This document shows, in pieces, positions 1 to 64,000 of a stretch of 64,000 nt of DNA; positions within the stretch are counted from its first letter, which is position 1; every line of letters starts with the position of its first letter. The position numbers and the translations under genes were made by a program. The stretch is from an uncultured Ignavibacteriota bacterium (GTDB lineage: Bacteria > Bacteroidota > Ignavibacteria > UBA10030 > BY39), in contig CAMTWO010000013.1 in NCBI GenBank assembly GCA_947085405.1, positions 84,193 through 148,192 of the forward strand. The letters run 5' to 3'. The notes under the pieces are model-generated. The model had not been told where the DNA came from. It worked only from the letters and a program-made list of their open reading frames with translations, and made no database searches.

Positions 1-1000
1 CTATACTGATCCAAAAACCGGTAAAAAATATCGCCGAGAAACTCACACAATGCCTCAATGGGCTGGTTCTTGTTGGTACTACCTCCGCTATTTAGATCCG
101 CAGAACAATATTGAACTTTGTTCTTCAGAAAAACAAAAATATTGGATGCCTGTTGATTTATATGTAGGTGGCGCCGAGCATGCTGTTCTCCATTTGCTAT
201 ACTCACGATTCTGGCACAAAACACTTTTCGATTTGGGTTATGTTTCGACGAAGGAACCATTCCAACGACTTGTAAATCAGGGACTGATTTTAGGCGAAGA
301 CGGTCAGAAAATGTCGAAATCAATGGGAAATGTTGTTAACCCTGATGATGTTGTAATTGAATATGGTGCCGATGCTCTACGATTATTTGAAATGTTTATG
401 GGTCCACTCGAAGATACTAAACCATGGTCAACAAAAGGTGTTGAGGGAGTTTTTCGTTTCTTGAATCGTGTTTGGAGGATGTTCGTTGATGAAGATGGAA
501 AAATAAACTCATCGATTCAAGATGTTCCATTGACTGTTGACCAAGAACGAATTTTGCATCAGACAATTAAGAAGGTAACCTCGGATATTGAGACGATGAA
601 TTTTAATACGGCAATTTCGCAGATGATGATTTTCGTGAACGAATTTTTAAATTTAGATGTAAAACCACTCGCTGCTCTGAAACCGTTCGTCTTGTTGCTG
701 TCGCCATTTGCTCCACATATCGCAGAAGAAATTTGGGAAAAACTTGGGTCAAAAAAATCATTGGCGTACGAGGCTTGGTCCAAATTCGATGAATCTAAAA
801 CTCGTGTGGATACAATTGAAATGGTTATTCAAGTTAGCGGAAAAATCAGAGCGAAACTGCCACTTTCTCTCGACACAGTTGAAGAAGATGTAAAGAAATT
901 AGCTTTCGAAAATGAATCGGTTAAAAAGCATCTTGAAGGTAAAACCATCGTCAAAACAATTTTCGTAAAGAATAAACTATTTAATATTGTAGTAAAATAG
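1..1000 (+). CDS. leuS: Leucyl-tRNA synthetase, C-terminal part; the gene starts upstream of the window
   Basis: The reading frame is open from the window start. The anticodon-binding and C-terminal domain motifs ([33 protein letters not shown]-type KMSKS) are typical of class I LeuRS. The stop codon is at 998-1000. Confidence 0.9.
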
Positions 1001-1813
1001 ATGAAACCCGATGCTTCGTTAATAATATCGGTTTATAATAAAATACGTGAATTCGAATTAGTTTTGGCAGGTATAAACCGACAAACTTATAAACGGTTTG
1101 AAATAATTATTGCTGACGACGGATCAGGGATTGAAATGAAGCAATTAATTGAAAATTACAGAAAAGATTTTCATTATGAGTTTAAACATATTTGGCAGGA
1201 GGATTCAGGATTTCGCAAAAATAAAATATTAAACGAAGCCATTAAGTCATCGACTTCTGAATATTTAATATTCATTGATGGCGATTGTATCCCTCATAAA
1301 AATTTTATTGAATCGCATATCGAAGAAAAAGAGCATAACTCAGTTCTTTGCGGAAGTCGCGTGATGCTCAGTAAAAATTTTTCAGACGCATTATCATCGG
1401 ATGAGGTTCAAAATGGTAAAGTAGAAAAATATAGTTTACGATTATTGTTGGATGCATTAAAGGGCAGAGCATCGCGTTTGGAAGATGGAATCCGAAACAG
1501 ATTATTACTGAATATTCATCGCAAGAAACAGGCAAGGATTTTGGGATCTAATTTTTCAATTGAGAAATCGTTGTTAGAAGAGATTAATGGTTTCGATGAG
1601 AGATATGAAGGACCTGGATTAGGGGAGGATAGTGATGTTGAATTTAGATTGAGTTTGCTTGGAGTTAAATTTAAATCTGTACGGAATTATGCTATCTTAT
1701 ATCACTTATACCATCAAAAAACGATGGAATTAACGGATAATTGGAAGATTTATAACGATACAAAACAGAGAAATTCCCCTGTATGTTTAAACGGTTTAGA
1801 AAATAAATGCTAA
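1001..1813 (+). CDS. Glycosyltransferase family 2
   Basis: 270 aa with an N-terminal GT-A fold signature (ISVYNK..IIIADDGSG, DGDCIPH). The ATG abuts the leuS stop. Confidence 0.8.
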   Translation: MKPDASLIISVYNKIREFELVLAGINRQTYKRFEIIIADDGSGIEMKQLIENYRKDFHYEFKHIWQEDSGFRKNKILNEAIKSSTSEYLIFIDGDCIPHKNFIESHIEEKEHNSVLCGSRVMLSKNFSDALSSDEVQNGKVEKYSLRLLLDALKGRASRLEDGIRNRLLLNIHRKKQARILGSNFSIEKSLLEEINGFDERYEGPGLGEDSDVEFRLSLLGVKFKSVRNYAILYHLYHQKTMELTDNWKIYNDTKQRNSPVCLNGLENKC

Positions 1814-2976
1814 AGCAAGAATCAATTATATCGATAGATAAAATAATTTGGTGGGGGATATTATTATTTCTTGCCTCATTAATCTTGTCGATTGCAATAG
1901 TACAAATTGTTTCTTTGCTGCTGATTGTTTTATGGTTTTTCAAACTTGTTAAAAATAAAAATTATACAATCGAAACTACACCGCTGGATATTCCGGTCTT
2001 ACTCTTCATCGTTTCGAGGTTATCAGGGATTCTATTTTCGATAAATTATGAAGTTAGTACACCGGCTCTATGGACAGAAATAATTTTTTATTTCTTATTC
2101 TTTTTCTTCACGAACAACATAAATATACGAGATGATTTTAAAAATAACGTAATGATAAAAGTGTTTGTAGTTGCAGGAGTCGCTGCTTCAATTATCGGAA
2201 TAACGAAATATGGTTTTGGTCTTGAAAGTCGTGCTTCGTCAACAACGTCAGGTTATTATACTTTCGGGATGTATGTTACGGTACTGATCGGAGTAATTTT
2301 AGCTCTAAACCAACAGAAGGAGATATTCCCGAAGAGATGGTTTTTCATCATTGCCATTACATTAACAATGATTGCTCTGATGTTTACTTTTAACCGGATA
2401 CATTGGCTTGCGACAGCGGTTCTTATTTTGGTGTATGGTATTTTCAAAAATCGACGTGTATTAATAGCGGCTGTTACTGCGGCTGGATTAATGCTGATAA
2501 TATTTCCAAGCGTTTTGCAGCGAGCCTCCACACTTTTGAATCCATTATCGCACACAAGTGAACGAGCAACACTCTGGCAAGGAGCTATTAAAATTTGGGA
2601 TGAGAAGATTATCTTTGGTTTCGGGCTTGATACTTTTACTTTAATATTTCCATTTAAAAATGACTTAATTGATAAAGGAATCAGTAACTGGCACAACGAT
2701 TTTTTGCAAATGTATATGGAATGCGGAGTTGTAGGTTTAATTATATTTATTTACCTTGCAGTTGTTATATTTTCTTCGATTATAAAAATTCTAAATACAA
2801 AACATATCAATAGTAATCTGAAAAATATCACATGGGGAATATTATTGGCAATGGTTGGTTTTTATGTGTCGACTATAGCTGGCGGTTTTTTATCGAACCC
2901 TATTATCTCGTTGCTGTTTATTTATTTACTTTCTATATTGGCATTGATCAGCAAGTATAGGTTATCGAATGGATAA
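1807..2976 (+). CDS. O-antigen ligase / Wzy-like polymerase family membrane protein
   Basis: 389 aa polytopic membrane protein. It has the Wzy_C-type motif (WHNDFLQMYMECGVVGL) in a periplasmic loop and overlaps the neighbouring GT2 genes on both sides. Confidence 0.7.
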   Translation: MLKQESIISIDKIIWWGILLFLASLILSIAIVQIVSLLLIVLWFFKLVKNKNYTIETTPLDIPVLLFIVSRLSGILFSINYEVSTPALWTEIIFYFLFFFFTNNINIRDDFKNNVMIKVFVVAGVAASIIGITKYGFGLESRASSTTSGYYTFGMYVTVLIGVILALNQQKEIFPKRWFFIIAITLTMIALMFTFNRIHWLATAVLILVYGIFKNRRVLIAAVTAAGLMLIIFPSVLQRASTLLNPLSHTSERATLWQGAIKIWDEKIIFGFGLDTFTLIFPFKNDLIDKGISNWHNDFLQMYMECGVVGLIIFIYLAVVIFSSIIKILNTKHINSNLKNITWGILLAMVGFYVSTIAGGFLSNPIISLLFIYLLSILALISKYRLSNG

Positions 2977-3751
2977 TAAATCAAAAATATCTGTGTGTGT
3001 AATATCGTTCAACGAGGAAAGAAATATCGAAGAATGCTTAAAATCCGTTGCATGGGCTGATGAAATTATTATGGTCGATTCGTTTAGCACAGATAGAACT
3101 ATTGAAATAGCAAAACAATACACATCCAAAATATTTTTGCAAGACTGGCAAGGCTACTCAGAAGCAAAAATTTATGCAGTACAGAATACCTCGAACGATT
3201 GGATATTATCAATAGATGCCGATGAGCGGGTTACACCGGAACTTAAAGCTGAAATCATAGCGGTAATTAATGATAGGAGTAAGCAATACACCGGATATAA
3301 AGTTGCCCGGCGAGCTTATTTTTTGGGCAAATGGATAAAACATTGTGGCTGGTATCCGGGATATGTAGTCCGGCTTTTCCGAAAAGATTCCGGAACTTTC
3401 AGCAAATCACGTGTTCACGAAAAAATTGAACTTGTTGGCGAAACCGGAACTTTAAAGAACGACCTGCTTCATTTTACCGACGATAATCTGTTACATTATT
3501 TTAACAAGTTTAATAAATATACCTCGCTAGCCGCCGACGATTTAAAAGAAAAAGGAACAGACTTTCGAGTTTGGCATTTATTTATTAAACCTGTTTATAC
3601 CTTCTTCAAGATGTTTATTTTAAGACGGGGCTTTTTAGATGGCTTGCACGGTTTTGTATTGTCCGTACTCTCGTCAGCTTATGTCTTTACTAAATATGCA
3701 AAATTGTGGGAACATAAATTATCAAAAAATAATAAAAAGGAATTATTATGA
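2969..3751 (+). CDS. Glycosyltransferase family 2 (LPS core/WaaE-like)
   Basis: 260 aa with a GT2 N-terminus (ISVCVISFNEERNIEECLKSV, DADE motif). Confidence 0.8.
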   Translation: MDNKSKISVCVISFNEERNIEECLKSVAWADEIIMVDSFSTDRTIEIAKQYTSKIFLQDWQGYSEAKIYAVQNTSNDWILSIDADERVTPELKAEIIAVINDRSKQYTGYKVARRAYFLGKWIKHCGWYPGYVVRLFRKDSGTFSKSRVHEKIELVGETGTLKNDLLHFTDDNLLHYFNKFNKYTSLAADDLKEKGTDFRVWHLFIKPVYTFFKMFILRRGFLDGLHGFVLSVLSSAYVFTKYAKLWEHKLSKNNKKELL

Positions 3752-4026
3752 GTCAACTTGAAAAAAATGAAATATTGCTAACACATGTAGTTCTGATGTT
3801 TCAAACAGCAGCCCTTCAACAGATGGGAAAATTGAAAAATCCGATAACTGATAAAGTAGAAAAAAACCTCGATATGGCACAGACCTCGATTGATATTTTA
3901 GATATGTTATTCCAAAAAATGAAAAATAATCTTTCAGAAAATGAGAACCGGATGTTTGTTGAAGTGCTGAAAGAATTAAAATTAAATTACGTCGACGAAG
4001 TTGCTAAAGAACCAAAAGTAAACTAA
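3748..4026 (+). CDS. DUF1844-like small conserved protein
   Basis: 92 aa. The pattern of a long helix followed by LKLNYV resembles the DUF1844 family common in FCB genomes. Its start overlaps the upstream stop by 4 bp. Confidence 0.5.
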   Translation: MSQLEKNEILLTHVVLMFQTAALQQMGKLKNPITDKVEKNLDMAQTSIDILDMLFQKMKNNLSENENRMFVEVLKELKLNYVDEVAKEPKVN

Positions 4027-4043
4027 TACATAAAGGATCAACA

Positions 4044-4922
4044 ATGAAATTTGGAATTATCGGTAATATTCATAAACCAACTTTACCCGAAGTTGTTATC
4101 GATTTGATTTCATATTTTCGTGAAAAGAAAATCGATTTTGTTGTGAGTGATGATGTAGTTGCATTACTTGGTAAGCTCAAACGATATAATTTTAAAGAAA
4201 GTAATGTTGCATCATCAAAAGCACTGGCGGCTAAATGCGATGTTTTGATTGCATTTGGCGGCGACGGAACTATGCTCGCTGCGGCGCGGATTGTCGGCAA
4301 ACATCAAACTCCGATTCTCGGAATTAATTTAGGAAAACTTGGTTTCCTTGCCGACGTTACAATAACAGAAATGAAAAATAGTATTCAATCGATTATCGAT
4401 CATAATTATCTGATCGAAAACCGTATAGTATTAGAAGCATCTTCAAATGTAAAGAAGAAAAAATATTATGGGTTGAATGATATTGTGATTGATAGAGGAA
4501 ATTATAAACGGGTTATCGAGTTGGAAACTTATGTTAATGGACAATTTTTAGTTCGATACTCTGCCGATGGATTGATAATCACAACGCCAACCGGTTCCAC
4601 GGCTTACTCGCTTGCAGCGGGAGGTCCGGTTGTAACTCCCGGCACTGATGTCTTCGTAATTACTCCGATCGCTGCACATACATTAACTGCAAGGCCAGTT
4701 GTTGTGCCGGATAATAGTATTATAAAAGTAATTGTAAAAACCGATGTCCCAATCCATCTATCTGCTGATGGGCAGGAAGAAGCATTTTTCAAAACCCCCG
4801 TCGAGTTTATCATTCGCAGAGCCAGCTATCAGGTAAAGTTGATCAAGAGAAAAGAACATTCGTATTTCGAACTACTGCGTACAAAATTACTTTGGGGAAG
4901 AGATATCAGAACAGGTAAATAA
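4044..4922 (+). CDS. nadK: NAD+ kinase
   Basis: 292 aa with a GGDGTML motif and the NAD kinase C-terminal beta-sandwich pattern (ADGLIITTPTGSTAYSLAAGGP). Confidence 0.9.
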   Translation: MKFGIIGNIHKPTLPEVVIDLISYFREKKIDFVVSDDVVALLGKLKRYNFKESNVASSKALAAKCDVLIAFGGDGTMLAAARIVGKHQTPILGINLGKLGFLADVTITEMKNSIQSIIDHNYLIENRIVLEASSNVKKKKYYGLNDIVIDRGNYKRVIELETYVNGQFLVRYSADGLIITTPTGSTAYSLAAGGPVVTPGTDVFVITPIAAHTLTARPVVVPDNSIIKVIVKTDVPIHLSADGQEEAFFKTPVEFIIRRASYQVKLIKRKEHSYFELLRTKLLWGRDIRTGK

Positions 4923-4924
4923 AA

Positions 4925-6277
4925 ATGTCGAAAACACATCTGAAATATGTTTGCCAATCGTGTGGGTACGAATCGCCACGTTGGCTTGGAAAATGCCCGA
5001 ATTGCGAGGGATGGAACACTTTTGTTGAAGAGATTTTCAAGACCTCAAGGGGTATAAAAAGTTCAAAGAAAGAAAAGTTTGACGTTGTACCTCTCTCCGG
5101 TGTGGAAACCGCAGAAGAACCCAGAATTATAACCACGTTGAACGAGTTCAACAGGGTGTTAGGTGGCGGTATCGTGCCCGGCTCGGTAACTTTAATCGGT
5201 GGCGATCCGGGTATCGGAAAATCAACACTGATGCTGCAGATTGCTGATAGTATCGGCGATAAAATTATTCTTTATGTAACAGGAGAAGAATCGCTGCAAC
5301 AGTTAAAACTTCGGTCGGAACGTCTCAAGGTGCAATCTGCGGATTCTATTTTTCCGATGGCTGAAACCGACCTCGAAAAAGTTGTGAATGTTGTAGCAAA
5401 CCAAAAACCTGATGTTCTCATTGTTGATTCGATTCAAACAATGTATCGAAGCGAGTTGGAAAGTTCTCCCGGGAGTGTTGGTCAAGTTCGTGAATGCACG
5501 GCAATGTTACAGCGTATGGCAAAGGGGAGTAATATCCCAATATTTTTAATCGGTCACGTTACGAAGGAAGGAATAATTGCCGGACCAAAAGTAATAGAGC
5601 ACATGGTGGACACTGTTTTACAATTCGAAGGGGAGCGACATCATGCTTATAGAATTTTAAGGTGTATCAAGAACCGGTTTGGCTCCACGAACGAAATCGG
5701 TATTTTTGAAATGCACGATACCGGATTGTGCGAAGTAAAAAATCCATCGGAAGTATTTTTATCGGAAAGGATATTTGGCGCATCCGGCTCAACCGTTGTC
5801 GCAAGTATCGAAGGAACGCGTCCGCTGTTGATCGAAGTGCAAGCTCTTGTTTCGCCAACGAATTATGGAATGCCTCAACGCAATACAACGGGTATCGATT
5901 ACCGGAGGTTGGGATTGCTATTAGCTGTGCTCGAAAAACGGGTAGGTGTTCAACTTTCAAATCATGATGTTTTTGTGAATATCGCAGGCGGTTTACGAAC
6001 AGATGAACCTGCGGTTGACCTTGGTATCGCTGCTTCGATTGTTTCGAGTTTACGTGACATACCGGTTGATTCAAAAACGATAGCCGTTGGAGAAGTCGGA
6101 TTGGGTGGTGAGATACGAACTGTCAGCCAACCCGAACGAAGAATCCAGGAAGCTGATAAATTAGGATTCAACAAAATTATCATTCCTAAAAATAATATGA
6201 AAAATTTTTATAAAAATTCTAACCTCGAGATCATTGGTGTAGAGACGATCAACGATGCATTGGAAATATTGCTTTAA
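4925..6277 (+). CDS. radA: DNA repair protein RadA/Sms
   Basis: 450 aa with an N-terminal C4 zinc finger (CQSCGYESPRWLGKCPNCEGW), a Walker A motif (GGDPGIGKST), the KNRFG motif, and a Lon-like C-terminal domain. Confidence 0.95.
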   Translation: MSKTHLKYVCQSCGYESPRWLGKCPNCEGWNTFVEEIFKTSRGIKSSKKEKFDVVPLSGVETAEEPRIITTLNEFNRVLGGGIVPGSVTLIGGDPGIGKSTLMLQIADSIGDKIILYVTGEESLQQLKLRSERLKVQSADSIFPMAETDLEKVVNVVANQKPDVLIVDSIQTMYRSELESSPGSVGQVRECTAMLQRMAKGSNIPIFLIGHVTKEGIIAGPKVIEHMVDTVLQFEGERHHAYRILRCIKNRFGSTNEIGIFEMHDTGLCEVKNPSEVFLSERIFGASGSTVVASIEGTRPLLIEVQALVSPTNYGMPQRNTTGIDYRRLGLLLAVLEKRVGVQLSNHDVFVNIAGGLRTDEPAVDLGIAASIVSSLRDIPVDSKTIAVGEVGLGGEIRTVSQPERRIQEADKLGFNKIIIPKNNMKNFYKNSNLEIIGVETINDALEILL

Positions 6278-6280
6278 GTT

Positions 6281-6871
6281 ATGAAATCATTAGTTGTTGC
6301 AAGTAATAACGAAGGAAAGTTGCGGGAGATTAAAGAGATATTATCTGATCTTAATCTTGATTTGAAAAGTTTAAAAGATTATCCGGAGATTCCTGAAATT
6401 ATAGAAGATGGGAAGACATTTGAAGAGAATGCGCTCAAAAAAGCACGCGAAGCTTTTAGTATTTTGCAAGTGCCGGTTTTGGCCGACGATTCCGGATTGG
6501 AAGTTCATGCACTAAATATGCAACCGGGAGTTTACTCAGCACGTTTTGCCGGTGAACCGAAGGACTATCAGAAGAATAATCAAAAACTTTTGAAGTTTTT
6601 GGAAAATTATCATGATGATGAAAGGAAAGCTCGATTCCGTTGTGTTGTTGTATTTAAAACTTTTGAAACCGAACACATTGTCGAAGGATTTTGCACAGGG
6701 AGGATAATTAATGAATTACGAGGTAGTGGAGGTTTTGGGTATGACCCGCTTTTTATACCTGATGGTTATCAGCAAACTTTTGCTGAATTATCACAAGAGG
6801 TTAAGAATTCAATAAGCCACAGGGGGCGTGCATTCATTCTAATAAAACCAATTATCAAAAATTATACTTGA
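6281..6871 (+). CDS. rdgB: Non-canonical purine NTP pyrophosphatase (RdgB/Ham1 family)
   Basis: 196 aa with the Ham1 signatures (SNNEGKLRE, DDSGLEV, FGYDPLF). Confidence 0.9.
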   Translation: MKSLVVASNNEGKLREIKEILSDLNLDLKSLKDYPEIPEIIEDGKTFEENALKKAREAFSILQVPVLADDSGLEVHALNMQPGVYSARFAGEPKDYQKNNQKLLKFLENYHDDERKARFRCVVVFKTFETEHIVEGFCTGRIINELRGSGGFGYDPLFIPDGYQQTFAELSQEVKNSISHRGRAFILIKPIIKNYT

Positions 6872-6932
6872 TAATGTAAGTCGAGATTGTTATCTTATAC
6901 CATATTTTTAACGAATTATGATATGGTAACTT

Positions 6933-7790
6933 TTGCTATTTAAAAAAAATAAAACAAAAGTCGAGTGGGAAATCAATTTTTTACACCCAATTTGGCGTGT
7001 ATTTCCCAATCATCAAAATTACATTACCGTTGAAGTCAGGAACGTTATCGACAAGGTGGTTTCTTTTCATTGTCTCGATGCGCTTACCGGACTATCCAAG
7101 TGGGATAATATTAACCTATCCGAAACCTGGTGGATTGGTATTGAGGGGATTTTCGGTGATGTTGTAATTTTACATGAGTATGAGAGACCCGATTTACCAG
7201 CTCACAAAAATATTATTGCGGTCGATATTAATACCGGTAAAACTTTATGGAGCAACGACGAATTGATTTTTGTATCATCCGGCGACAATATTTTAATTGC
7301 ATCAAGAAATAGTTTCGCTGCTACACAAAAATTAAAACTTAATCTCTTAACCGGCGAAACCCTGTGTGAGTTAAACGATAGTGCATATAAAAGCACAATC
7401 AATGATATAAAAATTAATGAGCGACTCTATTATCAAACACCTTTCGAATTTTCGATAAATGAGTTACCGAATGAAATTACTCATAGATTTATAAAAAAAC
7501 AAAATAAAAACGATGATATAGCAGACCCTGTAGAAGTATTCACAGATGCTGAGAATGATGTAAATGTAATAGGATATAGCAGAAAGGTTCTCAATGAGAA
7601 CTCAACACCAATGTATGATGAGTTCATTTATGTTTTAAGTAATAAAAATACAATTCTTTATAAAGATAAAATAGTATCATCGGTGAATATGCCGGTTATT
7701 CCAAAATATTTTGTAAAAGAAAATTTTCTGTATCACATAAAAGACAAAACCATATTAAAAGCGGTAAAGTTATATGAGAGTAATATCTGA
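6933..7790 (+). CDS. Conserved hypothetical protein, possibly a DUF4905-like beta-propeller protein
   Basis: 285 aa ORF with no recognisable catalytic motif. The family assignment is tentative. Confidence 0.45.
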   Translation: MLFKKNKTKVEWEINFLHPIWRVFPNHQNYITVEVRNVIDKVVSFHCLDALTGLSKWDNINLSETWWIGIEGIFGDVVILHEYERPDLPAHKNIIAVDINTGKTLWSNDELIFVSSGDNILIASRNSFAATQKLKLNLLTGETLCELNDSAYKSTINDIKINERLYYQTPFEFSINELPNEITHRFIKKQNKNDDIADPVEVFTDAENDVNVIGYSRKVLNENSTPMYDEFIYVLSNKNTILYKDKIVSSVNMPVIPKYFVKENFLYHIKDKTILKAVKLYESNI

Positions 7791-8193
7791 AAATATTGAA
7801 ATACCGACAAAAGGGAATACTGATATTATTAACATTTCAGAAAAGATAAATTCTATCGTTACTAAATCCGGTATCAAGGATGGTATAGTTAATTTATTTG
7901 TTGTTGGCTCAACTGCCGGTTTAAGTACTATGGAATATGAGCCCGGTTTACTAAAAGATTTACCTGAAACATTCGAAAAAATAGCCTCAGCGAAGCACCG
8001 ATACCATCACGACGATACCTGGCAGGACGGAAATGGGTACGCTCATGTACGATCGACACTGCTTGGAACATCGTTAACAATTCCGATAGAAGATGGGGCG
8101 ACTCAGTTAGGCGTATGGCAGCAAGTAGTGCTAATCGATTTTGACAATCGTTCCCGCCAACGTAAAATAATTTGCAAAATATTAGGAGTTTAA
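7774..8193 (+). CDS. yjbQ: YjbQ/UPF0047 family protein (secondary thiamine-phosphate synthase-like)
   Basis: 139 aa with the UPF0047 signature (GIVNLFVVGSTAGL...HDDTWQDGNGYAHVRSTLLG...LGVWQQVVLIDFD). Confidence 0.8.
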   Translation: MRVISENIEIPTKGNTDIINISEKINSIVTKSGIKDGIVNLFVVGSTAGLSTMEYEPGLLKDLPETFEKIASAKHRYHHDDTWQDGNGYAHVRSTLLGTSLTIPIEDGATQLGVWQQVVLIDFDNRSRQRKIICKILGV

Positions 8194-8199
8194 ATTTTA

Positions 8200-9117
8200 A
8201 TGGTAAATAGAATACATATAAAACAAATTGACGCATTTACAACAACTCCTTTTGAAGGAAACCCGGCAGCCGTAGTAAACGATGCAAGTAAACTTGATTC
8301 AAGGCAAATGCAAAGTATTGCACGTGAAATGAATCTTTCGGAGACAGCATTCGTTTTACCTCCGACTGTTCAGGGAGCCGATTTACAGCTACGCTGGTTT
8401 ACTCCTCTCATTGAAGTACCCCTTTGCGGACATGCAACAATTGCGGCTTTTCATTCGCTTGCTGAAGATGGTTTGTACGGGATGGAAGAGCACGGAACTT
8501 ATAAATTCCAGGTTGAAACAAAATCAGGAATTCTTCCCGTCGAAGTTATAAAATCGGAAGAAAAAATTGGTATAAATTTGGGTTTAATCGTTCCGACTAA
8601 ATTCGAGCGCTATCAAGCCCAAAAATTAGATATTATTAGAATATTAAATCTTAATATTAGCGATGTAGATCCTAAAATATTAATTCTTCGCTCCGAGTAT
8701 CTGATTGTACCGATAAGAAGGTTGCATGTTTTATATAGCATTAAGCCAAATTATTTTGCCGTAACTAATTTCTTAAATCAACGAAATTTGCAGGGGATCT
8801 GTGTATTTACGCAAGAAACGATTGACCGGGAATCGTTGGTACATTTACGATTTTTTGCCCCAAACGAAGGAATACAGGAAGACCCGGTAACCGGTTCGGC
8901 ACACGGACCGCTGGCAGTTTTTCTTTTTGAAAATAATTTGTTAGCACCCGTGAATGGTGTGGCTACCTATATTGCTGAGCAGGGAGATGTCCTTGGAAGA
9001 AAAGGACGAATAAATGTTACTTTGTCAGTAGAAAATAATAAAGTCCAATCGATAAAAATCGGTGGTTTTGCAGTAACTGTCTTCGAGACCGATATACTTA
9101 TTCCAAATAAACAATAG
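8200..9117 (+). CDS. PhzF-family isomerase (phenazine biosynthesis-like protein)
   Basis: 305 aa with the PhzF N-terminal motif (IDAFTTTPFEGNPAAVV) and the two-domain DAP-epimerase-like fold pattern. Confidence 0.85.
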   Translation: MVNRIHIKQIDAFTTTPFEGNPAAVVNDASKLDSRQMQSIAREMNLSETAFVLPPTVQGADLQLRWFTPLIEVPLCGHATIAAFHSLAEDGLYGMEEHGTYKFQVETKSGILPVEVIKSEEKIGINLGLIVPTKFERYQAQKLDIIRILNLNISDVDPKILILRSEYLIVPIRRLHVLYSIKPNYFAVTNFLNQRNLQGICVFTQETIDRESLVHLRFFAPNEGIQEDPVTGSAHGPLAVFLFENNLLAPVNGVATYIAEQGDVLGRKGRINVTLSVENNKVQSIKIGGFAVTVFETDILIPNKQ

Positions 9118-9126
9118 AAATAATAT

Positions 9127-11136
9127 ATGACTACACAAAATATTGTATTCATTTTTGTTTTAATAATTTCGATTTCTTTTTTCATTTATAATGTGAGAAG
9201 ATTAATCTCGTATTTAAAATTAGGGCGTGCAGAGTATCGAACTGACAAACCGTTTCAACGACTCAAGCGAGTATTAGTAGTTGCTTTTGGTCAAACTAAA
9301 CTACTCCGAGAACCATTAGCGGGCTTAATGCACTTTTTTATTTTCTGGGGTTTTGTAGTTTTGTTCAGTGCAATTATCGAATCTATTGGCGAGGGATTTT
9401 ATTCCGAATTTTCATTCTCGTTTTTAGGACCGATTCATTCGCCGCTAATTTTATTACAGGAATTATTTGCTCTTTTGGTCGTTGTATCCATCTTATATGC
9501 TTTCTTTCGCCGTATCGTTTTGAGACCAAAACGTTTCGATAATCATTCATCAGCAGAAGCTTACTTCATTTTAACAATGATTCTGTTTATTATGCTTTCG
9601 ATGTACGGGCAAAGTGCAACAAAAATGTTGATGCACCAATCAGTTTCATCCGCTAATATTGTTTCAGCTAACTTAGTGCCTCTCTTTTATTCATTTGGAA
9701 TCGAAACGCTGACAGTATTTTATCATATCTTTTGGTGGATACACGTCGGTTTGGTTCTTTTATTTCTAAATTATCTTCCTTATTCCAAGCATTTACACGT
9801 TTTAACTTCTATACCTAATGTTTATTTTTCTAAGTTGACACCAAAGGGAACACTTAAAACAATAAATTTAAGCGACGATACATTAACAAAATTCGGTGCT
9901 TCAGATGTTGAAGATTTTACCTGGAAACAACTTTTAGATAGTTACACTTGTACTGAATGCGGCAGATGTGTTGCGGTATGTCCTGCTAACATAACAGGGA
10001 AACCGTTATCGCCACGTAAAATATTCGAAGATATGCGCCACCGTATTTATGAAAAAGGTGCTGCACTTCCTAAAAACATTAGATCGGAAAATTCAGGGGA
10101 ATCACAACCTGCACAGAAACATGTACTAAAAAATAAATTAGTGGACGACTATATCACCGAAGATGAATTATGGGCATGCACAACCTGTATGGCTTGTATG
10201 GAAGAATGTCCCGTGATGATCGAGCATGTCGATTCGATTATCGAAATGAGGCGATATTTGGTGTTGAACGAGTCGCGTTTTCCAAAAGAATTGCAAGTTA
10301 CTTTTCAAAATCTCGAACGAAATTATACTCCATGGGCATTCAGTTCTGCCTCAAGGGCTGACTGGGCTGAAGGTTTGGATGTTCCTGTGATTTCGCAAAC
10401 TCAGGATGCTGAAATATTGTTCTGGGTGGGTTGTGCTGGTGCATTCGATGAGCGGGCAAAAAAAGTTACACGAGCAATTGTGAAAATATTGCAGAAAGCC
10501 GATGTGAAATTTGCAATCTTGGGCAACGAAGAAAAATGTACCGGCGACTCAGCACGCAGGGCAGGCAACGAATATCTTGCCCAAATGCTCATCAACGAGA
10601 ATGTAACTACGCTGAATAAATACAACATCCGTAAAATTGTAACCGCCTGTCCGCACTGCCTAAATGCGCTTAAGAATGAATATCCTCAGTTTGGTGGTAA
10701 TTATGAAGTTATCCACCACACCGATTTTATTTTAAATCTGATAAAAAATAAGAAAATTCGCGTGTCGGCAAATGTTTCCCAGAAAATTACCTACCACGAT
10801 TCGTGTTACTTAGGGAGGTATAATGATGTGTACGATTCGCCACGCGAGGTTATCGAAAATATAACGGGGGATAAATGTTTGGAAATGAAAAGGTCGAAAG
10901 ACAAAGGATTCTGCTGCGGAGCCGGAGGATCAAGAATGTTCATGGAAGAGAATATCGGGAAACGGGTAAACCTCGAACGGACTGAAGAAGCACTCGCACT
11001 CAACCCGGATGTTATTGGCACAGCTTGTCCTTTCTGTTTAACTATGCTCACCGACGGCGTGAAAGACAAGGAAGCTGGCGATAGAGTATCAGTGAAAGAT
11101 ATTGCAGAATTAGTAGCTGAAGCGCTTGAAAATTGA
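9127..11136 (+). CDS. Membrane-anchored Fe-S oxidoreductase, HdrD/GlpC/DsrK-like, with a NarI-like N-terminal membrane domain and two CCG domains
   Basis: 669 aa with roughly six N-terminal transmembrane helices and two 4Fe-4S ferredoxin motifs (CTECGRCVAVCP, CTTCMACMEECP). Two cysteine-rich CCG-type domains are present (CPHCLNALK...DSCYLGR, FCCGAGG...CPFCL). Confidence 0.75.
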   Translation: MTTQNIVFIFVLIISISFFIYNVRRLISYLKLGRAEYRTDKPFQRLKRVLVVAFGQTKLLREPLAGLMHFFIFWGFVVLFSAIIESIGEGFYSEFSFSFLGPIHSPLILLQELFALLVVVSILYAFFRRIVLRPKRFDNHSSAEAYFILTMILFIMLSMYGQSATKMLMHQSVSSANIVSANLVPLFYSFGIETLTVFYHIFWWIHVGLVLLFLNYLPYSKHLHVLTSIPNVYFSKLTPKGTLKTINLSDDTLTKFGASDVEDFTWKQLLDSYTCTECGRCVAVCPANITGKPLSPRKIFEDMRHRIYEKGAALPKNIRSENSGESQPAQKHVLKNKLVDDYITEDELWACTTCMACMEECPVMIEHVDSIIEMRRYLVLNESRFPKELQVTFQNLERNYTPWAFSSASRADWAEGLDVPVISQTQDAEILFWVGCAGAFDERAKKVTRAIVKILQKADVKFAILGNEEKCTGDSARRAGNEYLAQMLINENVTTLNKYNIRKIVTACPHCLNALKNEYPQFGGNYEVIHHTDFILNLIKNKKIRVSANVSQKITYHDSCYLGRYNDVYDSPREVIENITGDKCLEMKRSKDKGFCCGAGGSRMFMEENIGKRVNLERTEEALALNPDVIGTACPFCLTMLTDGVKDKEAGDRVSVKDIAELVAEALEN

Positions 11137-11200
11137 GATAAACTTCCGATTATAGACCGAGTTTTAGTTCTGAAAAAATCGGAAGTTTGCGTGTGGTTCG

Positions 11201-11246
11201 CGTTCTCGAAAATCTCGCATATCCATCAATGGATACACTGATAAAA
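11201..11246. repeat. Copy 1 of a ~45-nt conserved intergenic box (GAAAATCTCGCATATCCATcAATGGATACaCTGATAAAA)
   Basis: Near-identical copy at 11527-11577, with 3 mismatches. It contains the internal palindrome ATCCAT-N-AATGGAT. Confidence 0.7.
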
Positions 11247-11526
11247 TATTTGGTTGTTCATCACAATCAACGCATCAGTATAAATACTGACGCTTGACGA
11301 ACAAAGCATCGTGAGCGAATGCTTATTTTTCAGACCGTGTCATCGGTCTTTGTTTGAAAGGACTCCGAAGGAGTCGAATGTTAATTGCTAATTGTCAATT
11401 GATTGTTAGAATTACCGTTTGGTTCGACTCAGTTTAAATGTCCAGCAACCGGGCCGGGCGTTGAGCATGTCGAAACGCCATTGCCAGCAAGTTCAGACTC
11501 AACGGTTGCTTCGGCGGGTTCACCAA

Positions 11527-11577
11527 ACGTTCGCGAAAATCTCGCATATCCATAAATGGATACGCTGATAAAAAAAG
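11527..11577. repeat. Copy 2 of the ~45-nt conserved intergenic box
   Basis: Direct repeat of 11201-11246. It is followed immediately by an AGACCGAT/ATCGGTCT hairpin. Confidence 0.7.
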
Positions 11578-11625
11578 ACCGATAAATCGGTCTATAGAAC
11601 TATAACGATAGCAAATGATTGCAAC

Positions 11626-11650
11626 ACAATAAACGACCCCGCCGGGGTCG
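11626..11650 (-). terminator. Rho-independent terminator for the minus-strand gene ending at 11683
   Basis: A perfect GC-rich palindrome (CGACCCCGCCGGGGTCG) is followed on the minus strand by TTTATTGT. Confidence 0.5.
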
Positions 11651-11682
11651 AACAGCTTCATAACCCTATTGTTGTATCAATA

Positions 11683-12153
11683 TTACTTCGCATTAAACCT
11701 ATGCATTAAAAACTCTTTTAATTCATCAAAATTACTAAAGAATTTTGTAGTGCAGCCCAAAACCCAGCCGGGAATATCTGATAATGGAAACGAGGTAACT
11801 AAATAAACAGGTTTACCAAAAAACTTAGCCATCGTTAATTCGCCCTTTGTTCCTGCCCCTTTTGCGGCTCCGTTATCCCAATAGCAGATTAAATAATCTG
11901 TATTCTTGGCAATTTCATCGCTGTCTATCTCAACTAATTTTGTAGCTATTGTTTTGTATAAGTCGATATCTTGAATTTTTAATTCCCGGAAATTTACTGA
12001 AGGATAGTGCGTATCGAAAAATATATTACTTTCGTGATTAGGATTAAAGCATTTATGCTTGAGGTTTTGTTCAATCCAGGTTTGGAGTTCCTGCCTCCAC
12101 TGAAATCCTTCGCCGTCGGCGTATTCCATACCGCCCGATAAATATACTTTCAT
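11683..12153 (-). CDS. Nucleoside 2-deoxyribosyltransferase-like protein
   Basis: 156 aa with the MKVYLSGGM N-terminus and a DNGAAKGAGTKGEL motif. This resembles the D-x-GT-x-x-E catalytic motif of the nucleoside deoxyribosyltransferase/LOG-like Rossmann superfamily. Confidence 0.45.
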   Translation of the reverse strand: MKVYLSGGMEYADGEGFQWRQELQTWIEQNLKHKCFNPNHESNIFFDTHYPSVNFRELKIQDIDLYKTIATKLVEIDSDEIAKNTDYLICYWDNGAAKGAGTKGELTMAKFFGKPVYLVTSFPLSDIPGWVLGCTTKFFSNFDELKEFLMHRFNAK

Positions 12154-12156
12154 AAG

Positions 12157-12816
12157 TTATCCAATTATATAAATGTTTAATGTTGGTAAGAAAAGTAAAT
12201 AGAGCAGCCACATTACAAAGCCAATGCTGATAGGTACTGTAAAATTATCGTCGATAACTGTGGAAGCTGCTTCAAAAAAAGCTGCAACTACTACTGCAAA
12301 TGCTGCTATTAAATATTCAGCGTAAAAATAATCGACTTTTGGTGTTAACAGGATTACAAGGAAACCGCCGCCGATAAAAGCCAGGCTTCCTTCAAGGCTT
12401 TTCTTGAAAAACTTTCGCTTCCCGAATCGCCTTCCGATTAAGGCGGCTAAAGAATCAGAAATTATTAAAACCGCGAAGGCAGTAACGGTAATAATTTTCG
12501 GGAAAATAATTACACAAATTATAGCAGAAATTAAAATATTCGAAGCACCATTAAGTCGTTTTCGTTTGTTATCTATTTCGTAATTGCGCAGGAGCCAACC
12601 GAAAAATTTATAAAATAATTTTGCGACCGGCTGATAATAATATCTCGCTAAATCGAATACCACAAACAATGCTGTAATTGGGATCAATATGCTCAGCGTT
12701 GTTATTTTATCTATAAAAAAATAAACTCCAGGGATCGAAAGAGAACAGAAATGAATACTTTTCCTTATAAATTCTATCTTATAATTCTTTTCGATATTTT
12801 GAATATTTTCGAACAT
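12157..12816 (-). CDS. CTP-dependent membrane kinase/cytidylyltransferase family protein (CdsA / dolichol-kinase-like)
   Basis: 219 aa polytopic membrane protein. Its ISDSLAALIGRRFGKRKF...SLEGS motif matches the CdsA-family signature. Confidence 0.55.
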   Translation of the reverse strand: MFENIQNIEKNYKIEFIRKSIHFCSLSIPGVYFFIDKITTLSILIPITALFVVFDLARYYYQPVAKLFYKFFGWLLRNYEIDNKRKRLNGASNILISAIICVIIFPKIITVTAFAVLIISDSLAALIGRRFGKRKFFKKSLEGSLAFIGGGFLVILLTPKVDYFYAEYLIAAFAVVVAAFFEAASTVIDDNFTVPISIGFVMWLLYLLFLPTLNIYIIG

Positions 12817-14826
12817 CTACTTTTTATCGCCGGACTCTGCATCTTGTGGCGGAGTTGCTTCCTGCGGTTTTTCCGCAGTGTGATTGTTCTCGACAGGTGG
12901 CAAAAATTCGCCACGAATCAAAATATCGATTTCATTCCCGTCTAAAATTTCGCGCTCAAGCAAAGCCGCTGCTATTACGTGTAGCTTATCAAGATTACTA
13001 TTGATAAGTTCCTCAGAACGCAACATGCAAGCATCAACAATTTTTTTAATTTCTTGATCAATTGCAACTGCTGTGGCTTCAGAATAATTTTTTGTCCTCG
13101 TTATTTCACGTCCGAGGAATATTTCTTCTTCCTTCTGTCCATAATTGAGCGGTCCTAAATCTTCGCTCATACCCCATTCGCAAACCATTTTTCGACTCAT
13201 AGAGGTCGCTCGTTCGATATCATTGCCAGCTCCAGTAGTAAGTTTATTAAATACAATTTTTTCGGCTGCTCGACCACCGAGTGCATAAGTAATCATAGCC
13301 ATCAAATAATCTTTGGAGTATGTATGTTTTTCATCTATTGGAAGATATGTAGTTAAACCTAAAGCTCTTCCACGCGGAATTATTGTTACTTTATGCACAG
13401 GGTCGGCTTCGGGAATCATCTTTGCAACTAACACATGTCCTGACTCGTGGTAAGCAGTTATTTTTTTCTCGGTATCGCTGATTATCATGCTTTTACGTTC
13501 GGTTCCCATCATCACTTTATCTTTTGCTTCTTCGAAGTGACGCATAGTAACAGATTGTGAATTTTGCCGGGCAGCTAATAATGCAGCTTCATTAACAAGA
13601 TTTGCTAACTCTGCCCCTGCAAGTCCGGGTGTTCCTTTCGCCAGCACATCGAGGTGAACATCTTCGGCTAAGGGAATTTTTCGTGTATGGACTTTTAAAA
13701 TTCCTTCGCGTCCCTTCACGTCAGGTCGATCGACAACAACTAATCGATCGAATCGTCCGGGTCGCATCAAAGCGGGATCAAGGACATCGGGTCTATTAGT
13801 AGCAGCTATAATAATAACACCGCTGTTTTGCTCGAAGCCGTCCATCTCGACGAGCAGAGCATTCAATGTTTGTTCGCGTTCGTCGTGTCCTCCACCTAAA
13901 CCGGCTCCGCGATGACGACCGACCGCATCAATTTCATCAATAAATATTATGCAAGGTGCGCTTTTTTTGCCCGTTTCAAACAAGTCGCGCACTCGGCTTG
14001 CACCTACACCTACGAACATTTCCACGAAATCGGCGCCTGAAATAGTAAAGAACGGAACACCAGCTTCGCCGGCAACTGCGCGTGCTAATAATGTTTTACC
14101 AGTACCGGGAGGTCCAAGCAGTAAAACACCCCGCGGAATTTTTCCACCTAACTTTTGAAACTTAGAAGGTTCTTTCAAAAATTCTATTACTTCCTGAAGT
14201 TCAACTTTAGCTTCGTCAGCACCGGCTACATCTTGAAATGTGAAGCGTTGCTGTTCGCTCGTCAGCATCTTAGCTTTACTCTTACCGAACGAAAAAATGC
14301 CTTTCGTTCCTCCTCCTCCTCCTTGCATTCGCCTCATAAAAAATAACCAAACACCCAATATCAAAATCCAAGGAAGTATGGTTATTAGAGCATTCGTCCA
14401 TGTACTATCGTCCCGCTCTATTTTATATGCGATACCGGCAGCATTCAAAGAATCGATTGTTTCTTTTTCAAGATAAGGAAGATTTGTCCAGAAATTTAGT
14501 ACCAACGAATGTTTACCATCTGCGAGTTTTAGAGATCTTTCTCTTTTAAGGACTCCATGTAACGTATAATGGTTGTAATCCGATCTATTGATAGATACTT
14601 CTTTAATTTCCTTTTGTCTTAAAAGTTCTAAATAATCGGGATAAGCGAGTTCGAATTCTTTGGTCCCTGTAGTTTTGGCAATAGCCATGATGAAGAAGAT
14701 AGTTACGAGTATCCCTAACCAAGTTAAAAACACGCGACCTAATTTGTCCCAATTGAAATCATCCCCACCTTTAGGATTTTTACCGGGTTTTAATTTATTT
14801 TGTTTTTTTGGATTTTTGTATTCCAT
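12817..14826 (-). CDS. ftsH: ATP-dependent zinc metalloprotease FtsH
   Basis: 669 aa with an AAA+ Walker A ([18 protein letters not shown]), the second region of homology, and the HESGH zinc motif. It lies in the conserved tilS-hpt-ftsH order. Confidence 0.95.
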
Positions 14827-14827
14827 A

Positions 14828-15376
14828 TTATTTATTTTCTGCTAATTTATAAATTGCTCGTAAATGTCTGATCCGTTGTGCATAATCGAGTCCATAACCG
14901 ACTACGAAGTAGGAAGGAATTTTAAAACCTACATAATCGATTGAAAAATTTATTCTTGCGACATCCTTTTTTAGCAACAGCGTTACGACTTTCAGAGTCT
15001 TCGGATTTTGTTTATGAATTAAATTTTTAATAAAGTCGATAGACAAACCGGAATCTACAATATCCTCAACGATTATGATATCTCTGCCTTCAATCTGACA
15101 GTTCAATTCCTTTAGCATTTTTATATTCCCTGAACTTATCTTGGCATCACCGTAGCTGGATAGTTTCAGAAAATCGACTTCACAATCAATGCTAAGTTGG
15201 CGGACCAAGTCGGAGAAGAAGATAAATGACCCATTTAAAACGCCTATAAAAATTGGAATGCTGCCTTTATAATCTTTACTTATTTTCTTTGCGAGCTGCG
15301 ATATTCTTTTCTTCAGTCTTGCTTCTGAAATAAACAACTTAAACCGGTCGTTGTTGATTATAAACTCTTTTTTCAT
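14828..15376 (-). CDS. hpt: Hypoxanthine phosphoribosyltransferase
   Basis: 182 aa with a PRPP-binding motif ([13 protein letters not shown]). Confidence 0.9.
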
Positions 15377-16845
15377 GTTGGATTATTTTTAATATTGAAA
15401 GTAAGTTTTAGTATTCTCTTCGATGAATTTGTTATTTTAAATCTGTCATCTAATCTCAAACCACATACCCAAATAATATCGCCATTAGATTCGAGAATTG
15501 GAATCGAATTCTTTTTAAATATCGGAATTTTTTCGTCGATAAAAAAATCGCTTATTTTTTTCTTTCCTTTCATCCCGAAAGGGAGGAACCAGTCGCCTTC
15601 ACGCCAGTTCCTTAAAATTAATTTATCGGAAAGTAAATCGGCATCAATAAATTCGATGGCAGGATTTTTATCGAATTTTGCTTTATCAACAAACTCCGAT
15701 GAAAAGTAATACTTATCTAAATCGTAGCTGTTGTTTATCTGAATTTCATATCTGAACGGTTTAGGTTGTCTTATATGTTTGAAGACGCCTCTGTTTCTAT
15801 CCTTGTAGAAAACAATATCCGATTTTATTGAACAAGCAGTTCCGGTTTCCGATTTTGTTGTTTTATGTATCGCACGAACTGTAGTAAAACTTATTTCAGC
15901 TTGAATAAAATCTTTTGCAATCTTATTTAAGAAATGTTCTTGTAAAAATGCGGGTTTGCTGTGGAGTTTATCCAAATCAATTACGATTTCTTCATCTTCT
16001 AACTTCTGAATAATTATCTCAGGGAGTTGGCGGCGCACTTCTTCAGCTAAAAATTCTTCAAGCTCTGAAAATAGAATTCCCGTCCTGCCTAAAGTAGCTG
16101 AAATGTTCGGATTAATATTTTCGCGTATCGTTGGTAGCAGCTTGAGCCGGATATAATTTCTTAAATAATCGGTTTTTAAATTTGAAGAATCGACGCGGTA
16201 AGGAATTCGATTTTCTAAAGCGTAAGTTTCGATATCCAACCGTGATGCGAACAGGAGTGGACGTATTACACCGTTATCTGCACGTGAAACCGGAATACCG
16301 GTTAATCCATGAACACCGGCGCCTCTGAAAATATTAATCAACATTGTTTCTGCATTGTCGTCGGCGTTATGCCCAATAGCGATTTTTGAAAAACCGCTCG
16401 ATGCGCGAACCTTAGAAAAAAAATTATATCGTAAATTGCGGGCAGCCTCTTGAAGCGAAAGCTTCTTACTTTCAGCAACCAATGTAGTGTTTACCCTTTC
16501 GATGTAACAGTCGATTCCATAATTCTTGCCTATCTGGCGAATAAAATCTTCATCCTCATCCGATTCTCTCCCTCGCAGTTGATGGTTGAGGTGGATAAGA
16601 GCTAATGATAATTTCCACCTGTCTTTAAGTTTGTAGAGAGTATCTAAAAGAACTGTTGAATCGATACCACCGCTTACAGCCACGATAATCTTTTCTCCCT
16701 GCCGTATTAATTGATTTGCGAGGATGAATTGGTTCATCGATTCTATGAATTGACTATTTGATTGCATTATTTTAAAAGATTCAATATTATAGTTAAAAAA
16801 AACCCTCTCAGCCTCCTTCTGAAATTCAAAGCGACTGAAAGGCAA
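15373..16845 (-). CDS. tilS: tRNA(Ile)-lysidine synthetase
   Basis: 490 aa with an N-type ATP pyrophosphatase PP-loop (SGGIDSTVLL). The TilS C-terminal domain is present. Confidence 0.9.
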   Translation of the reverse strand: MPFSRFEFQKEAERVFFNYNIESFKIMQSNSQFIESMNQFILANQLIRQGEKIIVAVSGGIDSTVLLDTLYKLKDRWKLSLALIHLNHQLRGRESDEDEDFIRQIGKNYGIDCYIERVNTTLVAESKKLSLQEAARNLRYNFFSKVRASSGFSKIAIGHNADDNAETMLINIFRGAGVHGLTGIPVSRADNGVIRPLLFASRLDIETYALENRIPYRVDSSNLKTDYLRNYIRLKLLPTIRENINPNISATLGRTGILFSELEEFLAEEVRRQLPEIIIQKLEDEEIVIDLDKLHSKPAFLQEHFLNKIAKDFIQAEISFTTVRAIHKTTKSETGTACSIKSDIVFYKDRNRGVFKHIRQPKPFRYEIQINNSYDLDKYYFSSEFVDKAKFDKNPAIEFIDADLLSDKLILRNWREGDWFLPFGMKGKKKISDFFIDEKIPIFKKNSIPILESNGDIIWVCGLRLDDRFKITNSSKRILKLTFNIKNNPT

Positions 16846-16857
16846 TTTATGAATCAG

Positions 16858-16931
16858 TAGCGGGAGAGGGATTCGAACCCACGACCTACGGATTATGATT
16901 CCGACGCTCTAACCAGCTGAGCTATCCCGCC
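16858..16931 (-). tRNA. tRNA with a CAU anticodon: elongator Met or the lysidine-modified Ile2 (TilS substrate)
   Basis: The reverse complement gives GGCGGGATAGCTCAGCTGGTTAGAGCGTCGGAATCATAATCCGTAGGTCGTGGGTTCGAATCCCTCTCCCGCT+A. It has a 7-bp acceptor stem, D and T arms with a TTCGAAT loop, an anticodon loop A-T-CAT-AA, and a 74 nt length with no encoded CCA. G1-U72 is paired, so it is not initiator-like. Confidence 0.8.
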
Positions 16932-17012
16932 ATTTTTACGCTCAAAATATAGAAATATTCCGTTAAAAATGCAAGGATTTGGAATTGCCTTTCTTCTGTA
17001 AGTTTCTTATGT

Positions 17013-17939
17013 TTGGCATACATTATGACAGAAAATATAATCAAAACCCGATATTCAGCCGACGAGGCTTTCGCTTATGTCGCTGACGTTACACTAAAGC
17101 ATTACGAGAACTTTCCTGTTGCTTCGCTTTTTCTTCCAGCCGAAAAAAGACCATACATACAAAGTATCTATGCTTTTGCTCGCACTGCCGACGATTTCGC
17201 CGATGAAGATTCACTAGATCCGGAAACACGATTGCAAAAATTAGATGAGTGGGAATTTCAATTAAAAGAATGCTTTCAAGGCAGAGCAGAACATCCGATT
17301 TTTATTGCACTGCACGAAACTGTTTCTAAATTATCAATTCCAATTCAACCGTTATCCGATTTGTTGAAAGCTTTCAAGCAGGACGTTCAAAAAAATAGTT
17401 ATAAGAATTTTAATGAACTGTTGGATTATTGCAAATATTCCGCTAATCCGGTGGGGAGGTTAGTATTGATGATTTTTGGTTATAAAGATGAAGATTATTT
17501 TGAGCTGTCGGATAAAATTTGCACCGCACTGCAGCTAACAAATTTTTATCAGGATGTAAAGGTTGATTTACAAAAAAATAGGATTTATATTCCAGAAGAC
17601 GAGATTCATAGTTTCGGATATAGTGTAAACGAACTGACGAAACACATTTATAACGATGCGTATAAAAAATTAATGAAACACCAAATCGAAAGGACACGAT
17701 CACTCTATTACGAAGGGGCACAACTCCCCCTTTTAGTTGATAAAGATTTACAATTAGAATTGAAATTAGTTTGGTTTGGTGGAATATCGATGCTCAATAA
17801 AATAGAAAAAAGAAAATATAACGTGTTTTCAAAGCATGTTAAATTAAGTTCATTGAATAAAGTGGTGATATTTTTACGCGGCTTGTTTTACAACGATATA
17901 TCAAAATACAGAAAGAGGAGTTTATGGGATCTGACTTAA
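17013..17939 (+). CDS. hpnC: Squalene/phytoene synthase family enzyme, HpnC-like (hydroxysqualene synthase candidate)
   Basis: 308 aa of the trans-isoprenyl diphosphate synthase head-to-head family (YCKYSANPVGRLVL, LQLTNFYQDVKVDL..RIYIPEDE). It is the first of an HpnC/HpnD/HpnE-type triad. Confidence 0.7.
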   Translation: MAYIMTENIIKTRYSADEAFAYVADVTLKHYENFPVASLFLPAEKRPYIQSIYAFARTADDFADEDSLDPETRLQKLDEWEFQLKECFQGRAEHPIFIALHETVSKLSIPIQPLSDLLKAFKQDVQKNSYKNFNELLDYCKYSANPVGRLVLMIFGYKDEDYFELSDKICTALQLTNFYQDVKVDLQKNRIYIPEDEIHSFGYSVNELTKHIYNDAYKKLMKHQIERTRSLYYEGAQLPLLVDKDLQLELKLVWFGGISMLNKIEKRKYNVFSKHVKLSSLNKVVIFLRGLFYNDISKYRKRSLWDLT

Positions 17940-18772
17940 CGGCGATAATTACACGAGGCAGTCAATCGAGTTTCTTATATTCTTTCTCGTTTCTTCCTAA
18001 AGACCAGCGTAACGCACTCAATACTGTTTATGCTTTTTGCCGCACTACCGATGATATAGTTGATAGCGAAGCGGATAAAGATAAAAAAACAATATTTTTA
18101 CGCAAGTGGCGAATCGAACTCGGTAAAGCTTTAAGAGGCGAATCCCGGTTCGCTATCCTTAATCAACTCGCTGAAGTTACAAAAAAATTTAATATACCTA
18201 CTCAACATTTTTATGAACTTATTCAAGGTGTTGAGATGGATTTAACCCAAACACGTATTGAGAATTTCGGGCAATTAAAAAAATACTGCTATTTAGTCGC
18301 CTCGACTGTTGGATTGATGAGTATAAAAATATTTGGACCTACTAACGAGCGGGTTGAAAAGTATGCTGAAAATTTAGGAATAGCTTTACAACTTACAAAC
18401 ATTCTTCGCGATATTAAAGCCGATGCGAAGATAAACCGGATTTATATTCCACAAGAGGACTTAAAACGTTTCGGATACACGGAAGAAAATATCTTAAACA
18501 ACGAATACAACTCGAACTTTATCAATCTGATGGAGTTTGAAACAAAACGTGCTGAAGAGTATTATCGAACTGCACAAAACTCGCTGCAACCCGAAGACAA
18601 ACGATTTTTATTCGCACCCAAAATTATGGAGCGGATTTATTATCATACTCTTCTTCGAATCAAAGCAAATCGTTATAATGTTTACAAAAAGAGTTTAAAG
18701 TTACCCCGGTATTTACAATTTATGATAGCAATCAAATATTGGGTTAAACTTCGCCTGCTGAAAATTGTATGA
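17924..18772 (+). CDS. hpnD: Squalene/phytoene synthase family enzyme, HpnD-like (presqualene diphosphate synthase candidate)
   Basis: 282 aa paralog of the preceding gene (YAFCRTTDDIVD, LQLTNILRDIKADAKINRIYIPQED). Its start overlaps the upstream stop. Confidence 0.7.
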   Translation: MGSDLTAIITRGSQSSFLYSFSFLPKDQRNALNTVYAFCRTTDDIVDSEADKDKKTIFLRKWRIELGKALRGESRFAILNQLAEVTKKFNIPTQHFYELIQGVEMDLTQTRIENFGQLKKYCYLVASTVGLMSIKIFGPTNERVEKYAENLGIALQLTNILRDIKADAKINRIYIPQEDLKRFGYTEENILNNEYNSNFINLMEFETKRAEEYYRTAQNSLQPEDKRFLFAPKIMERIYYHTLLRIKANRYNVYKKSLKLPRYLQFMIAIKYWVKLRLLKIV

Positions 18773-20103
18773 CAGCCGATGTAATTGTAATTGGAGGGGG
18801 ATTAAGCGGTTTGGCTGCTGCAATAAAACTATCGCTATCCGGCGCTAAAGTCGTTTTACTCGAACAAAAATCCATATTAGGCGGGCGGACTTACTCGTTT
18901 ACTGACCCCAAAACAGGTGATGAAGTCGATAACGGGCAACATATACTTGTGGGAGCTTATCACAACACGTTAAAATATTTGGACTTAATCGGGACGAAGC
19001 ATTTCCTGAAGCGACAAAATAAACCCCGTTTATATTTTCACCATCCGCAAAAAGGTTTGCATACTTTTGAGATATCAAATCTCCCCAAGCCGTTCGATAT
19101 TACTGCCGCGATGTTGAATTACAAAATACTCTCTTTTCGCGAAAGGAATAAATTATTAAGAGTTGGGTTAGAATTAAAACGATGGAACGAAAAGCTTGAG
19201 AGAAAACTTTCTCTGTTATCTGTCGAATCGTGGCTTGATAGTTTGAACCAAAGCGAGGAAGCTAAACAATGTTTTTGGTATCCGATTGTAATTTCAGTGA
19301 TGAACGAGATACCGGGCCGGGCTTCGGCTTTATTATTTGCCCGTTCGTTGAAGAATACTTTTTTAGCTAAAAAGAGTGATGCTGATGTTTTAATTCCATC
19401 TGTCGGGCAGACAAAACTATATGTTGAAGAAGCTGTTGACTTGCTGAAGAAAAATAAAGCGGAAGTGATTACGAATGCAAAAGTAAAATCATTCATCGTT
19501 TCAGATGGGACAGCAGTTGGGGTAGATGCAGGAAAAAAGATAAAGTCGAAGTATGTTATCAGTTCGGTGCCGTATTACAATGTAGCTCAACTGATACCGA
19601 AAAGTTATCTGAATCATATTATGTTCAATGAGCTAAATTTATTTGAATCGTCGCCGATAGTTTCCATAAATTTGTGGTTCGATAGAAAAGTGATGGATAT
19701 CGAATTTGTTGGATTTATTAATCAAAAACTGCAATGGGTTTTTAACAGACGCAGAATAATGGGGGATATAACACAGCCGGAAAACTATATCTCGGCTGTT
19801 ATCAGCGGCGCACGAGACGAAGTTAAATTGACAAAAGATGAGTTAGTGAAAATGGCTGTCGCGGAGTTAAGGGAAGTATTTCCCGAATGCCGAAACGCAC
19901 AGCTCACAAATGCGATAGTTATAAAAGAAAAACGAGCTACATATTCAGCTACAAACGAAGTTGAAAGCATACGCCCTAATCCCGAAACGCCAATAAAGAA
20001 TTTTTATTTAGCCGGCGATTGGACGAACACCGGCTTACCCGCAACAATCGAGGGAGCAATTCAAAGTGGGTTTAAGTGTGCTGAGTTAATAGCCATTAAT
20101 TGA
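18769..20103 (+). CDS. hpnE: FAD-dependent amine-oxidase-family desaturase/reductase, HpnE-like (hydroxysqualene dehydroxylase candidate)
   Basis: 444 aa with an N-terminal dinucleotide-binding motif (VIVIGGGLSGLAAAIKL). It is translationally coupled to the two SQS/PSY genes. Confidence 0.7.
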   Translation: MTADVIVIGGGLSGLAAAIKLSLSGAKVVLLEQKSILGGRTYSFTDPKTGDEVDNGQHILVGAYHNTLKYLDLIGTKHFLKRQNKPRLYFHHPQKGLHTFEISNLPKPFDITAAMLNYKILSFRERNKLLRVGLELKRWNEKLERKLSLLSVESWLDSLNQSEEAKQCFWYPIVISVMNEIPGRASALLFARSLKNTFLAKKSDADVLIPSVGQTKLYVEEAVDLLKKNKAEVITNAKVKSFIVSDGTAVGVDAGKKIKSKYVISSVPYYNVAQLIPKSYLNHIMFNELNLFESSPIVSINLWFDRKVMDIEFVGFINQKLQWVFNRRRIMGDITQPENYISAVISGARDEVKLTKDELVKMAVAELREVFPECRNAQLTNAIVIKEKRATYSATNEVESIRPNPETPIKNFYLAGDWTNTGLPATIEGAIQSGFKCAELIAIN

Positions 20104-20313
20104 TTCTCCGCCGGAGGCGGATGTGCCTATGGCACAATCAGTTCATTGGTTTATTGAATTAATGAATCAATGGGGAAATGGTAAAATTGAGCCAATTTTT
20201 CAGATTGGGAAATGGGCTTTATTCTTTAAAAATATAGAATAAATGGTGTTTTACGGCAATTTACAACAATTTAAAAACTACGAACATATTTTTATGGAAA
20301 TTTAACAAAATAC

Positions 20314-20342
20314 TTGACATTCAATACGAGGAATTATATATT
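20314..20342 (+). promoter_or_regulatory. Sigma70-type promoter candidate (TTGACA-N17-TATATT)
   Basis: A perfect -35 hexamer with 17 bp spacing to a near-consensus -10. It is preceded by AAATAC, identical to the promoter candidate at 28624. Confidence 0.4.
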
Positions 20343-20644
20343 CTTGTAGTGGATTTCTACGGTAGGTACCAATTTATATAAAAAAACTTTATTATTTATA
20401 TTTTGGAGTATTTAGTAATTGATAAAGCAGTTTTATATTGAGTTCATTCTTCAGAACGTTTTAAAACGTTTTACCTACGGGATCGTAGATACGTTTTTCC
20501 GTTCTTCAGTTCAAACAAATAAATTTGAGCCCCTCCTTTTTTTATTCAATTACAAGCTTCAAACAGAATCAAAAATGTTTATTAAGTCAATGATAATTTT
20601 AAAATAACAGAACATAATTTCAAAAATCTTATGGGAATAAAATA

Positions 20645-22246
20645 ATGCAAATATTATTGAAAGAAGTTATTTTGATAAGTATATCATTTCTTGCTCTTAC
20701 ATCATTAAGTTACACACAATGGCCCACCTCAACAGTTGCCGACAGCGGACTCTACATCTGTCCGGGTATTTCTTCACGTGTGCATGTATTTGATGAAGAC
20801 GGCTCAATGATTGTCTCCGGGACAGGCGCCAGTTTTATCTACTTGCAGAAAATTGACCAGTACGGCAATCCATTATGGCTGCAGCCGGTTCTAGCCCATT
20901 ATAATGATTCGACTGATAACTTCGGTGGTGCAGGACTTATTTCTGATGGAGATGGTGGAGTGATTATTGATTGGGGAGACCACCGTGGAGCTCAAGCAGG
21001 TCATTGGGGATATGACAATGAAGCAATTTACATACAGAGAGTAGATAAAAACGGCATAGTGAGATGGGCTCCGGGCGGTATATTGCATTCACCTGTTACA
21101 ACAGGAAAGAAGACAGGACATATGGTTAGTGATGGAGTTGGAGGAATGATTTACGGCTGGATAGAAGATGGTTTTGGTTATCCCGGTGCACCAAACCGAG
21201 CCAATGTTAAAATTGCCCGATACAATGGTGATGGAATAAAACATTGGGAGAAAATATTGGATTCAAACTTCCAATGGCGGTTTGATTTCCAGAGTTTTCA
21301 CCGTGCTGGTCGCTATTTGTATTTACAATACGCCAACACTAATAATGGCAATTTTCTATACTATACTCGTATAATTGATACGGAGGGAAATGTTGCACCC
21401 GATTCGATCTGGTTTGGTTATCGTTTGCATGTAACTTGGAAGGATAGTGTCTTTTTTAGTATTTCAAGTTCTCCTCCTGAAATGAAAAAAACAGACGATA
21501 ATGGTAACGAAGTATGGAGAACAAATACATCCTCGATAAGTTGTGGTGAGAGCGGTAGCTATCGTAATAGTTTTTTAGTAACCGATGTAAGAGGGGGCAT
21601 TAATATGCTCTTCCTATGTAATGACTCGATATATTATTTTGATAGTCAGGGTAATTATAGAAAACAGTTATTTATAGGTATAAAAGGTTTAGGAGGAACT
21701 GATAGCTATGCATTCGATGACGGTCATGGCGGGATTGTTATAGCTAACGGTGCAGGTAACGCACAAAGATATGATCCCCTTGGTAACCCTCTTTGGGGCT
21801 CATTGCCGATTGTTTATCAGAGCGATCCTAATAATTCCTACCTTGAATACTATTGGAGTGATAAGCGTGGAGGAATTATCTCAACTTACTGGTCAACTGC
21901 CGGCGGCATTCGTGCAGTCCATACGGGTAGATATGGCAGAGTAGGTGTTGTTCCGGTTTTGTATGATTACACTAAACTGCCAACAAGCATACATTTGTTC
22001 CAAAACTATCCCAATCCGTTTAATCCTGAAACTCAAATCAGCTATACACTTTCAGAGGCAGGGTATGTAAAACTAAAAGTTTACGATGTACTTGGTCGTG
22101 AATTGACTGTGCTTGTTGATGAGTTTAAGGAAGCCGGATATTATGAAGCAACATTCGATGTGGGAAATCTATCGAGCGGAGTATTTTTCTATAAGCTACA
22201 ATCTGGTTCGTTCACATCTGTAAAAAAGATGTTGCTGATAAGGTAA
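20645..22246 (+). CDS. Secreted repeat protein with a C-terminal T9SS sorting domain (Por_Secre_tail)
   Basis: 533 aa with a signal peptide and repeated DG(D/V/H)GG(V/M/I)I blade-like motifs. The C-terminal ~80 aa (FNPETQISYTLSEAGYVKLKVYDVLGRELTVLVDE...) match the T9SS type A CTD. Confidence 0.7.
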   Translation: MQILLKEVILISISFLALTSLSYTQWPTSTVADSGLYICPGISSRVHVFDEDGSMIVSGTGASFIYLQKIDQYGNPLWLQPVLAHYNDSTDNFGGAGLISDGDGGVIIDWGDHRGAQAGHWGYDNEAIYIQRVDKNGIVRWAPGGILHSPVTTGKKTGHMVSDGVGGMIYGWIEDGFGYPGAPNRANVKIARYNGDGIKHWEKILDSNFQWRFDFQSFHRAGRYLYLQYANTNNGNFLYYTRIIDTEGNVAPDSIWFGYRLHVTWKDSVFFSISSSPPEMKKTDDNGNEVWRTNTSSISCGESGSYRNSFLVTDVRGGINMLFLCNDSIYYFDSQGNYRKQLFIGIKGLGGTDSYAFDDGHGGIVIANGAGNAQRYDPLGNPLWGSLPIVYQSDPNNSYLEYYWSDKRGGIISTYWSTAGGIRAVHTGRYGRVGVVPVLYDYTKLPTSIHLFQNYPNPFNPETQISYTLSEAGYVKLKVYDVLGRELTVLVDEFKEAGYYEATFDVGNLSSGVFFYKLQSGSFTSVKKMLLIR

Positions 22247-22322
22247 AATTTATTGAATCATTGTATCAATGAATAAATGATTCAATGGAAAAATGATTCA
22301 ATCTTTTTCCCCGTTCACATCC

Positions 22323-22823
22323 TTATTTCTTCTTCAAATACTCTTCGTATGACGAATTGAGGTAATGGTCGTCGCCGATAAATTTTAGGATTTTTAAAAA
22401 ATCTTCGGGGCTATGATAACCCGGTAATACTGAAATAGGTTCGCCATCGGGCTTCATAAACACGGTAGCAGGGAAGCCGCTTATTCCGAATGCCTGTGTT
22501 AATTCGGCATGAGTAAATTTCTCACCATTGTATGTAATTTTTGTGGTTGCCTCACCGTTAAACTTAATCGGAATAAATTTTTCATTCAGATATTTTTGAA
22601 TATCAGGGTTGGCGTAAACATCGGCGTCCATTTTTTTGCACCACTTACACCAATCGGCATATACATCTATGAATATTTTCTTATTTTCTTTTTTGGCTTT
22701 TTCAATGCCAGCGCTAAATGTGTTCCATCCGAATTTGTTAGCTGTACTTCCGGGATAAAAAGCATATAATGCAAGTGCAAATAACATTAGAATAGGAATT
22801 ATATATTTTGTAAATTGAGACAT
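22323..22823 (-). CDS. Thioredoxin-fold protein with a CxxC motif (thiol:disulfide oxidoreductase family)
   Basis: 166 aa with a signal/TM N-terminus and the motif DVYADWCKWCKKMD. Confidence 0.7.
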   Translation of the reverse strand: MSQFTKYIIPILMLFALALYAFYPGSTANKFGWNTFSAGIEKAKKENKKIFIDVYADWCKWCKKMDADVYANPDIQKYLNEKFIPIKFNGEATTKITYNGEKFTHAELTQAFGISGFPATVFMKPDGEPISVLPGYHSPEDFLKILKFIGDDHYLNSSYEEYLKKK

Positions 22824-22841
22824 TATGATCCTTTGTATATT

Positions 22842-23735
22842 TTATAATTTTATTGAAACTGAAAAACTGTGGGTCGGTCCTAATTCGTACTTAAAAGGGG
22901 CAAATGCGTAATCGAAAGCCACGATACTATATCGTGCACCAACTCCCGCCGTGAAAAAACTTGCCTCATAACCTGTACGTATTCCGGTGCGGATTGAAAC
23001 CGTATTTTTATATGTCATCTCGACTCCTAAATGGAGGTGGCTTTTTTTCTCGTTTGTAATTACAACGAAATCGGCTGCGGGAATTATGGCGGCATCAAAG
23101 CTTTCGACATCAATTATGCGACTAACACCAATTCGGGAAATTACAGGCAGTGTAGATGATTCATTCCGGAGTTTGTTCATTGAACCTAAATTGCTGATTG
23201 AAACCCCCAAGTTGAATCCATACAAATTATTGTAAAGCAAACCCAAATCGAATGCATATCCCGATGCTTCGTCGATTAATATTTTTTCATATAAGTATTT
23301 GCCACTTATACCGAAGCTCAGATTGTTAAGAACATAAGCGGTTGTAAAACTTAATGCTGCGTTGCGCGAAGTGAAAGTTCCTTCTGGATCGCCGGGAGTA
23401 GTTCTTTGTTCAATGTCGGTTATGCTCGTTGAATTGACACCAAATGCGAACCGGAAGTTATCCAACAAAGTGGAAAATCCTAAAAACTCAGTTCGTGTAT
23501 CTTTTATCCATTCTCTATGAACAAAAACTATTTGTGTCTGATTTGTAAGCGACAAAAACGAGGGATTATAATAAACTGCTGCAGGATCGGCTTTCTCGAT
23601 TGGATATACATCTCCCATCGCAATTGCTCTTGGACTTATTCCGGTTTTCAAAAACGACAAACCGGTAGCTCCCGCTTGGGGAAAAGCAGTTTGAATTAAA
23701 AATATAATCATTAAAAAAATATATATCGGTTTCAT
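22842..23735 (-). CDS. Outer-membrane beta-barrel protein, PorV/PorQ (FadL-like) family candidate
   Basis: 297 aa with a signal peptide, an N-terminal G-x-A...MGD...YYNPS motif, and a C-terminal aromatic residue. It is paralogous to the next gene. Confidence 0.5.
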   Translation of the reverse strand: MKPIYIFLMIIFLIQTAFPQAGATGLSFLKTGISPRAIAMGDVYPIEKADPAAVYYNPSFLSLTNQTQIVFVHREWIKDTRTEFLGFSTLLDNFRFAFGVNSTSITDIEQRTTPGDPEGTFTSRNAALSFTTAYVLNNLSFGISGKYLYEKILIDEASGYAFDLGLLYNNLYGFNLGVSISNLGSMNKLRNESSTLPVISRIGVSRIIDVESFDAAIIPAADFVVITNEKKSHLHLGVEMTYKNTVSIRTGIRTGYEASFFTAGVGARYSIVAFDYAFAPFKYELGPTHSFSVSIKL

Positions 23736-23738
23736 AAA

Positions 23739-24695
23739 TTAAAATTTTATTGATAAAGTGATTATGTGCATGTTGTTGGTTGCGAATGGTTCTATAACGT
23801 AACTATAATCGAGAGCCGGAGTCCAGCCATCGAAATCGCCTTGAATAGAGTAACCGAAAGTCGGTTTCAGACCAGAGTAGTTATTACTCAAATTCCATCT
23901 ATCGACACCGGTTCGGATTATAAAAGATGGGTGCAGAATAATTTCAGTTCCAAAACGCAAGTGATTTGTTTTGACAGAAGAATTTTCGAATTCAGCGGCG
24001 ACTATCCCTAAACTGTTCGGGAGTTGGTAAGCTACCGAAATACGGCGAAGGATTGGGAATACATCGTCGGTCTGGCGCCCACGACCATAAATTGGATTTG
24101 TATCCCATTTGTATTTAGAGTTAATATCTTGAAGTGTGAAACCAACTGAAATATTTTTAGCAGCTTGTATTAACATACCAATATCAAAACCGACCGTTGT
24201 AGAACTGACTTCTTCGTACAATTTATGATAAAACATCTTTACCGAGACACCTATCGATACATTATCATGGATACGGTTTGCGAAAGATAGAAAGAACATA
24301 TTTTCGGAAGTGGAAATCGTTCCTGTTTTTACTCCATCCGAATTCCGTTCCTCAATATCACCTACACCTGCATTGATAATTCCAAATGAAATTCCTGCAG
24401 TCGGTTGGACTGCTTGTCCGTAGCTCAAAAAATTTAGATATCTATCGAACGACAAAAACGAGTAGGTCATACTTGCAGTTCTATGTTCGGCAAAAGGAAT
24501 CAGAGCGGGGTTATAATACGAGTTAATTTCGCCGGTTGTAACCGCAGATATCGCATTACCCATACTCATACCTCTTGCTCCAAAACCCATTCTGGCAAAC
24601 GAGCCGGCTTTACCCCCAATTTGGGCTTCAAGTGTTGACCAATTAAGCAAAAGAATGATACTAACCACTATTTTGATAAAATTTTTCATAATCAA
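23739..24695 (-). CDS. Outer-membrane beta-barrel protein, PorV/PorQ (FadL-like) family candidate
   Basis: 318 aa with a signal peptide, a GARGMSMGNAISA...YYNPALIPF motif, and a terminal F. Confidence 0.5.
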   Translation of the reverse strand: MIMKNFIKIVVSIILLLNWSTLEAQIGGKAGSFARMGFGARGMSMGNAISAVTTGEINSYYNPALIPFAEHRTASMTYSFLSFDRYLNFLSYGQAVQPTAGISFGIINAGVGDIEERNSDGVKTGTISTSENMFFLSFANRIHDNVSIGVSVKMFYHKLYEEVSSTTVGFDIGMLIQAAKNISVGFTLQDINSKYKWDTNPIYGRGRQTDDVFPILRRISVAYQLPNSLGIVAAEFENSSVKTNHLRFGTEIILHPSFIIRTGVDRWNLSNNYSGLKPTFGYSIQGDFDGWTPALDYSYVIEPFATNNMHIITLSIKF

Positions 24696-26228
24696 TTATT
24701 GTAAAACCATTATTTTTGCCCAAATCGGTTCGGTGTTATTTATTTGGACTCTGTAAAAATAGACACCATTAGCGACATAAACACCGTCATCATTTTTTCC
24801 ATCCCAAATTTCGTCATTTTCGGTTACACCCGATCTGTTTGCATTTTGGATCAAAGTGCGCACTCGATTCATACCGAAATCAAAAATTTCGATAGAGACA
24901 ACCGCATTACTTCCATAAGTGCTGTAATGAATTCGCGTGAATTCAGACCTTGCTGCAAAAGGATTCGGATAAGCGTATGATAGAAATTTTGTTCCGATGG
25001 GTTCATATTTTCTTAAAATTCTCCATTTGGCGCCAAAAATATTTTCTGCATTATCAGTTGTAATCGCCATACCATCGCCGGTACCTATCAAAACATTATC
25101 GCCGATAACTCCAACTGAAAATACGGAAGAAGAAGTAATAACTTGTCTGTTCTCCGGTTCTGTAATCAGATATGAGCGGTTTAAAGTTTTGCCGCCATCA
25201 TTCGTTCTATAAATTCCTTGCTCGGTGGCGATGTAAGCGATGGAATCTTTAAAAGCAAAATCATAAGCTTTTATTCCTTTTAAGATATTTATCCAACTAT
25301 TACCGCCATCATCGCTGTAACTAACACCGTTCGTTTCATTTGTACCTGCCGACCAATTGGTTGCCCAAATTCGTATTTTGTTTTGGTATCGCTGAGCTTT
25401 AATAGTAATAACCCAATTGCCAAGAATCGGGGAATCTTGATTCTGGGAAGTAAATCTTCGCCAACTGATTCCGCCGTCAGTCGATTTATTAATTCCGCCT
25501 GCGGTTCCACACCAAATTGTATCATTATCGATTGCCAAAACTGAGAAGGCAAGGAAGTTATTATTTTTACGTGGGTCGTAATAAAAATTTAGAGTATCAG
25601 ATGGCTTGATGCTGCTCAAGTGGTCGGGTGGTAGAACAACTCGATTCCAATTGATTCCATTATTAGTAGTATATCTGAGTCCGCTCGCCCAGCTTGCAAT
25701 CCAAACTTTGCCGGGAGCGAGGGAGATATCGTAAGTTACATTCTGCTCAGGCACAATAACCGGGAGAATTCGGATATTGTTAATTCCGTAATCAATCGTT
25801 GAATCGCTTCTCGAATCTAAAGTTTGATTTACGTAATTCCAACTCAAGCCGCTGTTGGTCGAAAATGTATAGCCGCCGCCTGTAGCGATATTTTCGTTAT
25901 CCTTTTTCTTGGTATATCCTGTTGAAGTCCAAATAGTATCCCGTTCAACATCGAGAGCGTAAATACCGGGGTGGGGAAATTCTAAAAATTTGTTGTATGC
26001 AAACCAACTGTTACCGAGGTTCGTAGATTTAGCTAATCCGCTGCTAGTTCCGATCCAAAAAATTGAATCCGATACAGCAATCTGCGATACGCTGTTACTA
26101 GGGGGTTGGGTTTGTTCGGTGGTATTTTTTTCCAGTTGAAAATATTTAGGATAAATTGTTTGGGAGTTGAGCGAATGAATTCCCCAAAAAAATATGAAAA
26201 TATAAAAAATGAGATTGATGTTTTTCAA
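24696..26228 (-). CDS. BNR/Asp-box repeat protein with a C-terminal T9SS sorting domain
   Basis: 510 aa with a signal peptide and multiple S/T-x-D-G-G-x-S/T-W Asp-box repeats (STDGGISW, SDDGGNSW, TNDGGKTL). The C-terminal region (YAYPNPFAARSEF...YFYRVQ...) is a T9SS CTD. Confidence 0.7.
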   Translation of the reverse strand: MKNINLIFYIFIFFWGIHSLNSQTIYPKYFQLEKNTTEQTQPPSNSVSQIAVSDSIFWIGTSSGLAKSTNLGNSWFAYNKFLEFPHPGIYALDVERDTIWTSTGYTKKKDNENIATGGGYTFSTNSGLSWNYVNQTLDSRSDSTIDYGINNIRILPVIVPEQNVTYDISLAPGKVWIASWASGLRYTTNNGINWNRVVLPPDHLSSIKPSDTLNFYYDPRKNNNFLAFSVLAIDNDTIWCGTAGGINKSTDGGISWRRFTSQNQDSPILGNWVITIKAQRYQNKIRIWATNWSAGTNETNGVSYSDDGGNSWINILKGIKAYDFAFKDSIAYIATEQGIYRTNDGGKTLNRSYLITEPENRQVITSSSVFSVGVIGDNVLIGTGDGMAITTDNAENIFGAKWRILRKYEPIGTKFLSYAYPNPFAARSEFTRIHYSTYGSNAVVSIEIFDFGMNRVRTLIQNANRSGVTENDEIWDGKNDDGVYVANGVYFYRVQINNTEPIWAKIMVLQ

Positions 26229-27064
26229 GGTTGAGTTACCGTTAATGTGTGAAGAATTTTGTTGCTTAAGAATTCGGTATAATCCTTGGCTTCAAACTCA
26301 AAGCGGTATGACTTAGGTGTCATGTTAAAAGGAAGCTTCACCAAAATTGAAAAGATTCCGTCGTTTGCAATGGAATCACCACTCGTGGAAATGTTACCGT
26401 TATCTAACAGGAAGAATTTTCGTGTAGGGTCTGACGCATCTAAACTTCGGAAATAAACTTCCTTGATATCATTATAGCCGTTAGTATCGTAGGCAGTAAC
26501 ACTCATTAGGATAACTTTTTCGCCCGATGTAGGTAGTGTGGTATTTTCAGGAGCTTTTAAATCGAAAATGACAGGGGGTTTTCCCATTCTGCTGACTCGA
26601 AAGGAAGTGGAAAATATGTTACTTAATAATTGGCTTTTATCCTCTGCTTGAAGTTCAACAATGAAATTACCGACTATGACGCGTGAAATTTTAAAAGAGA
26701 TTACGCCGGAAAAAATTCCATCACCGGTGAGAGAATCGGCTTCTTGTCCGTGATCGTATAGATACCCTTGACTAACCGGCATATTCGTACTCGGTTGGTA
26801 TATAATGAATTTCACGTTCTTTAAATCATTCAAACCATCCTTATCGTATATATGTGCTGATACCCGGTTGCGTATTGTTATGGTATCGGCTAACGAGAAT
26901 TGATCTCCCGGTTTGATCGTATCAGAATCTATATTATAGTATGCTAACTTTGCTTGTGAGATGAAAGGGACTGTTAAACTTATATCGAATGTCCCATATT
27001 TATCATTATCACATGCAGAAAGCAATGAAATAATTAACAATATTAGTAATAAATATCTTTGCAT
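26225..27064 (-). CDS. Hypothetical lipoprotein
   Basis: 279 aa with a lipobox (LLSAC). It is translationally coupled to the upstream T9SS cargo gene. Confidence 0.5.
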   Translation of the reverse strand: MQRYLLLILLIISLLSACDNDKYGTFDISLTVPFISQAKLAYYNIDSDTIKPGDQFSLADTITIRNRVSAHIYDKDGLNDLKNVKFIIYQPSTNMPVSQGYLYDHGQEADSLTGDGIFSGVISFKISRVIVGNFIVELQAEDKSQLLSNIFSTSFRVSRMGKPPVIFDLKAPENTTLPTSGEKVILMSVTAYDTNGYNDIKEVYFRSLDASDPTRKFFLLDNGNISTSGDSIANDGIFSILVKLPFNMTPKSYRFEFEAKDYTEFLSNKILHTLTVTQP

Positions 27065-27123
27065 AATTAATAGTAGGTAGAAAATGTTGAGATAAACTAC
27101 AAAATCACAGAGTAAAAGTCAAT

Positions 27124-28083
27124 TTATGAAGGTATCAACTCATAAAAAGGAATTGGTGTGAAGGCAATTACAAAAATAAGAATAGCCAACCAACCGATGA
27201 TTTTTCTTTTATGATCTAAAGGGGTGTCGTCATAAATTGGTGGATGGTCAAGTTTGATGAGGAAGAAAAGGATGATGGCAAAAACTAACCATCCGACAGT
27301 TCCCGCATGGAAGCCCATATCAGGAATAAAACTGGTTAAACCGATAATGATTATTGCAGCGAAAAAGATGCGTGAAAATATCCCCTGATGCTTTCCAATG
27401 AGAGCATATAAAATATGTCCGCCATCGAGTTGACCGACCGGGATTAAATTTAGTGCTGTAATAAAAAGACCAAACCAAGCTACACAAAGATATGGATAGT
27501 GGTAAATTTCGTTCATCGGTGGAAAGTTACCGGCATCATTTGATAGGGACTGAATCGTGTATGTCAGGATTGAGTGTCCGAACGAAAGTCCTTTGGTTGG
27601 AATCGTTCCGTTTACTGCGTATTCCGGATGTATTTGATATAGATATGTAATAGGTGGTAAATTTACTAATCCATAAATTAAGATAATGATTGTAACAATA
27701 AAACCGGCAATCGGTCCGGCACTTCCGATATCGAAGAGGGCTTTTTTTGTTGGGATCGGAGATTTAATTTTTATTACAGCCCCCATTGTGCCGAACGGGT
27801 TGAACAAGAAGGGTGGAAATGGAATAAAGTATGGAAGTGTTGTTTCGATCTTGTGATATTTTGCTGCAAAATAATGGCCAAATTCGTGTGCCGCGAGTAT
27901 CGTTAATAGCGGGATTGAGTAATGAAGTCCCAAATGAAAATTGCTTAAATCAAACGGGTCTATATTTAACCACATTACTCCGGCAAGTGTTGTTGTAAAA
28001 AAAGTGATTATGAATAAAAAGCTATGGAGTAAGTAGTTTTTGATTGAGTTATATCGAGTTGAAAATGCCAAAAGGTTTTCCAA
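27124..28083 (-). CDS. Site-2 protease family (M50) membrane metalloprotease
   Basis: 319 aa polytopic protein. It has HEFGH in a TM helix and a later LDGGH motif (NLIPVGQLDGGHILYAL). Confidence 0.7.
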   Translation of the reverse strand: MENLLAFSTRYNSIKNYLLHSFLFIITFFTTTLAGVMWLNIDPFDLSNFHLGLHYSIPLLTILAAHEFGHYFAAKYHKIETTLPYFIPFPPFLFNPFGTMGAVIKIKSPIPTKKALFDIGSAGPIAGFIVTIIILIYGLVNLPPITYLYQIHPEYAVNGTIPTKGLSFGHSILTYTIQSLSNDAGNFPPMNEIYHYPYLCVAWFGLFITALNLIPVGQLDGGHILYALIGKHQGIFSRIFFAAIIIIGLTSFIPDMGFHAGTVGWLVFAIILFFLIKLDHPPIYDDTPLDHKRKIIGWLAILIFVIAFTPIPFYELIPS

Positions 28084-28120
28084 ATATTTTGTTTCAAAAT
28101 AACAAATATTTGGATGAAAT

Positions 28121-28158
28121 AAAAAAGGTCTTTGCCCCGCAAGGGCGGGGCAAAGACC
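28121..28158 (-). terminator. Rho-independent terminator for the small minus-strand gene 28182-28436
   Basis: A 14-bp perfect stem (GGTCTTTGCCCCGC/GCGGGGCAAAGACC) with a T-run on the minus strand. Confidence 0.6.
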
Positions 28159-28181
28159 TGATAAAACAAGTTTGTTTACAG

Positions 28182-28436
28182 TTATGGTCGAGGAGTGTCT
28201 CTCGGTATCGGTGTTGAGAATGTGGCTTTGGGCTGAGGAGTGTCTCTCGGTATCGATAATGCGCTTGTGGCTTTGGGTTGAGGCGTGTCTCTCGGTATCG
28301 ATAATGCACTTGTGGCTTTATTTGAATCTCCCGCAGCTAAAGAAATCGCTCCATTTATAGTTAATACCATAGCTAATGTAAGAATTACAGAACTGATACG
28401 TTTAAAATTCCGGTTGTTTTTAAGGTTCGTTAACAT
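28182..28436 (-). CDS. Small secreted proline-rich repeat protein
   Basis: 84 aa with a strong SD (AAGGAG) 7 nt upstream and a signal peptide. A 15-aa unit (KATSALSIPRDTPQP) is repeated three times, and the gene is followed by a terminator. Confidence 0.5.
   Translation of the reverse strand: MLTNLKNNRNFKRISSVILTLAMVLTINGAISLAAGDSNKATSALSIPRDTPQPKATSALSIPRDTPQPKATFSTPIPRDTPRP
28190..28324. repeat. 3 x 45-bp tandem direct repeat (coding repeat of the small secreted protein)
   Basis: Three near-identical in-frame 45-nt units (GAGGAGTGTCTCTCGGTATCG...). Confidence 0.8.
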
Positions 28437-28623
28437 GTTTTATCTCCTTTTAGTGTATTTTTGTTATAAATATTAAATGCTACTCAAATTTTCTGTAGAA
28501 AATTTAATAATATATAGGGAATTTCGCAACTTTTTTAATGAAAAAAGGATTTTTAAAACAGGTTTAAATTTAGTGATTTGTATCACATTAAATGATTTTA
28601 TAAAAAAATAATTGCGAAAATAC

Positions 28624-28652
28624 TTGACACCTACTCAATTATTCATTATATT
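28624..28652 (+). promoter_or_regulatory. Sigma70-type promoter candidate (TTGACA-N17-TATATT)
   Basis: It has the same architecture and the same AAATAC upstream flank as the 20314 candidate. It lies inside the 5' end of the longest ORF, so the real start is probably the ATG at 28678. Confidence 0.4.
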
Positions 28653-28677
28653 GAACACAAGAAATAAAAAGAAAATT

Positions 28678-29823
28678 ATGAAACAGGTAAAAAAAGTTCT
28701 AACACTTTGGATAGCAACACTGTCTCTATTTGCTATCGGCTTTGTTCTCTTCGAAGCGAGTATTCTTGAGACTTCGGCTCTAATTTCTCTTTCAATACAA
28801 ATGTTATTATTTTATTTTTCTCTATTTATCGTTATTAATGAACCGACTAGAAAACATAAATTTATTTTCTTGAATTTTACAATATTTTTCGCCAATCCTT
28901 TTTTACAGGTTTTTAATATTTTTGGCTTTTCCAATCTGTTCTTTGACTCTGCATTTAGATCAGTTTACATATTCCAATATCTTCAAATATTTTTTACTAC
29001 AACATTAGCATTTGCAATTGTTTATTTAGTTTTCGATTTGTTATTCCACAATTTTAAAATTTATCAAAAGTATCTTGTTACCGCTGCTGTAGTTTTAGGG
29101 GTTGGGCTATTTTATTATCACCCGTTTTTAGAAAATCCCCAATCAGTAGAAAAGCCATATATCTACACAACAGAGAATATCCAAAAATTTAGAATAATCA
29201 GAGATACAAGAGAAGATTTTATAAACCAATATAATCGGGAACCAAATGCGAGCGAAATCGCAGCGCTTGTAACACTCCCTGCGATAAGTGATGGCGAAGT
29301 TGTCGGTCAGTTATATCCCGAAGCCAATCTCAAACAGATCGAAAAACTACTCCCATATACGAAAAATGATGGCTCGTTGGTTCTGTTATATCAGCCATTT
29401 TATTTCAAAATAATTTATATGGATGTTTTTGTTATTCTATTTATTTTATTATATTGCGGATACCAATATGCGAAAGATCCACCGCAAGGTGCTTATATTG
29501 ATAAAATGATGTATGTTTTTTTGGTAATATTCAGTTTAGATATTTTTCATCAGTGGGCTGTTATAAAAAGCGTAGAATTTGCAGGTTATATGGAATTATT
29601 TGGTATAGGTCAGTATTTTTCGGCAGGTTTTTTGGGTGTGCTTGTAATTTTCTTTTATGCCCGGTTGAAATTTATCAAATCGGTAGTCGGCGAGTTTTAT
29701 GAGGTTGAAATTCAAGAGAATCCTGAAAAAATCACAAGATGGATGGATGGTATCGATAAATATATATTGAAGAATTTTACAAGCTCAAAAGATTTGAAAG
29801 GCAGGTTGTTTGAGCAAAGATGA
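28678..29823 (+). CDS. Polytopic membrane protein of unknown function
   Basis: 381 aa from the second ATG (MKQVKKVLTLWIATLS...), with multiple TM helices at both ends and a central soluble region. The longer ORF from 28612 would overlap the promoter. Confidence 0.5.
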   Translation: MKQVKKVLTLWIATLSLFAIGFVLFEASILETSALISLSIQMLLFYFSLFIVINEPTRKHKFIFLNFTIFFANPFLQVFNIFGFSNLFFDSAFRSVYIFQYLQIFFTTTLAFAIVYLVFDLLFHNFKIYQKYLVTAAVVLGVGLFYYHPFLENPQSVEKPYIYTTENIQKFRIIRDTREDFINQYNREPNASEIAALVTLPAISDGEVVGQLYPEANLKQIEKLLPYTKNDGSLVLLYQPFYFKIIYMDVFVILFILLYCGYQYAKDPPQGAYIDKMMYVFLVIFSLDIFHQWAVIKSVEFAGYMELFGIGQYFSAGFLGVLVIFFYARLKFIKSVVGEFYEVEIQENPEKITRWMDGIDKYILKNFTSSKDLKGRLFEQR

Positions 29824-29856
29824 AAACAAAATTTTATATAAACAATTAAATAAAGA

Positions 29857-30906
29857 GTGGAGACTATGGAAAAAGAAAAAACGACAAAATCATCCGCCAC
29901 AGGCGGAGAAGAAAAATCAACTGAGAAGATGGAATATCCAATCATCGGTAAGAGCAGGGCAGTTGAACAACTTCTCAAACAAATTTCCCGGCTTTCCAAA
30001 ACGAGACGCGATATTATTATTGTTGGTGAACCGGGTGTGGGTAAAGGGGCAATAGCCAAGAATATTTATGCACTGTGTAAACAGGATGATGAGCAATTGC
30101 CTTTTGCTTCTTTGAATTTGTCTGTCCTTGATGACAGAGAATTAGAAGCGGTGCTCTTTGGTTTCGATGCAGGAACTAAGGGTGTTGGAATGACAACGAG
30201 CAAGCGCGGGCTTTTTGAGATTGCAAATCACGGAACAGTGTTAATCGAAGAAATTGAAGAAGCAAGTTTCCGTAACCAGATGAAAATTTTGTCTTTTATG
30301 AACGAAAGGGTTACAAGGCGCCAGGGCAGTACTCATGCTGAACCGGTTGATATCCGCCTGATTATTACTATGAAAGCTTCGCCGAAAGAGTTATTTGAGA
30401 GACATAAAATATTAGAAGGATTGCTCAATAAATTTTCTGAATTTGAAAAAATCGATGTAGCTCCGTTACGCGAACGTCCTGAAGATATTCCAGTTTTAGT
30501 GAAGTATTATACGAATGAAATTTGCCAGGAACTTGGTATCGGCGATTTGGCTATCGATGTTAACGCCATTGAAGTTTTAGTAAGACAACCGTGGAAAGAA
30601 AATATCCGAGAGCTGAAAGCTGTAATAGATAAATCGGTACTCTTCTCAAGCGGTGGAAGATTTACACTACCTCAGGAACTCTTAGATGAGAAAACTGAAG
30701 TCGTTAAAATGCTCAACAATATCGAGAGCGATCAAGAATTTATACTCGATAATTCTTTGGATGTTATAGAAAAAGGAATTATCGAACGGGCACTCGGAAA
30801 ATTCGGTTTTAACCAATCGAAAGCGGCTCATTTTTTAGGTATGACCGAACAAACTCTCCGGTATAAACTAAAAAGATTGGGTGTTCCGAGCTCGCGGATA
30901 CGCTAA
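29857..30906 (+). CDS. Sigma54-interaction-domain AAA+ transcriptional regulator (PspF-like, no receiver domain)
   Basis: 349 aa with a Walker A (IIVGEPGVGKGAIAKNIY), the bEBP AAA+ core, and a C-terminal Fis-type HTH (QSKAAHFLGMTEQTLRYKLKRLG). The GAFTGA loop is degenerate (FGFDAGTKG). Confidence 0.65.
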   Translation: METMEKEKTTKSSATGGEEKSTEKMEYPIIGKSRAVEQLLKQISRLSKTRRDIIIVGEPGVGKGAIAKNIYALCKQDDEQLPFASLNLSVLDDRELEAVLFGFDAGTKGVGMTTSKRGLFEIANHGTVLIEEIEEASFRNQMKILSFMNERVTRRQGSTHAEPVDIRLIITMKASPKELFERHKILEGLLNKFSEFEKIDVAPLRERPEDIPVLVKYYTNEICQELGIGDLAIDVNAIEVLVRQPWKENIRELKAVIDKSVLFSSGGRFTLPQELLDEKTEVVKMLNNIESDQEFILDNSLDVIEKGIIERALGKFGFNQSKAAHFLGMTEQTLRYKLKRLGVPSSRIR

Positions 30907-30922
30907 TACGATCGTAAATTTA

Positions 30923-30950
30923 AGAAGCCCTTTCACCGAAAGGGCTTCTT
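30923..30950. terminator. Bidirectional terminator hairpin between convergent genes
   Basis: Perfect stem AAGAAGCCCTTTC-ACCG-GAAAGGGCTTCTT. Confidence 0.55.
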
Positions 30951-30953
30951 AGT

Positions 30954-32054
30954 TTATAGCGATCTTTCTTTCCAAATAATTTTTTTCGTGAGGATTGCAG
31001 CGAACGGGAGAAACATCGAGTAGATAAAAAGATATACCTCGAAAGCAAAAAAGTATTTCATATATTTTTTTATCTTTAATTTGTGTAAAGCATAAGTCAA
31101 GAATAAACTGTCTATTGCTAATTTTGATATTAATGCAAGCATCCAGAGCGGCGGCGAAATAAATAAAGCACCAGCCATAATTAATATATTGAAAGCGAAC
31201 GGCAGACTAAAAACTACGAAACCCATTGTTACCATATCTAAACCTCCTACCCCCCAACGCTGTTTTTGTCGGAATAAATTCTTCCACGTCGGACATGCTA
31301 AACTTGTAACCAAAGTTTTCTCATCCAATGGAAAAACCATCTTACTTTTGTTTTTCTGAACTATCGCTTGTGTGAGTGCATAATCTTCTGTAACGCTAAA
31401 CGGAATAACCCGGTAGCCGCCGGTTTGTTCATAATCCTTTCTACGAACTGCTAAATTGTTACCGACACCCGTCAAAGGAAAACCTAACGTTGCAGCCGCT
31501 GAACCTACACTAAATAAATATATCCAATCTAACGACTGTATTCCCTCGAACGTGTTGTTTGCATCTAAAATTGTAAAACCGCCGACCACCCCCACTTGAT
31601 TCTGAAAATAACGAACGGTCTGTTTAACCCAGTTTTTAGGTAAAACGCAATCAGCATCGGTAAATAGGATGAACTCATTTTTCGAAGCTTCGATTCCTTG
31701 TGTAACCGCATTAACTTTGCCGATTAAGTTTCCTGTGTCCGGTGTAGAGTTTATCAACTTAAAGTGTGGATAATTAATGATGTGGTCGTTAATAATTTTT
31801 TCAGTTCTATCAGTTGATTGATCATTTACGACAATGATTTCCAATTTTTCCGCGGGATAATTTAATTTTGATAAGGATTCTAAGCAGGGTTTAATTGAAT
31901 GTTCTTCGTTACGTGCAGCCACAATTATTGTAACTGATGGTTCAAATTCGTCATTATGTTTGGTTTTAGTCGATTTAACTAATCCAACTAATAAAATTAT
32001 AAATTCAATAATCAATAACGAAGTAACAACGATCAATAAATATTCAACAATCAT
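30954..32054 (-). CDS. Processive membrane glycosyltransferase family 2 (QxxRW type)
   Basis: 366 aa with N- and C-terminal TM helices, a GT2 core (TIIVAARNEE..., DAD) and a QKQRWGVGG motif. Confidence 0.75.
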   Translation of the reverse strand: MIVEYLLIVVTSLLIIEFIILLVGLVKSTKTKHNDEFEPSVTIIVAARNEEHSIKPCLESLSKLNYPAEKLEIIVVNDQSTDRTEKIINDHIINYPHFKLINSTPDTGNLIGKVNAVTQGIEASKNEFILFTDADCVLPKNWVKQTVRYFQNQVGVVGGFTILDANNTFEGIQSLDWIYLFSVGSAAATLGFPLTGVGNNLAVRRKDYEQTGGYRVIPFSVTEDYALTQAIVQKNKSKMVFPLDEKTLVTSLACPTWKNLFRQKQRWGVGGLDMVTMGFVVFSLPFAFNILIMAGALFISPPLWMLALISKLAIDSLFLTYALHKLKIKKYMKYFFAFEVYLFIYSMFLPFAAILTKKIIWKERSL

Positions 32055-32123
32055 GTTTGCTTTAACGCTCTATTTCTTTTATATTTTCAAAAACTTCTTG
32101 CGTAATATATAAAAGGTATTATT

Positions 32124-32771
32124 ATGAATCAACCTCTGATAATCGGAATTGCCGGCGGCACCGGATCTGGTAAAACTACAGTAACATATAAAATTTTAGA
32201 GCGTCTCGATATTTCGAAAGTTGCTGTTATCGAGCACGATGCCTATTATAAAGATATCACATCATTCAATGGTCGCCAGCCATCTGAAATAAATTTCGAC
32301 CATCCTGACGCACTTGAATCACGTTTATTAATTGAACATCTACATAAACTTAAAAAAGGAGAAACAATACATCATCCTATTTATGATTTTAAAACATATA
32401 CTCGCTTGAAAGATTCGATTGTTATTCCTCCCCGCAATATTATAATTATAGAGGGAATATTAATCTTTGCCGAAAAAGAACTCCGCGATTTAATGGATAT
32501 TAAAATTTATGTTGATACAGATGCAGATGAGAGGTTATTAAGAAGGTTGCGGCGCGACTTGATTGAGCGGGGGAGGAATATCGAATCAATAATTATCCAA
32601 TACAATTCTACAGTAAAACCGATGCATCTCGAATTTGTGGAGCCGAGTAAGCGTTGGGCTGACGTGATAATACCAAAGGGGGGCGAAAATAAAGTTGCAA
32701 TCGATATGGTCGCTGCAAAAATTAAAGAGATGCTGCGAACCATTGACCTGTTAGCTAAAGAGATTCCTTGA
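32124..32771 (+). CDS. udk: Uridine kinase
   Basis: 215 aa with a P-loop (IGIAGGTGSGKTT) and uridine kinase family motifs. Confidence 0.9.
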   Translation: MNQPLIIGIAGGTGSGKTTVTYKILERLDISKVAVIEHDAYYKDITSFNGRQPSEINFDHPDALESRLLIEHLHKLKKGETIHHPIYDFKTYTRLKDSIVIPPRNIIIIEGILIFAEKELRDLMDIKIYVDTDADERLLRRLRRDLIERGRNIESIIIQYNSTVKPMHLEFVEPSKRWADVIIPKGGENKVAIDMVAAKIKEMLRTIDLLAKEIP

Positions 32772-32833
32772 CTATCTACGCTAAAATTGGTATATTTTTA
32801 CAACTTTTTTGAAAATATACTCAAACACAAACT

Positions 32834-34093
32834 ATGAAAAAAAACACTCCATCTGTTTATAAAAAAACAACTTTAGATAATGGTATTCGCATAATCACAG
32901 AAACAATTCCTTACGTTCATTCTGTTTCTGTCGGATTTTGGGTCAATACAGGTTCCCGCGATGAATCGCCTCGTGTAAACGGTATCTCTCATTTTATCGA
33001 GCACATGGCGTTTAAGGGGACGAATAAATATTCTTCGGCACAAATCGCAAAACAGATCGAAGGTTACGGCGGTTACTTAAATGCGTTCACAGGTAAAGAA
33101 GCTACATGTTACTATTCAAAAATTTTAGATGAGCATGTTCCCAGAACTGTAGATGTTTTATCGGAACTGGTTTTTAACCCTAAATTAAAAATTGAAGACA
33201 TCGAAAAAGAAAAAATGGTGGTCTTAGAGGAGATAAAAAACATCGAAGACGACCCGGAAGAATTTATACACGACTATTTTGATGAGGTTCTTTTCCAAAA
33301 TCACTCTGCTGGAAATCCTGTAATCGGGACTGCCAAGAATGTTCGCGAGTTTCAGAAGGATGATATAATTCAATATCTGAAAACACACTATCGACCTGAG
33401 AATATAATTGTTGCCGCAGCCGGAAATATCCAGCACGACAAATTAGTAAGTTTAGTAGAAAAAACTTCTTCTGCTCTCAAACCTGAAAAACATTCTACCT
33501 ATCAAAGAAAATCTTCAACCATCAAACGTAAACATAACTTGATTCGGCAAGATAAACCGATTCAACAGGCTCATATCTGTTTAGGAAATATTAGTTATAG
33601 CATAAAAAGCAAGTTCCGGTATCCACTCGTTATTATGAACACTTTGATTGGTGAGGGGATGAGTTCTCGTTTGTTTCAGAACATCAGAGAGAAATACGGT
33701 TTCTCTTATTCAATCGGCTCGTTCCTTAATATGTTGAGCGATATAGGAAGTTTTGGCGTATATTCAGGAACCGATAAAAAAAATATACAAAAGTCGATTG
33801 ATTTGATTTTCAAAGAGTTTGATAATTTGAAAAAAAACCCGGTTAAAATTTCAGAACTCGAACGTGTTAAATCGCAAGTCAAAGGAACCATTATGCTCAG
33901 TCTCGAAAGTATGTCGAGCAGGATGATGCGTTTAGCCACAAGCGAAATTTATTTCAACGAATATTTCACACTCGAATCTATTATCAAGCAACTTGATGCA
34001 GTTACCTCGGACGATGTAATGGAAGTTGCACATAAAATATTGAACAGGGAAAAATTTTCTGTTGTCATTTTTTCACCTCTTAATTCGAAATAG
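32834..34093 (+). CDS. M16 family zinc peptidase (insulinase-like)
   Basis: 419 aa with the inverted zinc motif HFIEH (HxxEH) near the N-terminus. Confidence 0.85.
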   Translation: MKKNTPSVYKKTTLDNGIRIITETIPYVHSVSVGFWVNTGSRDESPRVNGISHFIEHMAFKGTNKYSSAQIAKQIEGYGGYLNAFTGKEATCYYSKILDEHVPRTVDVLSELVFNPKLKIEDIEKEKMVVLEEIKNIEDDPEEFIHDYFDEVLFQNHSAGNPVIGTAKNVREFQKDDIIQYLKTHYRPENIIVAAAGNIQHDKLVSLVEKTSSALKPEKHSTYQRKSSTIKRKHNLIRQDKPIQQAHICLGNISYSIKSKFRYPLVIMNTLIGEGMSSRLFQNIREKYGFSYSIGSFLNMLSDIGSFGVYSGTDKKNIQKSIDLIFKEFDNLKKNPVKISELERVKSQVKGTIMLSLESMSSRMMRLATSEIYFNEYFTLESIIKQLDAVTSDDVMEVAHKILNREKFSVVIFSPLNSK

Positions 34094-34094
34094 A

Positions 34095-35294
34095 ATGCTT
34101 ACAAAACCGAACATATCAACACGAGCACAAACAATGCAAGCTTCACCCTTGCGAAAACTTGCCGCAACTGCTGAAGCCCGGAAAAAGCAGGGAATTAAAG
34201 TCCATCATTTAAACATCGGACAACCCGACCTGCCAACGGCTCCAATCGTTTACGAAACAATACATAACATCGGGCAGCCTACGCTTGCTTACGCTCCTTC
34301 TGCAGGATTAAATCCCACGCTCACTGCCTGGAAAAATTATTTCCAGCACGTAGGCATCGAATTTAACGAAAGCGAAATTGTTGTAACATCGGGTGGTTCT
34401 GAAGCTATAATTTTTGCAATGTGTGCTGTTTGTGATAATCAAGATGAAATCATCGTATTCGAGCCGTTCTACACTAACTACAACGGTTTTGCAACAATCG
34501 CCAATGTGCATTTACAGCCCGTTCCGCTTTCGATAGCAAACGGTTTTCATCTTCCGGCAACTGAAGAAATTGAAAAACATATTAACGGAAAAACGAAAGC
34601 AATTTTAATAACCAATCCATCTAATCCAACAGGCACAATTTATTCGAGAGATGAATTACAACGAATTGTAGATTTGGCAAAGAAGCATAACCTGTTTCTG
34701 ATGTCGGACGAAGTTTACCGTGAATTCAACTTCGATGCTGAGTTCATCAGCGTAATGAGTTTTCCCGAAATACGCAATCAAGTTATTCTATTGGATAGCT
34801 GTTCGAAACGGTTTAATGTTTGCGGCGCCCGCATCGGTGTGATTGCAAGCCATAATGCTGAAGTGATTCATGCCGCTTTCAAATTCGGAATGGCTCGCCT
34901 CTCTGTTGCAACAATCGAGCAGCTTGCAGTTGTTCCGCTGCTGAATTCTCCCGACCAATATGTAAAACCGATAGTTGAAGAATTCCGAAAGCGTCGTGAT
35001 GTTGTTTACGAAACTTTGAAAACGATTCCCGGTGTTACTTACTACAAACCTGAAGGCGCCTTTTATATCGTTATTGGTTTACCTGTTACCGATTCAGATG
35101 ATTTTGCAAGATGGTTGATTGAAGAATTCGAGCACAACAAAGAAACTGTTTTAATCGCTCCAGCTCAGGGTTTTTATGCTACACCCGGTAAAGGTATGAA
35201 CGAAGTGCGGCTCGCTTTCACTTTAAATTTGGATGAGTTGCGCCGGTCGTTAGAAATTATAAAGTTTGCCCTCGAAGCTTACAATAAAAAATAG
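34095..35294 (+). CDS. PLP-dependent aminotransferase class I/II (aspartate/aromatic aminotransferase-like)
   Basis: About 399 aa from the ATG directly after the upstream stop. The fold-type I pattern and the SKRFNVCGARIG lysine region are present. Confidence 0.8.
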   Translation: MLTKPNISTRAQTMQASPLRKLAATAEARKKQGIKVHHLNIGQPDLPTAPIVYETIHNIGQPTLAYAPSAGLNPTLTAWKNYFQHVGIEFNESEIVVTSGGSEAIIFAMCAVCDNQDEIIVFEPFYTNYNGFATIANVHLQPVPLSIANGFHLPATEEIEKHINGKTKAILITNPSNPTGTIYSRDELQRIVDLAKKHNLFLMSDEVYREFNFDAEFISVMSFPEIRNQVILLDSCSKRFNVCGARIGVIASHNAEVIHAAFKFGMARLSVATIEQLAVVPLLNSPDQYVKPIVEEFRKRRDVVYETLKTIPGVTYYKPEGAFYIVIGLPVTDSDDFARWLIEEFEHNKETVLIAPAQGFYATPGKGMNEVRLAFTLNLDELRRSLEIIKFALEAYNKK

Positions 35295-35305
35295 AAAAAG
35301 TATTT

Positions 35306-36997
35306 ATGGTAAAAATAAAAATAAACGGAAACGAATACCAAGCCGATCCCTCAAAAACCATTATCGAAGCCGCACGTGAGAACGGAATTTCAATTCCATA
35401 TTTTTGCTGGCATCCACGGCTTTCGGTGTCGGGCAACTGCCGAATGTGTCTTGTGGAAGTGGAGAAATCTCCCAAACTTGTTATTGCCTGCGCTACAAAA
35501 GTTGCCGATGGTATGGTAATCAACACGAAGAATGAGCGGGTAGAAAAAGCCCAGAATGCTGTGATGGAGTTTATCCTGATTAATCATCCACTCGATTGCC
35601 CTATCTGTGATGAAGCTGGGGAATGTAAACTTCAGGATTATTCATACAAATACGACAAAGGTGTTTCCCGTTTCGAAGAAGAAAAAGTTCGCAAGCCGAA
35701 GCGAGTGGAACTCGGACCGAATGTGATGTTGGATGTTGAACGCTGTATAATGTGTTCGCGCTGTGTTCGCTTTTGCGATGAGATTGCAGGTAAACCTCAG
35801 TTAGTTTTTACTAACCGCAACGATCACGTGGAACTTACAACCGCACCGGGCGAACAATTGGACAATCCGTATTCGATGAACGTTATTGAACTTTGTCCGG
35901 TCGGTGCACTTACGAGCCGCGATTTCCGTTTCAAAGCCCGTGTCTGGGAAATGTCGTCAACCGAAAGCATTTGCCGCGGATGTGCACGCGGATGTAATAT
36001 GAATATCTGGGTTCGCAACAACGAGATATTACGACTGACTCCACGTTTAAATCCCGAAGTTAATGACTACTGGATGTGCGATAATGGACGGCTTAACACA
36101 TTCAAGTATGTGAATTCCGACCAACGAATTAAATCGCCGATGATGATGAAGGATGGTGAGGTAGTAGAAACAAGTTGGGAAGAAGGGATTGCATATTTAG
36201 TACACAAAATTCAGAATTTTAAGAAAAACGAAATTGCGGGTATCGGTTCACCTTTTGCGACTAATGAAGATAATTATGTTTTTGCGAAATTTATGAAGCA
36301 GATTATTGGAACACCTCACGTCGATTTTTCGCGTCACATTGTAGAAGGTGACGAAGATAACTTATTAATCAGAAACGATAAAACTCCGAATTCGTTAGGC
36401 GCAATGGAAGTAGGCGTTTATCCGTCTGAGAAAGGTTATAACTTCCAACAAATTTTAAAAGCAATTGAATCGAAAGAATTGAAGTGCATTTACGTTTTGT
36501 GCGACGACATTGGGGTAACCCCCGAAGTTCGCGATGCTTTATCAAAAGTAGATTTTCTCATTGTTCATAGCCCAATTAAAAATTCACTCACAGCTATTGC
36601 CGATATAGTTTTCCCGACTGCGACTTATGCTGAAAAGAATGGCACCTTCACCAATTTTCAAGGGAGGGTTCAACGGATACGTCCTGCTATTGCAACTGCA
36701 GAAATGGATCGTTCGTCCGATGGAATGTCGCTCAGCCGATGGGATAAATTCGGTGCCCAAAATGATAGATGGAATAAAGGAAACAAGCACGATGTCCGTC
36801 CGACTTGGAGGATTCTTAGCAGCATTGCAAATGCTATAAATCCGAAGTTCCGTTATAATTCGGCAGAAGAAATATTCAACGAAATTTCTTCAACTATCGA
36901 TTCATTTAAAGGTTTATCATATCTTAAGATTGGCAGCAAAGGTGCGGCTCTTAATAAAAAACCAATCACTGAAAAGAAATCAATAAAAGTATCATAA
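35306..36997 (+). CDS. nuoG: NADH-quinone oxidoreductase subunit G (75 kDa Fe-S subunit, short form)
   Basis: 563 aa with a 2Fe-2S N-terminus (C..C..C..C), the His-ligated cluster motif HPLDCPICDEAGEC, a 4Fe-4S motif CIMCSRCVRFC, and a molybdopterin-like C-terminal domain. Confidence 0.85.
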   Translation: MVKIKINGNEYQADPSKTIIEAARENGISIPYFCWHPRLSVSGNCRMCLVEVEKSPKLVIACATKVADGMVINTKNERVEKAQNAVMEFILINHPLDCPICDEAGECKLQDYSYKYDKGVSRFEEEKVRKPKRVELGPNVMLDVERCIMCSRCVRFCDEIAGKPQLVFTNRNDHVELTTAPGEQLDNPYSMNVIELCPVGALTSRDFRFKARVWEMSSTESICRGCARGCNMNIWVRNNEILRLTPRLNPEVNDYWMCDNGRLNTFKYVNSDQRIKSPMMMKDGEVVETSWEEGIAYLVHKIQNFKKNEIAGIGSPFATNEDNYVFAKFMKQIIGTPHVDFSRHIVEGDEDNLLIRNDKTPNSLGAMEVGVYPSEKGYNFQQILKAIESKELKCIYVLCDDIGVTPEVRDALSKVDFLIVHSPIKNSLTAIADIVFPTATYAEKNGTFTNFQGRVQRIRPAIATAEMDRSSDGMSLSRWDKFGAQNDRWNKGNKHDVRPTWRILSSIANAINPKFRYNSAEEIFNEISSTIDSFKGLSYLKIGSKGAALNKKPITEKKSIKVS

Positions 36998-36998
36998 T

Positions 36999-38015
36999 AT
37001 GGAAATATTAATTTCTCTTATCAAAATTTTAGTTGTCATGCTGGTGTTACTCACATGCGTTGCCTATCTTGTGTTGGTCGAACGCCGGGTTTCAGCATTC
37101 ATCCAAAATCGCATCGGTCCAAACCGCGTCGGTTACAAAGGATTATTGCAGCCCGTAGCCGATGTTATCAAATTATTCATCAAGGAAGATATTGTCCCGA
37201 AATTAGCCAACAAACCTCTACACCGACTTGCTCCTATAATTGCAATTGTTGTTGCACTTTCCACAATTGCTGTAGTTCCGTTCGGCGACAAAATTAATCT
37301 TTTCGGATACGAAATTAAACTTCAAATTGCATCTGTCAATATCGGAATTCTATACGCTCTTGCCTTAACTGGTTTAGGCGTTTATGGAATCGCTATAGCG
37401 GGTTGGGCTTCCAATAATAAATATTCACTATTAGGTGGGCTGCGTTCGTCAGCACAAATAATCAGCTACGAACTTTCGATGGGCATATCAATCGTCGGTG
37501 TAATTTTAGTTACAGGCACTTTAGAACTCGATAAAATTGTGGAATTCCAACATGGCTGGCGATGGTTGATTCTATTGCAGCCAATCGGGTTCATAACTTT
37601 TTTTGTTGCTGTTTTTGCTGAAACAAACCGGTTACCATTCGATCTTCCCGAAGCTGAACCCGAATTAGTCGGCGGCTACCACACAGAATACACCGGATTG
37701 AAATTCGGATTATTTTTCTTAGCCGAGTATGCAAATATGATTACAGGCAGCGCCATAGTTGTAACGCTTTATTTAGGGGGCTGGCAATTTCCGTATCTGC
37801 AATCTTTCGGGCTGCCTGAATTTTGGACGAGTATAATTCAAGTAGGAACATTCGCAGCGAAGGTCGGAGCAGTTTTACTGTTTATGATAATAATTCGTTG
37901 GACTGTTCCACGTTTTCGTTACGATCAATTAATGGATTTAGGTTGGAAATTTATGTTACCCCTTTCTATCGCTAATGTTATCGTAACAGCATTTATAATT
38001 TATTTATTCGAATAA
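36999..38015 (+). CDS. nuoH: NADH-quinone oxidoreductase subunit H
   Basis: 338 aa polytopic protein with conserved NuoH/ND1 motifs ([20 protein letters not shown]). Confidence 0.95.
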
Positions 38016-38019
38016 AACT

Positions 38020-38517
38020 ATGGCACAAACTAAAATTACTCACACAAGTGATTTATCATTTTGGCAGAAACTCTACATTCCGGAAATTGTAAAAGGTATG
38101 AAGATTACGATACGGCAGATGTTTCTTCCAAAATTCACACGCCAATATCCTGAAGAGAGATGGAATCCGCCAGCTTCGTTCCGCGGAAGTCCGGTTTTAG
38201 TTGAAGAAAATGGCAAGGAACGCTGCGTCGCATGCGGTCTATGTTCACGCGTATGCCCTGCTTTAGCTATCGAAGTTCAGGCATCTGAAACAGAATTGGA
38301 TAAAGAACGCTATCCCGTGAAATTCGAAATTAATATGCTTCGCTGTATCTTCTGCGGGCTTTGCGAAGAAGCATGCCCTGAAGAAGCAATAGTGATGAGC
38401 AAAGAATATGAATTAACTTTCAATAATCAGGAGGAAGCGATTTTTGGAAAAGATAAACTCCTTATTTCAAAAGAAAATTTAAAAGAACGATTGGAATACT
38501 TACGGCAGTATAGATAG
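38020..38517 (+). CDS. nuoI: NADH-quinone oxidoreductase subunit I
   Basis: 165 aa with two 4Fe-4S motifs ([24 protein letters not shown]). Confidence 0.9.
38446..38480. repeat. Direct repeat copy A (inside the nuoI 3' end)
   Basis: GGAAAAGATAAACTCCTTATTTCAAAAGAAAATTTA recurs almost identically at 38753-38789, immediately after the HicB-like gene. Confidence 0.7.
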
Positions 38518-38537
38518 TATAGATTGAGAGAGTTGTT

Positions 38538-38753
38538 ATGAATTCAAAATATGAAGTAATTATATATTGGAGTGAAGAAGACTCTATTTTTATAGCGGAA
38601 GTCCCAGAATTACACGGATGCATGGCGCACGGTAACACTCATGAAGAAGCCCTTCAACAAGCGAAAGAGGCGATAGATCTATGGATAGATACCGCTAAAG
38701 AATTTGGTGATACGATCCCCCAACCCAAAGGACGTAGATTAGTATTTGCATAG
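38538..38753 (+). CDS. HicB-like antitoxin (UPF0150 family) with no detectable HicA partner
   Basis: 71 aa with the HicB/RNase-H-like fold signature (YEVIIYWSEEDSIFIAEVPELHGCMAHGNTHEEALQQAKEAIDLWI). Confidence 0.6.
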   Translation: MNSKYEVIIYWSEEDSIFIAEVPELHGCMAHGNTHEEALQQAKEAIDLWIDTAKEFGDTIPQPKGRRLVFA

Positions 38754-38789
38754 GAAAAAGATAAACTCCTTATTTCAAAAGATAATTAG
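38753..38789. repeat. Direct repeat copy B (duplicate of the nuoI 3' end segment)
   Basis: It contains a 28-bp identical core, GAAAAGATAAACTCCTTATTTCAAAAGA. Confidence 0.7.
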
Positions 38790-38958
38790 AAATACTATAC
38801 GCTTACGATTTCAATAAATCAAAATATATGTGTTCTGTGTGAGCAGTTCGCCGTGGGCGAATTGAAACTCACGTCATTGATAGAAAAGAGCAACAGTTGG
38901 AGACGTGTTTCCTATTCCGATGGTTGCTTTCAAAATATTCGCTTTCGGAGGGAGGGGA

Positions 38959-41163
38959 ATGTTTAAACAATCCGAACATTCGTATCAGGAAAATACTTCG
39001 ACAATTTCCACGCAAGAAGTTACACTACATATTTCAGGTCTGAAATGTGCCTCGTGTGCATCTATTATTGATGAGTCTCTCAAAAAAACCGAAGGTGTTA
39101 TCGCATCAAATACTTCCTATGCAACTGATACTTGCAAGATAGTATACGACCCGTCAAAAATTTCAAAAAAAACCTTCCTCTCACAAATCAAAAATTTAGG
39201 ATATACTGCTAGCGAATATTTCGGCGACGAAAACTTTAAAACCGAACAACGTAAAACCTTAATTCGTTTTGGTATTGCGGCTCTTATCTCAATGAACATA
39301 ATGATGATGACGGTGCCACTCTACTGGGATTACTTCGAACAAATGGATTCACGTGTCGTATCTCTTTTCGGCTGGCTGATGTTCATCTTATCTATTCCGG
39401 TTCTTTTTATTGCCGGACTGCCTGTAATGAAAAAAGCAGTAACAAGCATTTTCCGCGGTCGTCCGGGAATGGAAACATTAATCGGCATAGGTGCTGGTGC
39501 AGCTTTCATTTATAGCACATTCGAACTCATATTTGTCCCCAACCCACATCTTTATTACGATACAGCGACATCGCTTATTGTTATCATTTTGTTTGGGAAA
39601 TTTGTCGAGAACTTTTTTCGATACAAAGCCTCCGGAGCAATTAACAGATTATACAGCGTCCTACCTAAAAAAATTCGCACTCGCGATTTGATGCACAATA
39701 TCAAATGGGTTGCAGCCGATGAACTTAAAGCCGAATCAGTTTTTGAAGTTCACTCAGGTGAAACTATTGCTGCCGATGGTGAAGTAATTGGAGGTAACGC
39801 AAACGTGGATGAATCGATGTTCACGGGTGAAGCAAAAGGAGTTGTAAAAAATACCGGAACCAAAGTTTACTCTGGATGTATTATTAAAAGTGGTTTTCTG
39901 CAAATAAAAGCATCTGTAACGGCAAAAAACTCTGCCCTCTCTACTATCGTGAAATGGATAGAGGATTCGCTGCAAAAAAAATCGGCGCTGCAAAGTTTTA
40001 GCGATAAAGTAGCACGATATTTTGTTCCTGCAATATTCTTGCTCTCAGCACTCACGCTCGTCGCTATGCTGTCCTTCGGGTTAAATTTTGAAACGAGTTT
40101 TTTGCGTGCTCTGACTGTCATGGTCATTGCGTGTCCTTGTGCGTTGGCTATCGCTGTTCCGGTTACTATTGTAACCTCGCTCGGTACGCTTGCCAAGAAT
40201 GGAATCTTCATACGAAATCCTGATATGTTTCAACTTCTCAGGAAAGTGAACGATGTTGTATTCGATAAGACCGGAACACTTACCTACGGAAAATTTTCTG
40301 TTATCGGATACAAGAATATGATTGAATCGGAACAAGCAGAAAAAATATTGAACGAGCTTGAAACCTATTCTTCGCATCCGGTAGCTGAAGCTATAAAAGA
40401 ATATTTTGGAGGGAAAGCCGAAAAAGTTAAAGTCGAGAATGTGAATGTTCACCCGCATGGTGTCATTGGAATGCACAACTTTCAGCAATGGACAATCGGC
40501 AGCGAAGAAATGTTCGGTTCAGATAAATATGAACTAAAAAGAGATTCACAAAAACACAGATTGAATGGTCATACAGTAGTTTACTTCGGAAGGGATTCAA
40601 AAATAGAAGGATATTTATGGATTGGCGATGTTGCGCGAGAGAAGGTAACGACTTTAATCAGCAGTTTGAGCAAGATAGGAAAACGGGTTCATATTATTTC
40701 CGGAGATAAAACCGCAACGACAGAAAATTTTGCCCGTAACGTTGGAATTGATATATTCTTGGGTGAAACATCACCGAAAGAAAAAATAGACTACATCAAA
40801 CAATTAAAGATGAAAGCCCCGGCGAAAACTGTAATGATGATTGGCGATGGTATTAACGATGCGGCAGCTTTAGCCGAAGCTGATATCGGAATCGCATTAA
40901 GCAGCGGAACTGATTTAGCGAAGGCATCCTCATCAATCATTATATTCAAAAATTTTTTAGATAAAATTCCTCTGCTTATCAATTATGCAAAGAGAATAAA
41001 TACAATCACGTTACAAAATTTTTCTTGGGCAGTTGTGTATAACATAGTTGGCGTGGGATTAGCAATCTCAGGAATGTTAAATCCGTTGATAGCTGCAATT
41101 ATGATGATGTTGAGCAGCATAACAGTTGTAGTAAATTCGCTTAGGTTGGTTGTGTTTAAATAA
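38959..41163 (+). CDS. copA: Heavy-metal (Cu+/Ag+) translocating P1B-type ATPase
   Basis: It has an HMA domain with CASC, a CPC motif in TM6 (VIACPCALAIA), DKTGTLT, and GDGINDA. The start is chosen at the ATG preceded by a GGAGGG SD, whereas the longest ORF begins with GTG at 38905. Confidence 0.85.
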   Translation: MFKQSEHSYQENTSTISTQEVTLHISGLKCASCASIIDESLKKTEGVIASNTSYATDTCKIVYDPSKISKKTFLSQIKNLGYTASEYFGDENFKTEQRKTLIRFGIAALISMNIMMMTVPLYWDYFEQMDSRVVSLFGWLMFILSIPVLFIAGLPVMKKAVTSIFRGRPGMETLIGIGAGAAFIYSTFELIFVPNPHLYYDTATSLIVIILFGKFVENFFRYKASGAINRLYSVLPKKIRTRDLMHNIKWVAADELKAESVFEVHSGETIAADGEVIGGNANVDESMFTGEAKGVVKNTGTKVYSGCIIKSGFLQIKASVTAKNSALSTIVKWIEDSLQKKSALQSFSDKVARYFVPAIFLLSALTLVAMLSFGLNFETSFLRALTVMVIACPCALAIAVPVTIVTSLGTLAKNGIFIRNPDMFQLLRKVNDVVFDKTGTLTYGKFSVIGYKNMIESEQAEKILNELETYSSHPVAEAIKEYFGGKAEKVKVENVNVHPHGVIGMHNFQQWTIGSEEMFGSDKYELKRDSQKHRLNGHTVVYFGRDSKIEGYLWIGDVAREKVTTLISSLSKIGKRVHIISGDKTATTENFARNVGIDIFLGETSPKEKIDYIKQLKMKAPAKTVMMIGDGINDAAALAEADIGIALSSGTDLAKASSSIIIFKNFLDKIPLLINYAKRINTITLQNFSWAVVYNIVGVGLAISGMLNPLIAAIMMMLSSITVVVNSLRLVVFK

Positions 41164-41184
41164 TTTAAATCAAAAAGGTAATTT

Positions 41185-44022
41185 ATGGATCGAAAAACTT
41201 TTTTACAGATTCTCGGATTAACAGGCGCCGGAATAGTTTCAGGATGTAAAACTGATACTCAAAGGTTAATAATTCCATACGTTATTCCGCCTCAAGAAAT
41301 CGTTCCGGGAATTGCAAACTGGTATGCATCTTCTTGTCGGGAATGTCCCGCCGGCTGCGGTCTGTTAGTTCGATGCAGAGAGGGGAGAGCAGTTAAAGTT
41401 GAAGGTAATCCTGAGCATCCGATTAATCAGGGTAAACTATGCGCTCGTGGACAGGCGACTTTGCAGGAATTATACAACCCCGACAGGTTGATAACCGCCC
41501 AAATGCGAAATGCAGAAGGGAACTTTGTTTCTCTCGAAACAGAAATTGCAATTAAACAAATCGGCAATCATGTAAAAAGTTTAGTATCCCAAAAAGCAGC
41601 AAAAGAAATTGCAATGATTACATCATTGAATAGTGGTTCGCTAGCTAATTGTGCAGATGAGTTTATGAATTCTATCGGTGGTGAAAAACCGGTTATTTAC
41701 GAAGCGGTAAATTACTCGGCAATCAAGTCGGCGTGCAATAAAGTGTTTGGTAAGAATATAGTTCCAAAGATGTCGCTTCAGGATGCTGATATGATTCTCT
41801 CAATTGGAGCTGATTTTTTGGAGACCTACGTCTCGCCCGTTGAGTTTGCACGACAGTTTGCAGATAACAGCGATGCGAAAGAAGGGCGAAAGAGCGTTTT
41901 CATTTATGCGGGGGCGACACTCTCGATGACAGGGAATGTAGCTGATAAATGGATTCAGATTCCGGCAGGAGGCGAAAAGCTGTTTGCCTTATCTCTTCTC
42001 AACGAAATCTGTAAACTCAATCCTAATCCGATTGCAAAAAACTTCAGCGAAGGTTTCAGTGCTGATAGTGTAGCTGGTAAAATTTTCATTTCACCAAACG
42101 ATATAAAACAGACGGCTAAACTTTTAGTCAAGGCAAAACGCCCCATCGTAATGGGTGGTCTGATGTGCGATGAAGAAACTCAAATTGCTATTATGCTCAT
42201 CAACAGTATTATCGGTGCAATTAGCAAAACAGTTTTCCTCAACAATCCACTCTCATATTCAAACATCTCAACAGATGAAGAGGTTGAAGCATTAATAAAA
42301 AAATGTTTGGAAGGTACGATTGATACACTTTTCATTCTCCAGACAAACCCGATATTCACGATGCCTAAACATTTCCGCTTCGATGAGGCACTGAAGAAAA
42401 TTCGTATGGTAGTTGCATTCACACCGATGCTGAACGAAACGACCGAGTATTCAAATTATGTAATTCCCACAAACACCCCACTTGAAGATTGGGACGAATA
42501 TCAACCCGATGCTTCAATCAGAAATTATCAACAACCTGTAATGGAGAGTGTTTTCGGAGTATCATCGACCGGCGATTACCTACTTGAAATATTTAAGTCA
42601 GTAACAGGTAAAACATTAAACAATTCAGCGACATATTACGATTTTATACGGGCTAATTCAAAATCTTCTGACGTAGAATGGAAACAAATTTTAGGGAAAG
42701 GGTTTTCATCCAAAAATATTTCTGTGTCTGAAACTCCCAAAATTTTAGCGGCAAATTTACTGAAACCAAAAATTCAAGCAATGAATTTCGATGCTATTTA
42801 TTTTATAACTACTCCATCTTATAAATACTACGACGGTCGGGGTGCAAACAAGCCGTGGATCAGCGAAATTCCCGATGCTTCATCTTCAATAGTTTGGGAA
42901 AATTATGTATCCCTCAACTCAAAATATGCCGAGTTGCATGGAATAAAAAATCACGATATTGTTGAACTCACAACCTCTGAAGGAAGTATAGAGATTCCCG
43001 CCAAAGTTTCAACAGACATCGAGTATCACAGCGTTGCAATTGCATTTGGTTTCGGGCATACAAAGTTTGGACGCTATGGAACGAATGTCGGATTTTCTCC
43101 CCTACCGTTGTTGAGCAAAAATCTCTGGTCAGCATCTACTATCAAAATTAAAAACACAGGTAAGTGGACCCGGCTGATTAGTCCGAGCGATACTGACCTA
43201 CAATATCAACGGGGAATTTCACAAGCGGTACTTTTATCGGAAATCGGTAAAGACAAAAAACATCACGAAGATTTGAATATGTATCCGAAAGTTCAGCACG
43301 AAACTTACCGCTGGGGTATGACGGTTGATTTGGATAAATGTATTGGATGCGGCGCTTGTATAGCAGCTTGTTATGCAGAAAATAATATCCCGACAGTTGG
43401 AAAAGAGTTGATATCAAAAGGGCGGGAAATGCAATGGCTGCGGATTGAACGCTACCGAGAAGATGAATTTGCTGATTATGGAAACCGGTATATCCCGATG
43501 ATGTGTCAGCATTGCGAGAATGCACCTTGCGAGCCTGTCTGTCCCGTTTACGCCGCATACCATAGCAAAGACGGTTTGAATGTTCAGGTTTACAACCGGT
43601 GTATCGGTACGCGATATTGTTCGAACAACTGTCCTTACAAAGTTCGCCGCTTCAATTGGTTCAGTTACGAACACCCGCATCCCACACATTTACAGTTGAA
43701 TCCCGATGTTACAGTGCGCGATAAAGGTGTGATGGAGAAATGCACATTTTGTGTACAACGAATAGTCGAGGCACGCGATAAAGCAAAAGACGAGGGCAGG
43801 TTAGTTCGAGACGGCGAAATCAAACCGGCTTGTGTGCAAACCTGTCCGACGAATGCTTTAGTTTTCGGAAATTTATTAGACGAAGAATCGTTAGTATCAA
43901 AATTAAAAAACAATCCGCGGGCATATCGTCCGATCGAAGAATATAACACCCGGTCGGCAATTACTTACCTGCAGAAAGTTGTAAAAGATGATTACGCTCC
44001 AAAGAAAAAAAATAAAGTGTGA
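41185..44022 (+). CDS. actB: Alternative Complex III subunit ActB (fused molybdopterin-like B1 and Fe-S B2 domains)
   Basis: 945 aa with a Tat-like signal (RKTFLQILGLTGAG) and a cofactor-less molybdopterin-oxidoreductase-like domain. The C-terminal domain carries four Cys clusters (CIGCGACIAAC, CQHCENAPCEPVCP, CIGTRYCSNNCP, CVQTCP). Confidence 0.85.
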   Translation: MDRKTFLQILGLTGAGIVSGCKTDTQRLIIPYVIPPQEIVPGIANWYASSCRECPAGCGLLVRCREGRAVKVEGNPEHPINQGKLCARGQATLQELYNPDRLITAQMRNAEGNFVSLETEIAIKQIGNHVKSLVSQKAAKEIAMITSLNSGSLANCADEFMNSIGGEKPVIYEAVNYSAIKSACNKVFGKNIVPKMSLQDADMILSIGADFLETYVSPVEFARQFADNSDAKEGRKSVFIYAGATLSMTGNVADKWIQIPAGGEKLFALSLLNEICKLNPNPIAKNFSEGFSADSVAGKIFISPNDIKQTAKLLVKAKRPIVMGGLMCDEETQIAIMLINSIIGAISKTVFLNNPLSYSNISTDEEVEALIKKCLEGTIDTLFILQTNPIFTMPKHFRFDEALKKIRMVVAFTPMLNETTEYSNYVIPTNTPLEDWDEYQPDASIRNYQQPVMESVFGVSSTGDYLLEIFKSVTGKTLNNSATYYDFIRANSKSSDVEWKQILGKGFSSKNISVSETPKILAANLLKPKIQAMNFDAIYFITTPSYKYYDGRGANKPWISEIPDASSSIVWENYVSLNSKYAELHGIKNHDIVELTTSEGSIEIPAKVSTDIEYHSVAIAFGFGHTKFGRYGTNVGFSPLPLLSKNLWSASTIKIKNTGKWTRLISPSDTDLQYQRGISQAVLLSEIGKDKKHHEDLNMYPKVQHETYRWGMTVDLDKCIGCGACIAACYAENNIPTVGKELISKGREMQWLRIERYREDEFADYGNRYIPMMCQHCENAPCEPVCPVYAAYHSKDGLNVQVYNRCIGTRYCSNNCPYKVRRFNWFSYEHPHPTHLQLNPDVTVRDKGVMEKCTFCVQRIVEARDKAKDEGRLVRDGEIKPACVQTCPTNALVFGNLLDEESLVSKLKNNPRAYRPIEEYNTRSAITYLQKVVKDDYAPKKKNKV

Positions 44023-45362
44023 AAGGGGAATTGATGGAAGGTTTAACATACAAACAAGTTAATGATTCTGTAATAAATACACTTGCCCCGCCGCGTAAGT
44101 TTTACTTTGCTATTGTCGGATTTTTCGCACTCCTGTTTGCTATGGGAATGAGTGTTTGGTTTTACATGATCGTTAATGGACTTGGAGTAGCGGGTATCAG
44201 GCATCCTGTTATGTGGGGTGTGTTTATTACGAACTTTGTTTTCTGGGTTGGTATTGCCCACTCAGGCACTCTGATCTCGGCGATACTTTATTTGTTCCGG
44301 GCAGAATGGCGAATGTCGATTTATCGCAGCGCCGAAGCGATGACTGTTTTTGCAGTCGCAACCGCCGGTATGTATCCGCTGATTCATTTGGGCAGAGTGT
44401 GGGTTGCCTATTGGACTTTACCTATACCGAACGAGATGCTTTTGTGGCCCAATTTCAAATCTCCATTAATTATGGACGTGATCGCAATCTCTACATATCT
44501 GACTGTAAGTGCGAGTTTCTTTTTAATCGGTTTGATACCCGATATTGCAGCGGTGCGCGAGAAAGCCACAGGCATCCGAAAGAAAATTTACACGATACTT
44601 TCTTTCGGCTGGCACGGAACGAACGAACAATGGCGGCACTACGGCAGGGCTTATCTTTTCTTCGCAGCTCTTGCAACACCGCTTGTCATATCTGTGCATA
44701 GCGTTGTGTCGTGGGACTTTGCTCTTTCGATCGTTCCCGGATGGCACAGCACGATATTCGCACCTTACTTCGTAGCCGGTGCAATTCACTCAGGACTCGC
44801 TCTCGTAATAACTCTACTCATCCCGTTACGAAAAATCTTCAAAGTCGAAAATATTATTACAATCAAAAATTTCGAAAGTATGGCAAAAGTTATTTTACTT
44901 ACAGGTTTGATTGTGGGGTACGCTTATGCAATCGAATATTTTTTGGCTTGGTATAGCGGTAACCCTTATGAACTTGCGATTTTCAAATGGCGTGCGAGTG
45001 GCGATTACGCCCCCGCATTTTGGACGATGGTAATTTGTAACAGTATCGTTCCTTTATTATTCTTCTTCAAAAAAATCAGAACATCAATTGTTGGACTTCT
45101 TGTCGTATCGATATTAATAAACGTAGGTATGTGGTTCGAGCGTTATGTAATAATTATAACTTCGCTTGCCCACGAATTTCTTCCTGCGGCTTGGGGCAAC
45201 TACTCACCAACTTGGGTTGAAATCGGGATCTCTTTCGGAAGCTGGGGTTTCTTTTTGATGTTGTTTTTCCTTTTTGCAAAATTCCTTCCTTCAATTTCAA
45301 TTACTGAAGTGAAAGAAATCCTCCCTACACCCAAAAGAAAAGGAGGCAGCAATGAACACTAA
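44019..45362 (+). CDS. actC: Alternative Complex III subunit ActC (NrfD/PsrC-like quinol-binding membrane subunit)
   Basis: 447 aa polytopic NrfD-family protein, translationally coupled to actB. Confidence 0.85.
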   Translation: MKGELMEGLTYKQVNDSVINTLAPPRKFYFAIVGFFALLFAMGMSVWFYMIVNGLGVAGIRHPVMWGVFITNFVFWVGIAHSGTLISAILYLFRAEWRMSIYRSAEAMTVFAVATAGMYPLIHLGRVWVAYWTLPIPNEMLLWPNFKSPLIMDVIAISTYLTVSASFFLIGLIPDIAAVREKATGIRKKIYTILSFGWHGTNEQWRHYGRAYLFFAALATPLVISVHSVVSWDFALSIVPGWHSTIFAPYFVAGAIHSGLALVITLLIPLRKIFKVENIITIKNFESMAKVILLTGLIVGYAYAIEYFLAWYSGNPYELAIFKWRASGDYAPAFWTMVICNSIVPLLFFFKKIRTSIVGLLVVSILINVGMWFERYVIIITSLAHEFLPAAWGNYSPTWVEIGISFGSWGFFLMLFFLFAKFLPSISITEVKEILPTPKRKGGSNEH

Positions 45363-45855
45363 AAAAATTATATCGGCTTCTTTTCTCTATGTTGACGATT
45401 TTGTAAATGTAATTAAACACTTCAAATCTGAAAAACGAAAATTCGTTACTTACTCACCAGTTCCCAATCACGAAATCGAAGAAGCTTTGGGGGCGAAAAA
45501 AAGTAAAGTCGGTTTGTTCACACTCGCCGGTGGTATTATAGGTTTGATAAGCGGATTTAGTTTAGCCGGATTTACAGCGGCAGAGTGGAATTTGGTTCTC
45601 GGCGGTAAACCTCCTGTTACTTTAATTCCTTTTGTTGTAATTGGATTCGAGTTCACGATTTTATTCGGCGCCCTCGCAACCTTGTTAGGTTTGATAATTA
45701 ACGCAAAGTTACCCTCATACAAAAAATTAAAAGGATATAAACCTGAATTTACCGTTGACCATTTTGGAATATCTTTGGAAGCTGATGAAACAGAGGTGGC
45801 ATCGCTCACCGACTCATTTAATACCTTCGGTGCCAAGGAGGTAACCTATGAATAG
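45352..45855 (+). CDS. actD: Alternative Complex III subunit ActD (DUF3341 membrane protein)
   Basis: 167 aa with two TM helices in the DUF3341 pattern. It overlaps both of its neighbours. Confidence 0.75.
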   Translation: MNTKKIISASFLYVDDFVNVIKHFKSEKRKFVTYSPVPNHEIEEALGAKKSKVGLFTLAGGIIGLISGFSLAGFTAAEWNLVLGGKPPVTLIPFVVIGFEFTILFGALATLLGLIINAKLPSYKKLKGYKPEFTVDHFGISLEADETEVASLTDSFNTFGAKEVTYE

Positions 45856-47098
45856 AGAACAACTTAGGCAGGCACTCGCAACTTCCATTGAAGCAAACGA
45901 CAAATCACTTTTCAAACCTTACCTGATAGCTCTGCTTGCGGTAGGAGTAGTAGGATTTTTGGTCGGAATGTTGGCGGGCGAAACTCAGCAAGTGATGCAG
46001 GCATATTTGATTAACTTTGTTTTTTGGATAGGCATTGCTCAAGGTGCGGTAATACTTTCGGTTGTGCTGCGACTTACAAACGCAAAGTGGGGAAGACCGA
46101 TCATGCGGATTGCCGAAAGTGCCTCGGCGTTTTTACCGGTTACAATTTTATTGTTTATAATAATTATGCTCGGCGGTGAAAAACTATTTATCTGGATTAA
46201 TGAACCTGTGGCTCACAAAGCAGCTTATCTGAATGCACCTTTTATGTATTCTCGCGTACTCGTTTCATTGGTGTTGATGACAGTTTTGAGTTTGATTTAT
46301 GTTGGAAACTCCATTCGTAACGATCTTGCAGCAATCTATCACGGTAAAATTGTTCCTGAACATTTCAGGAAATTATTAACAAACTACGATGTCAGCCGCA
46401 TCGAAAAATCGAACGATAAGCAAACTACATTGAGCGTAATTTTAGCAATTTGTTACGCCGTATGCTATTCGGTTTTAGCAATCGATTTAATTATGTCGCT
46501 CGACCCGCATTGGGTTAGTACTCTTTTCGGGGCTTACTATTTTATCGGTTGCTTTTACACGGGGATTGCATTCACGATAATTATGGCTTCATTTTTTATC
46601 GGACGACCCGAAGGTGAAATCATCGGCAGCAAACAGTTCCACGATTTAGGAAAATTACTTTTCGGGTTTGCAATTGTCAACGGCGATTTCTTCTACTCCC
46701 AATTTCTCGTAATCTGGTATGGCAATCTGCCCGAAGAAACACATTATATAATCGAACGGACTCAACACGAACCGTGGGCAACTATGGCTTACGTCGTTTT
46801 ACTTTTATCTTTTATTGCACCGTTTATAATCCTAATCAACAAAAAAATAAAAATGAATCCGGTCGCGATGCGGTGGATATCGATTGGAATCCTCTTGGGA
46901 TTGTGGTTAGAACGAACACTTTTAATAGCCCCCTCGGTTTCCGGCAATACATCGTTCCCAAACGTTTGGATTCAAATTACAATCACACTTGGATTCTTAG
47001 GAATTATCATAACATCAATTAAATACTTTTGGTCGAAATACCCAATGGTCGTTTACGGTGATCCACTACTAAAACATAGTTTGGAAGGCGAAAAATGA
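45848..47098 (+). CDS. actF: Alternative Complex III subunit ActF (ActC paralog)
   Basis: 416 aa. It is clearly homologous to ActC: NFVFWIGIAQGAVILSVVLRL..W aligns with NFVFWVGIAHSGTLISAILYL..W. Confidence 0.75.
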   Translation: MNREQLRQALATSIEANDKSLFKPYLIALLAVGVVGFLVGMLAGETQQVMQAYLINFVFWIGIAQGAVILSVVLRLTNAKWGRPIMRIAESASAFLPVTILLFIIIMLGGEKLFIWINEPVAHKAAYLNAPFMYSRVLVSLVLMTVLSLIYVGNSIRNDLAAIYHGKIVPEHFRKLLTNYDVSRIEKSNDKQTTLSVILAICYAVCYSVLAIDLIMSLDPHWVSTLFGAYYFIGCFYTGIAFTIIMASFFIGRPEGEIIGSKQFHDLGKLLFGFAIVNGDFFYSQFLVIWYGNLPEETHYIIERTQHEPWATMAYVVLLLSFIAPFIILINKKIKMNPVAMRWISIGILLGLWLERTLLIAPSVSGNTSFPNVWIQITITLGFLGIIITSIKYFWSKYPMVVYGDPLLKHSLEGEK

Positions 47099-47634
47099 GC
47101 GAAAATACAAATATCGAAAAACCGTTCCATCCGGTTTTCAAATGGTTTTTAATTGCATCGATGTTTGGCATAACATTATGGATGCTTCATCTTGTTTATA
47201 TTCAACCTCAGCAGAGGATAGGTGTTGCCCAACCGATTCCTTTCAGCCACCGCTTGCACGTTACTGATAAACAGATTGATTGCAAATATTGCCACAGCTA
47301 CACCGACCGTTCGCAATTTCCCGGGATGCCCGCTGTGCAATTGTGCGTCAGTTGCCACAAATACATTATCCCTCAGCATCCTGAAATTAAAAAGCTACAT
47401 TCGTATTACGATAATAATAAACCGATACCGTGGAAACGTGTATTTTTTCAACCCGATTTTGTTTTCTTCAATCACAAACGACATATAAAACTCGGGGTTG
47501 AATGCAAAACCTGCCACGGCAACATCGAACAAATGGACCGCGTTACGCAAACTTTCCCGATGAAAATGGAATTTTGTGTAACCTGCCATCGGCAGAATAA
47601 AGCTTCAGTAGAATGTTATATCTGTCATCATTAA
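47095..47634 (+). CDS. actA: Membrane-anchored pentaheme cytochrome c, ActA-like
   Basis: 179 aa with an N-terminal TM helix and five CxxCH motifs (CKYCH, CVSCH, CKTCH, CVTCH, CYICH). It is coupled to actF. Confidence 0.75.
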   Translation: MSENTNIEKPFHPVFKWFLIASMFGITLWMLHLVYIQPQQRIGVAQPIPFSHRLHVTDKQIDCKYCHSYTDRSQFPGMPAVQLCVSCHKYIIPQHPEIKKLHSYYDNNKPIPWKRVFFQPDFVFFNHKRHIKLGVECKTCHGNIEQMDRVTQTFPMKMEFCVTCHRQNKASVECYICHH

Positions 47635-47652
47635 AATTGGAAGGAAACTAAA

Positions 47653-49014
47653 GTGAAATTCTACGATAAACCAAACAGCGCCGCTAAACACTTCTACCTC
47701 ACATCTGTCTTCTGGGTAGTGATTGCAACTTTATACGGATTAACAGCAGCTATTGAGTTGGTGGCTCCCGATGTATTCGGTAATATTCCCGAATTGCTGT
47801 TCAGCCGCATCCGACCAATTCATGTCAATCTCGTATTGTTCGGCTTTTTAACTCCTTCGCTAATCGGTTCGGCGTTATACATTATTCCGGTGCTGACACA
47901 AACTAAACTTCACAGCGAACGCTTGGCTAATTTTTCTGTTTTATTGTGGAATATTTTTACCACTGCTTCAGTGGTTACACTATCACTCGGACAAAATCAG
48001 GGGCGCGAGTATGCTGAGTTAATTTGGCCCATCGACATACTGGTTATTATTTGCTTTCTCATTTTATCTTATGTTGTTGTTCGGACACTTTTAGATAGAA
48101 AAGAAAACCTGATGTTTGTTTCGCTCTGGTATATTACAGGTGCATTCATCTGGACTTCAATTTTATATACACTCGGTAACGTAGTATGGAATCCGGATAC
48201 CGGTGCACTCAAAGGTGTAACCGATGCAATCTGGCTTTGGTTTTACGGACATAATATTTTCGGCTTATTATTAACTCCGCTTGCAATCGGTGCCGCTTAT
48301 TACATTATCCCACGTGTAACCGGCGCTCCGATTTACAGCCATACACTTTCACTAATCGGTTTTTGGATGCTGCTTGTAATGTACACACACATCGGAACTC
48401 ATCATTTAATTCAAGCACCTGTTCCGCAATGGCTAAAAGTAATTTCAATCGTTGACTCAATCGGAATGCTGATTCCTGTCATGACTTTTTTGGCGAATGT
48501 ATGGCTGCCGCTGAAAGACCGTTTCGGAAAAATCCACAGAGACATCGGCGGTAAGTATGTTTTTGCCGGAACAATATTTTACTTTTTAGTTTGTATCCAA
48601 GGTCCGCTCCAATCGCTTCCTTCGGTTCAACGCGTTACACATTTTAATAATTGGGTTGTTGCACACGCTCATCTCGCATTACTCGGTTTTGCTGCTTTTA
48701 TTGCAATAGGTGCAATGTATTATTTTCTTCCAAAAGTTACCGGAAGAGAAATTTACTCGAAGACACTCGCCGATTTTCAATATTGGCTGATGATGATTGG
48801 TGTGAATGGATTCTTCCTCGTCTTAACCGCAGTTGGTTTGGTGCAGGGGAGTTCGTGGTTACACGGCGAAACTATTTACCGCATTTTACCTGAGATGCAG
48901 CCATACTTTGTAATCCGAATTTTATTAGGTGTATTTGTAGTCTCCGGCTTTTTAATCGGTCTATATAATGTTGTGATGACGATATTCAAAGGGAAGGAGG
49001 TTGAATCAATATGA
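47653..49014 (+). CDS. ccoN: Heme-copper oxidase catalytic subunit, cbb3-type CcoN-like
   Basis: 453 aa with 12 TM helices. It has a conserved His in TM2, WFYGHNIFGLLLT (CuB His), an HH pair (GTHHL), and an HAH pair in a late helix. Confidence 0.75.
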   Translation: MKFYDKPNSAAKHFYLTSVFWVVIATLYGLTAAIELVAPDVFGNIPELLFSRIRPIHVNLVLFGFLTPSLIGSALYIIPVLTQTKLHSERLANFSVLLWNIFTTASVVTLSLGQNQGREYAELIWPIDILVIICFLILSYVVVRTLLDRKENLMFVSLWYITGAFIWTSILYTLGNVVWNPDTGALKGVTDAIWLWFYGHNIFGLLLTPLAIGAAYYIIPRVTGAPIYSHTLSLIGFWMLLVMYTHIGTHHLIQAPVPQWLKVISIVDSIGMLIPVMTFLANVWLPLKDRFGKIHRDIGGKYVFAGTIFYFLVCIQGPLQSLPSVQRVTHFNNWVVAHAHLALLGFAAFIAIGAMYYFLPKVTGREIYSKTLADFQYWLMMIGVNGFFLVLTAVGLVQGSSWLHGETIYRILPEMQPYFVIRILLGVFVVSGFLIGLYNVVMTIFKGKEVESI

Positions 49015-49973
49015 AAATGACAACGAGTGTTTTACTTGCAGGCACGATGATAATATTTGCAGTGATATTTGTGATTGTTGTTTTAATACCGACTTACCAA
49101 GCGGAAGTGAATCCTTCGGAGATGGTTCGTGAGCGAACAGATATCGAAGATGAAGGAAGACAAATTTATATTGCTAACGGCTGCACATATTGCCACTCGC
49201 AGTATATTCGACCGCAGGATTGGGACTTAGGGGCTGAGAGAATAGCCAAAGAAGGCGATTACGTGTTAGACGAACCGGTATTGCTTGGTTCCATTCGCAC
49301 TGGTCCCGATTTGTCGCAAGCAGGAGGCGAACATCCTGACGACTGGCATCGCGCACATTTTATAAATCCACGCTACACTCGTCCCGAATCAATTATGCCG
49401 CCATTCAAATTTTTAGGGGACGAAAAAGTAAAGTCGCTTACTGCTTATGTGCAAAGTCTCGGTGGCAAGGATGCAGACGCCCGTGTTAGCCGGCAAAAAC
49501 ATTGGCATAAAATATTAACTGAAGCTTACGAAAAAGGTCCCGATTCAAACGTCGCAACATTGCATCGCCATATTCCTGAGATGTGGATAAATATGCCGAA
49601 CCCGTATCCAGCAACCGAGGCAGGTTTGAAACGAGGCGAACGGATTTACCAATCCTTCTGTCTCGGATGCCATGGACCTGTTGGAGATGGACAAGGTCCC
49701 GCAGCTAAATATTTATATCCGCCGCCTCTTAATTTTACTGTTTTAAAAAGAACAGGTGTTTCGGGTGGAATTTTCTACTATCAAATAATGAACGGTATTA
49801 CAGGCACGGCTATGCCCTACTTCAAACGTGAACTCGAATCGGAAAAAATTTGGGATGTATCGAATTATGTGATGATAAATTTTGTAGGAAAGAACGATGC
49901 CAACACAGAACCCCGCGGTATAGATGCATCTTATGAACCGGTTGACACTTCAACAGCGAAAGGAGGTAAATAA
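49011..49973 (+). CDS. ccoO: cbb3-type oxidase diheme subunit: CcoO fused to an extra monoheme CcoP-like domain
   Basis: 320 aa with a TM anchor and CcoO/FixO signatures (NGCTYCHSQYIRP...GPDLSQAG...WHRAHFINPRYTRPESIMPPF). A second heme domain follows (CLGCHGPVGDG...GTAMPYF). Confidence 0.75.
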   Translation: MKMTTSVLLAGTMIIFAVIFVIVVLIPTYQAEVNPSEMVRERTDIEDEGRQIYIANGCTYCHSQYIRPQDWDLGAERIAKEGDYVLDEPVLLGSIRTGPDLSQAGGEHPDDWHRAHFINPRYTRPESIMPPFKFLGDEKVKSLTAYVQSLGGKDADARVSRQKHWHKILTEAYEKGPDSNVATLHRHIPEMWINMPNPYPATEAGLKRGERIYQSFCLGCHGPVGDGQGPAAKYLYPPPLNFTVLKRTGVSGGIFYYQIMNGITGTAMPYFKRELESEKIWDVSNYVMINFVGKNDANTEPRGIDASYEPVDTSTAKGGK

Positions 49974-50245
49974 TGTTTTTACAATTTTGGATTTTATTTA
50001 TGATCGTCGGGCTTACCATTTCGATGTGGGTTTTTTATTGGGCTGTTCGCAAAGGGCAGTTCGAAGAACAAGACAGGGCAAAATATTTGCCTCTGTTACA
50101 CCCGCCACAAACAAATAATACGACAGATGTTTTAAAGGGCGAACAAAAATTTGTCTGGTCGCCTGAACTTATTAGTTTACTGATTGCTATGTTTTTAGCA
50201 TTAACGGCAATCGCGAGAATGCTTTATATCGTTTTTACAAATTAA
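49973..50245 (+). CDS. Small membrane protein, CcoS/FixS- or CcoQ-like
   Basis: 90 aa with a TAATG overlap to ccoO and an AGGAGG SD. The N-terminal TM is followed by RKGQFEEQD, which resembles the CcoS R-x-GQ-[FY]-[DE][DE] motif. Confidence 0.45.
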   Translation: MFLQFWILFMIVGLTISMWVFYWAVRKGQFEEQDRAKYLPLLHPPQTNNTTDVLKGEQKFVWSPELISLLIAMFLALTAIARMLYIVFTN

Positions 50246-50262
50246 TTTGAAAGGATATTTAT

Positions 50263-50529
50263 ATGCCTCCGTATGAAATTTTGCAGGAACAATATATACT
50301 CCTTGCTTTGTTAGGCGGGACTGTGCTTGTTACTTTTTTGTATGTTGCGATAAACACATTCCGTACATATAAACGAAAAGAAGCAACTGAAAAAATAGAA
50401 AAATTTCCCGACGGAATTACTGAAGGACATAAACCGATTCCTCTTTTTCTGATTTTACTTTACATCGCATATTTTCTGTGGGCGATTATTTACGTTGGAG
50501 CTGTTGCAATTTGGGGTTTTAATTTTTAA
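50263..50529 (+). CDS. Small two-TM membrane protein (oxidase-associated, unknown)
   Basis: 88 aa with a good SD and two hydrophobic helices. Confidence 0.35.
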   Translation: MPPYEILQEQYILLALLGGTVLVTFLYVAINTFRTYKRKEATEKIEKFPDGITEGHKPIPLFLILLYIAYFLWAIIYVGAVAIWGFNF

Positions 50530-50541
50530 AAAGGAAATAAT

Positions 50542-50775
50542 ATGGAAGAAAACAAAAAAGATAAATTAAAAGGCTGGATACTCGTTGGTGCTGCGATAGT
50601 TTTTATGGTAGGATATTTTTTATACACATATCTCTTCCTGAAAGATGCCCCACCCGAAAATTGGAATTTCGGTACGACTCCGTTTGTTCCAGGTTCTTCA
50701 AACCAAGCTGTGGAGAATTATGATAAAAAGCAGCCGCCAATGCAAACAGTTAAAATTGATTCTTTAAAAAAGTAA
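50542..50775 (+). CDS. Small single-TM membrane protein (oxidase-associated, unknown)
   Basis: 77 aa with a good SD and one TM helix. Confidence 0.35.
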   Translation: MEENKKDKLKGWILVGAAIVFMVGYFLYTYLFLKDAPPENWNFGTTPFVPGSSNQAVENYDKKQPPMQTVKIDSLKK

Positions 50776-50787
50776 AGGATTACAGGT

Positions 50788-51279
50788 ATGATAAATATTA
50801 CTGCTTTATTATTAATATCGCTGTTACTGATAGGGTGTGAATACGGACGAATGTATGACCAACCGAATCCGAGACCGACTAAAATTGTTCAGCAGACTGT
50901 TCCTGAAAACATAGTGCAGAGCACTAAAGGTTACGGTGAACGGGAAATGAAAGTCAACCCATACCAACCAACAGGAGAAAATTTAAAGTTCGGTCAGAAA
51001 ACGTATCGAGCATTCTGCCGCCATTGTCACGGTGCCGATTGGAAAGGTCATACTCACGTTGGCGATGGTTTCCCTGTGCCGCCAACCGATTTAAACCTGC
51101 AACAAATCCAAACTAAACCCGACTCTGATTTTTATGCACATATATATTATGGTGGGAAATACTCGCCGGCTTTGGGCACAAACATGTCCGACGAAGAAAT
51201 ATGGAAAGTGATTATGTTAATTAAAACCGGGAGAACCAAAACAATTGATTCGTGTGTTGTAAACATACCTATTAACTAG
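50788..51279 (+). CDS. Monoheme c-type cytochrome lipoprotein (possible ActE/CcoP-like electron carrier)
   Basis: 163 aa with a lipobox (LLLIGC) and a single CRHCH heme motif. It has class I cytochrome c features. Confidence 0.65.
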   Translation: MINITALLLISLLLIGCEYGRMYDQPNPRPTKIVQQTVPENIVQSTKGYGEREMKVNPYQPTGENLKFGQKTYRAFCRHCHGADWKGHTHVGDGFPVPPTDLNLQQIQTKPDSDFYAHIYYGGKYSPALGTNMSDEEIWKVIMLIKTGRTKTIDSCVVNIPIN

Positions 51280-51350
51280 ACTAGAACAAGCATCTTTTTG
51301 CATCTCCACCACATTTTTCTTATCTTAATTCAACTCAAAGAAAAAATATT

Positions 51351-51560
51351 ATGCTTATTATTCAACCACAAAAAGTAACTTCAAGCGAAATTGTATTAAA
51401 GAAAAGCGATTTTGAAGAACTTATCAAACGAGCCAATCAAGTTGAAAAAGTAATTATTACAAAATCAGATAATACATATCGTTTAGAAGATGTAGAATTT
51501 ACATTACATGATATTTGGGATAATCAGGACGACGAAATAATATGGCAGAAGTATTTGTAA
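51351..51560 (+). CDS. Putative antitoxin partnered with the MazF-like toxin
   Basis: 69 aa ORF immediately upstream of, and overlapping by 19 nt, a MazF/PemK-like gene. Its sequence is not diagnostic. Confidence 0.4.
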   Translation: MLIIQPQKVTSSEIVLKKSDFEELIKRANQVEKVIITKSDNTYRLEDVEFTLHDIWDNQDDEIIWQKYL

Positions 51561-51826
51561 ACCAACGAGAAATATGGTTGTGTCCATTCCCATTTTCTGA
51601 TCTGTCAGGTAAAAAAGTACGCCCTGTTCTAATTCTATCCAACGAAACATATAATTCTTCGTGTCAAGATGTTGTCGTTTGTGCAGTTACTGCACAAATC
51701 AAATACCAACCGTATTCAATAGTAGTTGGCCAAAGAAATTGTGAACAAGGCAATTTGTTGCACGAATCAGCAATCAAAGTGGATTCGTTATTTAAGCTGA
51801 ATAAAAATTTATTGTTAAAATCTTAA
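51542..51826 (+). CDS. MazF/PemK-family endoribonuclease toxin
   Basis: 94 aa. REIWLCPFPFSDLSGKKVRPVLILSNETYNSSCQDVVVCAVTAQ parallels E. coli MazF GDLIWVDFDPTKGSEQAGHRPAVVLSPFMYNNKTGMCLCVPCTTQ. Confidence 0.7.
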   Translation: MAEVFVNQREIWLCPFPFSDLSGKKVRPVLILSNETYNSSCQDVVVCAVTAQIKYQPYSIVVGQRNCEQGNLLHESAIKVDSLFKLNKNLLLKS

Positions 51827-51837
51827 TAAAGGAAACA

Positions 51838-52929
51838 ATGAATAACATAAATATAGATAATATTCTGAATGCTTTAAAAGTTGTTATAGACCCCGACCTA
51901 CACAAAGATATAGTTACACTTGGGTTTGTAAAAGACATTAAGATAGACAATAGAGATGTAAGTTTCAAAATAGAATTAACAACACCCGCCTGTCCGGTGC
52001 GAGATCAGTTCAAGATGGCTGCTACAAAAGCTATCAGGGATGCTTTTCCGGAAGTCGGCGACATCCAGATTGAAATGACGAGCAGCGTTCGTAGAGCACC
52101 GCAGCTCAATTTGAACAACATACTGACTAATGTAAAAAACACAATCGCCATTGCCAGTGGTAAAGGCGGCGTTGGCAAATCGACTGTTGCCGTAAATTTA
52201 GCAGTAGCTTTAGCTCAGGATGGCGCCAAAGTTGGCTTGATAGATTCCGATATTTACGGTCCGAGCATTCCGCTGATGATGGGTATAAACGCTTCTCCAA
52301 AGTTGATAAAGAACAAATTAATACCACTTGAGGCTCACGGTGTAAAAGTAATGTCGATTGGTTTTTTAGTCGATCCGAATCAGGCAGTTATTTGGCGCGG
52401 TCCAATGGCAAGCGGAGCTGTAAGGCAATTTATGACCGATGTTGAATGGGGCGATTTAGATTACTTGATTTTCGATTTGCCTCCGGGAACCGGCGATATC
52501 CAATTAACACTCGTGCAAACAATTCCTTTGTCGGGTGCAGTAATCGTTACGACGCCACAGGATATTTCACTTGCCGATGCCCGCAAAGGTTACGCAATGT
52601 TCGAGAAGGTGAACGTCCCGATTCTCGGCATCATCGAAAATATGAGCTATTTTATCTGTTCGCATTGTGGTCAGCGTGAGGAAATATTTTCGTACGGTGG
52701 TGGTCGGAAAGAAGCCCAAGAGTTGGGCACCCAGTTTTTAGGCGAGATTCCGATTGATACAAAGATTCGCATCGGTGGCGATGTTGGTGTGCCGATTGTT
52801 GCACAGGATAAAAACTCTCCTCAGTCAACGGCAATCAAAAACATTGCCCGCAATATGGTTGCACAATTAAGTATTAATGCCATTAATGGAATTACGACAA
52901 AAAGAGTAGAAGTAAATTTAAACATTTAA
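51838..52929 (+). CDS. apbC: Fe-S cluster carrier ATPase Mrp/ApbC (NBP35 family) with an N-terminal DUF59/MIP18 domain
   Basis: 363 aa with a deviant Walker A (IAIASGKGGVGKSTVAVNLA) and a CxxC motif (CSHC). Confidence 0.9.
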   Translation: MNNINIDNILNALKVVIDPDLHKDIVTLGFVKDIKIDNRDVSFKIELTTPACPVRDQFKMAATKAIRDAFPEVGDIQIEMTSSVRRAPQLNLNNILTNVKNTIAIASGKGGVGKSTVAVNLAVALAQDGAKVGLIDSDIYGPSIPLMMGINASPKLIKNKLIPLEAHGVKVMSIGFLVDPNQAVIWRGPMASGAVRQFMTDVEWGDLDYLIFDLPPGTGDIQLTLVQTIPLSGAVIVTTPQDISLADARKGYAMFEKVNVPILGIIENMSYFICSHCGQREEIFSYGGGRKEAQELGTQFLGEIPIDTKIRIGGDVGVPIVAQDKNSPQSTAIKNIARNMVAQLSINAINGITTKRVEVNLNI

Positions 52930-52935
52930 ACTGCG

Positions 52936-53181
52936 ATGGAATCAAAAGAAAAATCGCTAGTCGAACGTATTGAAGAAGCCCTTAATTTTTGCAGGCCTTA
53001 TCTTCAAGCCGATGGCGGCGATGTCGAGTTTGTAAACGTCAGTGATGACGGAATCGTAAACTTACGTTATTTAGGTGTCTGCAAAAATTGTCCCCTCTCG
53101 CTTTTAACTTTGCGAGCAGGAATCGAACGTTCGGTTTTAAAAAATGCACCCGAAGTGAAAAGGGTGGAATTAGTAGCGTGA
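52936..53181 (+). CDS. NifU-like (Nfu C-terminal domain) Fe-S scaffold protein
   Basis: 81 aa with the motif RPYLQADGGDVEFVNV...GVCKNCP (CxxC). Confidence 0.75.
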   Translation: MESKEKSLVERIEEALNFCRPYLQADGGDVEFVNVSDDGIVNLRYLGVCKNCPLSLLTLRAGIERSVLKNAPEVKRVELVA

Positions 53182-53317
53182 ACAGAATCTTAATGTATAT
53201 CTCAATAAACTAAAAGCACCAAAGATAAACCGCTTCAGTGGTTTTCAACGATGAACGCTCAACGTGAGTTATATTAATCATAAAAAATAAACCGTTAGGT
53301 AACGAAAGGAGTAACAA

Positions 53318-54619
53318 ATGAATTATCCGTTCTGGGATATTCCTTTTATTGGTGGTGGAATACTTATTGGCTTTGTAGCCATTATACATACATTCGTAGC
53401 TCAATTTGCAATCGGTGGTGGACTGTTTCTTGTCCTTACCGAACACAAAGCTTACCGCGAAAATAATCCCAAAATTATAGACTATCTAAAAATCCATTCT
53501 AAATTTTTTATCCTCCTCACACTCGTATTTGGCGCACTTACTGGTGTTGCGATCTGGTTTACCATCGGACTTGTAACGCCGATGGCTACTTCTTCACTGA
53601 TTCATATATTTGTTTGGGGATGGGCAATCGAGTGGGTCTTTTTTTTCATCGAAATCGCCGCTGCTATGATTTACTACTACACGTGGGACAAGCTCGACAG
53701 GAAAACTCATCTAACAATTGGTTGGATTTATTTTATCGCGGCGTGGATGAGTTTGTTCGTTATCAACGGCATACTCACATTTATGCTCACACCCGGCGAT
53801 TGGCTGCAAACTAAAAGTTTCTGGGATGCGTTTTTCAATCCCACGATGCTGCCATCACTCGTAATGCGAACTGCTGTAACTATCGCACTGGCAGGGCTAT
53901 ATGCTCTATTGACTTCGTCAAATTTAAAAGACGATGACCTCAGGAAAACAATGGTAAAATATTCAGCTAAATGGCTCGTTCTTCCGTTTATCATTATGCC
54001 TATCGGTGGTTTGTGGTTCGTGATGACGCTGCCCGACATGGCGTTCGATATAATTTCCGGCGGTGCACCCGCAGTTACTCTATTTGCTGCTGCGGGAGTT
54101 TTCTTTTCAATTCTAATTTTTGTGTTCGCATACTTTTTACCTTACCGTCATCCGGAAAGATTTCCCGTAGCGTTAGCTGTTTTATTCCTGATGTTAGGAT
54201 TATCAGTAACCGCTGTAAGCGAATGGGTGCGCGAAGCAATCCGAAAGCCATTCATCATATACGATTATATGTATTCAAATAATGTCTTTAAAACCGAAGC
54301 TGATAATTTTAGAATTGCCGGTATCTTGCCATCTGCAAAATGGGCGGCAGTGAATTCAGTGGATGAAGCAAATATTATGAAAGCAGGCGAACAAGTTTTT
54401 AAACTTCAATGCCAAAGCTGCCACACTGTTCAAGGTTATAACGGAATTAAAATATTAACAAAGGGCTGGCAGGAGCCATTCATCGAAAACCAAATCGAAC
54501 ATTTGAACCAACTTAAAGGATTTATGCCGCCTTTTATGGGTTCAGAATCTGAAAAGAAAGCACTTGCAAAATGGTTGTACGAATTGAATAAAACTGAAAA
54601 AATTATTAGAAATCAATAA
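53318..54619 (+). CDS. Cytochrome bd-family (CydA-like) membrane protein fused to a C-terminal monoheme cytochrome c domain, paralog 1
   Basis: 433 aa with an AAGGAG SD. The N-terminus (IIHTFVAQFAIGGGLFLVLTE) and WGWAIEWVFFFIEIAAAMIYYYTW resemble the CydA helix-I His and helix-III glutamate region. The C-terminus has CQSCH...MPPFMG. Confidence 0.6.
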   Translation: MNYPFWDIPFIGGGILIGFVAIIHTFVAQFAIGGGLFLVLTEHKAYRENNPKIIDYLKIHSKFFILLTLVFGALTGVAIWFTIGLVTPMATSSLIHIFVWGWAIEWVFFFIEIAAAMIYYYTWDKLDRKTHLTIGWIYFIAAWMSLFVINGILTFMLTPGDWLQTKSFWDAFFNPTMLPSLVMRTAVTIALAGLYALLTSSNLKDDDLRKTMVKYSAKWLVLPFIIMPIGGLWFVMTLPDMAFDIISGGAPAVTLFAAAGVFFSILIFVFAYFLPYRHPERFPVALAVLFLMLGLSVTAVSEWVREAIRKPFIIYDYMYSNNVFKTEADNFRIAGILPSAKWAAVNSVDEANIMKAGEQVFKLQCQSCHTVQGYNGIKILTKGWQEPFIENQIEHLNQLKGFMPPFMGSESEKKALAKWLYELNKTEKIIRNQ

Positions 54620-55933
54620 ATGAATTATCCAATCTGGGAAGTACCAATAATCGGCGGCGGTTGGCTAATCGGTATTGTCGCGGTGATACACGTGTTCGTT
54701 GCCCACTTTGCTGTGGGAGGCGGATTGTTCCTTGTTCTTACCGAACGGAAAGCATACCGCACGAACGATTTAAATATTTTAAACTATGTAAAAAAACATA
54801 CCAAATTTTTTCTGTTATTAACAATTGTCTTCGGTGCGTTAACCGGAGTAGCAATCTGGTTCACAATCGGACTCGTTAATCCGCAGGCAACATCGGCCCT
54901 TATACACATTTTCCTTTGGGGATGGGCAATCGAGTGGGTCTTCTTTTTTATAGAAATCGCTGCGGTTATGATTTACTTTTATACTTGGGATAAAATTAGC
55001 CGAAGAACTCATCTGGTAATCGGCTGGATTTACTTCATTTCAGCGTGGATGAGTATGGTAGTCATCAACGGTATTTTATCGTTTATGCTAACACCGGGTG
55101 CATGGACTCAAACACGAGATTTCTGGGATGGCTTAATTAATCCTACTTATTTTTCATCTTTAGCTTTCAGAACTCTTACGGCGATTGTCTTGGCGGGAAT
55201 ATATGCACTATTCACAGCTTCGTTATTGAAAGATAAAAAAGTTAAACAAACGATCGTTAAATATTCAAGCAAGTGGGTGCTGCCATTTATGCTTCTGCTT
55301 CCGCTGGCAGGGCTTTGGTATTATCTGACGCTGCCCGAAATTCCGCGCGAAATAATTTTAGGCGGAATTACTTTCGTTTCTGATACGGCAATTTTCGGTT
55401 TGATTGCCGGCGCCCTGATCTTCATAACAGTTTTGATAATGGGATTTCTAAAACCAAATTTATACAACACTCCCATAGCTGTTTTCGTACTTCTATTGGG
55501 TTTGGCTTCGATGTTTGCCGGCGAGCGGGTGCGCGAATCGGTCCGCAAACCTTTTGTGCTTGTTGATTATATGTACTCGAATGGATTGCTTTTAAGTGAA
55601 TTCGATAAAATTAAAGAAACCGGTTTAATCAAGAACTCGAAGTGGTCGAAGATGAAGGAAGTGAACGAACAAAATCAACTTGAAGCAGGCAAGGAAGCAT
55701 TCAAGCTGTACTGTTCGAGCTGCCATATCATAAACGGTTACAACGATGTAAAGCCGCTGATAACTGAATACGATGTAGAGATGCTGACAATGATAATAAG
55801 CGATTTAGAAAATTTTAAGGGTTATATGCCGAAGTTTGCAGGCACTGAAACCGAAGCTGCTGCGATAGCAAAATGGTTAGTAGAATTTAATAAAGAAAAT
55901 AATCCGTTAGCTAACGGAAGGAGAAAAAAATGA
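54620..55933 (+). CDS. Cytochrome bd-family (CydA-like) membrane protein fused to a C-terminal monoheme cytochrome c domain, paralog 2
   Basis: 437 aa. It is collinear with paralog 1 (HVFVAHFAVGGGLFLVLTE, WGWAIEWVFFFIEIAAVMIYFYTW), with a C-terminal CSSCH...MPKFAG. Confidence 0.6.
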   Translation: MNYPIWEVPIIGGGWLIGIVAVIHVFVAHFAVGGGLFLVLTERKAYRTNDLNILNYVKKHTKFFLLLTIVFGALTGVAIWFTIGLVNPQATSALIHIFLWGWAIEWVFFFIEIAAVMIYFYTWDKISRRTHLVIGWIYFISAWMSMVVINGILSFMLTPGAWTQTRDFWDGLINPTYFSSLAFRTLTAIVLAGIYALFTASLLKDKKVKQTIVKYSSKWVLPFMLLLPLAGLWYYLTLPEIPREIILGGITFVSDTAIFGLIAGALIFITVLIMGFLKPNLYNTPIAVFVLLLGLASMFAGERVRESVRKPFVLVDYMYSNGLLLSEFDKIKETGLIKNSKWSKMKEVNEQNQLEAGKEAFKLYCSSCHIINGYNDVKPLITEYDVEMLTMIISDLENFKGYMPKFAGTETEAAAIAKWLVEFNKENNPLANGRRKK

Positions 55934-57060
55934 TAGATCAAACGATGATTCCCGATATCGACCCTATAGCTTTACCCGCACCGATATGGCTATTGAAATT
56001 TTTATTGCTGTTTACTTTTACACTCCACATTCTCGCTATGAATGTGGCAGTGGGGGGTGGTTTTGTTGCTGCTTTTACTGAATTCTTTGGAAAGAAAAAG
56101 AAAAGCCAAAATCATTTCGACTTGAGTCGCGGGATTGCCAAAATGCTGCCACCGTTCACAGCATTCACAATTACATTAGGCGTTGCACCCCTTTTGTTCT
56201 TACAGGTTTTATACGGTCAGTTCTTTTATACATCTACTATTTTAATGGCTTGGCCCTGGTTATCGGTTATCGTAATTTTTATTTTAGCTTATTACGGTTA
56301 CTATATTTTCTCATTCAGATGGGAAAAGCTAAACGGCAAAAGATTATGGGTAGTGCTGATAAGTGCCACAATGTTAGCAACGATAGGTCTGATTTACGTA
56401 AACAATATCGTTTTGATGCTTACCCCCGAAAAATGGAAAGCGATGTACTTTGCTAATCCACACGGAACACACATGAATTTTGATGACGCCACACTTATAC
56501 CTCGCTATTTGCATTATATGATTTCAGCATTAGCAGTAGCTGGTGTAGTTGTTATAATGTGGGGGATGAGAAAGCTGAAAACTAACGAACAACTTGGGAA
56601 GTGGGCAATCCGTTATGGCGCCTGGTGGTTTTTAATTCCCACGTTTATAAATATCGGTGTAGGGGTGTGGTGGTTGATTTCCTTACCGCGTGAATTTATG
56701 TTGATGTTTATGGGGGGGAATTCGCTTGCTACCGGCTACTTCTTGGTTGGACTTGCTTCGATATTTATTAGTATCATGTTAATGTTTGTTGGAATGAATG
56801 CCGCTAAACCGATTGGAAAAATAATGGCTGCGAAGTTATTCTTTCTAATAACTATCGTAACGATGATTTTGATGCGGCACGAATTACGCGAAGAATATCT
56901 GAAACCATACATCAATTGGGATGCAGTCAGAACCGAACCGCAGTGGGGTGTAATAATAATTTTCGCATTACTACTCGTCGGTGGTTTGATTACGGTTATC
57001 TGGATGTTGAAAAAATCTTTTGCAAAACCGGCTAATATCACTCAGACTGATATTCAATAA
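55930..57060 (+). CDS. Degenerate CydA-like membrane paralog without a heme c domain (CydA'-type partner candidate)
   Basis: 376 aa with the same N-terminal architecture (LHILAMNVAVGGGFVAAFTE). The conserved glutamates of the helix-III motif are replaced (ILMAWPWLSVIVIFILAYYGYY), and there is no CxxCH. Confidence 0.5.
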   Translation: MIDQTMIPDIDPIALPAPIWLLKFLLLFTFTLHILAMNVAVGGGFVAAFTEFFGKKKKSQNHFDLSRGIAKMLPPFTAFTITLGVAPLLFLQVLYGQFFYTSTILMAWPWLSVIVIFILAYYGYYIFSFRWEKLNGKRLWVVLISATMLATIGLIYVNNIVLMLTPEKWKAMYFANPHGTHMNFDDATLIPRYLHYMISALAVAGVVVIMWGMRKLKTNEQLGKWAIRYGAWWFLIPTFINIGVGVWWLISLPREFMLMFMGGNSLATGYFLVGLASIFISIMLMFVGMNAAKPIGKIMAAKLFFLITIVTMILMRHELREEYLKPYINWDAVRTEPQWGVIIIFALLLVGGLITVIWMLKKSFAKPANITQTDIQ

Positions 57061-57331
57061 TGAACATGTGTTTTAAAAATTTTGTGATAATTCAGAAGAT
57101 CTAACTCAACCCTGCACAGTTTAATCCCAGTGGGGCTGTCCCCAAAGTAGGTTTTCTCGATACATCCCGCCGCTTTCAGCGTCGGGACACTCGAGAACCG
57201 ACTAAATTAGCCGGTTCTCGAGTAGCAACGACGTAGTCGGTGCGTATCGAGAGAACATATAAGACAGCCGATAAGTTGGATGTTTCAGAAAACCAAATCT
57301 CAAATCTCAAAACCCAAATAGGAACTTAACT

Positions 57332-58114
57332 ATGTTTGAACAAATATCTCATTTACCAATCGTTGTGCTAGGATTAGCGGCAAGTTTTGCGGCAGGATTC
57401 GCAACGTTCATAGGCGCACTCCCAATTTTGTTTTTTAAAAATATCTCACAAAAACTTCAGGATATAATGATGGGCTTTGGCGCCGGTGTTATGCTGGCAG
57501 CAACTTCCTTTTCGCTGATAATCCCTGGTATCGAAGCCGCTGGCGGTGGCGTCAATGCCGCATTAATAGTTGTTGCCGGGATGTTATTGGGCGGAATATT
57601 TCTCTGGCTCACAGATAAATATTCGCCGCACGAACATTTCATTTCGGGACCTGAAGGAGCAAGTAAAGCCAATCTAAAACGAATATGGCTTTTTATTATT
57701 GCAATTACATTACACAATTTTCCTGAAGGTTTAGCAGTCGGTGTCGGTTTCGGCGGCGGCGATGTGAACAACGGTTTCACACTTGCAATAGGTATCGGAT
57801 TGCAAAATATACCGGAAGGTTTAGTTGTAGCCCTCGCTTTGATAGGCGAAAAATATTCTGTCGGCAAAGCTCTTTGGATTTCTCTTCTAACCGGTATGGT
57901 TGAACCGATAGGTGGGTTGTTAGGTGTCGGATTAGTTAGTATTTCTCAACCCATCTTACCGTGGGGTTTGGCTTTTGCTGCCGGTGCGATGTTATTTGTT
58001 ATCAGCGACGAGATTATTCCTGAATCGCACCGAAAAGGTTTTGAAACCGAAGCAACATTCGGAGTGATGATTGGTTTTGTGATAATGATGTTTCTGGATG
58101 TAACGTTAGGATAA
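57332..58114 (+). CDS. ZIP family divalent metal (Zn2+/Fe2+) transporter, ZupT-like
   Basis: 260 aa with the ZIP signatures HNFPEGLAVG and QNIPEGLVVA. Confidence 0.85.
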   Translation: MFEQISHLPIVVLGLAASFAAGFATFIGALPILFFKNISQKLQDIMMGFGAGVMLAATSFSLIIPGIEAAGGGVNAALIVVAGMLLGGIFLWLTDKYSPHEHFISGPEGASKANLKRIWLFIIAITLHNFPEGLAVGVGFGGGDVNNGFTLAIGIGLQNIPEGLVVALALIGEKYSVGKALWISLLTGMVEPIGGLLGVGLVSISQPILPWGLAFAAGAMLFVISDEIIPESHRKGFETEATFGVMIGFVIMMFLDVTLG

Positions 58115-58258
58115 ATGGATAGATGGATGAATGCCCGCCTGCCTTAAAGGATTCAATATAGCGGGCAGGGATGTGTGGATTGATTGATTGGTGGATTTGT
58201 TGGCTGGTTGGGAAAACATATTTAGATATTTTTTGATAATCCGAAATCTTATATCTAA

Positions 58259-59548
58259 CTACTTCCCTAAAACCGCCTTCAACCACGAGTATGGCACATC
58301 CCAATGATTTACAGGAAATTCGTGACCGAGATTTGCGTGGATAATTAACTGTTTCGTTCTGCTTGGTATCCGATTGTACAAAGCGAAAACTGTATTGGGT
58401 GCGGATATCCTGTCTTTAAAATGTGTCGAAAGTAAAACAGGTTTTGTAAATCGCTCTGTAAAATTATTAGCATCAAAGTAACTTAATGTCCGGAGCGCTA
58501 TTCTCTGATTAACTAATCCGTTGATTATCGACCTTCTTACACGCGAGCAACAACCGCTTTCGATTCCTTCCGGAAAACTGCATAAAGTCGGAATTGTTGC
58601 AACGGTGGCTTTAATCCTGTTATCCAACCCTGTTAAAAGCAATGCCAAGCCACCGCCTTGACTTGTTCCCACAACACCGATGCGTGTTGTATCCACTTCA
58701 CTTCGTGTATAAAAAAAATCGATAGCTCGCTTTGCACTTGCAACTGCTTTTTGTAAATAATACCCGCTTGGATTATCAAGGTTCTGTCCTGCCGATGGGT
58801 CATCGCCTTCTGGATAATTATCGAACTCAACATCCAATCCGTGAATCTGTATCGCGATGACTGCGAATCCGAGTCTTGCAAGAGTATATGGAATTTGTAT
58901 CGAAGTATTTCCATAACTTGGCAGGATTAAAATTGCCGGAAGGGGATCATCGGATTTTGGGAAACAATACCAGGCTTTTATACACATTGTATCAAAACTC
59001 CGATAAATTAATTTAAAAACTTTGATTCTGTCCTGTTGTTTATCCGAGTCTTCTGTTAATTCAAAGTAAGGGTGTAAGGTATCTAAAGCAGAAAATGTAT
59101 TCAGCCAAAATGTTTCAAAATCTATCGGATTTGTAGGTGAATAAAGAATCGAATCCGGTTGATACGCAAAGGTAAGTGTATCTGAAAAATATTCGTATTC
59201 ACCTGTAACTACCCGGGCAAAAATTTCGTAAAAGCCAGGACGCCATTGATAGTTGAGTGTTTTTTTTTCAGAAGTAAGGTGGATTGTTTTTAAACCCTTC
59301 TCAAAACTTATATTATTTTCATGAATATTATCATATTTTTTTTGTGCGATGTTTTTCAGCCGTACAAAAATTTTTCCTCTGACCTTTCGTTGTGACTCGA
59401 TTCTTACATTAAATTTGGGTAAATGAGTTTTATTGAATATGTGAGTTGGTAGGAACGATTCAATGGATACCGAAATAATCCGTTGTGCATAAGAATTCGA
59501 TTCAGATATTAAAAATAAAATCGCTACGATCGGGATAATTCGGTGTAT
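58259..59548 (-). CDS. Secreted alpha/beta hydrolase, acetyl xylan esterase (AXE1/CE7)-like, with an extra N-terminal domain and an uncertain non-canonical start
   Basis: The ATG-initiated ORF (58259-58987, 242 aa) contains the GxSxG nucleophile motif (GTSQGGG). The same frame stays open upstream to 59605 and encodes the conserved AXE1 N-terminal region (NPIDFETFW...IKVFKLIYRSFD) and a signal peptide (KNIHRIIPIVAILFLISESNSYAQ). There is no in-frame ATG, GTG or TTG in that stretch, so the 5' end given here is approximate. Confidence 0.5.
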   Translation of the reverse strand: MHRIIPIVAILFLISESNSYAQRIISVSIESFLPTHIFNKTHLPKFNVRIESQRKVRGKIFVRLKNIAQKKYDNIHENNISFEKGLKTIHLTSEKKTLNYQWRPGFYEIFARVVTGEYEYFSDTLTFAYQPDSILYSPTNPIDFETFWLNTFSALDTLHPYFELTEDSDKQQDRIKVFKLIYRSFDTMCIKAWYCFPKSDDPLPAILILPSYGNTSIQIPYTLARLGFAVIAIQIHGLDVEFDNYPEGDDPSAGQNLDNPSGYYLQKAVASAKRAIDFFYTRSEVDTTRIGVVGTSQGGGLALLLTGLDNRIKATVATIPTLCSFPEGIESGCCSRVRRSIINGLVNQRIALRTLSYFDANNFTERFTKPVLLSTHFKDRISAPNTVFALYNRIPSRTKQLIIHANLGHEFPVNHWDVPYSWLKAVLGK

Positions 59549-59570
59549 ATTTTTTAGGGAATGCCTAATT

Positions 59571-60233
59571 TTAAATACTTTCGACTTCTTTGATTTTAGT
59601 ATCTTTTATTTGCAAAATTCTGCTTCCCGATCTTCGAACTAAATTGTAATTATGTGTAGCCAACAAAACGGCAGTCCCTCGCGAATTGATTTGCAACAGT
59701 ACATCAAGAATTTCGTTTGCTAAGGCAGGGTCTAAATTACCGGTTGGTTCATCAGCTAAGAGAATAAAGGGTTCGTTCACCAAAGCCCGCGCAATTACAA
59801 CACGCTGCTGCTCGCCACCTGATAGCTCATTAGGCATTGCCCCGCGTTTGTGGCTCAAACCGACTTCTGCTAAAACCCGGACAATACGTCTTTGAATTTC
59901 GTGCCGCTTAACCCCTGTAACGTGTAATGGAAAGGCAACATTCTCGAAAACATTCCGGTCTTCTAAAAGCTTAAAATCCTGAAATACGACTCCCAAAGTT
60001 CTTCTCAAATAGGGAATCTCCCTTTTTTTAATTACTAACGAGTTGTATTTACCGACTGTAACCATACCTGAATTGGGGAGTAAATCCATATAAATTAAAC
60101 GAAGAAGTGTTGTCTTGCCTATGCCCGACTCACCGATTAAAGAAACAAATTCACCCGAGTTGATGTGCATGCTTATATTCGATAAAATCGGTTGAGCGTT
60201 AAATGAAAGTGTAACGTTTTTGAAAGTGATCAT
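59571..60233 (-). CDS. ftsE: Cell-division-type ABC ATPase FtsE
   Basis: 220 aa with a Walker A ([14 protein letters not shown]), [16 protein letters not shown] (FtsE-like), the ABC signature LSGGEQQR, and a Walker B. No ftsX is adjacent. Confidence 0.8.
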
Positions 60234-60236
60234 ATT

Positions 60237-61238
60237 TTATTTTCGATTATTGCCGCGGTTAGTAATAATTGCTACTGCTGTTTTAATGGCTTCGATAGTG
60301 CTGGATGGATTTGCTCTTCCTTTTCCGGCGATGTTGAATGCTGTTCCGTGATCCGGTGATGTGCGGACTATCGGTAAGCCGGCTGTAAAGTTTACACCTT
60401 TATCAAATCCTAATAATTTTATTGGTATCAAACCTTGGTCGTGGTACATCGCCAGCACGGCGTCATAACTTTTGTAAGCGTGGATCCCAAAAAAACCATC
60501 GGCTGGGAAAGGTCCTTCAACATTAATACCATTTTTATTAGCTTGCTTCATCATCGGAATTATCAATTCATTTTCTTCTTCTCCTATAACTCCATTTTCG
60601 CCGGCATGGGGGTTAAGTGCTAATAAAGCAATTTTAGGTTTTCTGATTCTAAAATCTTTAATTAACGAATCGTTCACGGTATGTATTTTTTCTTTAAGTA
60701 ATTGTTTCGTTAACTGTAATGGAATTTCTTTGATGGGGATATGAATTGTTGCCAAAGCTACACGCACATTTTCATAAAGCATTATCATCGCGAACTTACT
60801 ACGTTTACAGAGTGCTGTAATCAATTCGGATTGTCCGGGGAAATCGAAACCCTCAAAGTTGATAGATTCTTTTGCTAAAGGTGCAGTTACCATACCATCT
60901 ACTTCTTTTTCGAGACAAATAAGAGCAGCAGATATAACTGATTCAGTAGCAAGCCTGCCGGCTTCGTATGAAAGTATTCCCGGTTTTATATTTGGTTTTA
61001 CAAATTTACGAACTGATAAAATCGGTAAAGCATCTGAATTGTTTTTAGGAACAGAATCGATTTCTTTAAGTGTGGTCTTCATTTTTAGAAGTTTTGCATA
61101 ATGCTCAAAAACATAAGTTGAGCCAACGAGAACCGGAATGCAAATTCGTTTAACTGCTGGCGATGTAGCAGCTTTTAATGCCACTTCCGGTCCGATGCCG
61201 TTATAGTCGCCCATTGTTATCGCGATAATTGATTTCAT
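60237..61238 (-). CDS. pdxA: 4-hydroxythreonine-4-phosphate dehydrogenase
   Basis: 333 aa with PdxA family motifs (ITMGDYNGIGPEV, HGTAFNIAGKG). Confidence 0.9.
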   Translation of the reverse strand: MKSIIAITMGDYNGIGPEVALKAATSPAVKRICIPVLVGSTYVFEHYAKLLKMKTTLKEIDSVPKNNSDALPILSVRKFVKPNIKPGILSYEAGRLATESVISAALICLEKEVDGMVTAPLAKESINFEGFDFPGQSELITALCKRSKFAMIMLYENVRVALATIHIPIKEIPLQLTKQLLKEKIHTVNDSLIKDFRIRKPKIALLALNPHAGENGVIGEEENELIIPMMKQANKNGINVEGPFPADGFFGIHAYKSYDAVLAMYHDQGLIPIKLLGFDKGVNFTAGLPIVRTSPDHGTAFNIAGKGRANPSSTIEAIKTAVAIITNRGNNRK

Positions 61239-61535
61239 ATCCTATACTTTAGTTGTTGAGTGTTAATTTACTAACGAGTATGTAGAAAAGCAAGAAAAAT
61301 CTTCAAAATATAAAATTTTACTTGCTTTTAGGTAAACGGGTGTATATATTTTACCCAGATTTGTAATACTGATAGCCAATACAGATTACAGAATATTCAG
61401 GATCGAGGAGGGCTATTGCCGGTTATTAATTTATAAAAAGAAAATGCTGATCTTTTTTTACATACCACTACAGGTCGTAAAAGAATGCATTCAAAAAGCT
61501 GGCTATTATTATTATTATCAGGATGCATTTTCTAA

Positions 61536-61585
61536 AACCTCTTTTTCCCTTTAACAGGGAAGGAGAGGTTTTTTTGTTTATTCCA
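61536..61585 (+). terminator. Plus-strand intrinsic-terminator-like hairpin with a T7 run, with no annotated plus-strand gene upstream
   Basis: AACCTCTTTTTCCC-TTTAACA-GGGAAGGAGAGGTT followed by TTTTTTT. Confidence 0.35.
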
Positions 61586-61748
61586 AAAATTACAAACCCG
61601 CCTTCGCCAAAGGTGGATAAATCTGGTGGGATGCGGCGGGCAAGCGAGTTTGGAAATGTAAATACTAAATCATAAATCATAAATCCCTGCCCGAACGACC
61701 GTTCGGTCGGGCGGGTAAAATCTAAAATTAAAATAAGGAGTTACAAAA

Positions 61749-64000
61749 ATGTTGAATCTTATGTCATGCCATAGGCAGATTCGCCGTGGCGAAAAATCCG
61801 CCGCAGGCGGAAAACACTTAATTTCAATCTTCACAATTTGCATTCTCGCATTGTTTGTAATGAGCAACGCAGATGCACAAGTCCCTAACAAAATTTCGTA
61901 TCAGGGACTTTTAACAACTTCCGCTGGCACACCCGTGCAGGATGGGAGTTATAATTTACAATTCAATTTATTCAAAAGTCTAAGCGTCGGGTCTTCGTTA
62001 TGGTCTGAAACACATACCGACGTTCTTGTTCAGCGTGGAACATTTAGTGTAATGCTAGGCTCCATTAATCCACTTCCTGATATTTTCAATCAACCACTAT
62101 TTGTCGAAGTAGGGACAATAAATCCCAATGTTACATTTTCGCCGCGGTCGGAGTTGACGAGCGCACCATATTCATTCAACGCAAAAGTGGCTGACTCGGC
62201 GAATACCGTGGCAAATGGTGCTATAACGTCAGTAAAGATACTCGATGGAACGATTACAAATTCTGATATTGCTCCAAACGCTGCCATAGCTCCATCAAAA
62301 ATTGATACTGCCAATCTTGGCGCAATACGGGTGGGTGGATATGCCGTCAGTGCAACCCCACAACCCAATAAACTTCTCCCTTTGAGCGCAACAGGTACGA
62401 TCCCTGGAAATATCATTGAAGGCACAACATTACCTGGCGCACACGCATCGTCACATAACGAAAGCGGAAGTGATCCTATAAATGTAACTACTGGAGTAAT
62501 AGCTGACAATGCAATCACAAGTTCTAAGATTCAGGATGGGACTATCCAGCGCACCGATGTGCAATTATCTTTTAAGGCTCCTTACTCAGATACTGCAGAT
62601 TATGCAAAGGGTGCACCACCAGCTGGTAATGCTGGAGGAGATTTAACAGGCACATATCCGTATCCGACCATTGTCACTGATGCTGTTACGAGCGCGAAGA
62701 TTGCAGATGGAACGATCCAGCGAGTTGATGTTCAATCGAGCTTCAAAGCACCATATTCCGACACTGCTGATTATGCGAAGGGTGCGCCACCAGCAGGTAA
62801 CGCAGGTGGAGATTTAACGGGCACATATCCAAATCCAACTATTGTTAGCAATGCAATCACAAGTGCAAAGATATTGGATGGCACTGTAACAAGTGCAGAT
62901 ATATCTGATGGGACAATTCAGCGTGTTGATGTTCTATCAACATTTAAGGCTCCATATTCTGACACAGCGGACTATGCGAAGGGTGCGCCACCGGCAGGAA
63001 ATGCTGGTGGAGATTTGACGGGAACATTTCCGAATCCTACAATAGTAAGCAATGCAGTTACAAGTGCTAAGATTCTTGATGGAACAATTGCTGGCTCTGA
63101 TATTAGTACAACTGCAGCAATGAATATAGCTACGTTAACAACGACTGGCAACGTCGGCATCGGGATATCGGAACCTAATGAAAAGTTGGAAGTATCGGGT
63201 AATATAAAATCCATTGGTGGAGATTTATATCTTTTTACTACTGCTAGGAGTCCAAGGGAGGCTAGACTTGCTGCATCAGGTAACGTTGGAGAAACCGTGG
63301 GTCGAGTTAATTTTTATCAAACGGGGTATGGTCAGGATGGCGTATGTGCTGCTCTTGAAGGAAGAGTTAGTTCCGATGGTACCGGTGCGGGTGAACTTTA
63401 TTTGAGAACGAGGCCATATTTGATGGCAGGTCCGCAAGATAGAATAAAGATTGATCGTTTGGGTAATGTATTTGTTACAAGTGGAAATTTGTTAATTCCG
63501 GACGGCAACGTCGGCGTTGGGACAACCAGCCCGGCTCAAAGAATGGATGTCGCTGGTACCGTACAGATGACGGGATTAAAAATGACTACGAGTCCTACGA
63601 ACGGTTATATATTAACGTCTGATGCTTCTGGTGTTGGTACATGGCAACCGGCAAGTATTGGGGGAACAGCCGGTGGTGACCTGACTGGGACATATCCTAA
63701 TCCAACAATAGCCAGTAATGCTGTAACATCAGCAAAGATTTTGGATGCTACGATAGCGACAGGTGATTTGGCTGATGCCTCGGTTACTTCTGCAAAAATA
63801 GCAGATGGGACAATTACTGGATTGGATATTAGTACAACTGCGGCGTTGAATATAGCTTCGTTAACGACGACCGGCAACGTTGGCATCGGGACGATGAGTC
63901 CGGGGGCGAAATTACATTTATATGCTGGTGGAGCAGGGAATGTGCTTCAAATAGGAAATGCAGGGTATAAATATATTTATGCTACAGAAACTAATGATAA
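61749..64000 (+). CDS. Large secreted repeat protein (tail-fibre-like TSAKI(A/L)DGT repeats), N-terminal part; continues past the window end
   Basis: An AAGGAG SD lies 8 nt upstream of the ATG, and there is a signal peptide (ISIFTICILALFVMSNADAQ). The frame is open to the window end, over 750 aa. It has four or more copies of a ~60-aa unit (APYSDTADYAKGAPPAGNAGGDLTGTYPNPTIVSNAVTSAKILDGT...) and G-N-V-G-I-G-T-x-S-P motifs. Confidence 0.6.
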   Translation, partial: MLNLMSCHRQIRRGEKSAAGGKHLISIFTICILALFVMSNADAQVPNKISYQGLLTTSAGTPVQDGSYNLQFNLFKSLSVGSSLWSETHTDVLVQRGTFSVMLGSINPLPDIFNQPLFVEVGTINPNVTFSPRSELTSAPYSFNAKVADSANTVANGAITSVKILDGTITNSDIAPNAAIAPSKIDTANLGAIRVGGYAVSATPQPNKLLPLSATGTIPGNIIEGTTLPGAHASSHNESGSDPINVTTGVIADNAITSSKIQDGTIQRTDVQLSFKAPYSDTADYAKGAPPAGNAGGDLTGTYPYPTIVTDAVTSAKIADGTIQRVDVQSSFKAPYSDTADYAKGAPPAGNAGGDLTGTYPNPTIVSNAITSAKILDGTVTSADISDGTIQRVDVLSTFKAPYSDTADYAKGAPPAGNAGGDLTGTFPNPTIVSNAVTSAKILDGTIAGSDISTTAAMNIATLTTTGNVGIGISEPNEKLEVSGNIKSIGGDLYLFTTARSPREARLAASGNVGETVGRVNFYQTGYGQDGVCAALEGRVSSDGTGAGELYLRTRPYLMAGPQDRIKIDRLGNVFVTSGNLLIPDGNVGVGTTSPAQRMDVAGTVQMTGLKMTTSPTNGYILTSDASGVGTWQPASIGGTAGGDLTGTYPNPTIASNAVTSAKILDATIATGDLADASVTSAKIADGTITGLDISTTAALNIASLTTTGNVGIGTMSPGAKLHLYAGGAGNVLQIGNAGYKYIYATETND

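Follow-up and report, generated by a model that had tools for sequence, protein, structure and literature searches.

A conserved 12-gene unit encodes a rearranged Alternative Complex III and an unusual cbb3-type oxygen reductase

Operons for Alternative Complex III (ACIII) that are followed by oxidase genes are known, as are supercomplexes of ACIII with caa3 or aa3 oxidases (PMC5928083, PMC8361435), and ACIII is co-located with a cbb3 oxidase in Methylacidiphilum (PMC6688271). Among the subunits of ACIII, ActE is dispensable or variable (PMC8552683). For F. johnsoniae, a direct electron path from ACIII to the oxidase has been proposed (PMC8552683). The window that we analyzed (the whole 64-kb stretch of DNA, from an uncultured bacterium of the Ignavibacteria/Bacteroidota) contains a 12-gene unit, at 38905-51279, that encodes a rearranged ACIII and an unusual cbb3-type oxygen reductase. 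Its genes are as follows:

38905..41163, + strand: copper-translocating P1B-type ATPase, CcoI/FixI-like (HMA, E1-E2 ATPase, and hydrolase domains)
41185..44022, + strand: ActB, 945 aa, fusion of B1 (molybdopterin-like) and B2 (iron-sulfur) (Pfam, 4Fe-4S domains)
44019..45362, + strand: ActC, NrfD-like quinol-binding membrane subunit (matches 6f0k_C, E = 2.4e-142)
45352..45855, + strand: ActD (DUF3341), subunit with two transmembrane (TM) helices (PF11821, 2.9e-37)
45848..47098, + strand: ActF, second NrfD-like membrane subunit (6f0k_F, 2.2e-40)
47095..47634, + strand: ActA, 179 aa, pentaheme cytochrome c (five CxxCH motifs, N-terminal TM helix)
47653..49014, + strand: CcoN, catalytic subunit of a C-family heme-copper O2 reductase (COX1, 1e-80)
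49011..49973, + strand: CcoO with a C-terminal monoheme class-I cytochrome c domain, 320 aa, diheme subunit II (FixO, 1.7e-35; Cytochrome_CBB3, 4e-15)
49973..50245, + strand: CcoS/FixS-like assembly protein, 90 aa, with an extra C-terminal TM helix (PF03597, 7e-6)
50263..50529, + strand: heme-free protein with two TM helices, 88 aa, like the N-terminal membrane domain of CcoP (PF14715, FixP_N, 1.4e-4)
50542..50775, + strand: protein with a single TM helix, 77 aa, role unassigned (no family match)
50788..51279, + strand: ActE homologue, 163 aa, lipoprotein monoheme cytochrome c (lipobox LIGC, one CxxCH)

The open reading frames of 41185-51279 are all present at the expected coordinates, with a strong family match for each (for the 77-aa protein, no match was found in Pfam or NCBIfam), and we judge family E-values of this size to be beyond chance. 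The gene order is ActB, ActC, ActD, ActF, pentaheme ActA, CcoN, CcoO with its extra cytochrome c domain (CcoO-c), CcoS-like, 88 aa, 77 aa, and the ActE homologue. By their coordinates, these genes are tightly packed, and every junction is an overlap or a gap of 21 nt or less. The four junctions among the act genes (B-C-D-F-A) are overlaps of 4-11 nt, actA is followed by ccoN after 18 nt, ccoN overlaps ccoO by 4 nt, ccoO overlaps the ccoS-like gene by 1 nt, and the gaps after that gene are 17, 12, and 12 nt, in order. The copper P-type ATPase gene ends 21 nt before actB. Given these overlaps and short gaps, 38905-51279 is most likely a single operon that yields one transcript, and the transcription unit probably begins at the ATPase (38905-41163), not at actB. 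When we scanned the unit for promoters and terminators, the number of sites was not above that in shuffled sequence.

The original prediction identified an ACIII in the order B-C-D-F-A, and this holds, as every subunit matches ACIII chains. The best solved relatives of ActB are the ACIII ActB chains 8k9e_B, 6lod_B, and 6f0k_B (E = 1e-135 to 1e-129), and ACIII ActB chains overall match it at E = 1e-135 to 1e-103. Its N-terminus, MDRKTFLQILGLTGAGIVSGC, has a Tat-like signal and a lipobox with Cys21. All 15 of the cysteines in B2 that are ligands for one [3Fe-4S] and three [4Fe-4S] clusters, as in ACIII, are invariant. The four-cysteine motif of B1 is found in 17 of 17 loci of the B-C-D-F-A type, versus 22 of 52 canonical loci. 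In ActC, the residues that were named as the periplasmic quinol site of R. marinus ACIII (PMC5928083), including the diagnostic H139, D169, and D253, are all conserved: P136, H139, L166, D169, S245, H247, V250, and D253 correspond to P120, H123, L150, D153, S225, H227, V230, and D233 of the window protein. ActD matches ACIII ActD chains at 1e-10, and the conserved glutamate of its second TM helix (E122 in R. marinus) is present as E100. ActF is distinct from ActC, as its match to the solved ActF (6f0k_F, 2.2e-40) is far stronger than its matches to ActC chains (1e-15). Finally, ActA has the expected five hemes and matches the ACIII chains 8k9e_A (5e-36) and 6f0k_A (3e-34), and all of its heme motifs and four distal histidines are invariant among 25 homologues.

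What departs from the canonical actABCDEF order is the arrangement, B-C-D-F-A ... E, which is an organizational rather than a biochemical feature. actA lies after actF instead of before actB, and, as originally reported, no ActE is encoded between ActD and ActF. Had a canonical actA and actE been located just upstream of actB, the pentaheme gene would have needed another explanation. No actA-like or actE-like gene lies upstream of actB within the 64-kb window; the genes there are nuoG/H/I, a HicB-like gene, and the copper P-type ATPase. (The gene survey covered 64 kb of a 226-kb contig, and elsewhere there could be another act cluster or genes for a bc1 complex.)

The position of ActE is resolved by the last gene of the unit. 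The original prediction viewed the lipoprotein cytochrome as a possible equivalent of ActE in a streamlined module in which ActE itself had been replaced. The first of these ideas is strengthened and the second needs to be revised, as ActE appears to be retained and relocated behind the oxidase genes. The protein at 50788-51279 is a monoheme lipoprotein, as expected of the ActE of an ACIII. When we compared the cassette's lipoprotein family to the canonical ActE family with hhalign, the probability was 100% (E = 3.7e-38, 160 columns), and the alignment was full-length and took in both the anchor and the N-terminal Met motif. Control comparisons gave 6.5e-18 and 4.5e-17 and aligned only the heme core. 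We conclude from these alignments that the lipoprotein cytochrome is a homologue of ActE and not a stand-in, which would mean that ActE is displaced rather than absent. With ActE behind the oxidase genes, the cco genes are enclosed by act genes on both sides.

A second possibility is that the 163-aa lipoprotein is part of the oxidase, as a stand-in for CcoP, and that this ACIII truly lacks ActE, so that ActA passes electrons straight to the oxidase's cytochromes. The gene does sit behind the cco genes and outside of the act genes, the protein matches PF13442 (Cytochrome_CBB3), and NCBI annotates a close homologue in a related MAG as 'cbb3-type, subunit III' (CcoP). Also, F. johnsoniae can do without ActE, and some act clusters lack it (PMC8552683). 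This seems quite improbable, because the lipoprotein is closer to solved ActE chains (4.9e-5 and 2.9e-4) than to CcoP chains (0.013), because the family's match to the heme domain that is fused to CcoO is 21 orders of magnitude weaker than its full-length match to ActE, and because it lacks a FixP_N domain and is monoheme, while CcoP is diheme. Another point in favor of a CcoP stand-in is that the distal Met, which is invariant in canonical ActE, is not conserved: in the cassette family, this column contains S, T, Q, H, or D, and the His/Met pair is not found. As the canonical distal Met is absent, the ActE-like family may differ from canonical ActE in its heme ligation and hence in its redox role.

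The catalytic subunit of the oxidase is clearly related to CcoN: it matches the solved cbb3 CcoN at 1.7e-68 and NorB at only 4.5e-9. All six core histidines, which are the ligands of heme b, heme b3, and CuB, are conserved (H60, H207, H257, H258, H345, and H347). The active-site (cross-link) tyrosine of helix VII (Y251), which distinguishes O2 reductases from nitric oxide reductases (NORs; PMC11214002), is present in the window's CcoN and in all 17 CcoN proteins from related cassettes. Since CcoN keeps all of the metal ligands and the C-family tyrosine, we assign it to the oxygen reductases rather than to the NORs. A grouping with NOR would have undermined the original prediction; the tyrosine and the difference between the two matches rule out a cNOR or qNOR.

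However, position 323, which is a glutamate near the proximal histidine of heme b3 in canonical cbb3 oxidases (E323 of P. stutzeri), is a glutamine in the window. The same position is glutamine in 16 and leucine in 1 of the 17 related cassette proteins, and among the library's CcoN representatives that have all six core residues, 46 have glutamine and 10 have glutamate. The glutamine could alter the properties of the active site. Given the replacement of Glu323 in every cassette protein, one might propose that the Gln-type CcoN is not an O2 reductase in vivo and that its main substrate is a different one, such as NO, or that the cassette serves for detoxification without conserving energy. In vitro, NO can be reduced by C-family enzymes (PMC11214002), and among the carriers there are many sulfate reducers and other anaerobes. 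We consider this very unlikely because the cross-link tyrosine and the three CuB histidines are intact, because there are no NOR-type features and the match to NorB is so much weaker than the match to CcoN, and because the linked genes for CcoS and a copper ATPase indicate that CuB is inserted.

The second subunit confirms the original prediction of a C-family oxidase beside ACIII whose CcoO carries an extra heme domain. It consists of a FixO domain followed by a second cytochrome c domain and has two CxxCH motifs, and CcoO chains match it at 3.7e-28, so the heme-bearing CcoO of a cbb3 oxidase is present. No other part of the cassette is as well conserved as the C-terminal heme domain (71% mean column identity; 64-87% identity to the window across phyla), which is consistent with a surface for docking or electron relay. 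The architecture of CcoO with a C-terminal cytochrome c is also that of NCBIfam PRK14486 ('putative bifunctional cbb3-type cytochrome c oxidase subunit II/cytochrome c'), but with 141 bits, where the cut-off is 447, the window's CcoO is not a member of that equivalog.

There is no gene for a diheme CcoP in the unit, just the heme-free FixP_N-like protein and the monoheme domain that is fused to CcoO. The 88-aa FixP_N-like protein scores 21.9 bits, which is under the Pfam cut-off of 24.9, and its motif FPxGIxxGxxPxP...W..Y is conserved among 14 homologues. The signature of the CcoS-like protein (WAxxxGQFxDQxRARYLPL) is also conserved among 14 homologues, while only 5 of the 19 related loci have a homologue of the 77-aa protein. 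The ATPase is above the cut-off of NCBIfam TIGR01511 for copper P-type ATPases (450 vs. 397 bits). An ATPase of the same type is found within the cassette of relatives, upstream in one locus (L001) and downstream in most others. The true start of the window's ATPase is perhaps the ATG at 38959.

As shown by comparison to related loci, this arrangement is not peculiar to the window's genome but is a common, conserved cassette. Of the 81 related loci that we classified, 19 have the B-C-D-F-A order, and in 18 of these, ccoN and ccoO-c lie directly behind actA (the 19th, L018, ends within ccoN). All 15 of the loci whose contigs extend far enough have an ActE-like gene, so that the cco genes are flanked by act genes there too. 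Synteny in L001, whose ActA is 78% identical, is identical to the window, and three of three contexts that were sampled from the CcoO-c side have the same order. The CcoO-c family has over 3,400 clusters. The 19 loci are from Planctomycetota, Ignavibacteria, and MAGs of the Desulfobacterales and other deltaproteobacteria. Thus, the same cassette is widespread among uncultured bacteria of several phyla, and its being shared with Desulfobacterales, Planctomycetota, and others suggests horizontal spread. By neighbor-joining, the ActA split of the cassette type had a bootstrap of 39/100 and the other subunits were not strictly monophyletic, which gives weak support for the cassette as a separate clade.

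We think it likely that the unit forms a complete branch from menaquinol to O2, comprising a six-subunit ACIII, a variant cbb3-type oxidase, and the oxidase's own CcoI-like and CcoS-like factors, and possibly a supercomplex. In the path that we infer, menaquinol would be oxidized at the conserved site of ActC, and electrons would flow via the iron-sulfur chain of ActB to the five hemes of ActA, and on to the ActE homologue with its lipid anchor, the additional heme c domain of CcoO, or both. From there they would pass to the heme of CcoO, to the heme b of CcoN, and to the heme b3-CuB site, where O2 would be reduced. The heme domain that is fused to CcoO would replace the absent diheme CcoP as the entry point for electrons, and the 88-aa heme-free protein may preserve CcoP's membrane contact. 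The CcoI-like ATPase would deliver copper to the linked oxidase and the CcoS-like protein would aid in its maturation. As for physiology, the cassette probably gives anaerobes and microaerophiles a capacity for respiration or for scavenging O2.

Since the cco genes lie between actBCDFA and actE, ACIII and the oxidase are probably assembled together, and they may form an ACIII-cbb3 supercomplex with direct heme-to-heme transfer. Alternatively, these could be two independent complexes that share an operon, with electrons carried by soluble or other membrane-anchored cytochromes and no supercomplex. The ACIII of Roseiflexus was isolated without an oxidase (PMC8552683), and soluble cytochrome c and HiPIP are among the electron acceptors of the R. 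marinus ACIII (PMC5928083). We consider independent complexes less likely, as the cco genes are bracketed by act genes in 15 of 15 sufficiently long loci, the extra heme domain of CcoO is unusually well conserved, and the cassette does not include a gene for a soluble cytochrome c.

A bolder form of the joint-assembly proposal, which we offer tentatively, is that the supercomplex is obligate and acts as a single menaquinol:O2 oxidoreductase. ActE and the CcoO heme would be the bridge, CcoP would be dispensed with, the oxidase would belong to a Gln-type branch of the C family with an altered heme b3, and the whole would be a horizontal plug-in module with its own copper pump and CcoS. If so, there would be a large uncharacterized 'Gln-type' C-family branch, and a plug-in aerobic module would be moving among anaerobic lineages (sulfate reducers, Ignavibacteria, and Planctomycetota).

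Of the known systems, R. marinus ACIII has all six of its core subunits represented in the window, and for each of them its chains are at or near the top of the matches to solved structures. The quinol site, the iron-sulfur cysteines, the five hemes of ActA, and a lipoprotein ActE are shared, and in both, oxygen reductase genes follow the ACIII genes. However, the R. marinus order is A-B-C-D-E-F(-G), rather than B-C-D-F-A ... E, and its partner oxidase is from the A family, not the C family. Also, ActG and ActH were not found in the window's unit, the window's ActE homologue lacks the canonical distal Met, and the window's B1 retains a four-cysteine cluster motif. The ACIII of the F. johnsoniae ACIII-aa3 supercomplex (PDB 6BTM) is from the same broad phylum group as the window's and likewise has a lipid-anchored ActB and ActE. 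Its ActA is about 440 aa, with a sixth heme in an N-terminal mobile domain, whereas the window's ActA is 179 aa with five hemes, and the extra relay heme is on CcoO instead.

The top NCBIfam matches of ActB (QrcB and QrcC) and ActA (QrcA) are to the Qrc menaquinone reductase of sulfate reducers (QrcABCD). Qrc lacks ActD and ActF and has a single NrfD-like subunit, while the window encodes two NrfD-like subunits and ActD. Identity with Qrc was rejected because the scores of 243, 223, and 100 bits are below the cut-offs of 440, 400, and 180, and ACIII chains match far better.

Compared to the canonical cbb3 oxidase CcoNOQP (Pseudomonas stutzeri, PDB 3MK7/5DJQ), the window's oxidase shares the heme and CuB ligands and Tyr251 of CcoN (at roughly 35-40% identity, as estimated by eye from the alignment) and the heme c of CcoO, and a dependence on CcoS and CcoI is implied by the linked genes. 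It differs in having glutamine in place of Glu323 and in that no diheme CcoP is encoded; instead, CcoO bears one additional heme domain, and the FixP_N-like protein, which is heme-free, has a gene of its own. Finally, in the Rhodobacter capsulatus bc1-cbb3 supercomplex (PDB 6XKW/6XKX), CcoP is present and complex III is bc1, which is unrelated to ACIII, but there too a quinol-oxidizing complex is coupled to a cbb3 oxidase, via membrane-anchored c-type hemes (PMC8361435).

The ORFs of the original prediction are all present, on the + strand and at the coordinates listed here. We identified five subunits of Alternative Complex III (ACIII) by Pfam and NCBIfam scans and by comparison with solved structures.

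Genes of the cassette (window 38905-51279) in order, with the main match or feature of each
Ends 21 nt before actB, + strand: P1B ATPase; passes the NCBIfam copper-ATPase cut-off
41185-44022, + strand: ActB; ACIII ActB chains at E 1e-135 to 1e-103 (solved-structure comparison)
44019-45362, + strand: ActC; 6f0k_C at 2.4e-142
45352-45855, + strand: ActD; PF11821 at 2.9e-37
45848-47098, + strand: ActF; ActF chains at 2.2e-40 versus ActC chains at 1e-15
47095-47634, + strand: ActA; 179 aa, N-terminal TM helix, five CxxCH motifs
47653-49014, + strand: CcoN; cbb3 CcoN chains at 1.7e-68
49011-49973, + strand: CcoO-c, a CcoO of 320 aa with a second cytochrome c domain
Downstream of CcoO-c, + strand: FixS/CcoS-like protein; 90 aa, CcoS signature
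Between the CcoS-like and 77-aa genes, + strand: 88-aa protein; weak FixP_N match
Between the 88-aa and ActE-like genes, + strand: 77-aa protein; no match in Pfam or NCBIfam
50788-51279, + strand: monoheme cytochrome c (ActE-like); 163 aa, lipobox

Among solved structures, ActA is closest to the ActA chains of ACIII from Chloroflexus and Rhodothermus (5e-36 and 3e-34). The top NCBIfam matches had prompted us to consider Qrc, but this identity was rejected on the better matches to ACIII chains. At each junction from actB to the last cytochrome gene, the coordinates show either neighbouring genes that overlap by 1-11 nt or no more than 18 nt between them. It had been allowed that actA and actE might instead lie upstream of actB, which would have made the pentaheme gene something else; both are absent there, and we found the ATPase, then a HicB-like gene and nuoG/H/I. 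A scan of 38400-52000 gave 33 promoter-like and 15 terminator-like sites, versus 37 and 12 expected from shuffles, with models that do not cover Bacteroidota promoters.

The catalytic residues of ACIII are intact. In R. marinus, the quinol pocket of ActC is formed by P136, H139, L166, D169, V250, and D253, and the neighbouring S245 and H247 and a glutamate of ActD (E122) are also named (Sousa et al., PMC5928083). By alignment, ActC and ActD of the window retain the equivalents of all of these residues. ActB has a Tat-like motif and a lipobox cysteine at its N-terminus, and the 15 cysteines of its B2 domain are all invariant. Its B1 domain has a CxxCxxxC...C motif (residues 51, 54, 58, and 86) that is found in 17/17 loci with the rearranged B-C-D-F-A order and in only 22/52 loci with the canonical order. 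Motifs of this kind are typical of the N-terminal [4Fe-4S] in Mo-bisPGD enzymes, and a fifth ActB cluster is possible.

The arrangement is widespread. In L001, a related locus in another genome (ActA 78% identical), synteny equals that of the window from nuoG through the downstream genes. We classified 81 loci by gene order, namely L001 and 80 loci from a scan with an ActA alignment (one genome per species, with ORFs labelled by phmmer): 19 are B-C-D-F-A, 54 are canonical A-B-C-D-(E)-F, and 8 are unclassifiable. Besides L001, the B-C-D-F-A order is carried by Desulfobacterales (including Desulfobacula and Desulfatitalea MAGs), other "delta proteobacterium" and Myxococcales MAGs, Planctomycetota MAGs, and one unclassified bacterium MAG. 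The genes ccoN and ccoO-c directly follow actA in 18 of these 19 loci (in L018 the contig ends within ccoN), and each of the 15 whose contig is long enough carries an actE-like gene. Most also have the ccoS-like and small membrane-protein genes, often with the ATPase next. Homologues of CcoO-c form 3,428 clusters (90% identity) at E <= 1e-20, and when long contexts were opened from the CcoO-c side, the cassette was identical in order in 3/3.

There is some variation among these loci. Two Planctomycetota MAGs (L016 and L020) have an ActC gene of about 630 aa and no separate ActD detected, pointing to an ActC-ActD fusion in this cassette type. The fifth heme motif of ActA in Desulfobacterales reads CxxxCH, not CxxCH. 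Two loci have a DsbD_2/CcdA-like thiol-reductant transporter between the actE-like gene and the Cu-ATPase (L082 12445-13137; L084 12541-13224); this family acts in cytochrome c maturation and widens the assembly gene set of the cassette.

By neighbour-joining, the nearest neighbours of every subunit of the window are of the B-C-D-F-A type, and subunit identities are higher within a gene-order type than between types. The trees of ActB, C, D, and F each have a large pure B-C-D-F-A clade, with the Planctomycetota loci and two others (L015 and L007) outside it. The ActA tree has the B-C-D-F-A split with a bootstrap of 39/100. Given this value and the stray loci in the other trees, we dropped strict monophyly: the B-C-D-F-A type appears to cluster, and its monophyly is weakly supported.

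The original prediction held that no ActE lies between actD and actF and that ActE had been replaced. The first part is correct for that place, but the second is not, because an actE homologue sits after the cco genes. From 15 related loci we took the homologues of the 163-aa lipoprotein (alignment A2) and compared them with 32 canonical ActE proteins, defined as the product of a monoheme gene between actD and actF (alignment A3). The two profiles match with a probability of 100% (E 3.7e-38, 160 aligned columns). The match begins at the signal/anchor, takes in a short N-terminal motif, and extends to the C-terminus; the Met of this motif is invariant (GRM in the lipoprotein family, PxM in ActE). 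As controls, the C-terminal heme domain of CcoO matched ActE at E 6.5e-18 over 96 columns and matched the lipoprotein family at 4.5e-17, in both cases across the heme core only. Also, among solved chains, ActE chains outscore CcoP chains against the 163-aa lipoprotein. On this sequence evidence, the last gene of the cassette is actE, relocated behind the oxidase genes, and the suggestion that the lipoprotein cytochrome is the ActE equivalent is borne out at the family level. Given the ActE profile match, the NCBI label "cbb3-type, subunit III" on a close homologue is unsupported; automated annotation mislabels ActE as "CcoP" in genomes with the cassette. Where canonical ActE has its invariant distal Met, the lipoprotein family has S, T, Q, H, or D. 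An AlphaFold2 model of the ActE-like protein, made from a shallow alignment of 12 sequences, has a mean pLDDT of 53.9, too low to be informative.

A further possibility was that CcoN belongs with the NORs instead of the cbb3 oxidases. An active-site tyrosine tells O2 reductases from NORs (PMC11214002). In an alignment with P. stutzeri CcoN, the window's protein retains this residue (Y251) as well as H60, H207, H257, H258, H345, and H347, and its match to NorB is just 4.5e-9, versus 1.7e-68 for cbb3 CcoN. Its assignment to cbb3 thus stands. The cassette has no diheme CcoP, and its 88-aa protein retains a motif resembling the N-terminal membrane segment of CcoP. Of all parts of the cassette, the heme domain added to CcoO is conserved best (mean column identity of 71% across phyla).

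In P. stutzeri numbering, Glu323 of CcoN hydrogen-bonds the proximal His of heme b3. A paper on Melioribacter called a Glu at this position "mandatory" for authentic cbb3 enzymes (PMC5492636). The window has Gln there, and cassette CcoN proteins of related loci have Gln (16/17) or Leu (1/17). We also searched a library of representatives at 50% identity with CcoN: 59 of the top 150 matches have all six core residues, and position 323 is Gln in 46 of these and Glu in 10. Because 46/59 core-intact representatives carry Gln, the Gln-type CcoN is, judging from these alignments, a large family branch and no accident. Such a natural Glu-to-Gln variant is relevant to what sets the low potential of heme b3, and the high affinity for O2, in cbb3 enzymes. 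Separately, many CcoN-related representatives (P0300, P0371, P0388, P0393, P0425, and others) are without most or all of the ligands to heme and copper (for example, YQYVHLYH or FQWIRLTE at the eight positions checked); they have the appearance of decayed subunit I paralogues with no catalytic role.

The best-supported reading is that the cassette is a self-contained branch from menaquinol to O2. Electrons would pass from the quinol site of ActC along the iron-sulfur chain of ActB to the heme wire of ActA, then to ActE and/or the heme fused to CcoO, on to the heme of CcoO itself, and finally to hemes b and b3-CuB of CcoN. The linked ATPase and CcoS may serve copper insertion and maturation. 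The subunit identities and the conserved residues of both ACIII and the oxidase are established, and from the gene packing, the bracketing of the cco genes by act genes, and the precedent of ACIII-caa3 and ACIII-aa3 supercomplexes and frequent act-oxidase "superoperons", we infer that electrons flow this way, that the genes share one transcript, and that the two complexes join in a physical supercomplex. To our knowledge, ACIII-aa3 and ACIII-caa3 are the only ACIII supercomplexes that have been seen structurally. An ACIII-cbb3 unit, if real, would add a third solution, one carried by many sediment anaerobes and microaerophiles, and from the interleaved act/cco order co-assembly can be predicted in concrete, testable terms.

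Two truncated CydA-like proteins lie in tandem some 2 kb downstream of the cassette (53318-54619 and 54620-55933, both +); in each, the PF01654 match is limited to the N-terminal half of the family, with a monoheme c domain at the C-terminus. Next come a 376-aa protein without a family match (55930-57060, +) and a ZIP transporter, and the identical set is present in L001. The tandem set fits the "OR-C1a/b" family, cytochrome bd-like proteins that were proposed to accept electrons from cytochrome c (preprint 10.1101/2021.01.16.426971). Given its distance from the ACIII-cbb3 cassette, several O2-related systems cluster here. Directly downstream of the cassette lies a pair of a small ORF and a PemK/MazF toxin (51351-51826, +), and upstream lies an orphan HicB-like antitoxin (38538-38753, +) that has no HicA ORF in its vicinity. 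L001, although otherwise syntenic, has neither of the two, so they are recent insertions. A nuoG-nuoH-nuoI trio (35306-38517, +), without other complex I genes, adjoins the cassette in L001 too, and it matches the "third ndhGHI locus" of Melioribacter roseus (PMC3534657). About 8 kb upstream of the cassette is a sigma-54-dependent activator (29857-30906, +) with AAA+ and Fis-type HTH domains, in which a receiver domain was not detected, and further upstream is a single tRNA gene (16858-16931, -).

ACIII, cbb3 oxidases, ActE-less or rearranged act clusters, and co-location of ACIII with cbb3 are already on record (PMC8552683, PMC6688271). In the searchable literature, which excludes the act-cluster surveys of Refojo et al. 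(2010/2013), the B-C-D-F-A order, ActE behind the cco genes, and the Gln-type CcoN are undescribed, and the term "actBCDF(A)" is not used in open-access papers. The parts of the cassette are ordinary, in our view; what is noteworthy is its organisation, together with two conserved departures: an oxidase with Gln at 323 and no CcoP, and an ActE in which the distal Met is missing. For sulfate reducers and other MAGs, O2 respiration or O2 tolerance would be better predicted if the cassette were treated as a unit. Pelobacter carbinolicus, cited as being without a normal ActE, has a different variant: an eight-TM ActE and no link to an oxidase. Melioribacter roseus and Ignavibacterium album, in contrast to the window, have act clusters in the canonical order, with ActD-E fusions and an adjoining A-family oxidase.

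What the first reader, a model, noticed from the sequence alone, without database searches (positions are those of the whole stretch)
53318..57060. Triad of cytochrome bd (CydA)-family paralogs: two carry C-terminal c-type heme domains and the third is degenerate. A candidate cytochrome-c-fed bd-type enzyme with no CydB.
Seen in sequence: two tandem paralogs (433 and 437 aa) share near-identical blocks, HTFVAQFAIGGGLFLVLTE / HVFVAHFAVGGGLFLVLTE and WGWAIEWVFFFIEIAA(A/V)MIY(Y/F)YTW. These resemble the N-terminal heme-ligating His of CydA helix I and the AIEGLMAFFLES glutamate region of CydA helix III. Each ends in a class-I cytochrome c module (CQSCH...MPPF and CSSCH...MPKF). A third collinear paralog (376 aa) keeps the N-terminal helix pattern but lacks both the glutamates and any CxxCH. 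No cydB-like gene is present. With the ~85-aa cytochrome c domain removed, the bd-like core is only ~350 aa, too short for a canonical Q-loop. Established knowledge: characterised bd oxidases are CydAB quinol oxidases with no heme c. Archaeal CydAA' shows that two CydA paralogs can form the enzyme. Phylogenomic surveys have listed bd-superfamily clades with fused cytochrome c domains, but to my knowledge none has been characterised biochemically. Inference: the triad sits immediately downstream of an ACIII (quinol:cytochrome c oxidoreductase) and a cbb3 oxidase, so it is plausibly an alternative terminal reductase or oxidase that takes electrons from periplasmic cytochrome c rather than quinol.
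Basis: partly seen in the sequence, partly recalled or inferred. Interest (0 to 1): 0.85.

Follow-up and report, generated by a model that had tools for sequence, protein, structure and literature searches.

The report
Known OR-C bd-type oxidase operon
These three genes encode a member of the "OR-C" branch of the cytochrome bd oxidase superfamily, named in 2021 and still untested biochemically; here it has an extra heme-c-bearing subunit, so it is a useful but not surprising example of a probable cytochrome-c-fed respiratory enzyme.

Summary
Three translationally coupled genes (53318-57060, + strand) encode two CydA-like proteins, each with 8 TM helices and a C-terminal class-I cytochrome c domain, plus a third CydA-fold protein.

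This is the OR-C family (OR-C1a plus OR-C1b) defined by Murali, Gennis and Hemp (2021). They had already inferred cytochrome c as the electron donor.

Two points need correcting:
- The ACIII/cbb3 neighbourhood is shared only with the closest relatives. Across the family, only the two-gene pair is conserved.

What is unusual is the third gene. ORF1 and ORF2 belong to two old OR-C1a subclades (197/200 bootstraps). Each occurs singly elsewhere, and the two are found in tandem only in this small Ignavibacteriales lineage.

I found no biochemical or structural characterisation of any OR-C enzyme, so O2 reduction remains an inference. I rate the finding as a new variant of a known kind, of moderate interest.

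The parts
53305..53311 (+). Shine-Dalgarno-like AAAGGAG, 6 nt upstream of the ORF1 start codon
   Evidence: Read directly from the sequence.
53318..54619 (+). ORF1, an OR-C1a-type CydA homolog of the 'O1 subclade' (433 aa): 8 TM helices plus a C-terminal cytochrome c domain
53387..53389 (+). ORF1 His24, equivalent to E. coli CydA His19 (axial ligand of the active-site heme)
   Evidence: hhalign of the OR-C1a family against E. coli CydA. Invariant in the family.
53630..53653 (+). ORF1 Glu105...Glu112 (E-x6-E), equivalent to E. coli Glu99 and Glu107 of the proton channel, with the one-residue deletion typical of qOR3-like enzymes
   Evidence: Invariant in the family. The spacing is as Murali et al. 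described.
54350..54616 (+). ORF1 class-I cytochrome c domain (aa ~345-433). CQSCH lies at nt 54410-54424; the Met403 axial ligand lies in GFMPPF at nt 54524-54526.
   Evidence: C365, C368, H369 and M403 are invariant.
54620..55933 (+). ORF2, a second OR-C1a-type CydA homolog of the 'O2 subclade' (437 aa). Same architecture, with H24, E105, E112 and H131, and CSSCH at nt 55712-55726. Its ATG directly follows the TAA of ORF1.
   Evidence: The tree places it with single-copy Ignavibacterium-type genes in 197/200 bootstraps. dN/dS 0.092.
55930..57060 (+). ORF3, the OR-C1b-type partner subunit (376 aa). It has the CydA/CydB fold and 9 predicted TM helices, with no heme c and no channel glutamates. 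His33 (nt 56026-56028) and His195 (nt 56512-56514) are invariant. Its start overlaps the ORF2 stop (ATGA).
   Evidence: dN/dS 0.043. Directly downstream of an OR-C1a gene in ~75 of 80 genome loci.

Best explanation
The three genes form one operon for an OR-C1-type member of the cytochrome bd superfamily. ORF1 and ORF2 are both OR-C1a subunits. ORF3 is the OR-C1b subunit and takes the structural place of CydB.

The most likely mechanism has four steps, all inferred:
1. A periplasmic or membrane-anchored c-type cytochrome reduces the C-terminal heme c domain of an OR-C1a subunit (His369/Met403). That domain sits in the periplasm because the core has 8 rather than 9 TM helices. Candidate donors are the heme c subunits of the nearby ACIII or the 163-aa cytochrome c at 50788.
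2. The electron passes to heme(s) held in the TM1-4 bundle and ligated by His24.
3. O2 is reduced there, with protons taken from the cytoplasm along Glu112, Glu105 and His131.
4. Membrane potential arises from charge separation, without proton pumping, as in canonical bd oxidases.

The basic unit is a 1:1 OR-C1a/OR-C1b heterodimer. With two C1a genes, this organism most likely makes two isoforms (ORF1-ORF3 and ORF2-ORF3), perhaps tuned to different donors or O2 levels. A three-subunit assembly is also possible but less likely.

Shown here: homology, domain architecture, conserved residues, the gene pairing and fusions, and purifying selection on all three genes.
Inferred: heme content, the donor, O2 as acceptor, and stoichiometry.

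Assignment to OR-C is about 0.95 certain. Cytochrome c:O2 oxidoreductase activity is about 0.5.
For: - Topology. 8 TM helices followed by the cytochrome c domain.
- Pairing. ORF3 homologs sit directly after one OR-C1a gene in ~75 of 80 GTDB loci from Ignavibacteriales, Kryptonia, Acidobacteriota, Calditrichia, Armatimonadota and others. This pair is the only conserved module.
- Fusions. Natural in-frame C1a-C1b fusions exist: P0287 (798 aa) and L063:8123-11086.
- Operon structure. TAA-ATG and ATGA junctions.
- All three genes are functional. dN/dS is 0.145, 0.092 and 0.043, and both C1a copies keep every family-invariant residue.
- Published view. Murali et al. infer cytochrome c as the donor and O2 reduction from the conserved active-site architecture.
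Against: - I found no OR-C enzyme that has been purified or assayed. None is in the PDB; the best matches are canonical CydA at 16-19% identity.
- OR-C1a lacks the heme b558 ligands. Position 183 is Met in ORF1 and Phe in ORF2, so the heme complement must differ from canonical bd.
- OR-C is common in strict anaerobes such as Desulfovibrio, Thermodesulfovibrio and Sulfurospirillum.
- The one expression datum I found is for SMUL_0150, listed as an OR-C1a. It rises 39.5-fold in pyruvate-fermentation-adapted, anaerobically grown S. multivorans (PMC6242987). That does not point to aerobic respiration.
- The ACIII/cbb3 neighbourhood is not conserved.
- Nothing here discriminates between stoichiometries.
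Confidence: 0.55

Rival explanations
1. The complex is the same OR-C assembly, but O2 is not its physiological acceptor. It could reduce another small oxidant such as NO, H2O2 or nitrite. It could instead act as a transmembrane or periplasmic electron-transfer module in anaerobic metabolism, or serve mainly for O2 or ROS scavenging rather than energy conservation.
For: The family is abundant in strict anaerobes, with up to 8 hemes c per OR-C1a in Desulfovibrionia. SMUL_0150 is induced 39.5-fold in fermentation-adapted anaerobic Sulfurospirillum. The heme b558 ligands and the canonical E445 are absent from OR-C1a. No activity has ever been measured.
Against: The residues that define the bd O2-reduction site and proton channel (H19, E99, E107 and H126 equivalents) are invariant across the family. 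In this genome the operon lies in a block of aerobic-respiration genes: Nuo subunits, ACIII, cbb3 and CcoI/CcoS. Canonical bd oxidases are also common in 'anaerobes', where they detoxify O2.
Confidence: 0.27
2. ORF1, ORF2 and ORF3 assemble into one obligate three-subunit enzyme with two heme-c entry modules or two active sites, rather than forming two alternative heterodimers.
For: All three genes are translationally coupled. The tandem arrangement is kept in relatives whose orthologs are as little as 70% identical (L006). Most other family members carry a diheme C1a (2 CxxCH, ~520 aa), whereas these two are monoheme. Two monoheme subunits could therefore supply the same number of hemes c.
Against: Monoheme C1a plus C1b pairs without a second C1a are common (L007-L011, L013, L018, L034, L062, L074). 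Natural fusions are 1:1. Each of the two subclades works with a C1b on its own in other genomes.
Confidence: 0.15
3. This is an ordinary quinol-oxidising cytochrome bd (CydAB-like), or one of the copies is a decaying duplicate.
For: Public annotation of homologs reads 'cytochrome ubiquinol oxidase subunit I'.
Against: The Pfam match ends at profile position ~228 of 418. The core is ~310 aa with 8 TM helices and no Q-loop. No CydB gene is found in the window or as a conserved neighbour in 75 loci. All three genes have dN/dS of 0.15 or less and keep the family-invariant residues.
Confidence: 0.03

Closest known systems
OR-C family (OR-C1a/OR-C1b) of the cytochrome bd superfamily (Murali, Gennis and Hemp 2021, bioRxiv 10.1101/2021.01.16.426971; ISME J version)
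   Same: OR-C1a has 8 TM helices and a C-terminal periplasmic heme c. H19, E99 and E107 are conserved with the qOR3-like one-residue deletion. There is no quinol site. An adjacent 'b' paralog keeps H19 but lacks the glutamates. The family occurs in Bacteroidota, Acidobacteriota, Armatimonadota and others.
   Different: This operon has two 'a'-type subunits from different subclades plus one 'b' subunit, whereas the text and tables I could read describe a pair. ORF3 is predicted to have 9 TM helices, not 8. The invariant His195, Met163 and Met312 of OR-C1b are not tabulated in that paper. I could not run its HMM classifier.
Canonical cytochrome bd quinol oxidases CydAB (E. coli bd-I 6RKO; Geobacillus 5DOQ/5IR6)
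   Different: There is no Q-loop or quinol site, no His186/Met393 in the heme-c-bearing subunits, and no CydB, CydX or CydS. The electron entry point is a fused cytochrome c.
Archaeal CydAA' (qOR4a/qOR4b; Caldivirga maquilingensis)
   Same: The second subunit is a CydA paralog rather than CydB. It retains His19 and has lost the channel glutamates.
   Different: CydA of CydAA' still oxidises quinol and keeps the H186 and M393 equivalents. It has no heme c. It is archaeal and arose by an independent duplication.
cbb3-type heme-copper oxidase (encoded at 47653-50529 in the same window)
   Same: Functional analogy only. It is a membrane oxidase fed by cytochrome c through heme c domains of its own subunits, and is typically used at low O2.
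   Different: It has an unrelated fold and cofactors (heme-copper centre) and pumps protons.

Membership tests
OR-C (cytochrome bd superfamily) | CydA homology over the first four TM helices, with the His19 heme ligand retained | tested here: met
   PF01654 E 8e-18 and 6e-20. hhalign gives H24=H19. H24 is invariant in 26 and 27 homologs.
OR-C (cytochrome bd superfamily) | Proton-channel glutamates E99 and E107 present in the 'a' subunit, with six residues between them | tested here: met
   E105 and E112 are present in both ORF1 and ORF2 (WAIEWVFFFIEIA). They align to E. coli E99 and E107 with a one-residue deletion.
OR-C (cytochrome bd superfamily) | No quinol-binding site or Q-loop | tested here: met
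   The AF2 model has 8 TM helices within residues 13-309 and only short TM6-TM7 connections. The Pfam match stops at profile position 221-228 of 418.
OR-C (cytochrome bd superfamily) | Heme b558 ligands (H186, M393) and E445 absent from the 'a' subunit | tested here: inconclusive
   A direct alignment to E. coli beyond TM4 is unreliable. Using the numbering of Murali Supplementary Table 6, which matches ORF1/ORF2 at H24, E105, E112, Y119, Y121, H131 and S145, position 183 is Met in ORF1 and Phe in ORF2 and varies across the family.
OR-C (cytochrome bd superfamily) | C-terminal periplasmic heme c domain (CxxCH) on subunit I | tested here: met
   PF13442 hits. CQSCH and CSSCH lie at residues 365-369. 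The Met403 ligand is invariant. An even number of TM helices puts the domain on the same side as the periplasmic N-terminus (plus established CydA topology).
OR-C (cytochrome bd superfamily) | Adjacent OR-C1b paralog that keeps H19 but lacks the glutamates | tested here: met
   ORF3 has H33 at the H19 position. V113 and A120 replace the glutamates. It is adjacent to a C1a gene in ~75 of 80 loci. The taxa overlap with the OR-C1b list of Murali et al., e.g. Granulicella and other Acidobacteriaceae.
OR-C (cytochrome bd superfamily) | Placement by the authors' phylogeny or HMM classifier | not testable with these tools
OR-C (cytochrome bd superfamily) | Catalytic activity (cytochrome c:O2 oxidoreductase) | not testable with these tools
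   I found no biochemical data for any member.
Canonical CydAB quinol oxidase | CydB subunit (PF02322) encoded next to CydA | tested here: not met
   No PF02322 hit above threshold in any window ORF scanned. No third conserved neighbour in 75 loci.
Canonical CydAB quinol oxidase | Q-loop and quinol oxidation site in CydA | tested here: not met
   as above.
CydAA' (qOR4a/4b) | Quinol-oxidising CydA paired with a CydA-derived second subunit | tested here: not met
   The CydA-derived partner is present (ORF3), but the catalytic subunits lack the quinol site and carry heme c instead.

The most novel reading that the evidence does not exclude
The tandem of two anciently diverged heme-c-bearing OR-C1a subunits with a single OR-C1b encodes a bd-type enzyme of new composition. 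It is either an obligate three-CydA-paralog complex with two cytochrome-c entry modules, or a pair of isoenzymes wired to different donors such as ACIII and soluble cytochrome c. In this reading the OR-C1b subunit, through its invariant His33 and His195, carries its own b-type heme(s). His195 aligns to the position of the canonical heme b558 His186 ligand, which the C1a subunits have lost. Heme binding would thus be redistributed between the two subunits compared with canonical bd oxidases.
Probability: 0.15. Interest if true: 0.65.

Novelty: new variant of a known kind. Interest (0 to 1): 0.4.

Why it matters
OR-C is one of three families in the cytochrome bd superfamily. The ORF3-type subunit alone occurs in at least 596 species-level genomes. 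I found no purification, assay or structure for any member. If OR-C enzymes are cytochrome c oxidases, they are a copper-free route from cytochrome c to O2 that metabolic reconstructions currently miss or mislabel as 'ubiquinol oxidase subunit I' plus 'hypothetical protein'.

This locus adds three things:
- The 'hypothetical' partner (OR-C1b) is the most strongly conserved component. It has candidate heme ligands of its own and is sometimes fused to OR-C1a.
- Monoheme OR-C1a proteins fall into two old subclades that can coexist in one operon.
- Gene neighbourhood does not tie the family to ACIII or cbb3.

None of this changes what is already thought about the family, so its value is as a well-described example and a pointer to experiments.

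Tried and rejected
- Mapping H186, M393 and E445. A global hhalign of the ORF1 and ORF3 family profiles against E. coli CydA and CydB gave no trustworthy alignment beyond TM4 (probability below 1%). Profile searches against PDB sequences also aligned only TM1-4 reliably. The H186 statement therefore rests on a transitive argument through the hhalign and the numbering of Murali et al.\n- Looking for CydB. phmmer with E. coli CydA and CydB against all ORFs of the fetched loci found nothing. It did not even find the OR-C1a genes, so it is too insensitive to count as evidence. Absence of cydB rests instead on the Pfam scans of the window and on the neighbour clustering.\n- Looking for more triads. 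A metagenome scan with ORF2 returned 19 loci, none with close ORF2 orthologs and none with a triad.\n- 'Recent tandem duplication' was rejected. It was repeated with A3.\n- Rfam searches of the window and of the structured spacer after ORF3 found no family.\n- A literature search by locus tags of cultured carriers found only the Sulfurospirillum proteome paper. The Melioribacter multi-omics paper covers only its canonical cydAB.


Full report
**1. What is in the sequence**

The three ORFs are exactly as described: 53318-54619 (433 aa), 54620-55933 (437 aa) and 55930-57060 (376 aa), all on the + strand.

They are tightly coupled. The TAA of ORF1 is followed directly by the ATG of ORF2. ORF2 and ORF3 overlap in ATGA, with a GGAAGGAG upstream. 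An AAAGGAG precedes ORF1.

ORF1 and ORF2 match Pfam Cyt_bd_oxida_I (E 8e-18 and 6e-20), but only over profile positions 4-228 of 418. They also match Cytochrome_CBB3 at residues ~353-420. Each has one CxxCH at residues 365-369. They are 55% identical over their full length.

ORF3 has no Pfam or NCBIfam match, yet it is a genuine paralog:
- BLASTP to ORF1 gives E 1e-12 over 310 aa.
- Profile-profile comparison of the two families gives 98.7% probability and E 2e-16 over 298 columns.
- Its family profile finds Geobacillus CydA at E 1e-4.

**2. Structure and residues**

| | ORF1 | ORF3 |
|---|---|---|
| AlphaFold2 pLDDT | 82 | 88 |
| Predicted helices | 8 TM (residues 13-309), then a helical cytochrome c domain | 9 TM |

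Against E. coli CydA (fetched), the OR-C1a family profile aligns as follows:
- His24 to His19.
- Glu105 to Glu99.
- Glu112 to Glu107, with a one-residue deletion.
- His131 to His126.
- Tyr119 and Tyr121 to Phe114 and Phe116.

All of these are invariant in 26 and 27 diverse homologs. So are E42, H60, R184, E302, R305, E306, R309, the CxxCH motif and Met403. Both ORF1 and ORF2 carry every one of them.

CydA has a periplasmic N-terminus (established from the solved structures). Eight helices therefore place the heme c domain in the periplasm, where c-type heme is attached.

ORF3 has His33 at the His19 position, but V113 and A120 in place of the two glutamates.

**3. It is a known family**

Murali, Gennis and Hemp (2021) divide the bd superfamily into qOR, OR-C and OR-N.
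- OR-C1b is an adjacent paralog. In the 'b'-type subfamilies the glutamates are generally lost, and all cydA paralogs keep His19.

Their reference row for OR-C1a reads 8 TM, H24, E105, E112, S145, H131, Y119, Y121, F183 in place of H186, and no M393 or E445. This matches ORF1 and ORF2 residue for residue at the landmarks I could check.

Their OR-C1b list is mostly 'hypothetical protein' with 0 heme c. The gene IDs are adjacent to OR-C1a genes, in taxa that include Acidobacteriaceae. ORF3 fits this description.

A 2026 cryo-EM paper still cites OR-C only as a phylogenetic class. I found no biochemical study, and no OR-C structure is in the PDB.

**4. ORF3 is not degenerate**

- Its family has more than 1,800 clusters in the 90%-identity database, all unannotated.
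- In 1.84 billion representative proteins it has 749 clusters at 50% identity with E <= 1e-30.
- It is found in at least 596 GTDB species genomes.
- Across 28 diverse members, 37 positions are invariant. They include H33, M37, N38, Q92, Y95, Y100, W110, Y121, Y122, Y125, M163, P191, R192, H195, M312, R316 and R320.
- Against the ortholog in L003, dN/dS is 0.043 for ORF3, 0.092 for ORF2 and 0.145 for ORF1.

By hhalign, ORF3 His195 aligns to position 183 of ORF1. In the numbering of Murali et al., that is the position of the canonical heme b558 ligand His186. This is a lead that OR-C1b may bind a heme the C1a subunit cannot. It is not a test, because direct alignment to E. coli beyond TM4 failed.

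**5. The conserved unit is a pair, and the triad is rare**

I annotated 80 genome loci around ORF3 homologs with the window's proteins. In about 75 of them, one OR-C1a gene lies directly upstream of the ORF3 homolog. All-against-all clustering of neighbours found no other conserved gene.

In-frame C1a-C1b fusions exist: P0287 (798 aa) and L063:8123-11086. Their topology is consistent, because C1a ends in the periplasm and C1b starts there. This supports a 1:1 complex.

The two-C1a arrangement occurs only in L001-L003 and L006 (ORF3 orthologs 95% identical in L003 and 70% in L006). All are Ignavibacteriales or Bacteroidota MAGs. A metagenome scan found no more.

A neighbour-joining tree of 72 OR-C1a proteins places the two copies apart:
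- ORF2 groups with single-copy genes of Ignavibacterium-type genomes (L007, L009, L011) in 197 of 200 bootstraps.
- ORF1 groups with a different set (L008, L010, Kryptonia, Armatimonadota).
- ORF1 and ORF2 are sisters in only 2 of 200 bootstraps.

The tandem therefore joins two old subclades and is not a recent duplication. Most family members outside this group have a diheme C1a of ~520 aa. This group is monoheme.

**6. Context**

Upstream, all on the + strand, lie the following genes:
- NuoG, NuoH and NuoI
- a CcoI-like Cu-ATPase
- ACIII (ActB, ActC, ActD and ActF, plus a pentaheme QrcA/ActA-like cytochrome)
- CcoN
- a CcoO-cytochrome c fusion
- CcoS
- a FixP_N-like peptide
- a 163-aa cytochrome c
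- MazF
- Mrp/ApbC
- a NifU-like gene

The operon is thus part of a respiratory gene block in this lineage. That block is shared only with L003 and L006. Other OR-C loci have no ACIII or cbb3 within 10 kb. The neighbourhood suggests possible donors here, but it is not family-level evidence.

**7. Mechanism and rivals**

The best-supported reading is a cytochrome-c-oxidising, bd-type O2 reductase built from C1a/C1b heterodimers, here probably in two isoforms. Identity as OR-C is near certain. The catalytic claim is inference from conserved active-site and channel residues.

The main rival is that O2 is not the physiological acceptor, or that the role is not energy conservation. Three observations support it:
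- OR-C is frequent in strict anaerobes.
- OR-C1a lacks the b558 site.
- SMUL_0150, an OR-C1a, is 39.5-fold up in fermentation-adapted anaerobic Sulfurospirillum.

An obligate heterotrimer is possible but disfavoured by the many single-C1a pairs and the 1:1 fusions. A canonical quinol oxidase and a decaying duplicate are both excluded.

**8. Verdict**

The locus is a new gene-content variant (two 'a' subunits plus one 'b') of a known but uncharacterised family. Interest is moderate at 0.4. The value lies in pointing experiments at OR-C, and especially at the overlooked OR-C1b subunit.

Noticed in passing
window 57100-57275 (+), spacer between ORF3 and the ZIP transporter gene: A GC-rich multi-hairpin element in an AT-rich genome. 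The RNA fold has MFE -75.2 kcal/mol and z-score -8.3 against shuffles. No Rfam family matches. L003 carries a different GC-rich hairpin cluster at the same site, while L004 and L006 have only a short spacer. It may be a REP- or MITE-like insertion, or a terminator or sRNA.
   Followed up: partly
window 41185-47634: The ACIII cluster has an unusual order: ActB, ActC, ActD and ActF, followed (not preceded) by a 179-aa pentaheme cytochrome. That cytochrome is closest to QrcA (NCBIfam E 1e-28, below cut-off). No ActE is present, and a CcoI-type Cu-ATPase lies directly upstream.
   Followed up: partly
window 49011-50529: The cbb3 oxidase has CcoO fused to a C-terminal cytochrome c domain (320 aa, 2 CxxCH). 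It is followed by CcoS and an 88-aa protein carrying only the FixP N-terminal domain. There is no full-length CcoP.
   Followed up: no
window 51542-51826: A MazF/PemK-type toxin gene lies between the cbb3 cluster and the Mrp/NifU genes. It is present in the window, L001 and L003 but absent from the otherwise syntenic L006.
   Followed up: no
window 35306-38517: NuoG-, NuoH- and NuoI-like genes lie directly upstream of the CcoI/ACIII/cbb3 block. No other nuo genes were seen among the ORFs scanned.
   Followed up: no
window ~61800-64000 (+), ORF open at the window end: A secreted protein of more than 700 aa with a signal peptide and ~67-aa tandem repeats (motif ...ITSAKILDGTI...DI...). Its GC content (0.45) is above the window average. 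It has 201-nt direct repeats.
   Followed up: partly
P0287; L063:8123-11086; P0385; P0276: Natural fusion proteins in the family. OR-C1a-OR-C1b occurs in one polypeptide (P0287 at 798 aa; an in-frame 987-aa ORF in L063). OR-C1b occurs with a C-terminal CusF-like plus SCO1-like region (P0385), though this could be a merged gene call. OR-C1b also occurs with a C-terminal CLTCH heme-c domain (P0276).
   Followed up: partly
L092, L095, L099, L101: In some metagenome loci the OR-C1b gene lies upstream of the OR-C1a gene. It is 1.5-2.8 kb away in three loci and directly abutting in L101. This is the reverse of the usual order.
   Followed up: no
window 17013-20103: Two squalene/phytoene-synthase-family genes are followed by an amine-oxidase-family flavoprotein. 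This is an HpnC/HpnD/HpnE-like squalene synthesis set.
   Followed up: no
[not shown]
   Followed up: no
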